Below are positions 1-64,000 of a stretch of 64,000 bases of DNA, one piece after another; the stretch's first letter is position 1; every line of letters begins with the position of its first letter. The DNA comes from Zootoca vivipara. Its lineage: Eukaryota. The position numbers were made by a program, and so were the translations under genes. The stretch lies in assembly GCF_963506605.1 (NCBI RefSeq), contig NC_083282.1, positions 9,424,001 through 9,488,000 on the forward strand. Direction: 5' to 3'. The notes under the pieces were generated by a model. That model made no database searches, had not been told where the DNA came from, and saw only the letters and a program-made list of their open reading frames with translations.

Positions 1-56
1 AAGGATGCCACAACAGGCAGCAGCAAGCGTGTCGTCCACCACCGGCACCTACCCAC

Positions 57-2138
57 CTTGACAGCTCGCTCATCTTTGATTTTTTCCACCTCAATTAATT
101 TCCGGTCGCAGAGCTCCCAGCAGTTTGGCGACAGGATAATTTCACTTGCTTTCGCCAAGTTCTGGGCCAACCGCACTTCATCCACTGCCCGACCGATTAC
201 CAGGAAATACTGGTGCCTGTTGTCTCCGACCACAACTTTTGAGATGTGACCTGCAGATAGTCCTGGAGAAAGGTACAACATCGTAATCCATTTGAACACA
301 TCACAGAAATGGCTAGATTAACAAAGGAGAGAATGCATGAATGAATGAAAACATATAAACAAAACAAAAATCAGGCAAGATTCCTGATTAATTGTCCAAG
401 AGCATTTATTTAGTAGTTGGGGATTGAAATAATATTTGCTGAAGCAAAAGACGTTTGTTAAGCATCCCAGGTATAACATGAAATCATACATGGCAATGGA
501 AATGAATTCAATAGTTCTCATTTTGCATGGAAATAATTCCCACCATATCCAGGACCATAGCATACCCTCTAGTCGGTTGTTAAGCTGGGACTTAATGGTC
601 TTAAGGGTAAGGGGTATTTAAGTCTATCAAACTATTGTCTCTTTTCTGACTTGGCCCTTCCCTTAGGCTTGCCATATTTCAAAAAGTGAAAATCCGGAAA
701 TAAAAGTTGTTGAGCAATTTTAAGGACATTCACCCGAGAATCTACATTCCTGACATGGGCTGTCATATGTCCGGATTCTCCTAGACATTTCAGCGATTAC
801 CGCCCAGACACTGTTTCCAACGGCCAATTCCCAGGTATGTCTGGGAAATTCCAGAAGTATGGGAGCCCACCGTTTCCTCCTTTTATCTCCTTACAGTTGG
901 GGAGAACAAGGAGCTACTTTGTGAAAGGAACAGTTAACTAAGGGCTCATCGACACCTTGCAGGGGTCCATGAGGTTTTCTACGTGCCCCGTGCAGTTTTG
1001 ACTTTGCCCTGCCTCTTTCCCTGGGGAAAGCCACTCCGTAGCACTGAATTGGAGCCCATGCCAATGTGTGGGAAACCTGACGGATGTTTGCTCTGATTCC
1101 GCAGGAAAGAGCTGGTTTTCCTGGGGGCAAGCAGCAGGACAAGCAGGACTGTGGATGAGCCCTGGCAGACCATGGGAGGAATAGAAGAGATTGTGTAATG
1201 CATGGCTGTTAAGTGAGAGGGATTGCCTGCTGGCTAGAACAAGGGGTTAATTCCATCAACGGTGTCTCTGAAAAATTTTACGCATCCCTTGGGAAGACAG
1301 GGTTAGGGTTAGGGTTAGGGTTAGGGAAGAAGCAAAGATCCCCAGTGTCAAAGCAATGATTCTTCAACATCAACTTCGTTGGACTGGTCATGTTGTGCGG
1401 ATGCCTGGTTATCGTCTTCCAAAGCAGCTACTCTATTCCAAACTTTAAAATGGAAAGCGTAATGCTGGTGGTCAACAGAAGGGTTTAAAGACTCTCTCAA
1501 AGCAAATCTTTAAAAAATGTAGTATAAACGCCGACAACTGGGAAACACTGGACTGCGAGTGCTCCAATTGGAGAACAGCCTTTACCAAAGGTGCGATGGA
1601 CTGTGAAAGCGCTCGAACTCGGGATGAAAGGGCGAAATGTGCTAAGAGGAAGGCATGCTTGGCAAACCCTCACCATGATCAACTCCCACCCAGAAACCTA
1701 TGTCCCCACTGTGGAAGGACGTGTGGATCCAGAATTGGCCTCCACGGTCACTTATGGACTCACTGTTAAGACCATGTTCATGGAAGACAATCTTACTTGG
1801 CTACGAGTGATCGCTAAAGAAGAAGAACCAGGGGGGGAATTATAGCAAGGACCCTGAGTGTGTTCCTGCCTTGCTGTGCCAGCCTGTCCTCTGGTCTCTC
1901 TCAGGCACAGGCACACATTTTGACTTTCCACGCATCACCGGCTCTGAGCTCCAGGTAGGGGAGGATGCAGTACCTATCTTAACGCGCAGCTCCAGTCCCA
2001 CCTCCGTATCGCGAACCCCGTACTCTTGCTGGATGCTGAAGCTACATTTCAGAGCCAGAGTGATGATATCATTTATATGGCATCGCTCCACCTTCCAGAG
2101 TGCCAGCAATGCATCCCCTACAGAAGCCAGAGATAGTA

Positions 2139-2180
<42 letters not shown>

Positions 2181-2244
2181 TATTTATTTATATCCTACCC
2201 ATCTGGCTGGGTTTCCTCAGCCACTCTGGGCAGCTCCCAACAGA

Positions 2245-2288
<44 letters not shown>

Positions 2289-5200
2289 CAATAAACAATA
2301 AAACACCAAACATTAAAAACTTTCCTCAACAGGGCTGCCTTCAGATGTCTTATAAAATTCAGATTATTTCCTTGACATCGGATGGGAGCTGTCACAGTGG
2401 CCTGGGTGGGCTACTTCAGAGTAACGACTCCACACAGCTCTGCATTTTATCCTTTTATTGGTGCTGTGTATTTACAGTGCTGAAAGCAGTGTTATTTACA
2501 GATAGTGGTACATCCTGTCAGTCTTCCACAGTACCTCCGAATGGCGATTCGCGCGTTTTCCCCCAGCAAAGTAATCTAGGCATGCTGAATCTCCGCCCCC
2601 TGCGCTTTTTACGCAATTCCGGAGTAGCTGGGATCGGCCTCCTTCCCACCGTCTCCCTGCTTCCCTGTTCCTTTCCCTGCTGGTGCCTGTGCTCCGCTAA
2701 GGTACTCGAGCTCCTGTTTCCACTTCCTGAATCGCCACTCGAAGTCTCCCCCTCCCCACTGGGGGAGGAGCTGGTATTCAGGATGGGAGGGGGCTCCCGG
2801 TATCTCTTATCCCTCACAGGAGGGCATTCCACAGGGCGGGCGCCACTACCGAGAAGGCCCTCTGCCTGGTTCCCTGTAACCTCACTTCTCGCAGTGAGGG
2901 AACTGCCAGAAGGCCCTCGGAGCTGGACCTCAGTGTCCAGGCAGAACGATGAGGGTGGAGATGTTCCTTCAGAAAGACTTGGATTTGTTACTGAAATTCC
3001 CAGGTGTCAGGAAAGGTTATTTATGTATGCCACTACTGCGGCCCGTGTTTCGTTAGCCCCCAAATGGAAAACGAGCGAATATATTAAGTTGTGTACAGTT
3101 AAAAACGCTGGCAGCATTAAGAGGAATTCAAAAGTGTAAATAAGTTTGATGGAAGCAGTAATGGAATACTGAATGGTATAGTTTTTTGAAAATATGCAGG
3201 GATTTATGATATGTCAAATGAACCATGGAAAGGGAAGAAAGGAAATCATTGATATCTTAAGGGTGTTTTAAATCGTAAAACAGAAAATTTATTAAAAATT
3301 ATATACAAAAAAAGAAGAAAGACTTGGATTTGTGGAACATACAATTGAAAGCACACACACATACACACACAGGTGCGACGCCCACCCACAGAAGGGTCCT
3401 ACCTGCAAATTTCAAGACATCTCCTCCGAACACCAACACCTCTGCAAGGGAAAGAGAAAGGGAGAAGGGTTACAGAAGAATCTTCCACTGCTTCCACAGT
3501 TCTTCTAACTCTCTGTGTGCTCTAAATACCTTAGGAAGACAGGCAAGGGTATAAAGTTTTAAACTGGGGTCATTTACTTCAACACCTCAGCCCCTACCAG
3601 GAGGAAAAAGGAAAGAAAGCTACAGTTAGAACTCAGAAAGGGCACTGCCACTTTCTGCTGCTTTTCCTCTCTGTGGACATTAATTAAAGGCTGTTACTTT
3701 AGTCCACCGGTATCAATCGCCCTTATAGCAACTGTGAGTGCTGGTGCGCCACAATTCCCGGTTTAAAATCCAGGCTTGAGCCCTCAGGAGAGTTCAAGAT
3801 GATCTGAGATTTGAACCTTGATCCAATCAAGAGAGTGCTCTGAACTTGGGCTTAGCCACGGGGCAGTGCCAAAAGGGGGTGCCCTCCACTTGCTCCCCCA
3901 TTTCTGGACTCCTGGAGTCCAGCTCTTGGTCCATCTGGCCCTCGACTGCCTATCGTGACTGACAGCGTCAACAAAGCCCCATCCATTTCGGCCGGAGTCT
4001 CTTCTAGCCCTGCCATCATAAATCCTTTGAACAAAGGTGGCAGCGACTGAAGCCCATTCCAACCTCTGATCTTTCATTTTCTACCTAGGACTTAGGTCAG
4101 CTCAAAATTGGTCCTGGTCATATTTTAGCCCTTGCATGGTTCGCCCGGCACTTCCCGGCACTGTCTGAGTGTCGGGATGATAGAATATCTCTGGAACCAA
4201 TGCAAGGGCTATGAGGGGAGGTTGTAGCCTCCGCCTGCCCCTCCTTGTCAAAGGTATCCTGTTCAAGGGATTCAGGGGTGTGGATCCTGTCTGATGCCCA
4301 GACATGGGCTTGGGCCATAGCTGCCAAGTCTCCCGTATTCCCCGGGAAATCCCAGTTTTTCCAGCTGTTCCTAGCTGAAAAAATGGTTTTTTTTGTTTTC
4401 CCCCGGTTTATTCTGGCGTGGCGGCCATTTTGGAACTGGGCGGAGCATGCTCAGAAGCAATTTTGATGCTGCTCTGCCCAGTTCCAAAATGGCTGCAGTG
4501 CGACTTCTGGCGCGGTGGCCATTTTGGAACTGGGCAAAGCAGCATCAAAAGTCACTTCTGAGCATGCTCCGCCCAGTTCCAAAATGGCGGCAGCACTACT
4601 TCCAGTCTGCTACTTTCTGCCCAGTCCCTTATTTCTCCGACAGCAACTTGGCAGGTATGGCTTGGGCCATGCCACAACCCCAACGGGGACCCCTCGGGGT
4701 GCCCCTATTTGATGTAAGTCATAGGGCTCTATTGGTGGTTTACCCTTAGTTGGACGCCCTGCAGATGGGCAGGAGTCCAGATATAGCCTGGCTTCACCAA
4801 ACCACTTGCATCTGTAACCAATAAGGTTGTGGCCTATTTCAACCCATAAACCAAAATAATGGTGTACGTGTGCTCATTATCTACTAAGGAACTGCGGGGT
4901 TATGGGGTCTTGGCACTCAAGTTGCCCTACTTACCTTCCACAATGTCTCCCACATAGTTATTAAGGGCCAGTGTTAGCTCATCGGCACTGCGGTCGAGGT
5001 TGGTGGTCATGCTGAACTTTTCAGTCAGCGCCGTGAATCCTGTAAGATATGTAAGCACTTGCTATTAACCAGACACATCTTGAGTTACAGCCAAGAGTAT
5101 GGAAGTGGGAAAGGCAGGCGGAAGGTTTCACATCACTTTGGGAGAGGGTTTCTTTCCTTCCTTCTCTTCCCCCCCCCCAATATTTTATTATGCTGGTTTC

Positions 5201-5494
5201 TGTTTTGGATCCAAACCTATGAGAGAAGCGAGAGACCCTCTCGGGGTGCAAGGCTTTGAACTCCTCCCCATCAGGCTCTGTGTAAATCACCCATATGTCA
5301 TAAAGACACCACAGTCTCTGCTGTGCCGCCTTTCCAAACTCTGCGTAAGCACTGGAACCCCTGGATTCTCGCCCTGCTGAGGAGATTGGGGTGGCATGAA
5401 ATGATATGAATGCCTGAGAAGCTGGATTTATTTTCAGTACGGAGGGGGTTGCGCATCCTTTACCCATCGGGACAACAATTTGAAGTCTCTCAAC

Positions 5495-5526
<32 letters not shown>

Positions 5527-5734
5527 TGAGGTGCCTCCAAAATCTGCTCCCCTGACTCCTGACCCCGATCTCCCTTGGCCTACCTGAAATGTCCACAAAG
5601 AGCAGCACGCCATCGAAGCTCTCGATGAAAGGCACTTCCTGGGAGAAATCGCCATACACTATGAGGTCGGGGACATGAGCAGCTACTTTGCCGAGGTTTG
5701 AGATCTCAATCTGCTTCTTGTCGTCACTGGTCAT
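57..5734 (-). CDS. ADCY10: Soluble adenylyl cyclase type 10 (ADCY10 or ADCY10-like), 5' part, continues beyond the left edge. Coding exons 5734-5584, 5039-4935, 3441-3403, 2117-1974, 262-57
   Basis: Spliced translation MTSDDKKQ...DGVLLFVDIS/GFTALTEKFS...YVGDIVE/EVLVFGGDVLKFA/GDALLALWKVE...LRVKI/GLSAGHISKVVVGD...AVDEVRLAQ...ERAVK matches the sAC C1 domain. All junctions are GT-AG; exon sizes 151/105/39/144/206 keep frame and resemble the mammalian exon structure as recalled. Confidence 0.93.
1299..1326 (+). repeat. Short interstitial telomeric repeat, about (TTAGGG)4
   Basis: agggttagggttagggttagggttaggg. Confidence 0.85.
1330..1828 (+). mobile_element. RTE-clade LINE 3' fragment (degraded)
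   Basis: QLRWTGHVVRMP..RLPKQLLY-like C-terminal remnant and (GAA)n tail; a homologous copy lies at 61866-62540 on the opposite strand. Confidence 0.75.
2140..2970 (-). mobile_element. L2-type LINE 3' end with (TAA)n tracts, interrupted by a solo LTR
   Basis: Shares sequence with the L2 3' ends at 6195-6480, 18898-19325 and 29600-30085. Confidence 0.75.
2390..2818 (-). mobile_element. Solo LTR (Gypsy/ERV-type), 429 bp
   Basis: TGT...ACA termini, 5-bp target duplication GGAGC/GGAGG, AATAAA on the - strand at about 2454-2459. The L2 sequence resumes exactly on both sides. Confidence 0.75.
2975..3315 (+). mobile_element. L1-like LINE 3' fragment
   Basis: [24 protein letters not shown] remnant, homologous to 6851-7129 and 9896-10126; A-rich tail. 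Confidence 0.65.
4316..4659. mobile_element. hAT-like MITE with TIR CATAGCTGCCAAGT
   Basis: TIRs CATAGCTGCCAAGT / ACTTGGCAGGTATG, perfect 8-bp TSD GCTTGGGC, internal inverted and tandem units. Confidence 0.85.
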
Positions 5735-6189
5735 TCTTGCTGAGCATTTATGGAGACTCTGTCTCAGAGCTGGCGAAGAGAGGCATTAGGACTTCTTCCC
5801 TGGCGCCTTGGGACCGGGAGGGGTGGCTCCTTCCCACACCTGCGTCGTCAGCAGCATCTCTTGGGTCAGCCGCATGTCACAATGAAGTGACAGCGGGCTC
5901 TTCTCCAATAGCAGTTACTTAAAGGTGTTTCCTTCCTAACAACGGTTGCTAGGCTAAACGTACTCATTTTGCCAAGGAACCTACTGGGCCAAGGGCCACT
6001 GCATGCCCCCACCCAGCTCAGGGGTCGGCAAATCTTTTTAGCCGCTGGCCAGTCCACTGTCCCTCAGACCCTGTGGCGGGACGGAGAAGCAGCACTCGGG
6101 GGGGGGGGAGCTGGAAGAAGAGACGAGGGGGGCAAGTAGTCCTCCTCTCCAACCCCCAACCCCCAGCCGCAACCGCTCCACTATAATAA

Positions 6190-6480
6190 TAATATTATTA
6201 ATTTATTATTTATACCCCGCCCATCTGGCTGGGTTTCCCCAGCCACTCTGGGCGGCTTCCAACTGAATATTAAAACAGTACAGCATTAAACATTAAAAAC
6301 TTCCCTAAACAGGGCCGCCTTCAGTTGTCTTCTAAAAGTAAAATAGTTACTTATTGCCTTGACATCTGCTGGGAGGGCGTTCCACAGGACGGGTGCCACT
6401 ACCAAGAAGGCCCTCTGTCTGGTTCCCTGTAACCTCACTTCTCGCAATGAGGGAACCGCCAGAAGGCCCTCGGTGCTGGC
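6190..6480 (-). mobile_element. L2 LINE 3' fragment
   Basis: Homologous to the other L2 3' ends in the window (LQGTRQRAF..VAP.LWNALP remnant). Confidence 0.7.
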
Positions 6481-6699
6481 CACTTAGCTTCCCAGGGGCT
6501 GCCACCACCGCCACCGCTGCTTCTCATGGGTAGGCAAAGCGAGCTCATCCACACTGCTCTCTGGCCCACAGGAGCACCAGGGTGGTGATGGCGGTGGCGG
6601 AGGGAAAATGAATGGTGCAAAAGGGATGGGTCTGGAGAGGGGCTGCCCAAAATGGCACTCAGCCAGCTCAGCCCAGCCCCCTCCCTCCCTCTAGGCAGG

Positions 6700-7230
6700 G
6701 CAGGAAGAAACCATTTTACATCCTTAAAGTAGCAATGACTTCCGTTCTTCTCTTTCCATGGTTCATTTTACATATCATAAATCCCTGCATATTTCACGGA
6801 GACTATACCCATTCAGTATTCCATCATTACATCCATCAGAACTATTGAATTTATCTTAATGCTGCCAGCGTTTTCAGCTGTACACAATGATTTCCCATAT
6901 ATAGAATAAACGTTTTCCAATCTTCTCTAAACGTATGTTCTTCTTGATCTCTTATTCTGTATGTTAACTCTGCAAGCTGCGCATATTCTGTCAACTTAAG
7001 TTGCCATTCTTCTTTAGTTGGGACCTTGCTCATTTTCCATTTGGGGGCTAACAAAACACGGGCCGCAGTAGTGACATACATATATAACCTTTCTTGACAC
7101 CTGGGAATTTCAGTCTGAATTATCCCCAACAGAAAGGACTCTGGGTTTTTTTTTGGGGGGGGGGTGAAGTATTTTAAACATTTTTTTCCAATTCATTATA
7201 GATCATTTCCCAATACTATTTCACCCTTTT
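6700..7230 (-). mobile_element. L1-like LINE 3' fragment
   Basis: ORF 6851-7129 encodes an L1 ORF2 C-terminal-like peptide (AARVLLAPKWK...PTKEEW). Confidence 0.7.
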
Positions 7231-7470
7231 ACCCTTCCAAGGGCAAATCTATAGCACAGACTTAAAGTAGCTTTACTGTCCTTCCCTCTCCCCAGGAAAC
7301 TTGGGAACTGGCGCTCTGGAGGGATGCCTCATGCCCCACACCCCAGTTAGAATTCCTGGGATATTTGGTGGGAAGCCTTGCTGGGTAAACTTGCATAAGA
7401 CCAATATTGGCTTATGGTGTAGACAAGAATATTGGCTTATGGTGTAGATACACTGAAACAGAAGTCACCA

Positions 7471-7471
<1 letters not shown>

Positions 7472-7557
<86 letters not shown>
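7472..7557. repeat. Compound (CA)n(TA)n microsatellite
   Basis: Read directly. Confidence 0.95.
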
Positions 7558-7559
<2 letters not shown>

Positions 7560-7857
7560 CAAAAGAATTTCAGAAACAGACTTGAAAGAGAAGTTGCTGA
7601 ATTACCGTACAACTTATCACTAAACTGAAAACTATAGAGAGACCTGGTCTGAATATTAGATTCCTGTCTCATTACATATGCTAATCATCTGCATACTATC
7701 CCTTGTTTTTTCCTGTAGGACTAATTGCAGTTGTTAACAGTCGTCAACAGGTTTACCATACCCATTGAGTCAATCACCCATCTCCTACTACCTTCCTGAG
7801 AAAAACCCCACCCCACCCTCCCCCTATATATAAGGGTCTGGTGATTTCTGTTTCAGT

Positions 7858-7895
7858 GTATCTGAAGAAGTGTGCATGCACACGAAAGCTCATAC
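7858..7895 (+). ncRNA. Minimal type I hammerhead ribozyme motif (Penelope-associated)
   Basis: GUAU-CUGAAGA-A-GUGUG(CAUG)CACAC-GAAA-GC-UC-AUAC: conserved core, stem II, palindromic mini stem III, 4-bp stem I. Confidence 0.75.
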
Positions 7896-8105
7896 TTAGT
7901 TGGTCTCTAAGGTGCTACTGGACAATTTTTTTATTTTTTTTATATATTTCGACTGCATCACACCAACAGTACTACCTACCTGAATCCAGCAGGTAGAGTT
8001 TTTTATAGATAACAAATTGGATGATTAAAAAGTTGTGGATTACGTGGAGCAGTAGAAAAGCAAAAGGAACCAGGAAAAGGATGGAAGGGAAGTCATACGG
8101 TATAC

Positions 8106-8419
8106 AAGGGGTGGCCAACTTCCAAGAGACTGTGATCTACTCACAGAGTTAAAAACTGGCAGTGATCTACCCCCTTTTGGAGGGGTTCAGGTCGAGGTTG
8201 TTGAGCTTTTTTTTAGGAAGGAAAGACATCCATGTTTTGTGGGGTTCGGGTCAAAGTTGAGCTCTTTTTTTTAAGGAAGGAAAGCCCTGTTTTGGGAGCT
8301 TCAGGGCAAAGATGTAGAGGGAGCCAAAGTTGCTGAGCTGCTTTGGGGGGAGACAGTGATCTACCACAGACATCCAGTGATCTACCAGTAGATCACGATC
8401 TACCTGTTGGACATGCCTG
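8106..8419. mobile_element. hAT-Charlie-like MITE
   Basis: Degenerate TIRs (aaggggtggccaac / gttggacatgcctg), repeated gatctac motifs; related to 54029-54297. Confidence 0.6.
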
Positions 8420-8716
8420 TGGTATATGTATACATGCCGTATTTGGTATGACGTTGTAAGTGGGACAGGGGGAGGGGAGGGGGTTAAATATGCTCTTTGT
8501 TCCTGTTTTTGAAAATGCAATTTAAAAAAAAAACAAGAATATATGACCTAGGCAGTAACTCCTTGATACATCATAACTCCAGATTTGTGGGCCAAACTGG
8601 TGATGTCATAAAGACAACTGGTACCAACTGGGATGACAGGGGAGCTGCTCCAGCAGCAGGAAGCACTTCTCCTTTAGTGCTGAAGGGAAACCCTTCTTCC
8701 GTTTAAGGTGCATAGG

Positions 8717-10762
8717 ATGGGCCGTCTTCTTCTGCCATCTTTCGGTGCTTCCACACCCTTGTGGATAGCCGTTCTCATTGTAATAAAATGGACAGGAAAG
8801 GGCCTTAGCTGTCCAGCAACGTGCAGCTGTGTAGAAAACTCAGTGGACTGCAGCAGGAAGTCTTTAGACAAAGTTCCGGTCTCAATTCCGCTGACCACCA
8901 GGGAGTTGATTCTGTCCGACAACAAACTCGTCACGTTGCCAATATTAGAGATGAGCTATCTGAACGAACTGGTCTATCTGGACTGCAGCCACAACCTGTT
9001 AGAAATGGGCCTGGATTTCACCTTCCCTGGTATAGTCAAGTTGACATACCTAGACCTCAGTTTCAATAGAATCTCTTTTGTAACCCCTCACACTTTCTCG
9101 CAACTCAACAGACTGGTGCTGCTGAATCTCTCAAACAACCCGTTGTTGGTGGAAGTGAAGGACAGATCCTTTGACAGCAACCCCCTTCTGAGATTCGTGG
9201 ATATGAGCGACTGTGGCTTGACGTACATTGGCGGCGAATTATTCAGAGATCTGCGCAACCTTCATACTTTGAAACTGAAGGGGAACCCCTGGAATTGCGA
9301 CTGCAGTTTCTTGGAGTTTTGCAACTGGTTGAAGAAAACTGATGTTGTGTATCCAGGTGAGACCTTTCCCCAGGTGTGAATTCTGTGGGGCGCCTTCTCC
9401 TCTTTGCAGGCACTCAGGGCCGGCCCACCGAGGACGAGGCACCCCGAGAAGCGATACCAAGGAGGAAGAGGAAGCTAAGCATGGGAAAATGGGAGACAAA
9501 GGATGAGCAAGTAAAATACTCAATGATACATTGGACAATAGATATTGGTCATAATATAGACATGGAAGCATGGGAACGATTGTGGGATATAAAATTACAG
9601 CATGTTATGGTCTAAGAGAAAATGATATGAAAATAATATATTGATGGTATCTAACACCGAGTAAATTGGCCAAAATGTATAAGTCTAAATCAAATAAGTG
9701 TTGGAAATGTAAAGAGAAAGAAAGTTCTTTTCATCATATTTGGTGATTTTGTAGTAAGGTTAAAGCTTACTGGGAAATGATATATAATGAATTGAAAAGG
9801 ATGTTTAAAATAACGTTTGTAAAAAAAAAACAACCCAGAAACTTTTCTTTTGGGAATTATAGGGACAGAACTACCTAAACTATAGAAATTTATTAATGTA
9901 TGCTACTACAGCAGCAAGAATGTTTTTCTCCCCAAAATGGAATGAAGCAGAAGTCCCAACAAAGGAAGAATGGATACAAAAACTTATGGAATATGCAGAA
10001 ATGGCAAAACTTACCGGAAGAATAAGAAATCAAGATAACAAACTTTTTATAAAAGAATGGAAATGGTTTATTGAATATTTACAGATAAATTGTAAAAAGA
10101 CAGGAATATTGGCAGGATTATTGTAATAACCTGCCACTTCATAAGAGTATATATTTAAAGTAGATGAATAAATGAGCAAATTAAGTTATTTTGGTTATTC
10201 AGAAAATATTAAAAATAAATTTAGGGAACCACATTATACATTTCACTGATTTTACAATCTTTTTGACATTTTAAAACCTGACTTCTTTCCCCCTCTTTCT
10301 GCAGTTACATACATTTTTGTATCCTTCTTCCTTTGCTGGGACTTTTTATTTCCATTTTTGGGCAAGTAACATTCTTGCCGCAAATATTCGTTTTTTGCTT
10401 GTCCTTGGTCTGTTAAGGTGTAGTCCTATTATACATTTACCAGCCACAATTTAAAATACTGACTGTAACTCCTCTTAAATTTGTTTGTTTTTCCCCCTCC
10501 TTCAGACGCTGAGGAAATGATTTGCAACAAACCAGAACTTCTCAAGGGTCTGACAATCAATGTGGCCGAAACGAAGCTCCACTACCACTGCCTTGTGCAT
10601 TTAGACTTCCAAGATTTTGCCTTCTTGGGTCTGCTTGCCATCTTCATCTTTTTTGGAGGAACTCTGGTGGCCTGGCTGGTTGGTGTATTCGCAGTGATAT
10701 ATTACCACCCCGTAACGAAGGTGGACGAGGAATTGGAGGAGGAGGAATACAGCCCGATTTAG
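8717..10762 (+). CDS. LRRC52: LRRC52-like paralog A (BK/Slo3 channel gamma-2 subunit). Exons 8717-9356 and 10506-10762, 298 aa
   Basis: Signal peptide, LRRNT (CPATCSC...VDC), LRRs ([18 protein letters not shown]), LRRCT (GNPWNCDC...C), TM segment ([29 protein letters not shown]) and acidic tail. Phase-1 GT-AG intron. Lies upstream of MGST3, as LRRC52 does in mammals. Confidence 0.9.
9470..10235 (+). mobile_element. L1-like LINE 3' fragment in the LRRC52-A intron
   Basis: WYLTP..KCWKC..H.WW zinc-knuckle remnant followed by ORF 9896-10126. Confidence 0.75.
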
Positions 10763-11941
10763 ACCTGCTGTTTTGGAGCTCTGAGAAGTGTCAATGGCTA
10801 ATGCCTTGTAGCCCTTCTGTTTCACTGCAAAATCCATTTGCGGGCGTTTCCCCACCTTCCGAGGAAGGTCTCACTTTCCCCCACCTGTGTGTGCCCGAGT
10901 ATAACCTTGCGGTATAGAACGGGGCCTGACTCTGCCAGGTGTCAGCGCCAGGGCAAAGGACATGGGAGATTGGATGCTTCCAAGGTGCAAGTCTCGGCCC
11001 ACGAAGCATCAAAGGAGTCAAGTGGGAAGGAGGTTCCTGGAGGGCGAGTGTGATAGGCAACACTTGGTGGCCCACATGCTCAGTAAGAGCTGAGGACATT
11101 TCTGAAAGGGCCCCTAAGCAAAGGATAACTGAGGCCATTGGTTTAGAGGAGTGGGGTCAGATATTGAATTTGTCTCCGGGAACCTGTGTGCGCTTCACGC
11201 ATGACCTTCAAACATACTTGCACGAAGGGAATCTTTTATGTGGGTCAACTGCCCACCATGCTGGGGGGGGGAAATGTCCAAAAGAGCTCCAAAACCAGAA
11301 AATCATACCCACAACAAGAGCATGAATTTAAATGGCTTTCCTTACAGGGGAGGGAGAGGGGAGAATCCTGTTAATCAATGGGGTGAAGAATTGAAACCAA
11401 ATCATGAGTGCCTTTCCCCTAATACCTGCTACATTCACAGTCCTAAACTAAACCAATAAATTCCTGAAATAGAGAGAGTACTCAAACTAACCATAGTGGT
11501 GGAAAATGGGCGGGATCCTGTCCATTCAGCAAGAAAACTCCCCAAAATGGAGAAAGATTGAAAGTTGCCTATTCGGTGCTTCGAAGAGCTCTTGCAGATG
11601 TAAACAGGTCACAAACTCATGTGCTTGTGTGTTTTATTATTTTTATTTTATTTTGACAAAGTCATAATCAGAATAAAAATGTGCTCCCCACCACCGAGAC
11701 CATTCCATTGTACACTAGTGGCCAAAATTGTGGAAACCTTTTGGGGGAAGTGTATTTCCGAGGTTTGATGGCTCACAACACCACTTTTGGGGGGAGTAAT
11801 ACCATAAAATTATATATCAATGGAAAGATAATTTAATGAAGAATGTAATGGACTCTAAAAGATTGGGGGGGGGGTTAGACGTCTGAATTAAGCTCCCGCA
11901 CACAAGGCCTGCCTGCCTTCTCAGTCTTGGACTCTCTAAAG

Positions 11942-12808
11942 TTTACTATCGCCCAGTCTCAAATCTTCCATTCTTGGGCAAGGTGATTGAGCGAGTGGTT
12001 GCTGAACAACTCCAGGCACGCCTGGAAGAAGCAGACCATTTGGATCCCTTCCAGTCAGGGTTCAGGCCTCATCATGGGACTGAAACTGCCTTGGTTGCAC
12101 TGGTTGATGATCTCCGGCGGGCTAGAGACAAAGGTGAGAGCTGTTTCCTAGTCCTGCTGGATCTCTCAGCGGCTTTTGACACCATCGACCATAACATCCT
12201 TCTGGACCGTCTAGAGGGTTTGGGAGCTGGGGGCACTGTTATACAGTGGTTCCGCTCCTTCCTCCTGGGCCGTGTTCAGAAAGTGGTGGTGGGGGGTGAG
12301 TTTTCAGACCCCTGGGCTCTCACTTGTGGGGTGCCTCAGGGTTCTGTCCTCTCCCCCATGCTTTTTAACATCTACATGCAGCCGCTGGGAGAGATCATCA
12401 AGGGGTTTGGGCTGGGTGTTCATCAGTATGCGGATGATACCCAGCTCTACCTCTCTTTCAAATCAGAACCAGTGAAGGCAGTGAAGGTCCTGTGTGAGTG
12501 CCTGGAGGCGGTTGGAGGATGGATGGCGGCTAACAGATTGAGGTTGAATCCTGACAAGACAGAAGTACTGTTCGTGGGGGACAGGAGGCGGGCAGGTGTG
12601 GAGGATTCCCTGGTTCTGAACGGGGTAGCTGTGCCCCTGAAAGACCAGGTGTGCAGCCTGGGAGTCATTTTGGACTCACAGCTGTCCATGGAGGCGCAGG
12701 TCAATTCTGTGTCCAGGGCAGCTGTCTATCAGCTCCATCTGTATGCAGGCTGAGACCCTACCTGCCTGCAGAGGGAGACCCAGCCAGATGGGCAGGGTAT
12801 AAATAATA

Positions 12809-12855
<47 letters not shown>
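11942..12855 (+). mobile_element. L2-clade LINE reverse-transcriptase fragment with (TTA)n tail
   Basis: ORF 11974-12753: QSGFRPHHGTETAL, LLDLSAAFDTIDH, GVPQGSVLSP, YADD. Confidence 0.9.
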
Positions 12856-12856
<1 letters not shown>

Positions 12857-13153
12857 TTGGAGATTGCCAGGCACCCTAGTCTGCCTCAGGTACAGAAGAC
12901 GTACACTCTCTCTTGTGTATACATACACACAAAGCATGCCCAAAACCTGTGTAGGGATGACCCTTGGGTGACATAAAGGTGTCAACTGGCAGTCAACGCG
13001 ATACAGAACAGCAAGTGGCCGTTTTGCACATTCAAGAAAGTGAGCTCCCTGCCCCAGGTGCTTCAATTGGCAGTTTGCCCGAGATGTTGACAAGCAAAGA
13101 GTTTGCAGAAAGCAGAGCACCTTAGCTCCCCACAGGATCGGTGCAGAGAAGAA

Positions 13154-16100
13154 ATGGCTCCCGGCCCAGAATGGAGTGGAGAACATGGGGGTGCGAAGGG
13201 AGCCGGGAACTGCTTGCGGTGGGTGGTGCTTCTCCTAGGAATTGGCAGGACGGCAGAAGGTGTGTCGTGTCCCCAGGGGTGCACTTGCAAGTATCTGGTT
13301 GTGAACTGCACAGGGAAGCAGCTTGCAGAGTTCCCGGAGAGCATCCCTCTGGACACCAGGCAGCTGGTCCTGGCTCAAAACCAGCTCAGCTACTTGCCGT
13401 CTGTGGAGCTGAACTTCCTCAGCGACTTGATCTATCTCGATTGCAGTGGCAATGCTTTGGGCCAGGACCTGGACTTCACCTTTGTGAGCATCATCAAGCT
13501 TGTCTACTTGGACCTCAGTTTCAACAACCTCACGCTGGTCACGTTTGGGACCTTTTCCCAGCTCGGCAGCCTGGTTGTGCTCAAGCTCTCCGACAACCCC
13601 AGTCTGGTGGAGATTGAGAAGGACTCCTTTGCCAACAACACCTGGCTGAGGCACCTGGATGTGAGCCGCTGTAGCTTGACGTTCATCGATGCAATTACCA
13701 TCAGGGACCTGCCCAACCTGAGAAGCCTGGGCTTAAGCGGGAATCCCTGGTTCTGCAACTGCTCCTTCATGGAACTGTGCAGCTTGATAAAAGAGAGTGG
13801 CATAACTATCCCAGGTGAGTGGGAAATGCTGAGCATCTAGGGGAGGGTGTCCCATCTCCAGGTGAGCTGTAGGGTGAGCACTCAGCTGCTGGGCTGAGAG
13901 GGTGGGCAGTCTGTAGACTCAGGACAACTATGTCCCTCTGGCATTTGGTCAAGTGCCTTTAAAAATAAGTCCTAAACTATTGCACCAGGAAGGTACTTTC
14001 TTGCCGAAGTTAATGGGAGAATAATAAGAAGCTCTTTGAAAATGTCAAGCAAAGGCACACAAAGATTTCGTCTTGCCTCCTTCTCCCCTCATCGGCCATC
14101 AAGGCGACAGAAAGCTGTTTATCCTGAATTTCTTGTGATTTCCAAGTCAAAATATTGTGTCCAAGATTCTCCATTATTCTGAGTGGAGTGTTTCTTGCTT
14201 TATTATCTGCAATTTTGCTGATGCCATTCTTTTCCGCTGTTGTTGCATGATAATAAGGCTTGCCGTATTATCATGGTAGTTTTTTGGGGGGAAACCCATG
14301 CAATTCACAAAGTTTCGATCCTTCCCTCGCACTTTTACCAAAGCAGGGGCCCTTTCCCATTAATTCCCTTTCTGAATCGTTCCCTCCCTTCCCATATTCC
14401 AAGCAGAGATAAAGCTATGCTCCCAGAAGAATATTTCTATTCCTGAGTCGTAACTCTCAGAGAAGGGGAAGGGGAAAGGAGAAGGAAGCTGCTTATGTGT
14501 CAGTTTCCCAGTTATGTCACACAACTCACCTTATAGCCTTGCCACTGCTGTTTCAAAGAGCAAGCAACACTGTTTGTGTGTGAAATAGACACGTCCTTTT
14601 GCATTCCTCTGCGCCTTGTTTGAGAGCAGCGGTTAAATTTTAATGCTGGCTGCAAGCTTATCTGGCAACGAGAGCTCCTCTTTCCTTCTGGAAATGAAAT
14701 AAGACACACCCTGCTCCATGCCAGCCGGTGGCACAAAATGGCACATCATGATAACTTTGTGGGTACACTTGACCGCTGTCTTCTACAATATGAGAGCGAG
14801 CTCAGGGCAGGCAACCTTCTCCCTCGCAGTCTTTGAGAGCTGCACTAGGCGAATGGTGGAAATCCAATAAAGCTAGGTGGTTCTGGTGCCAGAGTTGGGT
14901 GGTCCAACAGGGCATGAGTACTGCCAATGGCATCACCACCGTTTGGGCAAGCTGGGACACGGCTGGCGCTGTGGTCTAAACCACTGAGCCTCTTTGACTT
15001 GCCAATCAGAAGGTTGGCGGTTCGAATCCCCACAATGGGGTAAGCTCCCAGAAAGCTGTCTGTGGACAAACGCTGGCTCCCTCGGCCCGAAAGCGAGATG
15101 AGCACCGCAACCCCATAGTCACCTTTGACTGGACTTAACCGCCCAGGGATCCTTTACCAGGCCCAAAGCCAGGTGAATGTGACCCATCTGCAGGCCTGGC
15201 CCAAGGCATTTTGGCACCTTAGGCAAACCACAAAATGGCGGGCTCGTCGCTGCAAGGGGAGAAGGAGTGAATGAAGATCCACATCGGGAGCGAAGGGAGG
15301 GAATCAAATCAACCTCCCCCGATGGTTGAAGTAGGAATCAAAGGCCGTCACAGAGGGGAGAGAAGCTCGCTCTGAATCACACTGGGCAGGTGCCGAGTCC
15401 AGGAGACCTCAATAGGAAAAGGCTCCCAATCCAAACAGCCCCAAAAGGGGGAAACTGTGAGCATACTTAGAATGTGCTCCCCATTGTTCTTTTTGAATTT
15501 GGGGTCACAGCTTTAAGTGTCCTGCAGCTAATGTCATATGTCAAGTGACTGACAGGTGGGTGGGGTTTGGGCAAAACCAATGGGGAGGTGTGGTGGGCCT
15601 AATTCCACACCCATGCCAGAACCCGTCAAGTGCTGCTTTAGCCCATGGGCTCTTTCATCCACCGATATCCGTTGGCATGGTGGTCCTCCTTTATCAAGTG
15701 TGCAGCTTCAAGAGTGGCACACATGGACTAGAATGTGGTCTAAACCTCCCTTTAAAGCCATGTCAGCGAAAAGAAAAGAACTCACTCTGAAACTCACTTA
15801 CAGATGGTACCTAACACCACGGAAAGTAGCCCAGATACGCCCAGGAACCTCACCAAAATGTTGGAGAGGATGCACCTCCACAGGCACTTACCTCCACATG
15901 TGGTGGGAATGTCCCCAAATCCAACACTTCTGGACATCAATCATACAAGAAATATGCAAAATAGCTGAGCAAGTCACCCCAGAACTGGCCCTACTAAACA
16001 TCTTCCAAGATAATAATGCCCTCTCACATCACAAAGAGCTCATAACCCACCTCCTCAGTAGCCAGAACCATCATAGCCAGACACTGGGGAGACCTGTCAG

Positions 16101-18298
16101 GAGTAGGCATGGAGCAATGGTATCCAATAGTATGGGAAACAGCCTTATTAGAAAAACCAACCAATAAACTGGCACTGACACAGGGACAAATAGAAGCAGG
16201 CACCTTCACCCCGGTATGGTTCCCCTTTATCACGTACACAGCCCAACAAGACAACGACAAGAATCCGCCAACAGCATACAAATCAATCTGGCTAACCTAA
16301 TCCAACACACACACACACACACACCACTCACACACAAAAACAAACCTCACTACAGCCAACCAAAGACAACCAACCACACCCTAGGCCACCCCCAACCTCT
16401 CTCATCACCAAGGAAATACAACAAGCGAATAGTAAGAGAACCCACACAAGTGACGCTGACACAGAACCCCACACATACACTAAGTAGAAGAATGGAAGCA
16501 TTGCCACCCCACCCCACTCACCATTCCCCTCCCCCTATTTTCTTCCTAACCTATCACTGTATGCAATGCTAGGAGAGGTTGCAAAACAGCGCCCTCTAGC
16601 GGCGGCTACACTGGTACTGCATCTAGGAAAGCTCCCCTCTCCACAGCATCTCAGCTCAGCTTTCCAGACTGGGCCAAGTGGAGGTGGGGGCTCGCCTGGA
16701 TAGGAGATGGGGAGAGGAGGGGGCGGGATAGGTCATGGGTTGGTACTGGTTATGCCCAGCCACAGGGATAAGCCGGGGTGGAGGGAGGAGGGGATGGGAT
16801 ACCTAATGGGTCGGGACAGGGTAGGGGGAGTCACAGGGATGAGCCTGTATAAACAGAACACATGTAAAACATTTCAACAAAATGAAGGGGGACTCTGAAG
16901 ATGAGGGGTCTGAAGGGGGACTCTGAGGGTCCATTTAACAGACTGAGCCACAGCAACACGTGGCCGGGCCAGCTAGTCTTTAATAAAAATGTATTAAAAG
17001 AAAAACGAGTGTCACACATGGAGTGATGAGGGAGAAAGGAGACACCCATCAAGCCAGTCAGATCAGCCACATCAGCCCTGCTGACCAATTGAGTGACAGA
17101 TGTCATAGCCAGATCACCCTTGGATTCCACCCACTAACATGGGTTAATAATAGCTTTTCATTCAGTATTCACCAAGACAATTATTTCGGAAGGATTACCA
17201 ACACCCCAACCCCCCCAAAAAACCCAACCTCAGTTGCAGAAATATTTTCCCCAAAAGTGATGGAGAATTCTGTCTCCCCCTCCAAGAATATTTGGCCCCT
17301 GGGAATGGGTCCAGTAATCAGTCTATTGGGCAGTAAGCACTCTAGCCTGCCATTTTAGATGCTTAGTAGAAAGACAACAAACAAAAATGCTGATTCATTT
17401 TTGTTTCCTGAAATGTATGGTATATACCACTTGCTTACCTTCCAAGTCCCGGACTGCAGAATCCGGGACCGGCAGCCGTGTGACACCGGAAGTTGTGTCG
17501 ACGTAACTTCCGGTGTCGTTTTGCCCTTCTATGGGCACCAAAAATGGCCGCCGCCGGCTTCGAAAGTCGCTTCTACGCATGTCAGGAACTGCATCGACGC
17601 AACTTCCGGTGTCGCTCTGCCCATCTATGGGCACAAAAAATGGCCGCCGCCAACACCGGAAGTCGCGTCTATGCACTTCCGGACATGCGTAGATGCGACT
17701 TTTGAAGCCGGCGGCGGCCATTTTTGTTGCCCATAGAAGGGCAAATCAGAAAGAAAAAAATGGCCGCCGGCAGGAGAAAATAACGGAGAAAAACGGGAGA
17801 CAAAGTGATACGGGGGACCACTGGGAAAAGGTAAGTAAAAATGGGGGGTTTCCTGGGGAAAACGGGGTACTTGGCAGCTATGCACTTGCCTGGAACAAAC
17901 ATGACGCAAGTTAGGTCTGAGTTTAAAGGGAAGGGTGTCTTCCTGGGTCTGGAGAGGACCAAGGCCACAGGCCTGCAGACAGGTCCTTAATTGACATGTT
18001 GTTTTATGCACAAGTCGAGACTTGTCACCCTTGTGTTTCTTCTGCAGACTCTGACAACGTCACCTGTTACAGCCCAGCTTTTGTGCATGACTTGAAGATG
18101 CTGGAAGAGGCACAGGAGCAACTTAATTATAAATGCTTCATCCATTTTGATGACCAAGACTATCTTTTCCTGGGGCTGGTTGGGTTCTGCATCTTCTCTG
18201 CCGGTACAGTGTTTGCTTGGCTCTTGGGAGTTTGCGCGGCTGTGTATGAATTCTTAACTGGGACAGGAGATGAAGACGAAGAGGACAGGGGCGAATGA
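13154..18298 (+). CDS. LRRC52: LRRC52-like paralog B. Exons 13154-13814 and 18048-18298, 303 aa
   Basis: CPQGCTC..VNCTGKQLAEFPESIPLDTRQL, LSDLIYLDC, LSGNPWFCNCSF and TM DYLFLGLVGFCIFSAGTVFAWLLGVCAAVY closely resemble recalled mammalian LRRC52 (DYIFLLLIGFCIFAAGTVAAWLTGVCAVLY). Phase-1 intron at the same position as in paralog A. Confidence 0.92.
14955..15160 (+). mobile_element. Sauria SINE (Squam1), internally deleted
   Basis: gggacacggctggcgctgtggtctaaaccactgagc head with a B-box-like ggttcgaatcc. Confidence 0.7.
15700..16560 (+). mobile_element. L1/Tx1-like LINE 3' fragment
   Basis: YRWYLTP...KCWRGC...GTYLHMWWECP CCHC motif with frameshifts. Confidence 0.8.
16588..16621 (-). promoter_or_regulatory. 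Predicted CTCF site with upstream module
   Basis: - strand reads TGCAGTACC-agtgta-GCCGCCGCTAGAGGGCGCT, matching the core plus upstream motif. Confidence 0.6.
17434..17882. mobile_element. hAT-like MITE of the CATAGCTGCCAAGT family in the LRRC52-B intron
   Basis: TIRs cttaccttccaagt / acttggcagctatg, flanking CACTTG duplication, internal palindromic repeats. Confidence 0.75.
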
Positions 18299-18897
18299 GC
18301 CTAGTAGACTCTGAAAATGGGCTTGGTGATATATTGAGAGCGTCATCCTACGTATCTTTACTTGGAAGTAAGCCCCACTGATCACAGTGGGACTAAGACT
18401 GCAGTCCACCACACATGTCTTAGGAAGCAATTCTTTTTTTAAAACAGTGGGGCATATTTCGGAGTAAACAAGCGTAAAATGCCGGAAAATGAAGACATCC
18501 TCAGAATCATATTTGAAACTCTATGACAGCAAATGCCAGCAAATTACCTTACTGGAATAGTTTGGCTTTGGAGAGTGATATTATTCTGTTAAGATGTTGC
18601 TACTATGCCTGGCGCTAGATTGGAGCGCAGCTTTCCTCATATTTGGTAATGGCTCAGAATGGCTCTTTACTTGCAATAGAAATATTATTAGCGAGATGCA
18701 ATGCGATAGCAACCCTTTCAGATGCTTACTGAAAACATGAGATGTGAAGTGCACAAAATAAGTTTCTAGCACGAACACTGCTAACTGCCAAGGAAAGACG
18801 CACAGACACACACCCCACCCCCAATTAATTGAGTGTAACTATATCTCAGGTTGAAACAATTTTTCACCGGCTCTCCTTCTCAGCCTGAGATGGCTGA

Positions 18898-19243
18898 CCT
18901 TTAAAGCCCTAAACGTCCTCGGCTCAGTATACTGTACCTGAAGGAGTGTCTCCACCCCCATCGTTCAGCCCAGACACTGAAGTCCAGGTCAGAGGGCCTC
19001 CTGGCAGTTCCCTCACTGCAAGAAGTGAGGTTACAGGGAACCAGGCAGAGGGCCTTCTCGGTAGTGGCACCCGCCCTGTGGAATGCCCTCCCGTCTGATG
19101 TCGAGGAAATATCTGACTTTTAGAAGACATCTGAAGGCATCTGTTTAGGGAAGTTTTTAATGTTTGATGTTTCATTGTGTTTTTGATATTCTGTTGGGAG
19201 CCTCCCAGAGTGGCTGGGGAGGCCCGGGCAGATGGGCGGGGTG

Positions 19244-19326
<83 letters not shown>

Positions 19327-19328
19327 AT
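18898..19328 (+). mobile_element. L2 LINE 3' end with (TAAA)n tail
   Basis: Homologous to other L2 copies; long TAAA microsatellite at 19245-19328. Confidence 0.75.
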
Positions 19329-19363
19329 CTTATGCACAAATTGACAAAGTGAAAGTTACTTTG

Positions 19364-19863
19364 TTGTTGTTTAGTCGTTTAATCGTGTCCGACTCTTCGT
19401 GACCCCATGGACCATAGCACGCCAGGCACTCCTGTCTTCCACTGCCTCCCGCAGTTTGGTCAAACTCATGTTTGTAGCTTCGAGAACACTGTCCAGCCAT
19501 CTCGTCCTCTGCCGTCCCCTTCTCCTAGTGCCCTCCATCTTTCCCAACATCAGGGTCTTTTCCAGGGAGTCTTCTCTTCTCATGAGGTGGCCAAAGTATT
19601 GGAGCCTCAGCTTCAGGATCTGTCCTTCCAGTGAGCACTCAGGGATGATTTCCTTCAGAATGGATAGGTTTGATCTTCTTGCAGTCCATGGGACTCTCAA
19701 GAGTCTTCCCCAGCACCATAATTCAAAAGCATCGATTCTTCGGCGGTCAGCCTTCTTTATGGTCCAGCTCTCACTTCCATACATCACTACTGGGAAAACC
19801 ATAGCTTTAACTATACGGACCTTTGTCGGCAAGGTGATGTCTCTGCTTTTTAAGATGCTGTCT
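19364..19863 (-). mobile_element. BovB (RTE) 5'-truncated copy
   Basis: ORF 19371-19832 (VMYGSESWTIKKADRRRIDAFELW...HGVTKSRTRLND), (CAA)n tail, 10-bp TSD AGTTACTTTG. Confidence 0.92.
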
Positions 19864-20330
19864 AGTTACTTTGCCATGGAATAAATCAGAGGTAGCTGTG
19901 AGTGGAGAAATTTCACAAATAAATGAAGTATTAACCTCTCATTTACCCTCTCTCAAACCCACTGCCATTCAGCTTCCTCCCTGTTTGAGGAGTTGCATAA
20001 ACGTGACCCATCAATAAAGACTTGTGCTTGTATATTGCCTTGGTTGATGTATCGCCTTTTTCTTTAGGAACCGTGTGTCATAAAAGAATTGCCAAGTCTT
20101 TGGTGTTTTGGCCTCCCTAATCTGATATGTGAGTGTATGACATAACCTCCCACATTTTTTGTCATCTAGTCCACATGGCTGGGAGAAGATGGAAGACGCC
20201 ACTAACCCAGCCGGGGTGTCGGAGGTACCAGGCACAAGCAAGATAGTCACTTTCTTCACAGGTACAACAGATAGTCACTGGCCGGGTCTCCCCAGGAGGG
20301 AAACATAATCAAACAATCAGACGGTACTCA

Positions 20331-21092
20331 TCCTATATAATAAAGTGCAAGTGTCTCTGTGTCCAGTCCCTGTGTCCCTGTGTCCGCGCTACTGCGCATG
20401 TGCCCCATGGACACAGGAATTGGACGCAGAGACTTGACACGCGCACGCACACACACATGCTCCCCCCACCCCCCACCCCTCTACCTACCGTTTCGCTGTG
20501 GCTGCCAACCGCCGCTCCCGGCCGGACTGAGTGTTGGCGGGGGGGGGGAGCAGCCCCTGCACTGCCGCACTTCGGCTCCGTCCCCCAGAGCCGAAGTGCA
20601 GCGGTGTGGGGGCTTTTCGCTTTCACACCGCCAGACTTCGGCTCCAGGGGACGCAGCCGAAGCGCGGCAGTGCGAAAGCCCCCGCACAGCCGCGGGCTTT
20701 TTGCTGCCTGCCTTCCCCTTGGGAAGGGCCTCAGATCGGTCCTCCGCTTCTCCCTCCCCCCGCCCGACAGAGCCGGCAACCCTGGCATCTGTGCTTTCTG
20801 TCGGCGGTGGGGGGGAGAGGAACGGACGGAGAGAAAGGGCTGCTTTCTCTCCATTCGTTCCTCTCCCCTCACCGCAGACAGAAAGGACAGATCCCGGGAT
20901 GTCTCCTTCCTGTCGGCGGCTGGGGGAGAGGAACGAAGGAGAAGAAAGCAGCCCTTTCTCCTCCTTCATTCCTGTCCTCCTGCCGCCAACAGCAAGGACA
21001 GGTCCCGGGGTTCGGAGAAGCGCTGCGTAAGCGCTTCTCCGAACCCCGGGATGTTCTAGCGCCCGTTTATTAAACGGGCTGAATTACACTAG
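20331..21092 (+). mobile_element. Non-autonomous Helitron
   Basis: A|TC...CTAG|T boundaries, 5' TCCTATATAATAAA, subterminal hairpin GCCCGTTTA-T-TAAACGGGC (21061-21079) about 10 nt before the CTAG, no TSD. Confidence 0.85.
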
Positions 21093-21536
21093 TTGTGTAA
21101 ATAATGTATATAAAACTTGAGGTTTGCGTGGGGGTGGCAATTCAATCGCTGTTCCTATGAGCTGAAATAAACAGCATGAAATTACTTCTGGAATCTAAGT
21201 ATATTTCAGGGTCACTGCAAAGCACGTGAGGCCTCAGCATGGCCCTAGTAGTACTTCTCAGAGCTTTGAATCTGTTATGTGGAGTGAGTGTGTTGGTGTG
21301 TCTTTAGTGTGAGGGCTGGGGAATGGGGGTGTCACATTTTGGGCTTGCTCCCCGCCCCTCCCCGCCCATTCAACAAATCAGTGTGTGGCCTGTAGGTTGT
21401 GTGTCGAAATACTCTTGCAGTGCAGGATACATAAGGGATGCAGGTAGCACTGGGGTCTAAAGCCACTGAGCCTCTGGATGAGAAGGTTGGCGGTTCAAGT
21501 GACAGAGTTCGAAAGCATGCCAGTGGGAGTCCTAGC

Positions 21537-22330
21537 AAAAGAAGAATGGATACGAAAACATATGGAATAGGCAGAAATGGCGAAACTTACTGGAAGAATA
21601 AGAAATCAAGATAACAAACTTTTTTTTAATAAAAGAATGGAAATGGTCCCTTGAATATTTACAGACAAACTGTAAACAGGTAAGAACATTGGCAGGATTA
21701 TGGTAACAACCTGCAGTTTCATAACAGTATATATTTAAAGTAGATGAATAAATGAGCAAATTAAGTTAATTTGGATACGCAAAAGAAGATATTAAAAATA
21801 AATTTAAGGAACCGCAGAAAGAGGGGGAAGGAAGTCGAGTTTTGAAATGTCAAAAGGATTGTAAAGTTGGGGAGAAGAAGCAACAGGGGAGAAGAAGTGA
21901 CAGAAGAAGAATGGAAAGATTTTAAGTTATATTTAAAAAAAAATGTAAAAGTAACATATTAAGATCTGAACTAGGCTGTAAATAAACTGTGGAATTTATG
22001 AATATGTTAAGTGAAAGGAGTAAAATAAGATAAGGTAAAGAAAATGGTTTAGAAATTGCTAAAGTATAAATTTGTTAAAGAACCACAGGGGAAGGGAAGC
22101 CGAGGGGGTCCCCACATATAATGTGAAAGATCAAAGGAACAAGTAATTTTAAGTGTGTGTTTTTATTTTCCTTTCTTTTTGTATAGTGTTATTGTTGTAC
22201 TTTTTTTCTTTTTGTGTCTTCTTTTTTGTATTCTGGAAAATCTTAATAAAAATTATTATAAAAAAAGGATTGTAAAGTTAGTGAAATGTATAAACCTGAA
22301 AACATAATTATTATTATTTTATTAAAAAAA
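21537..22330 (+). mobile_element. L1-like 3' fragments
   Basis: 21537-21815 is near-identical to 9958-10230. Confidence 0.7.
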
Positions 22331-22479
22331 GGGTAACTAGGCAATACTTTTAAAAAAACAAAAAGAAACCATCATTAAATTTCATTTATACTTTAGTGGA
22401 AAGACCTAGCTAGGCAATGCTAATGTTCAGAGAGAGAAAGAGAGAGATGTGCTACCGCAAAACTTTCCTTTCTCCATTG

Positions 22480-22900
22480 GAGAGGGCGCTCTTGCGCGCT
22501 CCGCGTTTCGGAGCAGCCGCGCCCTCGGGTGGATCCGCCCCGACGTGGGCTGGGCTTCCCTCTTGGCCCGGGGTGGCGCTGCGTTTCTCAGCTTGCTCTT
22601 GCTGGGCGGCGGCGGCGGCGGTGAGTCCGGGTCGGCGGGACGGGCGGACGGGAGGGCGAGGGTCTTCGGAGCCGGGCAGAGCTTCCCGCAGCCGTGCGCC
22701 CTGCTCCTGCTCGGCCCTTTCCCAGGCTCTCGGGCCCGGTGTCCCCTGGCTCAGCTCCGGGCGGCGCGGGCCAAGTTCCTCCCGCCCCGTCCGCGGGGGC
22801 GCTTTTGCCCTTCACGGGCGGCTCCCTCCCTGCCCCGGCGGCGAAGCGGCTGCTGGCAGCTCCCAGCCCTCGAGTGCGAATCCTGCCGGCTGCAAGCCTC
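22480..22900 (+). promoter_or_regulatory. MGST3: CpG-island promoter and non-coding first exon of MGST3 (donor GCG|GTGAGT at 22620/22621)
   Basis: CpG-dense stretch with a GC box (CCGCCC, about 22535) and a strong splice donor. The next acceptor (25359) lies 7 nt before the MGST3 ATG. Confidence 0.8.
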
Positions 22901-22981
22901 TGCTGGTCGGGCTGAGATTGTGGCAAAGCTTGACAGCGCGTTTGTAAAAACGGCAGGGCTTGTGAGCGAAACCCGGCCAAG

Positions 22982-23124
22982 CATAGAAATCATAGGGGTG
23001 CAAGGGGACCCTGGGCACCATCTAGTCCAGCCCCCCTGCAATGCAGGAGTATGCAGCTGTCCCATGCGGGGATCGAACCTGCAACCTTGGCGTTCTCAGC
23101 ACCACGCTCTCACCAACTGAGCTA
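22982..23124 (-). mobile_element. tRNA-derived SINE with CR1-like tail (Squam3-like)
   Basis: - strand: TAGCTCAGTTGGTGAGAGC (A box)...GGTTCGATCC (B box), then a ggactagatg...ctatgat CR1-type tail. Confidence 0.7.
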
Positions 23125-25366
23125 AACATGCCAGAAGATGGGGCTTTGTCCAGGGCTGGCAGGATGCTGGATGGCAGGGCCAGCCCCTTGTCCTGGAGGG
23201 TGCCCGTCCGTCCTTCAGCAGAAACGGCTGACTTTCAGCCACATGGAATGAGCAAGGGCTGTTGGAGAAGTGAGTTGGCGGAGAGTAGATTCCCTTGCAT
23301 AATTTTGCCCGATATGTCGGGCAGCAACTGGTTTGCGATTTCCTAGTGCAGTTACCATTCTCCCAAACCACATGTGTGGACTTGACCTGATATATCTGGG
23401 GCAAATCACGCTGGCTGCAACCTGCTCAGGATGACTGAGCCTTCCAAGGGATGTGGTGGGCACGGCAGTTGAAGATATCACCCATGTACAGTTTAACTTG
23501 TTGGGGTGAAAGGACATCGGGTTGCAGATAAGCGCCCTTGTGTGTTTGGACTTTACACCGTAAGGGCTCTTGGTGGGGCAACTTTACACAAGGCGAACTC
23601 ACTCGCTGTTGCTTTTTCTTCCGGACCAGGCGTTGCAAATCCCAGGGCCCTCAAACTTTGCCCAGACTTGGCTGCCTCGAGAACTGCAATTTCCCAGAAC
23701 ATTTTATAGCTGCCTGCTGGGCATCCTTCGGTCTTTGTCTTCCTCTTTTCCAGTACTTCAAGCTCATGCGGTTCCTCTGGGTGCATTGCTGGGATTTTCC
23801 GCCTACACTGCCTAGGATTTCTGCTAGAGTATGGGGGGGGGGGGGTGCTTGAAAAAAGCCTCCCCTGTGTGTATAGATTTCAACTTCATAGGCAAGGTTG
23901 GCAGATACCTGGAGATCTGGGGTGGTCTAGTTAAGACAGAGTGGAGTATCTGGTGTGCAGGCATTTGAAGATGGAGAATGCCAGGGAAAAACATGCCAGT
24001 ACGTAGTTTGAAACTGCATGCACCCTGGCACATGTATGTGCTGCAACAGCTACCCTTCATTCCTCGATTCTGCAGTGACTTGTTGCAAAGGCATCGCCCG
24101 TCTGTCTGATCTGAACATGCGCAGACTGACACAATAATCTAGAGTCAGGAGCATTTTGGGGCACATTAATTTTATTAACAGCCACTAAAATAAGACATTG
24201 CCCTCCTGGGACTTGTTTATGGAAGAGAGATAACATCGTTGGCCTCTGGAAAAATAGTGCTGGCTCTCATTTCTGACTCTTCAGGTCAGAGCATGTTGAT
24301 TGCTCTAGCTATAATAGTAGAGAAATACTGTAAACAAGTTTTTCAGGGGGGTCAGAAAAATGACCGACAGCAGGATCGATAAATCTCTGGAGGGAGGGAG
24401 CTCAGTAGCAGAGGCACCACCACAGAAAAGGCTGTGTCGTTACTTGCTGTTTCATTATATTTGCATTGCTTATTGCGTTGCTTTAATTATTCTTAAACTA
24501 TAAGCTACCATTTGCCGTTTTACAGCTGAAAGAAGGAACTGAAATTACTACAAGAAAAAGGGGATAAAGAAATAGATGTACCGTAGGCCATTGCCCCAAA
24601 GGATGTGAACTGCCTGGGGCTACAACCCTATAGTTACTTTCTGAAGGAAAATTCCACTGAATTTTGCAGGTCTTACTTCCAAGCAAACATGGAAGTCAAG
24701 CAGGGTAGGGAGAGCGAAAGAGCAGAATATGCCCTGGGAGGAACATGCAGCTGATCCGCAGAAAACAGAGAATGTGGGCTGCAATGCAGACTGTGCTCTC
24801 CCCTCTCCAGAATATCAGCAAGGCTCGTCCCTTAACCCCACTGCGTATCTTCCCCTTTGGTGGTTGCACCAAACGCAAATAAGACTGCCAGGTGGATGAA
24901 CGCAACTCACCCCCGTTCTGAAATTAAGATTGGAGATCAGCGAGTTCGGGAGGAAGGCAGCAGAAACGCAGGTTGAGTAGAAGTTGATTAAAGGCACAGA
25001 TAGTTCTGTTTACATTTCAGTATGTTTTTTCCGACCCCTTACACCCAGTGCCAACACATCAAGGACTTTGGCATCCTTTCTCTACTTGGAGTTAGGGTAG
25101 CAATGAAACTGGAAGCCGGCTTCCGAGTTGCTGGACTGCAGAGACTGGCTCCCACTGTGTTTCTGCTCTGCTCCTTTGTATGACCCTCAAATCCCTTTCC
25201 TATTGTGCTCAGGGTCAGGAGGCTTCTCACTGTGACCTGTTGTTGTCTGTCTCTTGCTACCAGAGTGATGTGTGCTTGCCCACTCTGTGTGTCTTGGGGG
25301 GAGGGGAGTGATTCTGATTCTTGGGCTTGGACTAACCTTCCCCTTTTCGCTCTCCTCAGTGCCAAG

Positions 25367-28300
25367 ATGGTGGTTCTCTCGAAGGAATACGGCTATGTGA
25401 TTCTCACCGGTGCGGCCAGTTTCATCTTGGTAACACACCTTGCCATCAATGTGGGGAAAGCCCGCAAGAAATACAATGTTCAGGTGAGGGGGGGGGCATT
25501 GCTGCATCAAGTCTCTGGGAAGACAAGAGTACAGACGCAACATATCCAATATAATCTGATCATTCTGCTTATTTCCTGCGGGGTCTGTTCTACCTTTTTT
25601 CAAAGAACCATGTTTTTTTAGACCTCATGGCCAGTGGCGTGGGATTTTTTCCCTTTGCTGACTGGAAAGTGGGTGGGTTCTCTCTCCCCCTTCCTTTGGT
25701 GCGCTCTTGAGTAAGCCATGCGCAAATGGCAACACTGCAGGCAGCTAATGCTACTTTCTGCCAGGTGACATGCTGCCTCAGTGGAACCTCCATAGTCAAA
25801 GGCAGTGTACCTCGATGAGTGCCAGTTGCTGAGAGGGCTCTTCCCTTCATGCCCTGCTTGCAAATGCCCAAGTAGCACATGGGTGGCCGTTGATGGAAAC
25901 GGCCTAGATAGACCTTGAATCTGTTCCAGTTCTGGTGTTTGCACGCATTATGTAGGCAGGCCTTGAAGGTGGCTCAGGGCATCCTTGACAGTAGATTTGA
26001 TATTCATATCATAGCTTCCAACTCTCTCTTGGTTTTTTTTAATCTGTGAGGACTTGGGTGAGGAATTTGTGAGTTGGCTTTTGCCAAACGCCCACAGCTG
26101 GCAGCGCTGCACCAATGTTTCTAATCTGAAAGCTGCCGCAGGGGGAACGAGCTGCGTGGCCGCTCTTGCCGGCTTCTGTGGTTCTCAGCTGCTAGCATCG
26201 CTTGGAGAGAGGGTGAGCCGTTTTCCAGGGGTCTCCGAAACAGAGGAGCCTTCTAAGAAACCCTCCGCTCCAAATCGTGCACAGAAAAATACTTCCTCTC
26301 CTCTTCCTGGAAGGCTTTGCTGCCACAGTTGGGAAGGAGGCCAGAGGGTGTGTCTGCTCGCTAGTGAGTCATAAGCCTCTCTAAAAAACAACTGGAGCCG
26401 GGCTTTGTGCATGGTTTCTCGTGGCTCAGGAATGGGTGGGGGACTTCAGCCATAAGACTGGCAAGCCGTGTCCCTACCACTCCTCTTCTTTGGCACTCTC
26501 GCTTCTGTGTTAGTTCATTCCTGCAAAGAGCCTTTGAAATGCACTTTGCACGCAAACATAAAGGGAGAAGAAGCAACTTGGGAGGGGAGGGTTGCTGCTG
26601 TTGTGTTTGGGCTCTTATCCCCCTTGTGGCGAGTGACCTGGCTCGTTTCACCTGCTATTGTTGACTTTTGCTTTGAGACGCCATGGCTTCTTCCAGGTCT
26701 GGCCGGAGACCAGGCTGGAAAAAAGGAGAGTTTCTTCCTCTCCTGCCATGGTGGGAAGGCTTGCAGGCAGAAGGCAAGGGAAAGATGGCAGGAAACAGCA
26801 GGAAAGTCTCGCACAAAAGGAGCACGCTCAGACACATGATATGTCTGTGAATGTGCGTTTCCGGCAAAGTGCAAAACAGAAGCCCAATCAGTCAGTGGCT
26901 GCCATGGCTCCATTCTGTGTGCCCATTGGGTGTGGGAATAGAGTAACACATTGATCACTAGGTAGCATGTGGAACGCTTAAATGGCTCAGGACCGCAATA
27001 CTTCAAGGACCGCCTCTTTCCGTATGGACCTACCCAGACCCCGAGATCATCTTCTGAGGCCCTCCTTTGTGTGCCTCCTCCTCGAGAGGCCCGATGGGTG
27101 GCAACATGAAAACAGGGCCTTCTCTGCAGTGGCTCGCCGCCTGTGGAATGCTCTTCATTATACACCTTTAGGCGCCAGGCAGAAATGTTCCCTTTTAACC
27201 AGGCCTTTGGTTGATCTGATTGACATCCTATGCCCTTTTAAAATGTGGCTCTTTTGTAGGGGGGCTATTGGGTTGTTGTTTTTATTTTTATTATGTATTT
27301 TGTAGTTTTATATTTTGATTTTATCTGTGAACTGCCCTGAGACCCCCGGGTATAGGGCGGTATATAAATTACAACAACAACGACAGCTTTCAACTCCATA
27401 GTTGATGAGGTGTGGACATTTACTTTCTCACTTTCTCTCTCCCCCTCCCCCCACTAACCTCCCTCAAAAGTACCCAAACATGTACAGCACAGACCCTGAA
27501 AATGGACATCTCTTCAACTGTATCCAGAGGGCACACCAAAACACGTGAGTATCCCTCGGCACGAGGAATTTAATTTTGCTTTCTTAGATGTTTTAGATGT
27601 CTTAGATGTGGTGCAGATGCTGCTGCTTTGAGAAACCATTCTCAGTGCAGCAATCCCTTCCGTGCTGCCTGTAGCAGGCGTGATACCTGAGGAAATCCAT
27701 ATTCTAAATGCCTGTCCCAGTTGTGGAATCATAGAATCTTAGAGTTGGAAGGGACCCCAAGGGTCATCTAGTCCAGCCCCCTGTGATGCAGGAATCTCAG
27801 CAAAAGCAGCCTTGAGAGATGGCCCTCCAACCTCTGCTTAAAAACCTCCAAGGAAGGAGAGTCCACCGCCTTCCGAGGGAGTCAAAAGGCTCTTGCCGTC
27901 GGAAAGTTCTTCCTGGTGTTTAGCTGGAATCTCCTTCCTTGTAACATGAAGCCATGGGTTCGAGTCCTACCCTCCAGAGCAGGAGAAAACAAGCCTGTTC
28001 CCTCTTCCGTGTGTCAGCCCTTGCAATAGTCTTTTGACTGTTGAGTGTGTTGCTACGGCCAGTGACTTGTCAGCGAAAGGCTTGTCGGAGGCTAGGGTTG
28101 CCAGACTCACTAGAGGACAGGACTTCTGTGCCTTTAATTGCCCTGCTCTCTTTTGAGTCTGGAAACCTTAAAGAGAAACCAGCAGACCCAACCAGCCCCA
28201 GACTCAAAAGAGAGCAGGGCAATTAAAGGCACAGGAGTCCTGTCCTCTATTGAGTCTGGCAACCCTATCGGAGGCAGATAGTCCCTGGGTGGTTCAGGAG

Positions 28301-31300
28301 TCTGCATTGCTGGAGCTCAGAGCTCATGCAACAGCCAGGAAAGGTGGGTTACGGAATCCTGAGGAAATTTCCAGCTTGTGGAAGTGAAATTTTGCTGACC
28401 TTTCCTGTTGAGAGAGAGCATGCGATTCCTACATCAATATATGTTGGGAGTCCCTGTCTTTGGACCTTTGCACCTCAACTGTGTGCCTGCCTCGGCCTTC
28501 CTTTCCTCCCCTTTATACCAATCCTGTATACTCTGCTCTGAACCTCCTCTTAATTCATGTGTGCACACCCCAGAGGTTGGAACGGGGAAGATGCAGTAAG
28601 GAATACCCCGTGCAGAAGAGCAGTCTTTGTCTCCTTGGCTCCCTGACAGAGCTGCAGAGGCCCGACTTTTCCGTAGCAGGAAGGAATCGTTGCAAGCGTG
28701 CAAATTATTCAGGGGCAGCTGTGAAATCTGCTGCCTTCTTCCTTGCAGCCTCTTGTTGAGAATGATGGCCTGGTCTCTGAGCCAGCTGGCACGAAGGAGG
28801 GAGCTCATTCCAGGCCATTTAAAAACAGAATCAAAGCCACAACACACACAACTGTCTCTGTTCTTGCAGGTTAGAAGTGTATTCCTCCTTCTTATTCTTT
28901 CTTGGAGTGAGCGGCATCTACTTCCCGGTAAGTACCGAGATGAGAGACTTTGGGGTTTGTTTTTCCGCGGCCTGCTCAGTGTGAGTAAAGCCTGGGTGTG
29001 ACTGCGAAGCCCAAGGTAGTTGATTCCCTGCTGTAGTTTCTCTGGGGCAGAGCTCAGGAACATCCATACTGGTCAAATCTGGACAACAATAACATCAACA
29101 AATTCTTTCCAGTAGCACCTTAGGTAAAGGTAAAGGGCCCCCTGACTATCAGGTCCAGTCGTGTCTGACGCTGGGGTTGCGGCGTTCATCTCGCTCTATA
29201 GGCCGAGGGAGCCGGCGTTTGTCCACAGACAGCTTCCGGGTCATGTGGCCAGCATGACAAAGCTGCTTCTGGCGAACCAGAGCAGCGCACGGAAACGCTG
29301 TTTACCTTCCCGCCGGAGCGGTCCCTATTTATCTACTTGCACTTTGAGGTGCTTTCGAACTGCTAGGTGGGCAGGAGCTGGGACCGAGCAACTCGAGCTC
29401 ACCCCGTTGCAGGGATTCGAACCGCCGACCTTCTGATCAGCAAACCCTAGACTCTGTGGTTTAACCCACAGCGCCACCTGGGTCCCTAGAGACCAACTAA
29501 CTTTGTCATTGGTATGAGCTTTCGTGTACATGCACACTTCTTCAGATACCAATATATACTATTAATACCAACAGAGTATTAATAGTAATAATAAAAAAGT
29601 GATAAACATCAAACATGGAAAAACTTCCCTAATCAGGGCTGCCTTCAGATGTCTTCTAAAAGTCAGGTAGTTGCTTATTTCCTTGACATCTGATGGGAGG
29701 GCGTTCCACAGGGTGGGGGCCACCACCCACCAGGAAGGCCTTCTGCCTGGTTCCCTGTAACTTTGCTTCTCGCAGTGAGGGAACCGCCAGAAGGCCCTCA
29801 GAGCTGGACCTCAGTGTCTGGGCAGAACGATGGGGGTGGAGACACTCCTTCAGGTATCCTGGGCCGAGGCCGTTTAGGGCTTTAAAGGTCAGCACCAACA
29901 CTTTGAATTGTGCTCGGAAACACACTAGGTCTTTCAAGACCAGTGCTATGTGGTCTCGGCGGCTGCTCCCAGTCACCAGTCTAGCTGCCGCATTCTGGAT
30001 TAGTTGTAGTTTCCGGGTCACCTTCAAAGGTAGCCCCACGTAGAGCGCATTGCAGTAGTCCAAGCACCAAGTCGTATAGAGCATGATGTTGTTAGCTCCT
30101 CTCAGTACAGCCTGCCAAGCGCTTCCCCACTGATCAGAAATTATCAGTATTCTTATGCTGCCACACAGCTTAGGACAGGCATCCCCAAACTTCGGCCCTC
30201 CAGATATTTTGGACTACAATTCCCATCATGCCTGACCACTGGTCCTGTTAGCTAAGGATCATGGGAGTTGTAGGCCAAAACATCTGGAGGGCCGCAGTTT
30301 GGGGATGCCTGGCTTAGGAGCAGTGTTTTTTTGCATGGTAGGGGAGAGCCTTTAACCTCTTTCCTACCCTCATTGCAGCCATTTTAATAGAGAAAGTGAG
30401 ACAGACAGACAAGGAAGGTCAGCTCAACTTTAGATCTACAAAAACCTCAAGCTGGTGTGCTTTCCCACCCACCCCTTTTCAAATTTGGGAGCAAGCGAGA
30501 GAGAGCTGCTCCTTGCACTTTTAAATTAGTCCTCAATATATCCTTCACCCAAGTTGTCAGTGGCTTTGAACCTAGCCCAGTAGCAGAAGGGCAGCCAGGG
30601 CTTTAATGTTGGTGTTATATGCTGTTGACCCCTGGCCCCCACCCATATTCTAGTTGCCATATTCTGCACTAGGTGGAGTTTCCAGGCAAGGCCCGAGGGC
30701 AGCCCCCTCCCCCCCCCAAACAGCAATCTAGCTTTGAGATTACCAGCTCATGGACTACAGGAGTCAAGCTCTCCTTATCCATAAATTGATACGGCTGGTG
30801 TACCAGGTGAAGTTCGGAAAAGGCACTCCTATCCACAGAGGCTGCTTGACCCTCTAATGACAGTGACGTGTCAAGGAGGACCCCAAAACTCCTTTACAGG
30901 AGGGTGTAAATCAAGTCCAGACAGGCAGTTGACCAATTTCCTGGACACGGCAACCACCGCTCAACAGGGTCTCTGCCTTCTCAGGACTGAAACGCTGCTT
31001 ATTGGTCCCCGTTCTGCACTCCACTGTGTCCAGGCAGCAGCTCCTAATTCAAACGTTACCATAGACTTGTTGGAAGGGGCACAAGGGTCATCTAGTCCAA
31101 CCCCCTGCAATGCAGGAATCTCAACTAAAAGCATCCATGACAGATGGCCATCCAACCTCTGCTTAAATACCTCCAAGGAAGGAGAATCCACAGCCATCTG
31201 AGGGGAGTCTGTCGGAACAGCTGTCAGTGTCATCATACTGATGAGCACTCACTCCAAAACTTCTATCGACTGCCCCCTTTTGTTCCATATAGATGTTAAA

Positions 31301-32831
31301 ACAAAACTGGAGACAAAATAGAAGCTGCACATTCTAATCAGCACAGTCCCCCCCCCCCAATGAGAAGTGACTATTTCTGCTTTTTTCCCCAGCGGGTTGC
31401 TACAGGACTAGGTGCATCTTGGATCATCGGAAGACTGCTTTATGCTTACGGCTACTACACAGGAGGTGGGTTTATGGGGCTGGTAAACGCAATCCGTTCA
31501 TCACCTGCAGAGTTTTCCTTGGACCCCAACTGGATCTGTTGCCAAACTCTTCCATGCACTGTGCAAGAGCTTGGAAACGGGAGCAAACAGTTGGGAATCA
31601 AGAGGAATGGTCTGCCTTATGCTTCCCGCCCCCCCTCCCATAAGAGTAGGAAGCTATGTTTAGAATGAAAATAGTGGGATTTCATCCCATTATGCAATGC
31701 CTTAACTCCATCCTCCTTTGCAAGAAAAAGAGATACATTCTCTGGAGCACATACTGAAGTGTTGACTCAAGAGTATAAGAAGCACACTGATAATTTCATT
31801 GCCCCCCCCCCCCAAACAGCTTTGGGGGGTGGTAGATTTACAATCAAGCAGAATATAAATTTTGGGAAACAAATAAAATAAATATTTCACATATGGAGCG
31901 CTAGAGGATGTACACAGGGGGTCCCAAGGTTGCACACACACACACCCCTCCAAACACACCCCAAAATCTCAAAACTACTGGACTTCTCCCCGCTTAGAAT
32001 CAGCTGGTTTTTGTTATCAAATTTATTTATTTGTAAAATGCTTATAGACCACCATCTCATGCATAACATCAAGGCAGTGTGCAACAATATTTTACAAATA
32101 CATTGTTGCTGTTGTCATCAGTCTTGAGAGACAATGGAGTGCACCTTCCAGGGTGAAGTCAAACGGCTGGAGAATCGCAGCGCCTGCTGTGGCTGCAGAG
32201 GCTGGTAACTCTTAACTGCTGCCTCCTGCATTATTTTTCCTGCATTAGGAGCACCACAGTGACCCCTCTGGGGTGCAAGCCTGGGCAGTGTGCATGGAGG
32301 TCCTCTCTGGAAGGTGTGAGAAGGAGCAGTCTAGGAAAGCAGAAATAGTAGTTCATGAATGTGTTTCCTGCTGACATTTGGCCACCAAAGCCTCTAACTT
32401 TTTGTACTGAAGCCTGTGTCTTGCCTTTGATAGCATATCTTGAAGGGGGCGGTAAAAAAAATGAAAACCTGATGTTTTAGAGGTACCCTTTGTGGGCAAA
32501 ACAACCACTGAGTTTATCCTGGGTAGATTGCAGAATAGCGTGCACGGCTGCACTGCGAGCCAACTGCCCTTTCTGCGTCCTGCACGCTTTGAAAGTTTTG
32601 GCGCTCTGGCTGGGTAGCTGAAAAGAAAGGCTTCTCGCAACAAGCGAAGCTGGAATATCAGCTGCTTGCCTTGCTTCTCGTACCAAGAGTGAGTCATGTG
32701 AACCTCACCTTTTCCTTACAGATCCCAAGAAACGAAACCGAGGAGTCCTCGGCTCTTTGGCACTTCTCGGATTGGCAGGGACCACCGTTTACTCTGCTTT
32801 GGTGCATCTTGGCTGGGTGTGCGGTAACTAG
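25367..32831 (+). CDS. MGST3: Microsomal glutathione S-transferase 3. Coding exons 25367-25483, 27471-27544, 28870-28927, 31393-31465, 32722-32831; 143 aa
   Basis: [15 protein letters not shown]...[84 protein letters not shown]...[13 protein letters not shown] motif [10 protein letters not shown] present; all introns GT-AG and in frame. Confidence 0.97.
26975..27370 (+). mobile_element. L2-like LINE 3' fragment
   Basis: RAFSAVA..LWNAL remnant; inverted homolog at 33070-33370. Confidence 0.65.
27727..28025 (-). mobile_element. CR1 LINE 3' fragment
   Basis: aatcatagaatc..agagttggaagggacc...ggtcatctagtcc CR1 terminus; related copy at 31060-31215. Confidence 0.75.
28093..28267. mobile_element. 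Palindromic hAT (Tip100-like) MITE
   Basis: TIR TAGGGTTGCCAGACTCA, perfect 8-bp TSD TCGGAGGC, arms about 80 bp. Confidence 0.9.
29124..29487 (-). mobile_element. Full-length Sauria SINE (Squam1) nested in a Penelope-type fragment
   Basis: (ACCTTT)n tail and GGGACCCAGGTGGCGCTGTGG head on the - strand. Confidence 0.85.
29508..29553 (-). ncRNA. Minimal hammerhead ribozyme motif, antisense in MGST3 intron
   Basis: AUUGGUAU-CUGAAGA-A-GUGUG(CAUG)UACAC-GAAA-GC-UC-AUACCAAU, with an 8-bp stem I. Confidence 0.75.
29600..30085 (-). mobile_element. L2 LINE 3' fragment
   Basis: ORF 29656-30084: [27 protein letters not shown]. Confidence 0.85.
30176..30311. mobile_element. hAT-Charlie-like hairpin MITE
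   Basis: TIR CAGGCATCCCCAAAC, 8-bp TSD GCTTAGGA. Confidence 0.9.
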
Positions 32832-32911
32832 ATGACACCCCCTCTGTGGCTGCCTGGAAAGCCTTTAAATCTTTCAATAATGCAATTATATTTTAATTAT
32901 AAAAAAAATCA

Positions 32912-32917
32912 AATAAA
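32912..32917 (+). terminator. Putative polyadenylation signal of MGST3
   Basis: AATAAA about 80 nt after the stop codon, followed by a T/C-rich region. Confidence 0.6.
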
Positions 32918-33660
32918 AGCCAACATTAACCATAACTGCTCTCTTTCCCTTCATTCTTGATATAATCTGTTTATAAGCCTTATTCCTCTCCACACCAAAC
33001 ACTTTCCCTGAGCTCTAGCCCTGCACAGGCAGCACATGGTAAATGTGGTTATTTTTAAAATTATTATTATTTATTGAATTAATATACCTTCCTATACCCA
33101 GAGTTCTCAGGGCGGTTCACAGAAAAGATCACAATATATAAATTCAAAATAAAAACAATAACCCAATAACACACACACCCCACAAAGACCCACATTTTAA
33201 AAGGGCATAGAATGTCGATCAGGTCAACCAAAGGCCTGATTAAAAAGGAACGTTTTTGCCTGGCACCTAAAGGTGTATAATGGAGGTGCAAGGCAAACTT
33301 CCCTGGGGAGAGCATTCCCCAGACAGGGAGCCACTGCAGAGAAGGCCCTGTTTTTGTGCTGCCACCCTCCGGACCTCTTGAGTTGGTGATGCTTGCCAGA
33401 GGGGTGTGGAAGACCTGCCAGGGTGACCATGCCCAATGGAATTGTATGCTTAAGAACATAAGACAAGCAGATCTAGTCCAGCAATTCTGTTCTCAGAGTG
33501 GCCAACCCAATGTCTCTGAGAAGCCCACACGGAGCCCATGACTGTATCAGCGTTCTCCCACCAACTGATTCTCGGACGCACGCTGCCTCTTACCAAGGAA
33601 GTAGAATGGAATTGTCAATATTGTCTGTGCATTTTCTCTCTTCCTCCTATAAAGCTTGTT

Positions 33661-33817
33661 ACAGGTAAGGTAGCCGTGTTGGTCTGACGTAGTCAAAACA
33701 AAAAAATAAAATCCTTCCAGTAGCACCTTGGAGGCCAACTAAGTTTGTCGTAGGTATGAGCTTTCGTGTGCATGCACACTTCTTCAGGTACACTGAAACA
33801 GAAGTCACCAGACCCTA
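33661..33817 (-). mobile_element. Penelope-type fragment with hammerhead motif at 33754-33791
   Basis: Same module as 7836-7990 in reverse orientation; CUGAAGA and GAAA core intact. Confidence 0.7.
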
Positions 33818-34427
33818 TGAAGGTTGCACAGTTTTAAGTACTGCCTACTTGAATCTCCGTGGCATCTTCTTACCTGAGTTTCCACATAGCTGCTCTCGCA
33901 CTGCATAATCCAACTTGAAATTTTTATGCCGAATCTTGGAGAGCGATAAACATTGTTGCTGTTCTTAAGACATATATTGATGGACAGCAGACTCTGTCCA
34001 TGTCTGCCCTGCCAAGCCAAAACGCAGGATGCCACTTGGAAAAGATGCCTCACCCACTGCCAGTTCATTTTTGCATGCTGCTGGCTTGAGACAGGGGACA
34101 GGGGGCAGGGGACTGCTTCCAGTGTCCCTGTGAGGAACTCTTTCCTCCCCAAAGCTGGCCTTTTGCTGCATTTTTGTCTCTTTAACTGGCCCAAGTTGGT
34201 GGTTCCTCTAGACCTGTCCTCCTTGCCATTCGTTTCAGGATTGCTGGCTCTCCCGAGGCTTAGCAGGGGCCACAGCATAGGATCTAAAAGGGGGTGCCTG
34301 GGAGATTAAAAAGTGCAGCTGCTGTAACAGGGATGGGGCCAGTACGGTAGTGACACGTGGTTTGGGCGAGGATGTGGAGCCTGGCTACAGACACCGCCTT
34401 GGAGTTTGCAGACTGTTAGTTCTGCAG

Positions 34428-35614
34428 GATTTCGAAAGGGCAGAGGAACCAGAGACCAAATAGCAAACATGCACTGGATTATGGAGAAAGCTAGAGAGTT
34501 CCAGAAAAACGTCTACTTCTGCTTCATTGACTATGCAAAAGCCTTTGACTGTGTCGACCACAGCAAACTATGGCAAGTTCTTAAAGAAATGGGAGTGCCT
34601 GATCACCTCATCTGTCTCCTGAGAAATCTCTATGTGGGACAAGAAGCTACAGTTAGAACTGGATATGGAACAACTGAGTGGTTCAAAATTGGGAAAGGAG
34701 TACGACAAGGTTGTATATTGTCTCCCTGCTTATTTAACTTCTATGCAGAATTCATCATGCGAAAGGCTGGACTAGATGAATCCCAAGCCGGAATTAAGAT
34801 TGCTGGAAGAAATATCAACAACCTCAGATATGCAGATGACACAACCTTGATGGCAGAAAGCGAGGAGGAATTAAAGAACCTTTTAATGAGGGTGAAAGAG
34901 GAGAGCGCAAAATATGGTCTGAAGCTCAACATCAAAAAAACCAAGATCATGGCCACTGGTCCCATCACCTCCTGGCAAATAGAAGGGGAAGAAATGGAGG
35001 CAGTGAGAGATTTTACTTTCTTGGGCTCCTTGATCACTGCAGATGGTGACAGCAGTCACGAAATTAAAAGACGCCTGCTTCTTGGGAGAAAAGCAATGAC
35101 AAACCTAGACAGCATCTTAAAAAGCAGAGACATCACCTTGCCGACAAAGGTCCGTATAGTTAAAGCTATGGTTTTCCCAGTAGTGATGTATGGAAGTGAG
35201 AGTTGGACCATAAAGAAGGCTGATCGCCGAAGAATTGATGCTTTTGAATTATGGTGCTGAAAGAGACTCTTGAGAGTCCCATGGACTGCAAGAAGATCAA
35301 ACCTATCCATTCTTAAGGAAATCAGCCCTGAGTGCTCCCTGGAAGGACAGATCGTGAAGCTGAGGCTCCAATACTTTGGCCACCTCATGAGAAGAGAAGA
35401 ATCCTTGGAAAAGACCCTGATGTTGGGAAAGATTGAGGGCACTAGGAGAAGGGGACGACAGAGGACAAGATGGTTGGACAGTGTTCTCGAAGCTACGAAC
35501 ATGAGTTTGACCAAACTGCGGGAGGCAGTGCAAGACAGGAGTGCCTGGCGTGCTCTGGTCCATGGGGTCACGAAGAGTCGGACACGACTAAACGACTAAA
35601 CAACAACAACAACA
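34428..35614 (+). mobile_element. BovB (RTE) LINE, 5'-truncated, RT domain, one nonsense codon at 35258
   Basis: ORFs 34406-35260 and 35270-35599 are in one frame (FIDYAKAFDCVDH, GVRQGCILSP, YADD). (CAA)n tail, 10-bp TSD AGTTCTGCAG. Confidence 0.95.
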
Positions 35615-36129
35615 AGTTCTGCAGTAGGGAAACAACTAGAAAAACCTTTCAAGCTATGCTGAAACCACCTGCCACTGCCTCCTTTTTGAGCTTGCATTCC
35701 TCCCCTCCGTTGCGTTGAGGGCCCTGAAGATGGAACTTCATGTTTTTCAGACAAGACCCTGATACCTAGTGATCTGATATTCACCATGCACAGCCGAAGT
35801 GTGCAGAATTGTGCGTTGGGAGGGGCAGTAACTTGGGAGCCTCAGGTTTGCTTTGCAAAATCTGGGTTGCTCCGGCGAAAACCTCCTTGTACCCAGGCTT
35901 GGGAGGGGGGTGAATAGTCTACATACTGTACTTCAAAGTAAGTTCAGTGAAACACAAAAAGGCCCTAGTCAACAAGAAGGCATAGAATTGAGGCTGTGCC
36001 TTTTATTACACAGCAGGCAACACTGGACTGTTTGCAGTGGCATCCCCGCACCATATTTTATTTTACATATTTTCCATTGTGGTGAGAGTTGGCACTTAGG
36101 CGAGTGCCATCTGAATTAGGGTTTAGCTA

Positions 36130-36360
36130 TTCGAAAGCACGTCAAAAAATGCAAGTAGATAAATAGGAACCACTACAGCGGGAAGGTAAACGGCGTTTCC
36201 ATGTGCTGCTCTGGTTTGCCAGAAGCGGCTTTGTCATGCTGGCCACATGACCTGGAAGCTATACGCCGGCTCCCTCGGCCAATAATGCGAGATGAGTGCG
36301 CAACCCCAGAGTCGGTCACGACTGGACCTAATGGTCAGGGGTCCCTTTACCTTTACCTTT
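36130..36360 (+). mobile_element. Sauria SINE, 5'-truncated
   Basis: Ends in ccctttacctttaccttt; homologous to 29124-29487. Confidence 0.75.
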
Positions 36361-36879
36361 ATTATTCACTCATTCCACATGCAGCCCAACTTTGAGGCGG
36401 ACTTGCGGCTTTCCTTTGATCCAATGCAAAGGGAAAATGAGCAGCACACCTGCATGTAAGAGGGCAATCCAACTACACTGAACTTTGATTCAGGTATTAT
36501 TATTATATTTATTATTATTATTTTATTGAATTTCTATATTGCCCTATACCTGGAGGTCTCAGGGCGGTTCACAGAAAAAAATACAAAAACCACTATACAG
36601 TGGGTTGGTCTCTACTTTTCTCCAAAACCACTTGGCCGATTGCGTTCAAATTTTGACACAACGTCCCAAGCGAATATGCGAGTGTCCATATACAGGTTGT
36701 GTAGATAGTTGTCACACCTATGCCAGGTAAAGCAGGTAAAACCCACTGTTCGGAATACAAAACTCACGACAGCCGGGGATGCTGGGAGCACAGGAGAGGC
36801 TGCAAAACAGCGCCCTCTAGCGACCACCCCAAAAATCATCATATATACAGCATGCATATTTATTACATTTGTAGTGCGC

Positions 36880-37860
36880 CCTCCATCCGAAGAGCGCCCC
36901 CTGCAGGCCACATGCCACTCTCCGCACTTGCCCCGTAAACTCCTGGTTTCTCTCTGGATGGCCTCCGCCGCGCATGTGCGTGCTCCCTGCCATGCGCAGT
37001 GAGCTTCGAGGCGCGAAGACGAGGAGTAGGGCAAAGGGGCGCGAGGGAAGGTGTCGGGAGGGCCCCTGTTGCGCATGCGCCCGCCGTGGGCGCACGCTTC
37101 CTGTCATGCGCAGCGAGCTCCGCGCCTCGCTTTGAGCGACAGGCGCGAGGAGGAGGGGAAACGGGCGCCTGGGAAGGAGTCAGGGAGGGTCCTTGCCGCG
37201 CATGCGCCCGCCAAGCGCAGTGAACGCCGCGCCTCGCTTTGAGCGAGAGGCGCGAAAGGGAAGCGGCGCCGAGGGCGATGGCTGCGCGGACGGCGTCCGC
37301 GTCGCGTCTCCCGGCGGCCGTGGGGGCTCTCGGTGCCGCCTTGCCCGGGCCCCGCGTCCCCCCGGAGGCCTTCCGCCTCGCCAAGCTCGGCCGGCCCCAT
37401 GCGGTGGGTTGAAGGCGCCCGGGTGGTGGCCTGTCTGAGGCCGGGCGGGATCCTCATGCGTTCATTTCGCGAAACACCCCCCCCCCCCAATAAAGCAGCA
37501 GGAACCTCGGAGCGGTTGGCAGGGGGGAAATGGGAGAAAGATTTAAAAACCCGAGACAAAGGCAACGCCTCGCAAAAAAATTGTTCCCCATGGCGTTTCC
37601 GAGCGCCTGGGGTCGTCCTTCCGTTACCTAGCAGGTGCCGAAGCGAGCGCGGCAGAAGGAAGGCGCCGGCCAGTTCTCAAGAGGCGGGGAGTTCCGCAGG
37701 GTGGGCGCCGCCGCGCTCCGTGGAGAAATACGTGGGGGAGGCGCGGGGGTTGTGTGATGCCTGTAGTCGGGTTGCTATTCCCCCGGTAGAAGGCGATCTC
37801 GTGGGCGAAGTGAACCCGAGTTCGTTGTTAAGAGCTTCCTTTGCGCCTTGAACTCGGACC
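36880..37860 (+). promoter_or_regulatory. TEDC1: CpG-island promoter of TEDC1 with NRF1 (GCGCATGCGC at 37071 and 37198) and E2F-like (GCGCGAAA, about 37250) motifs
   Basis: CpG-dense region spanning exon 1; motifs read directly from the sequence. Confidence 0.8.
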
Positions 37861-37928
37861 CCCCAGCAGATCGGCAATCAGTTCGGCATTAATAGAATTA
37901 AAACTTTATTTTTATTTTTTAAATATAC

Positions 37929-37987
<59 letters not shown>

Positions 37988-40900
37988 GCAGGTAACTTAA
38001 GCAAAAACCCTTTAAATATCAGTTCATGAAAAGGAGGAGGGCCCAGCCCGCATAAAATATGTCCCTTCCTCCTGTCTTTGGATCCGCATTCTGCAAGTCC
38101 ATAAGGGGAAAGCTCTGTTCCTTTCCTTTGTGGCTGAGCTAGATTTTTTTGGGGGGGGGGAGGCTTCCAGAGCTATTAAGGCTCATTGCTTCAGTCCTAA
38201 GCACATTTATAAGGGACTGAAGTCCCACTGAATTGGTCACAACTGCATAGTTTCTATAGCAGAGCTTTCCAAACTGTGTAGTGACACATTAGTGTGCTGG
38301 CGGCAGCGTGTAGGTGTGATGTGAACGCTCCCCACGCTCCTTCTGGGGCTGGAAAAGGGTTAGTGTTAGTTTAACAGGTCTGTAAAACTGAATTACTGTG
38401 TTGCAAAATGATGCATGTCTAAGAAGTGTGTCACCAACATGAAAAGTTTGGGAAGCTCTGTTCTAGAGCCATCTGCATTTGTCTTAGCCCAAATGTTGTG
38501 ATCCTTACATATGGTGGGGGGGGGAATTAACATTGGGGGAGATATGCAGCTCAGGCCTGTCTGGAGTGCTCCATTCTGTGGCCTGGATGTGTTCCATATC
38601 AGCTAAGGTTACTCTCATGAGAATTGCATTCTGTTGGTTTAATGTTTTATGACTGGTTGGCATCCTTGCTTCCCCCCTTTGAAAAAGGAAATCACCTAAA
38701 ATTGAATAACAGCACTGGGTGGTATTCAGCTTTACTTTTACTTAGAGCAGACCCATGGAAATGAATGAATAAGTTAACGCCATTGCTTTCAGTGGGTTTC
38801 AAACTTAAGTTGAATACCACCCACTGGTATTCTCTGCTCCCCTCTGAACCATCAGAGGGAACCTTGTGTGTGTGTGTGTTTGTGTTTGCGGAAGGGGGAT
38901 TAGTGGATTCCTTTCACCCAATTGAATTGCATTGTAAACAATGTGCATGCACACGAAAGCTCATACCAATGACAAACTTAGTTGGTCTCTAAGGTGCTAC
39001 TGGAAGGAATTTTTTTATTTTGTTTCAAATACAGCAAATGTTTTAGTGCTGTTGTCTTCCTTAAACAGACTGTAGTATTCTGGAAACTACTGTACTCCCT
39101 TCTGAAGCAATTCCAAGGTGGAGGATGGATGGAGTCTACTGACACAGGTAGCAGATTACTATTAATCTGGGAACATACGTTATTAATTTTTTGGCAAAAA
39201 ATAGTAATAAGTATATGCATAATACAGAGCTTTTTATTTGTTTAATAGATACTTCCATTAAAAAAACAACAAAGTAGAACAACCACATTAGGAAAGAGCC
39301 ACAATTAGTAAAACCGAAGAGTAAAAATATCTAATACTGTAGCTATAACCAAGTCTGCAATCGCCTCAGCTGTTGCATTGTCTTGGGAAATTAAAGGCTT
39401 CTGGCCTGGCACCAAAAGGGCATTCACATGATCAAGAGAACCTCCCTCGGGGAGAGTGTTCCATGTTTTGAAAGCAATCTAAGTCATCCAGTGAACTTGC
39501 TGTAGGAAGTTGGAGGGGAAGGTTGCATTGCTGCTATTTGCATAGCCCACTTGCAGTGTGAATTTATTCTGGAGCTTTGTGACGACTGCTGCCTTATCTG
39601 CCTTCCCTGAATAGGGAAGCTTTTTAATCCGCAATTTTTTTTTATAATGTTTTTATGTATGTTGGAAGGCGCCCAGAGTGGCTGGGGCAACCCAATTATT
39701 AAATGGGCAGGGTACTACTATTAATAATCACCATCACCTGCTTCCTAGGTACCCAAGTCAGATTCGTCAGGAGTGTGGCATTGAACCTTGGCTACAGAAG
39801 ACCAGAATTTTATCAGCTCCCCCCTGATGGTTCAGAGGGAAGCAGAGAACTACTATTGGTATTTTCCTGGCTTCTATGCAGAATCAGCTTAATGGAGCAG
39901 TTACTGACCCTAAACAGAGTGAAACTTTGGGATGAAGCAACTGTTTGCATGGTGAGTAATTTTTTTGTTACTAATTTTCAGGTATCTTTTTTTTACCAGA
40001 AACAAGATACAGTATTGGAGGGCAGGGCTGGACTTGAATGTGTACAGTATTGCGGTTTTGTTGGCTGTTGCTTGTTTGGTGAAAATGGCAGTGCTGGTTT
40101 AAGAATAGGCTCTTATACAATGAATGTGGTTCCCAATGCATTTTGAGTAATATCTTTAATTCCTGGTTTCAGGAATAATCTGATGTATACCTTGTTGGAT
40201 AGATTACATTTTAGTCTGCTTACGTGAACTGGATTACAAAAGTGGTCTTGATCCATTTTTAGCAAGAAGCATTTAGTATCAAAGCTTTCCTGAAATACAT
40301 CAGTAAACATATTAGTTGTGCACCGCAGTTGTTCTTTTCATTGTTGCATTTTCTGCAACTGTTGTCAATCTTCTCTTTGCATGCAATGTTGGTCCAGTAG
40401 CTCCTTCTGTGATTTTGGGGTCACGTAGTGGAGGAGCTGACAGGTATGTGTTTGTGCTCTGTCTTACTTCTGTACTTTATCAAGCTTCGGGTTATTGGTA
40501 GGATAGATTTGCCAACAGACTGTGAGAGTAATGTTAAAGGAAACAGTTGTATTTATTGTGAACTGATACTAGATAAGTTAACTTCTGCAAAAATCTATTT
40601 TTGTTAATAATTAGTATCCAAGTATTTTTTAGAAACTTTATTCAGGACTGTGCCACTTAAAAATAAAACCAACAGTAAAATAGAAGCAGTCTAAAACATT
40701 ACTGTACAGAAGAAACATATTTAATTTCAATGTCTACTTGGACTTTGTGGGAACTGGGGCCAGGCACATTTCCATTTGCCATGGGGAAGCAGGTCTGAAG
40801 AGGGGAGGCCGTGGACCAGATCCAGAGGTTTGGGGGCCAGAGGTTCCCCACCCTTGTTTTAGAGGAAGCCCTCATGAGGCAGTTTACATGGGGGGGGGGG

Positions 40901-43900
40901 AACCATAAAACTGCAAAAATTAGACACCAGAGACCAAAGCTGGAGCTTGTTGTATAGTAATGCCTGATTTTAAATATGCTACTGCATAATATATCTCTTG
41001 GTCGCCTGCAAAATGGATTTGTTGAACTTTGCACCTTGTTCCACAACCCACTTCTGCAAGTGCTACTTAAATTGCCGATAGGTGGCAGCACAGTTATAGT
41101 GGAAAGTCTTTTCTATAGGAAAATTGTTCCACTGAGCAATGTTTTACACTTGCAGCAATGCAGAGGCATCTTGCGCTTGCTTTTTCTTGTAGAACACAGT
41201 TTCCCAGCTTGCTGCTTATGTTAAAAATGATCAAAATATAAATATTTGATGCTCCCTAAGATAGTGTAATTGTGCCACAAGTATGACTCCAATGGGGCTC
41301 TTTGAGAGTTTGCAGCATCATACAGCATCTACAGGCAATGTGTTCTGCAACATACAATAGGGTTTGGGGTAGCTAAGAGAACAAGGGCACAGGTCCTTCC
41401 TCAGTTTTACTGGCTCATTGCACCCTCAAGAACTCAGAATGATTTTTAAAAGGTTTGCAAAAGATTTATTAGCTTTTGTGCCAGCCTTGTTCATGTGATC
41501 ACTGTGCTGGTGGGCGATTCAGCTGGCTTTTTTCCCCTGCTCCTTGTCTCCCTGTTTAGGGAGGCTTTTAATGTTTAATTGTTTTATTTCATTTTTCTGT
41601 TGTAAGCCGCCCAGAGTGGCTGGGGAAACCCAGCCAGATGGGCGGGGTATAAATAATAAATTATTGTTATTATTATCTCCCATCTCTGCCTGAGTCCAAT
41701 AACTTAGTTGTCCTGGTTGTGGACTTTATGGGGAGGACATTCATATTCCCCGCTTCTTTCAATGGATTCAAAATGCACCCTAGCAAAATGGTGGCTGTGA
41801 GAATTGCTTTGCTTTGTTGCAATCACTATTCTCTGCCTTTTCTTTTGAGTGAGGTTTAGAAAGTTTTCTGCATCTCCTGAATCTTTTGTTTTTTTATTTA
41901 TTGAAAACATTTTACTGCACTCTTGAGCAGAAAAAGGCTCCCACTTTCAATGATCAAGAATAATAATTCATTTTCATTTCATTGGCTTGTTTCTTATATC
42001 CTGATTGTCTTTCCTGAGGGAAGCCTAAAGTGGCTCACAGAAAACAGCAACTTGATTAACACAAAATATCAGAAAGAAAGCCAGTATAGCAGAAAAACGT
42101 ATTTGCAAATATAAAACATTATCCAAGTCGTGTGAAAGCATGAACTTACTTTCAATAAATCTATTAAATCCATAAGAATTAATTCAGCATCTGTGCACAA
42201 TGATGGGAGCTGCCTTGCATTCCCGGGGCTGCCTCGACCGCCTTAGCACAAGCAGGCAGGCTCTGGAGGAGGTAGCAGATTTGCCCTGTGCCTCATGGGG
42301 CCGGGGCTCCTCCCCTGGGCGCCGGGTGCTAGAGGAGGCGGTGCCTTTGCCCACCCAGCCTCGACAGAAAGAGGCAGAAGCTGTGCATGGTGATGCTAAT
42401 CGTCTCCATGGCTGTGTGCATGCATGGTGGGGGGCCACACCAACTGCTGGTTTGCAGCCCCCCCCCCCCCCGAAGAGTTGCAGTGGCAGACTGTGGCTCT
42501 TTGATTCCAAAAGCTTAGCCATTCCTAGTCTAAAGATAAATGTATTGGGGAAAAGTTTTTTTTTCCAAGATTTTGTTCCTTCCAATTTTAGTGTGATACC
42601 CCTTTGAAAAGCCTGCAGGATGGAGAAAGCCTGGCTCCAAAATCTCATATGAAAGGCCAAAGGGATGTCCGATACCTGCAGTGGTTAAATGGCCGTCTGC
42701 AGTTCCAGTGGCGAAAATACCACTCAGAACAGCAAGAACAATGCAAGCTCCTGAATAAGGTAATGATTTGGCTTGTAGATATTTTATCTTTCTACATTAA
42801 GGTTGTAAGTAAAACTAGTTTTGGGTTACAGGTAGATAGCCGTGTTGGTCTGAGTCGAAGCAAAATAGAAAAAAAATCCTTCAGTAGCACCTTAAAGACC
42901 AACTAAGTTTTTATTTTGGTATGAGCTCTGAAGTAGTGTGTATGCACACGAAAGCTCATACCAAAATAAAAACTTAGTTGGTCTTTAAGGTGCTACTGAA
43001 GGAATTTTTTTCTAGTTTTGGGTTGTAGATGTAACCCATCTAACATTATTTTGCTGTAGACTACACTTCACAGAAAAAAAAATAACAGCAAGCTGCTTTA
43101 TTCAAATCCTGAGAATTTTTCTTTCTTTCTAATTTTAAAGATTGTGGAGAATAAAACAGAATGAAAATTTATTCATAGTTTTCTTTAGAAATTGCCATGC
43201 GTGCTCATAATCTGTTAGCCTCAAGTGTACCAACAGTATTAATGTATTGATTACCTGATAGGTGATGAGTACATGTATACAGATAGATATAATTTCTAAA
43301 CCCACATCCCTCTGTTCCAGGTACATTCATACACAATTGGTTCTCATACTGATCCCATTATTGGCCATTTCTCCATCACAGAAGCAGATGTTGTAAGGCA
43401 ACCAGAGAATTACAAACAGGTAATCCTCCTTTTGTGGCATCGTGAGCTATGTTAGAAACTATGGAGAATTCTGTAAATCAATATGTATGCCAGAATTGGA
43501 GGACTAGATTTTCAGTCCTCAAGCCATAATGGAAGACTTCCTAGCTCCGTGATTCCCCAAGCGGACTGGCTGGTCTCTTGATGTGCTGGGTGCCTAGATG
43601 CAAGTTGATGCCATTGGACTGTGCCAGCACCTTGAGGCCTTCACAAGAGAATTGTTACAAGCGCTTGTAATCCACCCTTCACTCAGAGACACCACGGAGA
43701 GAATCTTCCCATAGACACACACACTGTGGACCTCACTTGACGGGAACATGGAGAGCCAGTGTGTGCGTTGTGTAGGTTGCATGCCTTCCAAAGAGCATGG
43801 CACTCTCTCACATATACCTAGATTCATAGGAAATTTCGTTCTCTATAGCAGTGCTCCCCAACCTTTTTATCGCCGCGGACCAGTCGACGTTTGATAATTT

Positions 43901-46900
43901 TACCGCGGCCCGCTGAGGGGGGGGGAACGTTGATTGTTTATATTTTATTTAGATTGTTTTGATTTAATAATTTTAATTTAATTGTATTTAAATGTTCCTT
44001 GGGCGGCCCGGTACCAATTGATCCACGGACCGGGACCGGTCCGTGGCCCGGGGGTTGAAGACCACTGCTCTATAGTATGCACACTTTAAAAAGGTCAGAT
44101 TCCAGCCTCTAATTTCCTTGGGCTCCTCCCCTTCATGCTAATAGATTCCAGTATCTTCTTCCATAGAATCCTTCTGGTCCTCAGCTAGCTAGGATCTACA
44201 TCTGTTTTGCTTCTAATTGGTGGTACCGTGTTTCTCCTAAAATAAGACACGTCTTATATTTATTTTTCCTCCCAAAAAACACAGCACGGCTTATTTTCAG
44301 GGGATGTCTTTTTTTTTTTTTTTTTTTGCTGTCTTTGCGGAGGGGGGAGAGACTCACAAGAGCAATAACTTTGGGCGCAACAAGGGCACCGCGAGTCATT
44401 TTTCTCTTAGCCAGCACTGTCTGTTCTGCTCTGCTGAGGATGACACAGGGCTCTTTCTCGGCGCTCGTAAGCAATGCCCAAAGAAACGCGGCGGCTGTAA
44501 GAAACCCGCTCTCCCTTTGCACAGAAAGGAGTATGGAAAGGTGGCGACAGCAGCTGCCTCTTCCGCAGTACACCTCCATACATCCCCTCTTGCTCCAAAC
44601 AGCGAAAGGGTTCTCCCCACACATCTCTCCCCTTCCCACCCGCTGCCCTCGCTTTGTGCACAGCGAGCCGAGCTGTCTGTTCTTTTCCCCTAAGGTCTCG
44701 CGCCGCCGGCAGGCAACAGCCCTCAGCTCTCGCGCGCAGCACACGGGGCTGACTGATAGGGCGCCAGGAGGCAGGCAGCGATTGTCCATTCGCAGCTAAT
44801 GTTCTCCGCCGGCACTTGGGCTGGAAAATGCGCGAAAGCTACACTCACGCCCCGCCCGGTGCCTACTCACGCTGTGAAATCCGATCCAAGTCCAAGCGGC
44901 TGCACGGTCCCCGTGGCAAGAGGCGGCTGCACGGGAGCCGCTTCGGGGAGCACAGCGCAGCGCGAAGAGCCTGGTGAGAGGCAGCTGCGGCTGCAGGTGA
45001 AGCCCGGGATCTGCGTGGGCGACTGGGGGTGAACGCCCTGAACGCTGCGGCGGTGGCGAAGAGGCGCCCGATCAGCCCGCTTCTCAGCTGATCGGGCGCC
45101 TCTTCGCTACCGCCGCAGCGCTCAGGGCGCTCGCCCCCAGTCGCCCACGCAGATCCCGGGCTTCACCTGCAGCCAAGCGGCTCCCACCCCGGCTTATTTT
45201 CAGGGGATGTCTTATATTTATTCTACTAACGAAAAGCCTGACATGGCTTATTTTTGAGGACCGTCTTATTTTAGGAGAAACACGGTATTAAGTGTTTGTT
45301 GGCATTTACTTTCCTTTATCTTTGTCCCTATACCTGTCGCCCCAAGTTTTTAAGTCCTTTTTTTTGCTGATTGTATCAGTCTACTCAGAACTTGGTACCA
45401 GGGTTTTGTTACATTTTGGACTTCATAGCTTAATTTTTACTGCTCTTTGGACACAAAACAAGGAAAACGAAAACACCAGTGAGTGCTGTCTACTACCTGA
45501 GGGTGGCTCTACGTTAGCTTGGCAGTAGAGAAATATCCAAGTGTTTGGTGCTAAGGAGAGGGGGGGAAACATTTAAATAATTAACATACAGACATGTTTT
45601 TAAGAATCATCCAGCTAAAGCCTATGTAGCCTTTGCATATTCAAACCATGCCACTCTGGCATAAGTTACTTGGTTTATTTAAAGGATTTTGCTTCAACTT
45701 TCATCTTACAAAGACCAGAGGAAAAGGCAACCTCTGCCCTCCGGCTTACAATCTAAAAGGAAAGGGGATGAGGATGGAGTATGTAAAAAGCAAAGTCAGG
45801 CAGCAGTTCTTAGTTACAAGGTTCAGCAGGCCGTGCAGCACAGTGGGAGAACTGCTGCTTCCTCTCCTAGGAGCCTCAGTGGTGGCAGTCGGTAGCTGGA
45901 GGGAGCAGGGATCTCACCTGAAACCTGGCGGCAGCTGCTACTGCTTTTCCTCTTCAGTGTCAGCATAAAGGTAAAGGTACCCCTGACCGTTAGGTCCAGT
46001 CGCAGACGCCTCTGGGGTTGCGGCACTCATCTCGCTCTATAGGCCAAGGGAGCTGGCATTTGTCTGCAGATAGCTTCCGGGTCATGTGGCGAGCATGACT
46101 AAGCCGCTTCTGGCGAACCAGAGCAGTGCACGGAAACGCCATTTACCTTCCCACTATTTATCTACCTGCACTTTGACGTACTTCCGAACTGCTAGGTTGG
46201 CAGGAGCAGGGACCAAACAATGGGAGCTCACCCCGTCGCGGGGATTCAAACCGCCGACCTTCTGATCGGCAAGCTCTAGGCTCAGTGGTTTACACCACAG
46301 CGTTAGCATAGCTTGGCATAGTAGGGAGACGGACCTTTCTCAAAACTGTATCACATTTCGGTTAAAGTTTTGTTGAATAATTATGCCACAATGGAATGAA
46401 AAAGCCAGCGTATTAGTATATCTTACTGCAAACAGCCACTTTGGTGGAGGAGGAGGATACAGATTACTTTGTGTTCTAGCTTCCCCTCAAAGGATAGATC
46501 TATTCAGTGTGTGTGTGTCTGCAACTAGCCATCCTAAAAGTGTTAGCCTGCTTTTAGTGAAGCAAATAATTCATTTTCACTGAGAACTATCATAAAGTGA
46601 GCAATCTGGTTCTGACAGATAATGTGTAATATTTTATTTTATTTTTTGAAAAGGAATGACAGGACATTTCCAATTAAAATACAGTTATTTCACCAGCTGT
46701 CAGACTTCAGCACCTGCTTTTAAATGTAAAGAAATTGCCTTTCTGGGTTTATCTTCAGCATAGTTTTATCTGTGGATATTTCCAGTCACTATTTTTGTAT
46801 TTAATTTAAAACTATCATCCAACCATATTCCAGAGGCTCAGAATGACTTGCAACACTTTTAGTTCAAACAGATTTGTATACCAGTAATATATCAGAATGA

Positions 46901-49900
46901 TGGTCACATCTTGAAATAACAAGTAATCTGGGTTGCCAATCTGAGATGGTTCCAGGTAATCAGCTACTACCGGTATGTAGGGATAGATCATAGATGTGCA
47001 AGCAGTTTGCCCTGAAATGCAAGTTCTCCTTCTCTGCCATGTAGTTTGCGTGATTACTGAAGGCGGCCCGCCCCCTTTGCTTCCCTTCATGGTGCTCCCT
47101 GGCAGATCACTGCTGCCTCTCCTCTTCTGTTTGCTCTTCTTTAGTCCCACGACCTGTCACTGGTCCTTTTCTTACCTGCTTCAGATTTGCAAGGCAGTCA
47201 CAATGGACAAAAATGCAAGCCTGAGCCAGGCGTGTCCTCAGGGAAGATGAATGTGCTTCATGCTTGACCTCTTGACAGGGTAGATGGCAGTTTCCTGGGA
47301 TTGCCGTTCAGTAGGTAATGAGACAAATGGGAAAACTGTCTGGCTTGCTGAGCAAATGATGAACATTGTGGTGACACTTTTGCCAGGTGGCCAGCTGCAA
47401 TATGCATTCATTCTCCTGAGATCACCGTGTGCAGATCATCCCATTCTGATGGTACTGTATTACATTATTTTGTAATGTAACACAATTATTGTGCGGTAGA
47501 AATATTTGTATTAAGCTCCTCTAGTGGTTCACAATTAAGATAACAAAACAACAACAAATATATAATACGAGCTGAAAGCAACACTGCAGCAATCAAAACA
47601 AACAAGGCTGAGCCGTTGTTAATTCTCAAAGGCCAACGGAAGCAACAACATTTTTACTTGTCTGCAAAAAACAGGCTGTTCCCTGCAAATGAAATTCCAT
47701 TTATTTAAAGCATTTTTCCATCCTCTTCAAACTAAAAAAAAAGCCCCCCCCCCCGAGATACCATCTCTCCCCTCTGGCTCAGAGACTTAAACAAAAAAAG
47801 ACTCAGAAGGGAATGGGATTGGAGGGAAAGGGACAGGCAAAGAAAAGTCAGGTGCTGGGACCAGGGAAGGGCTAAAGGGATTCTATGTGCTTTCAAGAAA
47901 TAGCCTGTCATCCTGAGCTTCCTTGAAGCGACTGTAGTGCAGGGTGTGGCCTTGCTTGAATCTGCCGGTGATCTCATTGCACAGGCTGCAGCAGTAAAGG
48001 TTCAGGGGAGTCCAAGTGACACACCCACATGCCAGGGCAGAGGGTCCTGCTCTTCTTCCTCACAGAGCCATTGGTTCCAGTTGCCTCCGGGAGGGGAAAG
48101 GCTCAGTCCACCAAAATGGACTGGCCTGTAGAGAAAGTGTTGTCCTTGCTTTTCCCATCGCCCCTGCTAAGAATCTTTGGCAGGGCCTCATCTGCTACTG
48201 CCCCAGGTTTGGTAGCCACTGAGACACCTGCATAAGCAGGCTGGAATATATCTCCAACCCTGCCCAGCCCCGGCATGCTACCTATGGGGATTCCTCCGCC
48301 ACCGGCAGAATATGGAATCATCCTGGCTACAAGAGACAATGCTGTAATTTCTCTACTGGTAAATACAGATGATAGATAGATAGCACTGCTGAGATACCAA
48401 GGAATCCATTAAATCTCCCCTTCACATTAGAACAAGTGTGATATTTGAGATCCAGAGTACCTGAAGCTCTGCTTGTGGATGTGAATGCATCTGAGGTCCC
48501 CTGCAACATATTTCTTCAGGTATTATTTTTTTAGCTAGGCAATTAGTGCCCCACTGGGAAGCCCTGGCAGCGTTCCAGTAATGTTTAATAATGTTCAAGC
48601 TGGTCATTTCTACTTTGCGGCATTATTACCTTGAGCTAAAATTTTCCCTTGGCCGTAATCTGTCACCTATATGCGCCCTCAGCTGAAAATTTTCCACACC
48701 AGAAAGAGAATTAATAGAGCTGCAGTGCTATAGTTGCTGTCACCGTTTTAAAGGGAAGCTTCAGAAAAGAGTCATTGCTTGCCACATTTTATTGGCCAAG
48801 CACGTGGAGTTATTGCTTCTTGAAAAATGATACTCTGACTTATCAAGGCCTTTATAAATTACTGGACTGTGTAGCAAACATACTTTTTTCCGATGGTTGC
48901 TGTTTATGGTGCCCCCCCCCCCAAAAATATGGAAGTCTGTGGCCACCCTTTCCAGAGATTTAACCTGTCCTGGGACCTGATGGTTAAGGGCAGGTACTAA
49001 ATTGAACTCATTATAATAGGCTCCACTCTGAGAACATTTTGATGGACATGAAAAGGTGTTTCTGTGCAAAATTTTCTGTCATTTATATTCATTCCTTAGG
49101 AGAACTGGAAAAGCAATATACAATATTGACAAACTTGAGTGATCGTTCAAACAAATTAGGAAGGATGTGTGGTCTTCCCCTCTATACCTGTTGTGTTTCC
49201 TAATCATTAGTTTGTTCAGTTTTCTCATCCTGGTCCCAATCCCTGGACTTGGTGCAGATTTCTTTTAGTCTTGCTACAGAATTTTTTCTTAATAGATTCA
49301 GCAGCATTCTAATGAATGCATTAAAGCCAAAAATAATCAGATTCTGAATGATCTGTGAGGCACACTAGCAAAACCATTCAAGTCCATGGCTGACATCTGT
49401 GGAGAGTCAAATGAGGGAGAAACAAACTGCAGCCGGGCACTGGAGGCAGCGGGACTCAGGAGTGACAGCAATATCGCCAGCGATATACTTCTGAGTAAAA
49501 CCACCATCATGGTCTGCCTCTCATACCGGCAGAGGGAAAAACAATTGGCGAGGCACTGGTACAGCTTGTTCCTCCCACTGATGCCCCAGGTCCCTCTGGC
49601 TTGCATGAGAGCAGGAGGGGCATGGGGATTGCTCAGCTGAGGGGCGAGAGCCTTCTCGCGCCCTATCTGGCCTTCTTGCTTGCGAGGAGGCAAACACACA
49701 GCCAGCTAGGCACAGGGAGCCTCTCCCATCTGCCTGGCTAGCTGCTTGTTTGGGAGCAAGCGGGATGGGCTGCTGGTCTTTTTCCTCCAGAGCGATCCAC
49801 CGGGAGGAAAGAGATTGGATTGCACCTCCCAGCTGAACAGTCTTGATGCTTCTCCGGCTTGTGTGCAAGCCGGAGAAGGATGGGGCTGCTCAGCTGGAAA

Positions 49901-52900
49901 GTGTGAAGCTGCTTCCTCCCTGGTGTGGTGAGGCACTGGGGTGAAACTGCCTCAGTGATTTCACCTCCACACCTAAGCAGTGTTGTGATGGGAAACAGTG
50001 TTTTGAACATTACGGTTGATGACCAGATCACAATGTTTGCCTGGCAATACAATGCAATGTTGAAAACCTGACATTGCCCAGCCCTAGTGTGAGGGACACC
50101 TCATGAAGGAAGTGCCCAATATTTCTCTCCTTCCATGTGAAATTGCTCGTTACTAATCACTACCTTGTCGTGGCGAAGGGGCTTGAATAACTCAGAAAAG
50201 CTATGAGCTATGCCATGCAGAGCTACCCAAGATGGACAGGTCATAGTGGAGAGTTTGGACTAAATGTGATCCACCTGGAGCAGGAACTGGCAAGCCACTC
50301 CAGTATCCCTGCCAAGAAAACTCCATGGACAAAAACAGCAGTGCAGTGGAAGACAGGAGTGCCTGTCGTGCTCTGGTCCATGGGGTCACGAAGAGTCGGA
50401 CACGACTAAACAACAACAACAACAAAATCTGAGTAAGGCAGTGTACCTCATTAGAATAGTAAATTACACTCTATGGCAGATCTATTAGTAAATACCCTAT
50501 TTCAGGTTTTGACAATTCATTTTTTGTTGCTTAGTCGTGTCCGACTCTTCGTGACCCCATGGACCAGAGCACGACAGACACTCCTGTCTACCACTGCCTC
50601 CCGCAGTTTGGTCAAACTCATGTTCGTAGCTTTGAGAACACTGTCCAACCATCTCATCCTCTATTGTCCCCTTCTCCTTGTGCCCTCAATCTTTCCCAAC
50701 ATCAGGGTCTTTTCCAGCGAGTCTCCACTTCTCATGAGGTGGCCAAAGTATTGGAGCCTCAGCTTCAGGGTCTGTCCTTCCAGTGAGCACTCAGGGCTGA
50801 TTTCCTTAAGAATGGATAGGTTTGATCTTCTTGCAGTCCATAGGACTCTCAAGAGTCTCCTCCAGCACCATAATTCAAAAGCATCAATTCTTCAGCAATC
50901 AGCCTTCTTTATGGTCCAGCTCTCACTTCCATACATCACTACTGGGAAAACCATAGCTTTAACTATACAGACCTTTGTAGGCAAGGTGATGTCTCTGCTT
51001 TTTAAGATGCTGTCTAGGTTTGTCATTGCTTTCCTTCCAAGAAGCAGGCGTCTTTTAATTTCGTGACTGCTGTCACCATCTGCAGTGATCATGGAGCCCA
51101 AGAAAGTAAAACGTCTCACTGCCTCCATTTCTTTCCCTTCTTCATAATGATGGTCTATTTTTAAAAGTTTGTTGAACGTTAACTAAAATCCTCCCCCCCC
51201 CCATTGTAATGCACTGAACTAATTTAATGTGTTGAGACTGCATGCTAAACATATTTGTAGTCTTTGGAATTTTCATTTTGCATTTATATAGTGCTTTGCA
51301 GTGTTTACACATAAACTACGACAGTCATTCTTACAATAACCTTTTAAGGTTTGTATTTTTAAATCACTGATGTTTTTGGGTGGTTGAGGCAGAGAAATAT
51401 GGACTAGACTCAGACCACAAGTACATTTGCGGCTGAGATAAGATTCGAAACGAACTTTGCCGCCACTATATTATGGAGGGAGAGTGAGGAACAGGAATTC
51501 GGAGGCAGCTGGGAAACCTCAGATGTACAGCCCTACAGAGACTCCTTTCTAGCTCCAGAAACCTACATCAGCAGTTTGCTTTTGTCGACAGATGGCTGCC
51601 AGAAGGCATCCTTACCATTTTGCTTTGAGGACTCCAACATAGTATATTTTGATTCCAGTAAAGCCTTTGACAAGGTTCCTCATAATATTCTTTTTGGCAA
51701 GCTGCTAATATGTGGGCTAGATAATACTATTGTTAGCTGGATTTGTAGCTGGTTGGTCGATCATACCAAAAAAAGTGCCAGGCAACAGTTCCTCATCAAC
51801 CTGGCCCAGGAGTGACTTGTGGGAACTACATGCATAGCTGTCAAGATTTCCCTTTTTTTAAAAGGGAAATTCCCTTATGCTGAATAGGCTTCCTCACGAG
51901 AAAAGGGAAAACTTGACAGCTATGTACATGGCTCATCTTCTTTGTAAATGATTTGGACAAAGGAATAAACCATCATATTTTTTGCAGATGGCATCAAGCT
52001 GGGTGGGTTAGCTAGTGAATTAGAAGACAGGAACTGAATCCAATATGGTCTTGACGGGGTGGAGAACTGGGCCAAACAAAATTAATTCTCTCAGAGATAT
52101 GTAAACTTTTAGGCTGAAAGAATCTGATGCACAACTAGCTCAACAACAATATATGTGAAAGAAGTATGTTAAGGTTTCAGTAGAACGCAGACTAAACAGC
52201 TCCGCGATGCAGTGAAAGAAGGCTAATGCACTTCTCAGCTGCATCCACAGAAGTGCAGTCTCCAGATCACAAGGAGCCAAATTGTTCTGTTGGGCTTGGT
52301 CAGACCTTCCTTGGAGTACTTTTTCCATTTCTGAGAACCACAGTTTAAGAACATGGGCAAATACCCAGTGGAGGGTGGCAGATGGTGCGTGGAATGAAGT
52401 CCAAGTGCTAGGAGAAAAGGATGAAGGAGTTGAGCAGTTTTGACATGTGTGGCTCCAGACAGCAAGGCCCAAAAGCAGCAGCTTCCAATTACAAAACGGG
52501 ATTTCATTTAAACAGTAGGATGAACTTCCTTCGCGTATCAGTTGTTTGACAGCGGAATAGACTTCCTTGGAAACAGCTAGGCCCTGTTTTGTTAGCCATT
52601 TTTAAGCAGAGGGCAGGGTGGCCGCCTCCTGGGGATGCTGTAGAAGTAGATTTCCTGCATTTGCAGGACTGGGTGGCCTTAGAAGCCCCTTCCAGCTTTC
52701 TTCTTATTTGCCTTGGAATGCAACTTTACTTTCAGCAAAGCTAGGACTCTCACTGACTTTGGTTTTTGCTTTGAGAAGATTCCCCAAGAGCTGCTCCTCC
52801 AACTTTCCCCCATTCCATGCCGTGTTGCAGCTGATCATTTGACAGTGAGATAAGGCATTTCATTGTTAGTTGTATATATTGAATCTGTATTGTTCAGCTA

Positions 52901-55900
52901 GATATGTGAAGTCCCGGGGAGGAAAAAAAATGGTAGGTTTCTCCCCCTGCCCCCCCAAAGACTTCTTTCCATTTTTTCCAACAGCAAAGGAAATTTTGGA
53001 GGACACTGAAAAGGACACTCCTGTGAAATATTATGTTCCCTTTGGAACAGGAAATGCTTTCGGAAACATTCAAAATGTCTAGTGTGGAATTTTTTATGCA
53101 AGGCAGTTTTCAGCATGAGATAATGATAATTCTTGTGCGTTCTGTGGATCAGGGCTGGCTAACCTTTCTGGCCCAGGTGCCAACCTTCTGAGGCTGCATC
53201 CCAGCAGTGGGTATCGCTGGCATACACAAATGCACTTGCTGACACAGGGATGCAGCTACCATGCAGACCAGGCAAGGTGGGGGTGAGTTCTCCCCACTCC
53301 TCAAACACCTGGGGAGGGTGTGATTTGCGTCCCCCTGCCTGCTCTACTGCTATGTCTTCTTTTTTCCCTTTCTGCTGCAGCTGTGGACATCAGTGGGGGC
53401 TTGAGGGACCTCTGGTTGTCGACTGTGAAAACAGGACGTTGGGCTAGATTGGCCATTGGCACGTTGGCTCTTCTCACCTTCCTCTACATCTGCATTAGGC
53501 GGATGTGATCTACCACCACCCACAATATATGTGAAGAACTCTAAAGTGCCACATAAATGCAAAGCATTATTGATATTGATGGGAAGTTTTTTTTTTCCCC
53601 AAATCTGGCTTCAAAACCTTGGTGGTTGGTGTGCAGAATTTGGATTGATCTGTTACATAATCCTATCTGATCTGTGCTGAGTGGCTGTGTTACTTTCAGT
53701 CTCATAGCAATAGTGAAAAAGTTCCCCCCCCTTTTTTTTTGTTCAGTTGTTGCAGTTCGTTGAATCTGATAGCTCTCGACTCGAAGCCTTTCTCAAGTGG
53801 AAGCTCCTGGAACCAGTTTACTGGCATTGGATGGTATGATTAAATACTTGAGGGACAAGTTACGTATTTTGTGTATTGTTTTTCTGGGGGTGGGGGAAAT
53901 GTTACACAGGTATATTTTCTGGGCCTTTTGCTCCAGAGTGCCTGCTTAAAAGGTGGAGAAGATTATCATTATGAATTTAAATAAACCTCATTAAAAGCTA
54001 TTAAAAATGTACAATGCTTGCTCTAGATCAGGCATGTCCAACCAGTAGATCGCTATCTACCGGTAGATCCCTGGCTGATCCTGGTAGGTTGCGGGACCCT
54101 TATTGATCATGGGATTAAATAAAGTTTACCAAAAGTTAACAAATAAAAGCTGAAGAATTCTGGGCAATCCTAACCCAAAAAGTTCAACAACTCTGGGCAA
54201 TCCACCCATGACAATCCAATGACAATGGGTAGATCACTGCCATTTTTTTTTTAATACTGGGAGTAGATCGCAGTCTCTTGGGAGTTGGATGTGCCTGCTC
54301 TAGCTCTAAGACAGTATTTGTGGTGGGTGCTTGTGTTGAGGCCGATGGCAGTGAATGGGCTGCCCTCTTTGCTGATGAGAATGTCAAAGCAGTAATGTAA
54401 ACTTGGTTCTTGTAAGCCTTGCCCCACTCCAAAACATTCTCTGGCTCCTTCGGCACCATGCCTGCTCTCCTTCCCTGCTATGATAAACGTAACTCTCGAA
54501 TTAGGAGATCTTGCTTCAAACCACATGTATTCCATCTTTTTTGTGTATTTACCAGTACCAGTAAAAGAGAGCTTCCTAAGAACTCCCTGTGCTGCTTAAT
54601 TTTATCTCAATTGCAATGCTGGACTTTGGCTGACAGGAGCGAAGCGCCATGCCATACATCTGCAGTAATTGTAAATGAAAGAAATGTCTGTTCTTCTCCT
54701 TTTGTACTTTTAAAAATATGACAGTATAAACGTTGCTGTAAACAAAATGCCTTCATTACAAACTGCAGAGCACTAAATTTTGTGAGACACCAGAATTGCA
54801 GTCAGGTAGCATTGTGGAATTGCAAATTTCCCTGGACAGTGTTGAATGATTTTAAGAATCAATAAAATCCTCTTTACAGCTGATGAAGGCTTCAAGAGCA
54901 AATACATATAATAACCATTCAGCACATTTACAGCTGTGGAAAATATTCCTTAAAGACAATGAGTTGACAGAATGAGTATTTGGATTCTGTTCCCATGTAG
55001 CAAAGAGGTTAGGAATCTTTCTGTAAAGTAGTTCAAAACCCACAAATGCATTTGCACTGACTTGCATAGGAGCCGCTGATAACACTTTTAACATACCGAC
55101 TTGAGCACTGGTGAAATCGCGCAAGGTTTTGTGATATACAGATGCAACAACAGCAAATAGCTTTTAGGCTAAGGTTACTACCTGGATTTGGAAAGCGTTT
55201 TGAAGTCTTAAAGAGGGTGGTTTGTTTTGTTTTGTTTTTTAAAGGGACTAGCTCGACATAGAAGCAAGCACCCAGTTTCTAGATTCCAGACCTGGAACTC
55301 TTCCAGCTCTGCTTGAATCTTTTAAATATTTGCAGTATATTGGGTAGATAATTTCTATAGCAAGCAGCTGTTTTTTGCAATATAATCCCTTAATGCAGAA
55401 ATGGTGTAGTATTCTAAGGTTTTTATCCCTCTTTTTAAATTTAGCAAGGTTAGTAATTTTAATTTTGGGCAATTCTTTTTAAAGTGATGTGTCTGTGTTT
55501 CCTTCCAAGCCATCAACAAAAGGATCAAAAGGTGGTGTGGTTTTAGTTATTGGGGCAGAGATTTAAGAAGTCTTGCAAAGTCTCTCCCGACACTCACAGT
55601 TTTTTGCTCTTATGGGGTACCAGTTTCCATTTGCAAGTGCCTAAACAAATCCTCTTGCTGGGAATAAGCAACTTTTCTGTATTTTCTGAGAATAGAATAT
55701 GTTGCTTGAGAACTGAACTGCATACTGTTTCACAAACAGGTTGCTTGTTTATCTGTTGTACCAATCTCTAGACAAATGTGGCATAAGTTCCTCATTAAGA
55801 AAAATTAATGCAACTTTGGAATTCCCCTCCCCCTACCTTCCAGGAGACCCTTTTCAGTCCTGAAACAGAAGATGCAAAACCCCACGACATGTTTAACAAG

Positions 55901-56703
55901 GACACTATTTTGCCAAGTGCTGATCTGTATTGTTATGGCATTAAGAGAACAATTCAAGAACTGGACAAATACAGGAAAGATCTGTTGACTCTATATGATG
56001 GGCTGGGTGAGCTTATAGCCTATAGGAAACTGAGCTGCTGTGGAACGGTAAGGGTTGATTTGGGGGCCTGTTAGAAATCTAGACTGATTGATTTCATAAA
56101 ACTAGACTGATTGATTTCAGAACTCTGTATTTATGTTTTTGGCCTGTTAATAGAAATCGTAACAAGATGCCTGGGGTCCTGTTTATAAAGACAAGAAGGG
56201 TTGCATTGAGCTCTGTTAATTAAGACTGACAAAATAAAACTCTGTTCTCTCATTGCTCTTTTAGAGCGCATATTATCAGCTGAGTTGTCCTTTCCTCTTC
56301 GCAGGCCCGAGCAAGAGAGCAGGAGCAGCTAGGAGAGAGCGAGTTTTGCGCGGCTGTTAAAAAAGCACAAGACATCGTCGAGCTGAAGCTGTCTGATCTG
56401 AAATGCCACAGTAGTGGCAATAGAATCGGCGCGATGCATGGACCATACAGACTTGTATTTAAAGGCAAGTGTTTAAAAACAACCAAAACGGTCAGGTCAA
56501 CGAAACCCCAGAAATCCATCACAGAAGGTGCAACAGCAACAGATGTGATCAGGGATCTGAGAAAAAAAGAAGCAAGGCTGAAGGCAGAGCTGAAGCGGAG
56601 ACAAGAAGAAGGCAGGCAGAAGATTTATGAAGCTGCCCAGGGACTTGGCCAGGTGCTTTGCATCCCACCAATGAAAAGACCGCAAACCAGAGATGCCGAC
56701 TGA
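37278..56703 (+). CDS. TEDC1: Tubulin epsilon and delta complex protein 1. Coding exons 37278-37403, 39069-39147, 39749-39951, 42592-42759, 43321-43419, 53747-53833, 55844-56047, 56305-56703; 454 aa
   Basis: PEAFRLAKLGRPHA/TVVFWKLL, GYRRPEFYQLPPDGSEGSRELLLVFSWLL, DVRYLQWLNGRLQFQWR...QQEQCKLLNK/VHSYT...HFSITEA, RLEAFLKW...VYWHWM, HGPYRLV and VIRDLRKKEARL...IPP match recalled human TEDC1/C14orf80 blocks. All junctions GT-AG and in frame. Confidence 0.93.
37930..37984. repeat. (TG)n(TA)n microsatellite
   Basis: Read directly. Confidence 0.95.
38260..38460. mobile_element. hAT-like MITE
   Basis: TIR CAGAGCTTTCCAAACT / AGTTTGGGAAGCTCTG, TSD TTCTATAG/TTCTAGAG. Confidence 0.8.
42827..43011. mobile_element. 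Penelope-type inverted-repeat insertion with a degenerate hammerhead
   Basis: Arms about 42863-42927 and 42953-43020 are inverted; 13-bp direct flank CTAGTTTTGGGTT. Confidence 0.75.
43849..44067. mobile_element. hAT-Charlie (MER1-like) MITE
   Basis: TIR CAGTG(C/G)TC..CAACC, 8-bp TSD CTCTATAG. Confidence 0.85.
44226..45285. mobile_element. Tc1/mariner (Tigger-like) non-autonomous element, about 1.06 kb, with GC-rich interior
   Basis: TA TSD and TIR CCGTGTTTCTCCTAAAATAAGAC; relatives at 61515-61696 and 61991-62231. Confidence 0.85.
45967..46302 (-). mobile_element. Sauria SINE
   Basis: Homologous to 29124-29487. Confidence 0.85.
50155..50425 (+). mobile_element. Bipartite BovB-derived short element (5' UTR joined to 3' tail)
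   Basis: Recalled BovB 5'-UTR-like block (ccttgtcgtggcgaaggggcttg...ccactccagtatccctgccaagaaaactccatggac) joined to the BovB 3' end and (CAA)n tail. Confidence 0.7.
50525..51142 (-). mobile_element. BovB 3' fragment
   Basis: Reverse-strand homolog of 34980-35600 with stops. Confidence 0.9.
51620..52720 (+). mobile_element. Old, degraded CR1 LINE with a tiny MITE inserted at 51833-51924
   Basis: YFDSSKAFDKVPH RT remnant; the MITE has TIRs CATAGCTGTCAAG and flanking TACATG. Confidence 0.65.
54029..54297. mobile_element. hAT-Charlie-like MITE
   Basis: TIR CAGGCA(T/C)(G/A)TCCAAC, TSD CTCTAGAT/CTCTAGCT. Confidence 0.75.
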
Positions 56704-56875
56704 AGGTAGAAGTTGGTGCTGTTCATTAGCTTTGAAGGGAGAGTCTTGGGCCTTCCATGAGACTGTTGTCTGTGCCTGCTCCTATCTTCTAGGAGCAACT
56801 ATCTTGTTTACTTGATTACTGTGATCTTTCTTGCATCTTGGATTTTACTGTAGAATGAATGTGTGTCTGTGTGAG

Positions 56876-56881
56876 AATAAA
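56876..56881 (+). terminator. Putative polyadenylation signal of TEDC1
   Basis: First AATAAA after the stop at 56703. Confidence 0.45.
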
Positions 56882-56894
56882 ATTAATATTACCT

Positions 56895-57240
56895 TTTTAA
56901 AAATGTATCTATATTTGGTTTTTCAAATTACAGTTTTACAATCACATACCCAACATAGAAACAAGATTCCAAAGAATATCCTGGACTTCCCTCATCCCCT
57001 TTGTGGATCTTATTGTTAGTCATTTCCTCCTACATCTTTTGTAATAATCCAAATATTTTGCAGCCCAATTATATCCCAAATTCACCATTAAACTACAAGT
57101 GTTATTCCAATCCTACTAACAGTTTTAACTGCTCACAATGGTTTTATAAATTTTCCCCATTCTTTATTTAAATTTTTATCTTCCTGATTTCTGATTCCTC
57201 TGGTCATTTTTGCCATTTCGGCATAATCCATCAACTTAAT
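56895..57240 (-). mobile_element. L1-like 3' fragment
   Basis: Reverse homolog of the [13 protein letters not shown] region. Confidence 0.6.
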
Positions 57241-57623
57241 CTTAAGAAGAAAATTAATATTACATTTAATTAACTACTTAATTGATATAATGACAGAATT
57301 AATGTTAGCGGCCGTCTGCAGGCAGGAATTACAAGTCTCCCTCCCCAATCCCTTTCTCGTGTGTGTATCTGTCAGTCAGTGCTCAGTTTCAGTGGAGATA
57401 AAACAGTCCTCAACTAGGCAGAGGGCACTAAATTGCCATGCTAAATATACAGACAAGATGTGTTTGATTCTTTTTTAAAAGGGGGGGTATACCATAAGCA
57501 GCTTTGCTTAAACCAAGGTAAAGCACCCTTTGTGAAATCTGTTTAAAGGGTGTTACAAAATACATCTTTCTCATCCCTGCAGTAGACAAAAGCTGGGCTT
57601 TCTTTCAGCTGTATCCTCTAGAC

Positions 57624-57759
57624 CAGTGTTTCCCAACCTTGTGCCTCCAGCTGTTTTCGGACTACAATTCGCATCATTCCTGACCACTGGTCTTGCTAGC
57701 TAGGGATGATGGGAGTTGTAGTCCAAAAACATCTGGAGGCACAAGGTTGGGAAACACTG
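57624..57759. mobile_element. hAT-Charlie-like hairpin MITE
   Basis: TIR CAGTGTTTCCCAACCTTGTGCCTCCAG, 8-bp TSD CTCTAGAC; interior shared with 30176-30311. Confidence 0.9.
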
Positions 57760-58342
57760 CTCTAGACCACAGTGGCACCTAAGAAACAGCATCACTGAAG
57801 CCCTTTGGAAGGGGCTGCCCATGAAGATGGGAAGTACTGTCTCCACAACAATGAGCATGGCCGTGATCCATTGGTTTCAGTGGATCTATTCTGAGTATGA
57901 CTTGGTTGGATGCCATCCGTTGCTTTTAAGTTCAAGAAGAAGAAGAAGACCTTTATCCAACTGTGGAAGTGGCATGTCAGCCAGCAGAGTGTGATAATGT
58001 TTAACATCATATAAATAGGCTGTTTTATTTGCATTGGTTCTGTGGGTGTCCTCAAGATAGCACTTTCATTGCAATAGCACTGAATGTTGGGGAAATGTAG
58101 GCTGATATTTTTTCCTACTGGGAAGATGGAATTCATTCTCTTAGTAGTGCATCCAGTGTTGTGAATGCTCTGCAAAACGTCCACACCGTTCTGTGCACAC
58201 ACACACACACCTATACGCACCAGTAATGAGCTATTATGCTACTGTTTGTAGACTGGAGCAGTTGTAAATATAACATTAAAATGAAAGCTGCTTTTTTAAA
58301 AAAAGCTTTAAATGCCTTAGAAGTGAACAAATATAACAGATA

Positions 58343-58581
58343 CAGTGGTACCTTGGTTCTCAAACTTGAATCTGTTGCAGAAGTCCCTTTGACTCCTGAA
58401 ACGTTCAAAAACCAAGGTGCGGCTTCCGATTGGCTCCAGTGCCCTGGAAACAATAGCTGACCGCCGCATCAGACGTTCAGCTTCCGAAAAACATTCTAAA
58501 ACCAGAACACTTCCGGGTTTTTTGGTGTTCAGGAGCCGATTTGTTTGTCCATTAAGCCATTAGTGAACCAAGGTTCCACTG
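58343..58581. mobile_element. Tc1/mariner (Tigger-like) MITE
   Basis: TA|CAGTGG(T/A)ACCTTGGTT...AACCAAGGTTCCACTG|TA. Confidence 0.85.
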
Positions 58582-58940
58582 TACTTGTATTTGCAAAATG
58601 TGTTGCTTCAATATCCTGACTGTTAAATGTGGAATCATGAATGCCACACCAGAAAGCACCAGCCTCGTGGGATAAGGGTAAACATCTTAAGCACTCCAGG
58701 ATCATCCATAAGATTGCACAAATCATGCTTGGTTCGCTTTGTACCAAGAACCAAGCATATGGTTCTGTTTTATCCTTGCAGCTCACAATAAGAATGAGGA
58801 GAAACAATGTCTACATCTGGACTCGGCAAAATTTATGGGACAAACTTTTGTCATCAGCATTCAGGGGCCTGCTGAGTGATCACTGAATCTCTAGTGTCTG
58901 CAATGAGACTGCCACCTCCATTTCTGGAAGAAATGTAAAA

Positions 58941-59284
58941 GGGTAAAGGGACCCCTGACCATTAGGTCCAGTCGCGGACAACTCTGGGGTTGCGGCGCTC
59001 ATCTCGCTTTACTGGCCGAGGGAGCAGGCGTACAGCTTCCGGGTCATGTGGCCAGCATGACTAAGCCGCTTCTGGCGAACCAGAGCACCGCACGGAAAAG
59101 CCGTTTACCTTCCCGCCAGAGCAGTACTTATTTATCTACTTGCACTTCGTGCTTTCAAACTGCTAGGTTGGCAGGAGCAGGGACCGAGCAACGGGAGCTC
59201 ACACCGTTGGGGGGATTCAAACTGCCAACCTTCTGATCGGCAAGCCCTAGGGTCTGTTTAACCCACAGCGCCACCCGTGTCCCT
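58941..59284 (-). mobile_element. Sauria SINE
   Basis: Homologous to 29124-29487. Confidence 0.85.
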
Positions 59285-59628
59285 TTATGCAATGTATGTG
59301 ATATAAATAGCCCACAAAAAGCCTAATTTGTTTGAGTGGTGCTGTCTTGCCCTTCTAAGGACTTCTGAACTTTCACCTGTATGGGAATTCCCCATCTCCT
59401 GGCACTGGTGAAATGGAGGAGCTCCACCAACTGCCTCCCTTGGTTGAAGCTAGCATAATTATTTGATTGTTTTAATGTTCTTATAGCCTACCTTTTAGAA
59501 TAAAAATCCTCAAGGTAGCTTACAAAACCAGCAATAAATGCAAATAGATGTATAAAAATAAGATGCTAAATTCAAAATGGTGGGTGGAATAATACATATT
59601 TTGGAATCTGATGCCTTCCACCCTAGTG

Positions 59629-59661
<33 letters not shown>

Positions 59662-61016
59662 AGGGGGGGAAGAAATCTGAGGCTTTCTGTCTAAAAGGTG
59701 CATTAAGGGGCAAGCTGCATGCTTAACAACTGTTCACTCGCAAAAAGCAGTTCAGGGGGGTCTTCTGTGTAGATTGGAACTGTGGTGTGAGGAGAAGGGG
59801 TGGGGCGAGTAACCTTTCCTTCCTGAGCTGTATTCCTCCTCCCAAAAAGCACACTGCTATTAGCATCCGAAGAAGCTGTATCCAGCAAATACCGGTAGCA
59901 CCTTAGAGGCAAATTATGATGACAGGATGATTTCCTGTGGGAAAATAGCAGAGATGAAATAGTTAAATCTGCCTTTCCCTGTGCAGGGAGGGATACTCTC
60001 CCTCCTGCTCCCAGACATACATTTATCCAATTTATGCCATCCCTTTTAAAGTTGCTTTCCAAGGCAAAAAAAAGTGGGAGACACCTCTTCTTCTTCTTCT
60101 TCTTCCTCCTCCTCCTCCTCCTCTTCTTCTTGGTACTGTCAGTCTCCTCAACACACAGGTTCCGCCCTGTGGAATGCCCGCCCATCAGATGTCAAACAGA
60201 TAAAACAACCATCAGACTTTTCAAAGACATCTGGAGGCAGCCCTGTTCAGGGAAGTTTTCAATGGCTGATGTTTTAGTGTGTTTTTAATATTCTGTCGGG
60301 AGCCACCTTGAGAGGCTGGGGCAGCCCAGTCAGATGGATGGCATATAAATAATAAAATTATTGTGGTTGCTGTTACAGGCAAAGTAAAGTCATATCTCTG
60401 CCGTTTGGCATTTTAAACATTTAAACAACTCAGCTCCCGGAAGTATGCCTCCAAAATAACGCCACCACCTAAGTAGTGTACAACTGCTGGTATTGGGGGC
60501 AGAGGGAGAACTTTATGTTCCAATGGCATCCCGGTTTTTACTTTAAAGAGTAATGCACCCACTTACGTTTGACAGTTCCCTGGCAAGCAATCAGCAGCGG
60601 CATATGAACCTAGCCACCCTCAGCTTGGCAATTGGACCATGGTGAGTTACAGTCTTTGGTTTCCTTCCTTGAAACTTCCAGGGGGTGACTTGTAGCTCTT
60701 CCTACATTTCCCCCCCCAAAAAGCCACTACCAGCTGCAGAACCAAACTATAAGGTCAAACTATGCAGAGGTCAGCACTGGAGCTTGCAGTTAGGAGCCAG
60801 CATAGAAATAACAAGCAGCTCAGCAGGGAGGAAGAACATCCTATATTTAGGCTCAGCGTTTTGTTTTCAAAAAATTTGGCTAGAACAGAACTCCTGCTGC
60901 CTTTTCTATCATGGCACTCAAGGGGCAGCCTTGCCCCAACCTGCTGACCATTTGATGTTTTAGACTGCATGTACTGACTGGGGCCGATAGGTGTTGTAGT
61001 CCTAACCATCCCTAAT

Positions 61017-61385
61017 GGGATGCGGGTGGCGCTGTGGTCTAAGCCACTGAGCCTCTTGGGCTTGCCAATCAGAAGGTTGGCAGTTCGAATCCCCACAACG
61101 GGGTGAGCTCCCCGTCCCAGCTCCTGCCAACCTAGCAGTTCGAAAGCACACCAGCGCAAGTAGATCAATAAGTACCGCTGTGGCGGGAATGTAAATAGCA
61201 TTTCTGTGCACTCTAGTTTCCGTCACGGTGTCCCGTTGCGCCAGAAGCGGTTTAGTCATGCTGGCCCCACGACCCAGAAAGCTGTCTGTGGACAAATGCT
61301 GGCTCCTTCGGCCTGGAAGAGGGGTGAGTGCCACACCCCATAGTTGCCTTTGACTGGACTTAACCATCTAGGGGTACCTTTGCCT
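61017..61385 (+). mobile_element. Sauria SINE (second subfamily)
   Basis: gggatgcgggtggcgctgtggtctaagccactgagc head, homologous to 14955-15160. Confidence 0.8.
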
Positions 61386-61865
61386 TTTGGTCCTAAGCAG
61401 GATGCCTAGTTAGGGAAGTTCCCCAAGAAGAAAGCAATTCGTTACCAGGCAGAACAGGTAACAACAAGGCAAGACTTGGAACAACCCTGCCTGCTGATTC
61501 TTGCCCCAGAGGTGCCGTGTTTCTCCAAAAATAAGACACCGTCTTATATTTATTTTTCCACAAAAAAAACCACGGTGGCTTATTTTCAGGGGATGTCTTA
61601 TTTTTTAATTAAGTATGGTACAGTTTAACCTGCAAGGTTAAACTGCCTATCACTATGGCTTATTTTGGGGGTATGGCTTATTTTCGGAGAAACATAGTAC
61701 ATGTGGAGCCTCAGATCTGAACTTCATGGGGGACAACCTCCATCCCAGTATGGGCTTCTTGATTTGTGTTTATGAAACGCTCCTCACTGAAAATCAATCT
61801 GCTTAATTTCTTTCCTTCTTTCTTTTTTCCCCTTGCAACTCTCTCTGACCACTGAAATACCTCCT

Positions 61866-62540
61866 TCTGCTTTTGCGATCACTCGTAGCCAAGTAAGATA
61901 GTCTTCCATGAACACGGTTTTAACAGTGAGTCCATAAGTGATTGTGGAGGCCAATTCTGGATCCACACGTCCTTCCCCAGTGGAGACATACCGTGTTTCT
62001 CATATTATAAGACATGTCTTATATTTATTTTTTCCTCAAAAAAACACACTATGGCTTATTTTCAGGGGATGTCTTATATTTTTCCTCCTCCTCCTCCTCC
62101 TGCCATGGCCGGTATTGCTGCTGTGCCTATCACTATGTCTTATTTTCGGGGTATGGCTTATATTCCTTGAATGCTTAAAAATCCTGCTATGGCTTATTTT
62201 ATGGGTATGTCTTAAAATATGAGAAACAGGGTAGGTTTCCGGGCGGGAGTTGATCACAGTGAGGGTTTGCCAAGCGTGCCTTCCTCTTAGCACGTTTCTC
62301 CCTTTCGTCCTGAGTTCGAGCGTCTTCCAAGCCCATGACACCTTTGCTAAAGGCTGTTCTCCTATTGGAGCGCTCGCAGGCCAGTGTTTCCCAGTTGCCG
62401 GTGCTTCTACTACATTTTTTTTAGATTTGCCCCGAGAGAGTCTTTCAACCTCTTTTGTTGACCACCAGCATTGCGCTTTCCATTTTAAAGTTCGGAATGG
62501 AGTAGTTGCTTTGCAAGACTATAATCAGGCATCCACACAA
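61866..62540 (-). mobile_element. RTE LINE 3' fragment with a nested Tc1/mariner MITE (61991-62231)
   Basis: Reverse homolog of 1390-1828, split at a duplicated TA by a CCGTGTTTCTC-TIR element. Confidence 0.8.
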
Positions 62541-63761
62541 CATGACCTCGGCTTCATTGTACCGAGATATACAATGACATGGAGAGATGTATCTGCTGCT
62601 AGAGAAAGCAATTATTTAAAACCCAGTTCCTCACAAAGGAGCTTCTAAGATCTTGCAAGCCTCCCCATGTCCTTTCTCTTCCCTTTCTTTCCCGTTGCCC
62701 TTTTCTTTGCTGGTCAATGGGGCTCCCAGTGACCTGTGCAGCCCATCCAAGCGGCCGGGCAGGGGAGCAGGTGGCAGCCCTTGGCTGGCAGCAGCCTTTG
62801 CTGGGAAACAGCGAAGATCAACAGCCCCAATCCACCCAGTAGATGCAGAGCCAGTCCACCCCTTTGACAATAAATGCCGAAAAGTGTGAAGTGAGGTTTT
62901 TTTAAAAAATAAAAAAATCCAGCCGCTTTTTATTTGTTGGATATAATAGTCTATTTTGGGCTTCTTGGGCATTTAGCCTGCCATTTAAAACATAGAACAA
63001 TTAGTCATTTATAAATGGCTGTAGCACATCTGCAACGTTATAGCCATCACCATGGCAACAGCCTGCAGAAGCCGAGGAGAGGAAGTGCAGAGAGAAAAAT
63101 GAGAACCCTGACGTTTTTTGAACACCCCCCAGGATGGGCTAGTAGATTGAGAGGCTGCCACACCCTCAAGAGCAGTCAGTCACCTCTTCTGTCTGATAGT
63201 CATTGAGCCCTTTGATTTCCAAACTCCTTTGCAGTCCTTTGCTTACTTACCCGGACAGTGTCCCTGCTTGAAATTCACTCTCGCTTTGCAGCTGGAGAAG
63301 AGAGGCTGAGAGCAGCTACTCCGTTAAGACCACAAGGAATCTCTGTTCATGCAACAGAGCCAAGGATACTCACGGACGGGGGGTGAGACCATGACTCCTA
63401 GCCCTACCCTAACTTTAGCGCAGGTTCACCTGGGGCTCTGAATGCAGCCTAGGTGCACACATATGAATGGAGGCTGGGGCAGGGGCCAGCAGGCAGAATC
63501 CTGCTTCCAAGAGTTCGTGCCCCCACAAACGTTATACTGTATGTGTGGAATTAGAGGCTGCAGCAAGCATGTTGGGAACCTGAATCAAAAACCCAGGGTC
63601 AGCTCGAGGGAATGTCACCGTTCTGAACCACCTGTTTTAGAGCGCCTCTTGGCCGTGATGTAAAAATTGGGGTTTGGCTTTTGCTTCCCAATTCTCCATG
63701 GGGCTCTGAGTCCATGATTGGTCAGGATGGAGGCAGGATCCGGCGGAAAGCAAGGCAGGTC

Positions 63762-63762
<1 letters not shown>

Positions 63763-63812
<50 letters not shown>
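63763..63812. repeat. (TTA)n microsatellite
   Basis: Read directly. Confidence 0.95.
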
Positions 63813-64000
63813 GCAACAGAGGGAGGGACCCTGAACAAAAGTGTGCAGGAAACCTTTAAAGACTTTGGACATTGCCCAACCCCCTGAGCCAAAGACCACC
63901 CCAAAATCATCATACATACAGCATAGGAGGCGGGTCTGCGGCAGAAATCCTGTCTACCAGGATACCTGATAATGGTCACTGGTTGCATTACCTGGGCAGC

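What the first reader, a model, noticed from the sequence alone, without database searches (positions are those of the whole stretch)
8717..18298. Two intact, diverged tandem LRRC52 (BK/Slo3 gamma-2) paralogs
Seen: two complete two-exon genes (298 and 303 aa) with the same phase-1 intron position, intact signal peptide, LRRNT/LRRCT cysteines and TM helix, but many substitutions, so this is an old duplication rather than an assembly artefact. Established: mammals have one LRRC52 next to MGST3; it is the auxiliary subunit of the sperm Slo3 (KCNU1) channel and shifts BK gating, with the TM and juxtamembrane region being key. Inference: a squamate or sauropsid expansion of gamma subunits with partitioned roles. 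B keeps the mammal-like TM (GFCIFSAGTVFAWLLGVCA); A has diverged ([19 protein letters not shown]) and could act on a different channel or tissue.
Basis: partly seen in the sequence, partly recalled or inferred. Interest (0 to 1): 0.7.

Follow-up and report, generated by a model that had tools for sequence, protein, structure and literature searches.

The report
Lizard-and-snake duplicate of sperm channel subunit
Lizards and snakes carry two intact copies of LRRC52, a helper subunit that mammals use for both the sperm potassium channel and the inner-ear BK channel; one copy stayed conservative, while the other evolved fast, gained a new tail and is likely the sperm-side partner.

Summary
Two intact two-exon genes (A 298 aa, B 303 aa, 46% identical) lie in tandem, and both are already in RefSeq as 'LRRC52-like' (Zootoca vivipara). 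The duplication is not local to this species: A and B form separate clades from geckos to snakes, and no A-type protein turned up in birds, turtles, crocodiles or mammals. Evolution is asymmetric: across 14 species A averages 58% identity, B 86%. A gained a conserved tail (aromatic-His-Pro, acidic run, terminal YxxΦ). Both copies keep the Phe that human gamma-2 needs to shift BK gating. One RNA-type assembly from a related lizard holds spliced A and spliced Slo3 but no B; a same-species RNA run shows none of the three. Best reading: A is the testis/Slo3 copy and B keeps the ancestral, probably somatic, BK role (about 0.5). Limits: one sample of unknown tissue, B was never seen expressed, no gating data, and a duplication older than squamates is not rejected. 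No paper on the pair was found in the library searched. A real, unstudied paralogue of a known family; moderate interest.

The parts
8717..9356 (+). LRRC52-A coding exon 1 (signal peptide, LRRNT, six LRRs, first half of LRRCT)
   Evidence: spliced in run X1
9357..10505 (+). LRRC52-A intron, GT..AG, phase 1, 1149 nt
   Evidence: a joint skipping 1149 nt with GT..AG ends in X1
10506..10762 (+). LRRC52-A coding exon 2 (rest of LRRCT, TM helix with Phe262 = human Phe256, tail, stop)
10700..10759 (+). A-specific cytoplasmic tail, residues 279-298: aromatic-His-Pro, acidic run, C-terminal YxxΦ
   Evidence: His-Pro motif in 23 of 23 A and 0 of 20 B; terminal YxxΦ in 18 of 23 A, 0 of 2 Hemicordylus A-type and 0 of 148 non-A LRRC52
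13154..13814 (+). LRRC52-B coding exon 1
13815..18047 (+). LRRC52-B intron, GT..AG, phase 1, 4233 nt, rich in repeat fragments
18048..18298 (+). LRRC52-B coding exon 2 (LRRCT end, TM helix with Phe270 = human Phe256, short acidic tail)
5582..5737 (-). First coding exon of an ADCY10 (soluble adenylyl cyclase)-like gene, head-to-head with A; start codons 2,980 nt apart. Context only.
   Evidence: human ADCY10, E 1e-12; single match in the genome; rest of the gene not checked
25367..31470 (+). Context only.
   Evidence: MAPEG E 7e-5, 23.3 bits, just under the 23.4 cut-off; the exon at 25367-25483 gave no hit

Best explanation
This is a tandem duplication of LRRC52 (BK/Slo3 gamma-2), shared across lizards and snakes, in which copy B stayed slow and ancestral-like while copy A evolved fast, gained a new tail and likely became the testis copy that partners the sperm channel Slo3, leaving B a likely somatic BK role. 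SHOWN: two intact genes; separate A and B clades across squamates; asymmetric rates; a new conserved tail in A; the essential TM Phe kept in both; Slo3 and Slo1 genes present in the genome; spliced A and spliced Slo3 in one RNA-type assembly that lacks B. INFERRED: that this sample contains testis; that A binds Slo3 through its TM helix and shifts activation to negative voltages as mammalian gamma-2 does; that the acidic-YxxΦ tail is a sorting signal controlling surface level or location; that B acts on BK in hair cells or other somatic cells. The last step has no direct support here.
For: (1) Tree of 38 proteins: A 100/100, B 99/96, A+B 91/80, geckos in both clades. (2) In 14 species with both copies A is less conserved than B in 91 of 91 species pairs (mature region 58% vs 86%). 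Relative-rate tests against turtle, alligator and kiwi give 62-80 A-unique vs 13-25 B-unique changes, p<=1.3e-5 in 9 of 9 tests. Slo3 itself is described as rapidly evolving (PMC10342799, abstract and passages), and the mammalian LRRC52 stem is also long (0.71 vs 0.04-0.17 for bird, turtle, crocodile and B stems). (3) Run X1 holds a 959-nt spliced A contig (depth 51) and nothing on either B exon; the same run holds a 3202-nt spliced contig on the Slo3 exons (depth 19). That locus is KCNU1: best PDB hit human Slo3 4hpf, E 4e-21 vs 2e-13 for human Slo1. Slo3 is testis-predominant in anole and chicken (PMC5337896, parts 1-2 of 4 read). Same-species run X14 has no read on A or B coding exons and no listed Slo3 joint. 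(4) Phe256, whose mutation abolishes gamma-2 action on BK (PMC4810070, table and passages), is kept in 23 of 23 A and 20 of 20 B, and the two TM glycines in 23 of 23 A. (5) Mammalian LRRC52 has two known jobs that could be split: Slo3 in testis and BK in inner hair cells (PMC11758846, abstract and opening).
Against: The expression evidence is one run of unknown tissue whose RNA status is guessed by the tool; it may be pooled tissue, and contigs show presence, not absence, so B may simply have been missed. B was seen expressed in 0 of 4 runs laid. No positive-control gene was in the stretch, and only about 6% of each raw run was read. A's TM is less mammal-like than B's (45% vs 70%), and lacertid A lacks the Phe253 equivalent. 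Rate tests against a mammalian outgroup were significant in only 1 of 3. The supplements of a chicken auditory and vestibular hair-cell study do not mention LRRC52 (0 of 9 files, PMC12616014), which gives no support for a hair-cell role of the B-like bird gene. The terminal YxxΦ is lost in 5 of 23 A proteins and in both Hemicordylus copies. No gating or binding data exist for any reptile gamma subunit in what I read.
Confidence: 0.5

Rival explanations
1. A is testis-expressed but no longer mainly a gating modulator: it was neofunctionalised as a trafficking or surface protein (new sorting tail, fast-changing LRR surface), while B, at low level, still does both ancestral channel jobs.
For: Long A stem (0.68-0.83 changes per column); new tail; TM identity to mammals only 45%. 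A rough bound suggests weak constraint in lacertids: at most 62 nucleotide differences to X1 against 42-48 amino-acid differences to Podarcis and Lacerta over 290 codons, which implies pN/pS of about 0.6-1 or more if X1 is about equally distant.
Against: Phe256 equivalent and both TM glycines invariant in 23 of 23 A; all eight cap cysteines kept in Zootoca A; B absent from the one run that holds Slo3 and A.
Confidence: 0.2
2. One reading: B, with the mammal-like TM, is the Slo3/BK partner in sperm, and A serves another channel or tissue.
For: B TM 70% vs A 45% identical to mammals; B keeps the three N-glycan sequons shared by all 7 mammalian rows (B positions 125, 161, 224), which most A proteins lack.
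Against: A, not B, co-occurs with spliced Slo3. B's slow rate resembles birds and turtles rather than a sperm-restricted gene.
Confidence: 0.15
3. Both copies work in the male germ line and split the job by stage, dosage or sperm region, with no somatic/testis split.
For: Mammalian LRRC52 is abundant in testis; the genes are adjacent and could share enhancers; B was seen in no run, so its tissue is open.
Against: No B contig in X1, where A reached depth 51 and Slo3 depth 19; strongly unequal rates.
Confidence: 0.12
4. On history (compatible with any mechanism): the duplication predates the mammal-reptile split; mammals kept the A-like copy, birds, turtles and crocodiles the B-like copy, and squamates both.
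For: The AU test does not reject A+mammals / B+archelosaurs (log-likelihood 3.5 lower, p 0.33). Three consensus sites unite A with mammals, among them a derived N-glycan sequon present in 23 of 23 A and 6 of 7 mammals but in 0 of 20 B, 0 of 12 archelosaurs and 0 of 4 amphibian and fish rows.
Against: The best tree joins A+B (91/80); four consensus sites favour A+B. The scenario needs two extra losses, and A and mammals are the two long stems, so attraction or convergence would give the same signal.
Confidence: 0.12
5. Assembly artefact or decaying pseudogene.
For: None beyond A's fast rate.
Against: 46% protein identity and no intron similarity; orthologues of both in at least 14 species; spliced A contig with no coding indel.
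Confidence: 0.01

Closest known systems
Mammalian LRRC52 (BK/Slo3 gamma-2)
   Same: Same family clade; signal-LRRNT-six LRR-LRRCT-TM-short tail layout; eight cap cysteines; Phe256 equivalent; MAPEG-family neighbour.
   Different: Two copies, not one. Neither has the longer mammalian tail; B, like birds and turtles, lacks the juxtamembrane basic cluster, which is dispensable in human gamma-2 (PMC4442785 passages). A has a new His-Pro/acidic/YxxΦ tail and a different glycan pattern.
Single LRRC52 of birds, turtles and crocodiles
   Same: B is 65-72% identical in exon 1, with the same TM core, acidic tail and sequons.
   Different: No A-type counterpart found; A is only 42-50% identical to them in exon 1.
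Other gamma subunits LRRC26, LRRC55, LRRC38
   Same: Same architecture; 33-38% identity in exon 1 for the two nearest own-genome paralogues; LRRC26 is the only gamma subunit hit in the PDB search (E 1.6e-16).
   Different: They are separate loci in this genome (L003, L004, L009) and fall outside the LRRC52 clade. The names for L003 (LRRC38) and L004 (LRRC55) are recalled; L009 best matches LRRC26 among proteins of like size.
C-terminal YxxΦ and acidic-cluster sorting signals (LAMP, furin type; recalled, no call)
   Same: A ends in an acidic run followed by Tyr-x-x-hydrophobic at the very C-terminus.
   Different: No Gly before the Tyr, and a longer spacing from the TM than in LAMPs (recalled); function untested.

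Membership tests
BK gamma subunits (LRRC26/52/55/38) | Six 24-residue LRR units capped by LRRNT and LRRCT (PMC4197896 passages) | tested here: met
   AlphaFold model of A (pLDDT 80.7) has six LRR strands at 63, 87, 111, 135, 160, 184; B aligns without gaps through this region; Pfam LRRNT and LRR hits for both.
BK gamma subunits (LRRC26/52/55/38) | Four conserved cysteines in each cap | tested here: met
   A 32/36/38/45 and 194/196/220/242; B 39/43/45/52 and 201/203/227/250.
BK gamma subunits (LRRC26/52/55/38) | Single TM helix and short cytoplasmic tail | tested here: met
   One long hydropathy peak in each; tails of about 20 (A) and 17 (B) residues.
BK gamma subunits (LRRC26/52/55/38) | Cleavable N-terminal signal peptide | tested here: inconclusive
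   Hydrophobic N-terminal stretch in both and a modelled helix in A; no signal-peptide predictor available.
BK gamma subunits (LRRC26/52/55/38) | N-glycosylation sequon(s) in the LRR domain | tested here: met
   One in Zootoca A (N137, kept in 23 of 23 A), five in B; actual glycosylation not testable.
BK gamma subunits (LRRC26/52/55/38) | Juxtamembrane positive cluster | tested here: not met
   B has none; A has His plus one Lys or Arg. This feature is essential in gamma-1 but dispensable in human gamma-2 (V1/2 73 vs 61 mV on deletion), and bird and turtle LRRC52 lack it too, so it does not define LRRC52.
BK gamma subunits (LRRC26/52/55/38) | Binds Slo1 or Slo3 and shifts voltage gating | not testable with these tools
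   Needs electrophysiology; no full-length lizard Slo protein was on hand for a complex prediction.
LRRC52 orthogroup | Groups with vertebrate LRRC52 to the exclusion of other gamma subunits | tested here: met
   Quick tree of 72 rows: all 69 LRRC52 rows, A and B included, on one branch (SH-aLRT 96) against L003, L004, L009; all named hits at E<=1e-30 are LRRC52, LRRC52-like or uninformative names.
LRRC52 orthogroup | TM Phe256 required for modulation | tested here: met
   Invariant in all 66 rows tallied: 23 A, 2 Hemicordylus, 20 B, 21 other vertebrates; mapping from PMC4810070 and PMC4442785.
LRRC52 orthogroup | Position next to MGST3 | tested here: inconclusive
   MAPEG-family exon downstream, just under Pfam's cut-off; the name MGST3 and the mammalian gene order are recalled.
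LRRC52 orthogroup | Testis expression together with Slo3 | tested here: inconclusive
   A with Slo3 in one run of unknown tissue; B in none of 4 runs.

The most novel reading that the evidence does not exclude
Lizards and snakes have a fifth, sperm-dedicated gamma subunit (LRRC52-A) that took over Slo3 from the ancestral gene and added an acidic-YxxΦ sorting tail that routes or recycles the sperm channel, a job not described for any gamma subunit in what I read; B is then a pure somatic BK subunit, so squamates separate the fertility and hearing roles that one gene carries in mammals.
Probability: 0.2. Interest if true: 0.68.

Novelty: new variant of a known kind. Interest (0 to 1): 0.45.

Why it matters
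If the split is real, squamates offer a natural pair of gamma-2 proteins, one tuned to Slo3 and one to BK, that share the essential TM Phe but differ at about half their residues. A/B chimeras would show which residues set Slo3 versus Slo1 preference, which matters for sperm-channel physiology and for selective Slo3 pharmacology. It would also give an accessory partner for reptile Slo3, whose role in sperm is described as untested (PMC5337896). Against that: lineage-specific duplicates with asymmetric rates are common, both genes are already annotated, and no function is shown.

Tried and rejected
A PDB search with B exon 2 found nothing relevant, and no LRRC52 entry appeared among the 60 rows listed for exon 1. 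Foldseek on the A model gave generic LRR ectodomains (NGL, Nogo receptor, Slit, VLR); LRRC26 was not among the 32 rows shown, so the fold adds nothing to family assignment. The profile search of 50% representatives was dominated by long multi-LRR proteins; its short hits were known LRRC52s plus a second Phrynosoma A-type. No protein named as tuatara or monotreme LRRC52 was seen in any listing. Real dN/dS could not be computed: no orthologous coding DNA was available. No complex prediction was sent. The Pfam cyclase scan gave no match on this contig, so the ADCY10-like gene's integrity is open. The nuclear-receptor scan gave a match 0.83 Mb upstream that I did not identify. Rows dropped: Menidia, Nothobranchius and Naja A from trees and counts (aberrant C-terminal gene models); the careful tree used 38 of 72 rows; the careful run on all 72 did not finish. 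Literature: 'LRRC52 + lizard' 0 papers; 'LRRC52 + duplication' 15 papers, none on a reptile duplication by title and abstract start; 'LRRC52, LRRC38, ortholog, phylogen' 1 paper, a fly/worm/mouse/human survey; in the any-2-of-6 reptile search none of the 40 listed held LRRC52. Two primary papers on LRRC52 in sperm and hair cells are not held; subscription papers and bioRxiv supplements were not visible and could mention the pair. Earlier scan notes: nothing found.


Full report
Observation. Splicing the window at GT..AG sites gives two intact genes on the + strand: A (8717-9356 + 10506-10762, 298 aa) and B (13154-13814 + 18048-18298, 303 aa). The intron is phase 1 at the same aligned codon in both. 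The proteins share 134 of 291 aligned residues, and only exon 1 aligns at the nucleotide level (66% over 383 nt), so this is neither an assembly echo nor a recent copy. Both products are identical to RefSeq proteins labelled 'LRRC52-like [Zootoca vivipara]'. Genome searches with exon 1 of B and exon 2 of A find these two copies and no third.

Family. Named homologues at E<=1e-30 are LRRC52, LRRC52-like or carry uninformative names. In a quick tree of 72 rows both copies fall inside the vertebrate LRRC52 branch, apart from three other gamma-like loci of this genome; the labels LRRC38 and LRRC55 for two of these are recalled, and the third best matches LRRC26 among like-sized PDB chains. The AlphaFold model of A shows six LRR strands and a long TM-containing helix, matching the family description in PMC4197896 (passages).

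Distribution and age. A-type proteins occur in geckos, a skink, a cordylid, a tegu, lacertids, a worm lizard, an anguid, iguanians and snakes. None from birds, turtles, crocodiles or mammals is among the 120 of 352 hits listed for an A profile. A careful tree of 38 rows gives A 100/100, B 99/96 and A+B 91/80, with geckos in both clades, so the duplication is at least as old as the gecko split. The alternative, A with mammals and B with birds, turtles and crocodiles, is 3.5 log units worse and not rejected (p-AU 0.33); consensus sites split 4 to 3 in favour of A+B. I prefer a stem-squamate or stem-lepidosaur origin because it needs no losses and because A and mammals are the two long stems. An unnamed assembly protein, P0026, branches below all named A proteins in the quick tree; its source is unknown. 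Consecutive accession numbers (Podarcis lilfordi, P. muralis, Crotalus adamanteus) and equal contig lengths (Rhineura, Elgaria, Tiliqua, Candoia, Vipera, Pituophis, Crotalus tigris) suggest that the tandem is widely kept, whereas in Sceloporus and Phrynocephalus A and B are on contigs of different length. This is inference from listings, not a synteny test.

Asymmetry. Over 14 species with both copies, A is less conserved than B in 91 of 91 pairs (mature region 58% vs 86%; TM 61% vs 87%, 87 of 91). Relative-rate tests are significant in 9 of 9 comparisons against reptile and bird outgroups, 3 of 3 against a frog, and 1 of 3 against a mammal. A rough bound points to weak overall constraint on A within lacertids: the X1 contig differs from Zootoca at no more than 62 letters, while Podarcis and Lacerta A differ at 42-48 of 290 residues, over 674 nonsynonymous and 196 synonymous sites. 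If X1 is about as distant, pN/pS is roughly 0.6-1 or higher. This is not a dN/dS estimate.

What changed and what did not. In human gamma-2, Phe256 is required for shifting BK gating and the basic cluster 277-279 is not (PMC4810070 table and passages; PMC4442785 passages). The Phe256 equivalent is invariant in all 66 rows tallied, including 23 of 23 A. A's TM is still less mammal-like than B's (45% vs 70%). The new feature of A is its tail: an aromatic-His-Pro motif in 23 of 23 A and 0 of 20 B, then an acidic run, then a terminal YxxΦ in 18 of 23 A, 0 of 2 Hemicordylus A-types and 0 of 148 non-A proteins. The two middle residues vary while Tyr and the hydrophobic end persist (YSPI, YRTF, YIGI, YTMI, YRMI), the pattern expected of a tyrosine sorting signal; that reading is recalled and untested. 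A also swapped glycan sites: it mostly lacks the three sequons common to B and mammals and has one shared only with mammals. Glycosylation is needed for gamma-2 expression in cells (PMC8892010 passages).

Expression. Of four runs laid on 8500-19000, X1 (contigs of a related lizard, about 93% identical, RNA status guessed) holds a 959-nt contig that skips A's intron exactly, at depth 51, and nothing on B's coding exons. Three same-species raw RNA runs, about 6% read, have no depth on either gene's coding exons. The genome has four Slo loci; the one on contig C15 is KCNU1 and the one on C5 is KCNMA1 by best PDB hit. X1 holds a 3202-nt contig spliced across four KCNU1 exons at depth 19; X14 has no listed joint there. 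Slo3 is testis-predominant in anole and chicken (PMC5337896, parts 1-2 of 4), so X1 likely includes testis. One sample, unknown tissue, and contigs cannot prove absence of B.

Mechanism. Most likely (0.5): after duplication A took the germ-line role. It would bind Slo3 through its TM helix and shift activation negative, as mammalian gamma-2 does (PMC10342799 passages), evolving fast like Slo3 and like the mammalian stem. B would keep the constrained somatic BK role, known in mammals from inner hair cells (PMC11758846 abstract and opening). The somatic role of B is inference only: B was seen in no run, and a chicken hair-cell study's nine supplementary files do not list LRRC52. The head-to-head ADCY10-like exon 3 kb upstream of A offers a possible shared testis regulatory region, since ADCY10 is a sperm enzyme (recalled); this is untested.

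Novelty. The genes are annotated, but no paper on the pair was found in four aimed searches, which cover open-access text only. It is a new variant of a known family: a clade-wide, fast-evolving paralogue with a new tail. It would interest BK/Slo3 and reptile-sperm specialists and makes the question of Slo3 versus Slo1 specificity testable, but it is not a new kind of system. Interest 0.45.

Noticed in passing
window 5582-5737 (-): First coding exon of an ADCY10-like soluble adenylyl cyclase, head-to-head with LRRC52-A, start codons 2,980 nt apart. The rest of the gene was not traced; the Pfam cyclase scan gave no match on this contig.
   Followed up: partly
window 8601-8608 and 5945-5951: A CRE-like octamer with one mismatch about 115 nt upstream of A's ATG, and an RFX half-site near the ADCY10-like 5' end; motif labels recalled, chance level not tested.
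   Followed up: no
P0018/P0023 (Pogona), P0237/P0238 (Hemicordylus), P0015/P0365 (Phrynosoma): Apparent further duplications of the A lineage; both Hemicordylus copies have lost the terminal YxxΦ. Iguanian A proteins are the longest branches, and in Sceloporus and Phrynocephalus A and B lie on contigs of different length.
   Followed up: partly
P0026 (unnamed assembly protein): Exon-1-only protein that branches below all named squamate A proteins in the quick tree; if it comes from an early-diverging lineage it would date the duplication.
   Followed up: partly
L009 (G000:C15:36403102-36403668): LRRC26-like gamma subunit exon about 1.55 Mb from KCNU1 on the same contig; whether it is the LRRC26 orthologue or an extra paralogue was not tested.
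   Followed up: partly
window 39703-40146 (+): TEDC1 family match (E 8e-15) downstream of the MAPEG gene.
   Followed up: no
tree: The mammalian LRRC52 stem is as long as the A stem, while bird, turtle, crocodile and B stems are short, and A and mammals share a derived N-glycan sequon: possible parallel acceleration.
   Followed up: partly
window 11887-12753 (+): Reverse-transcriptase-like open frame of a LINE fragment between genes A and B (label recalled), covered by repeat-derived reads.
   Followed up: no
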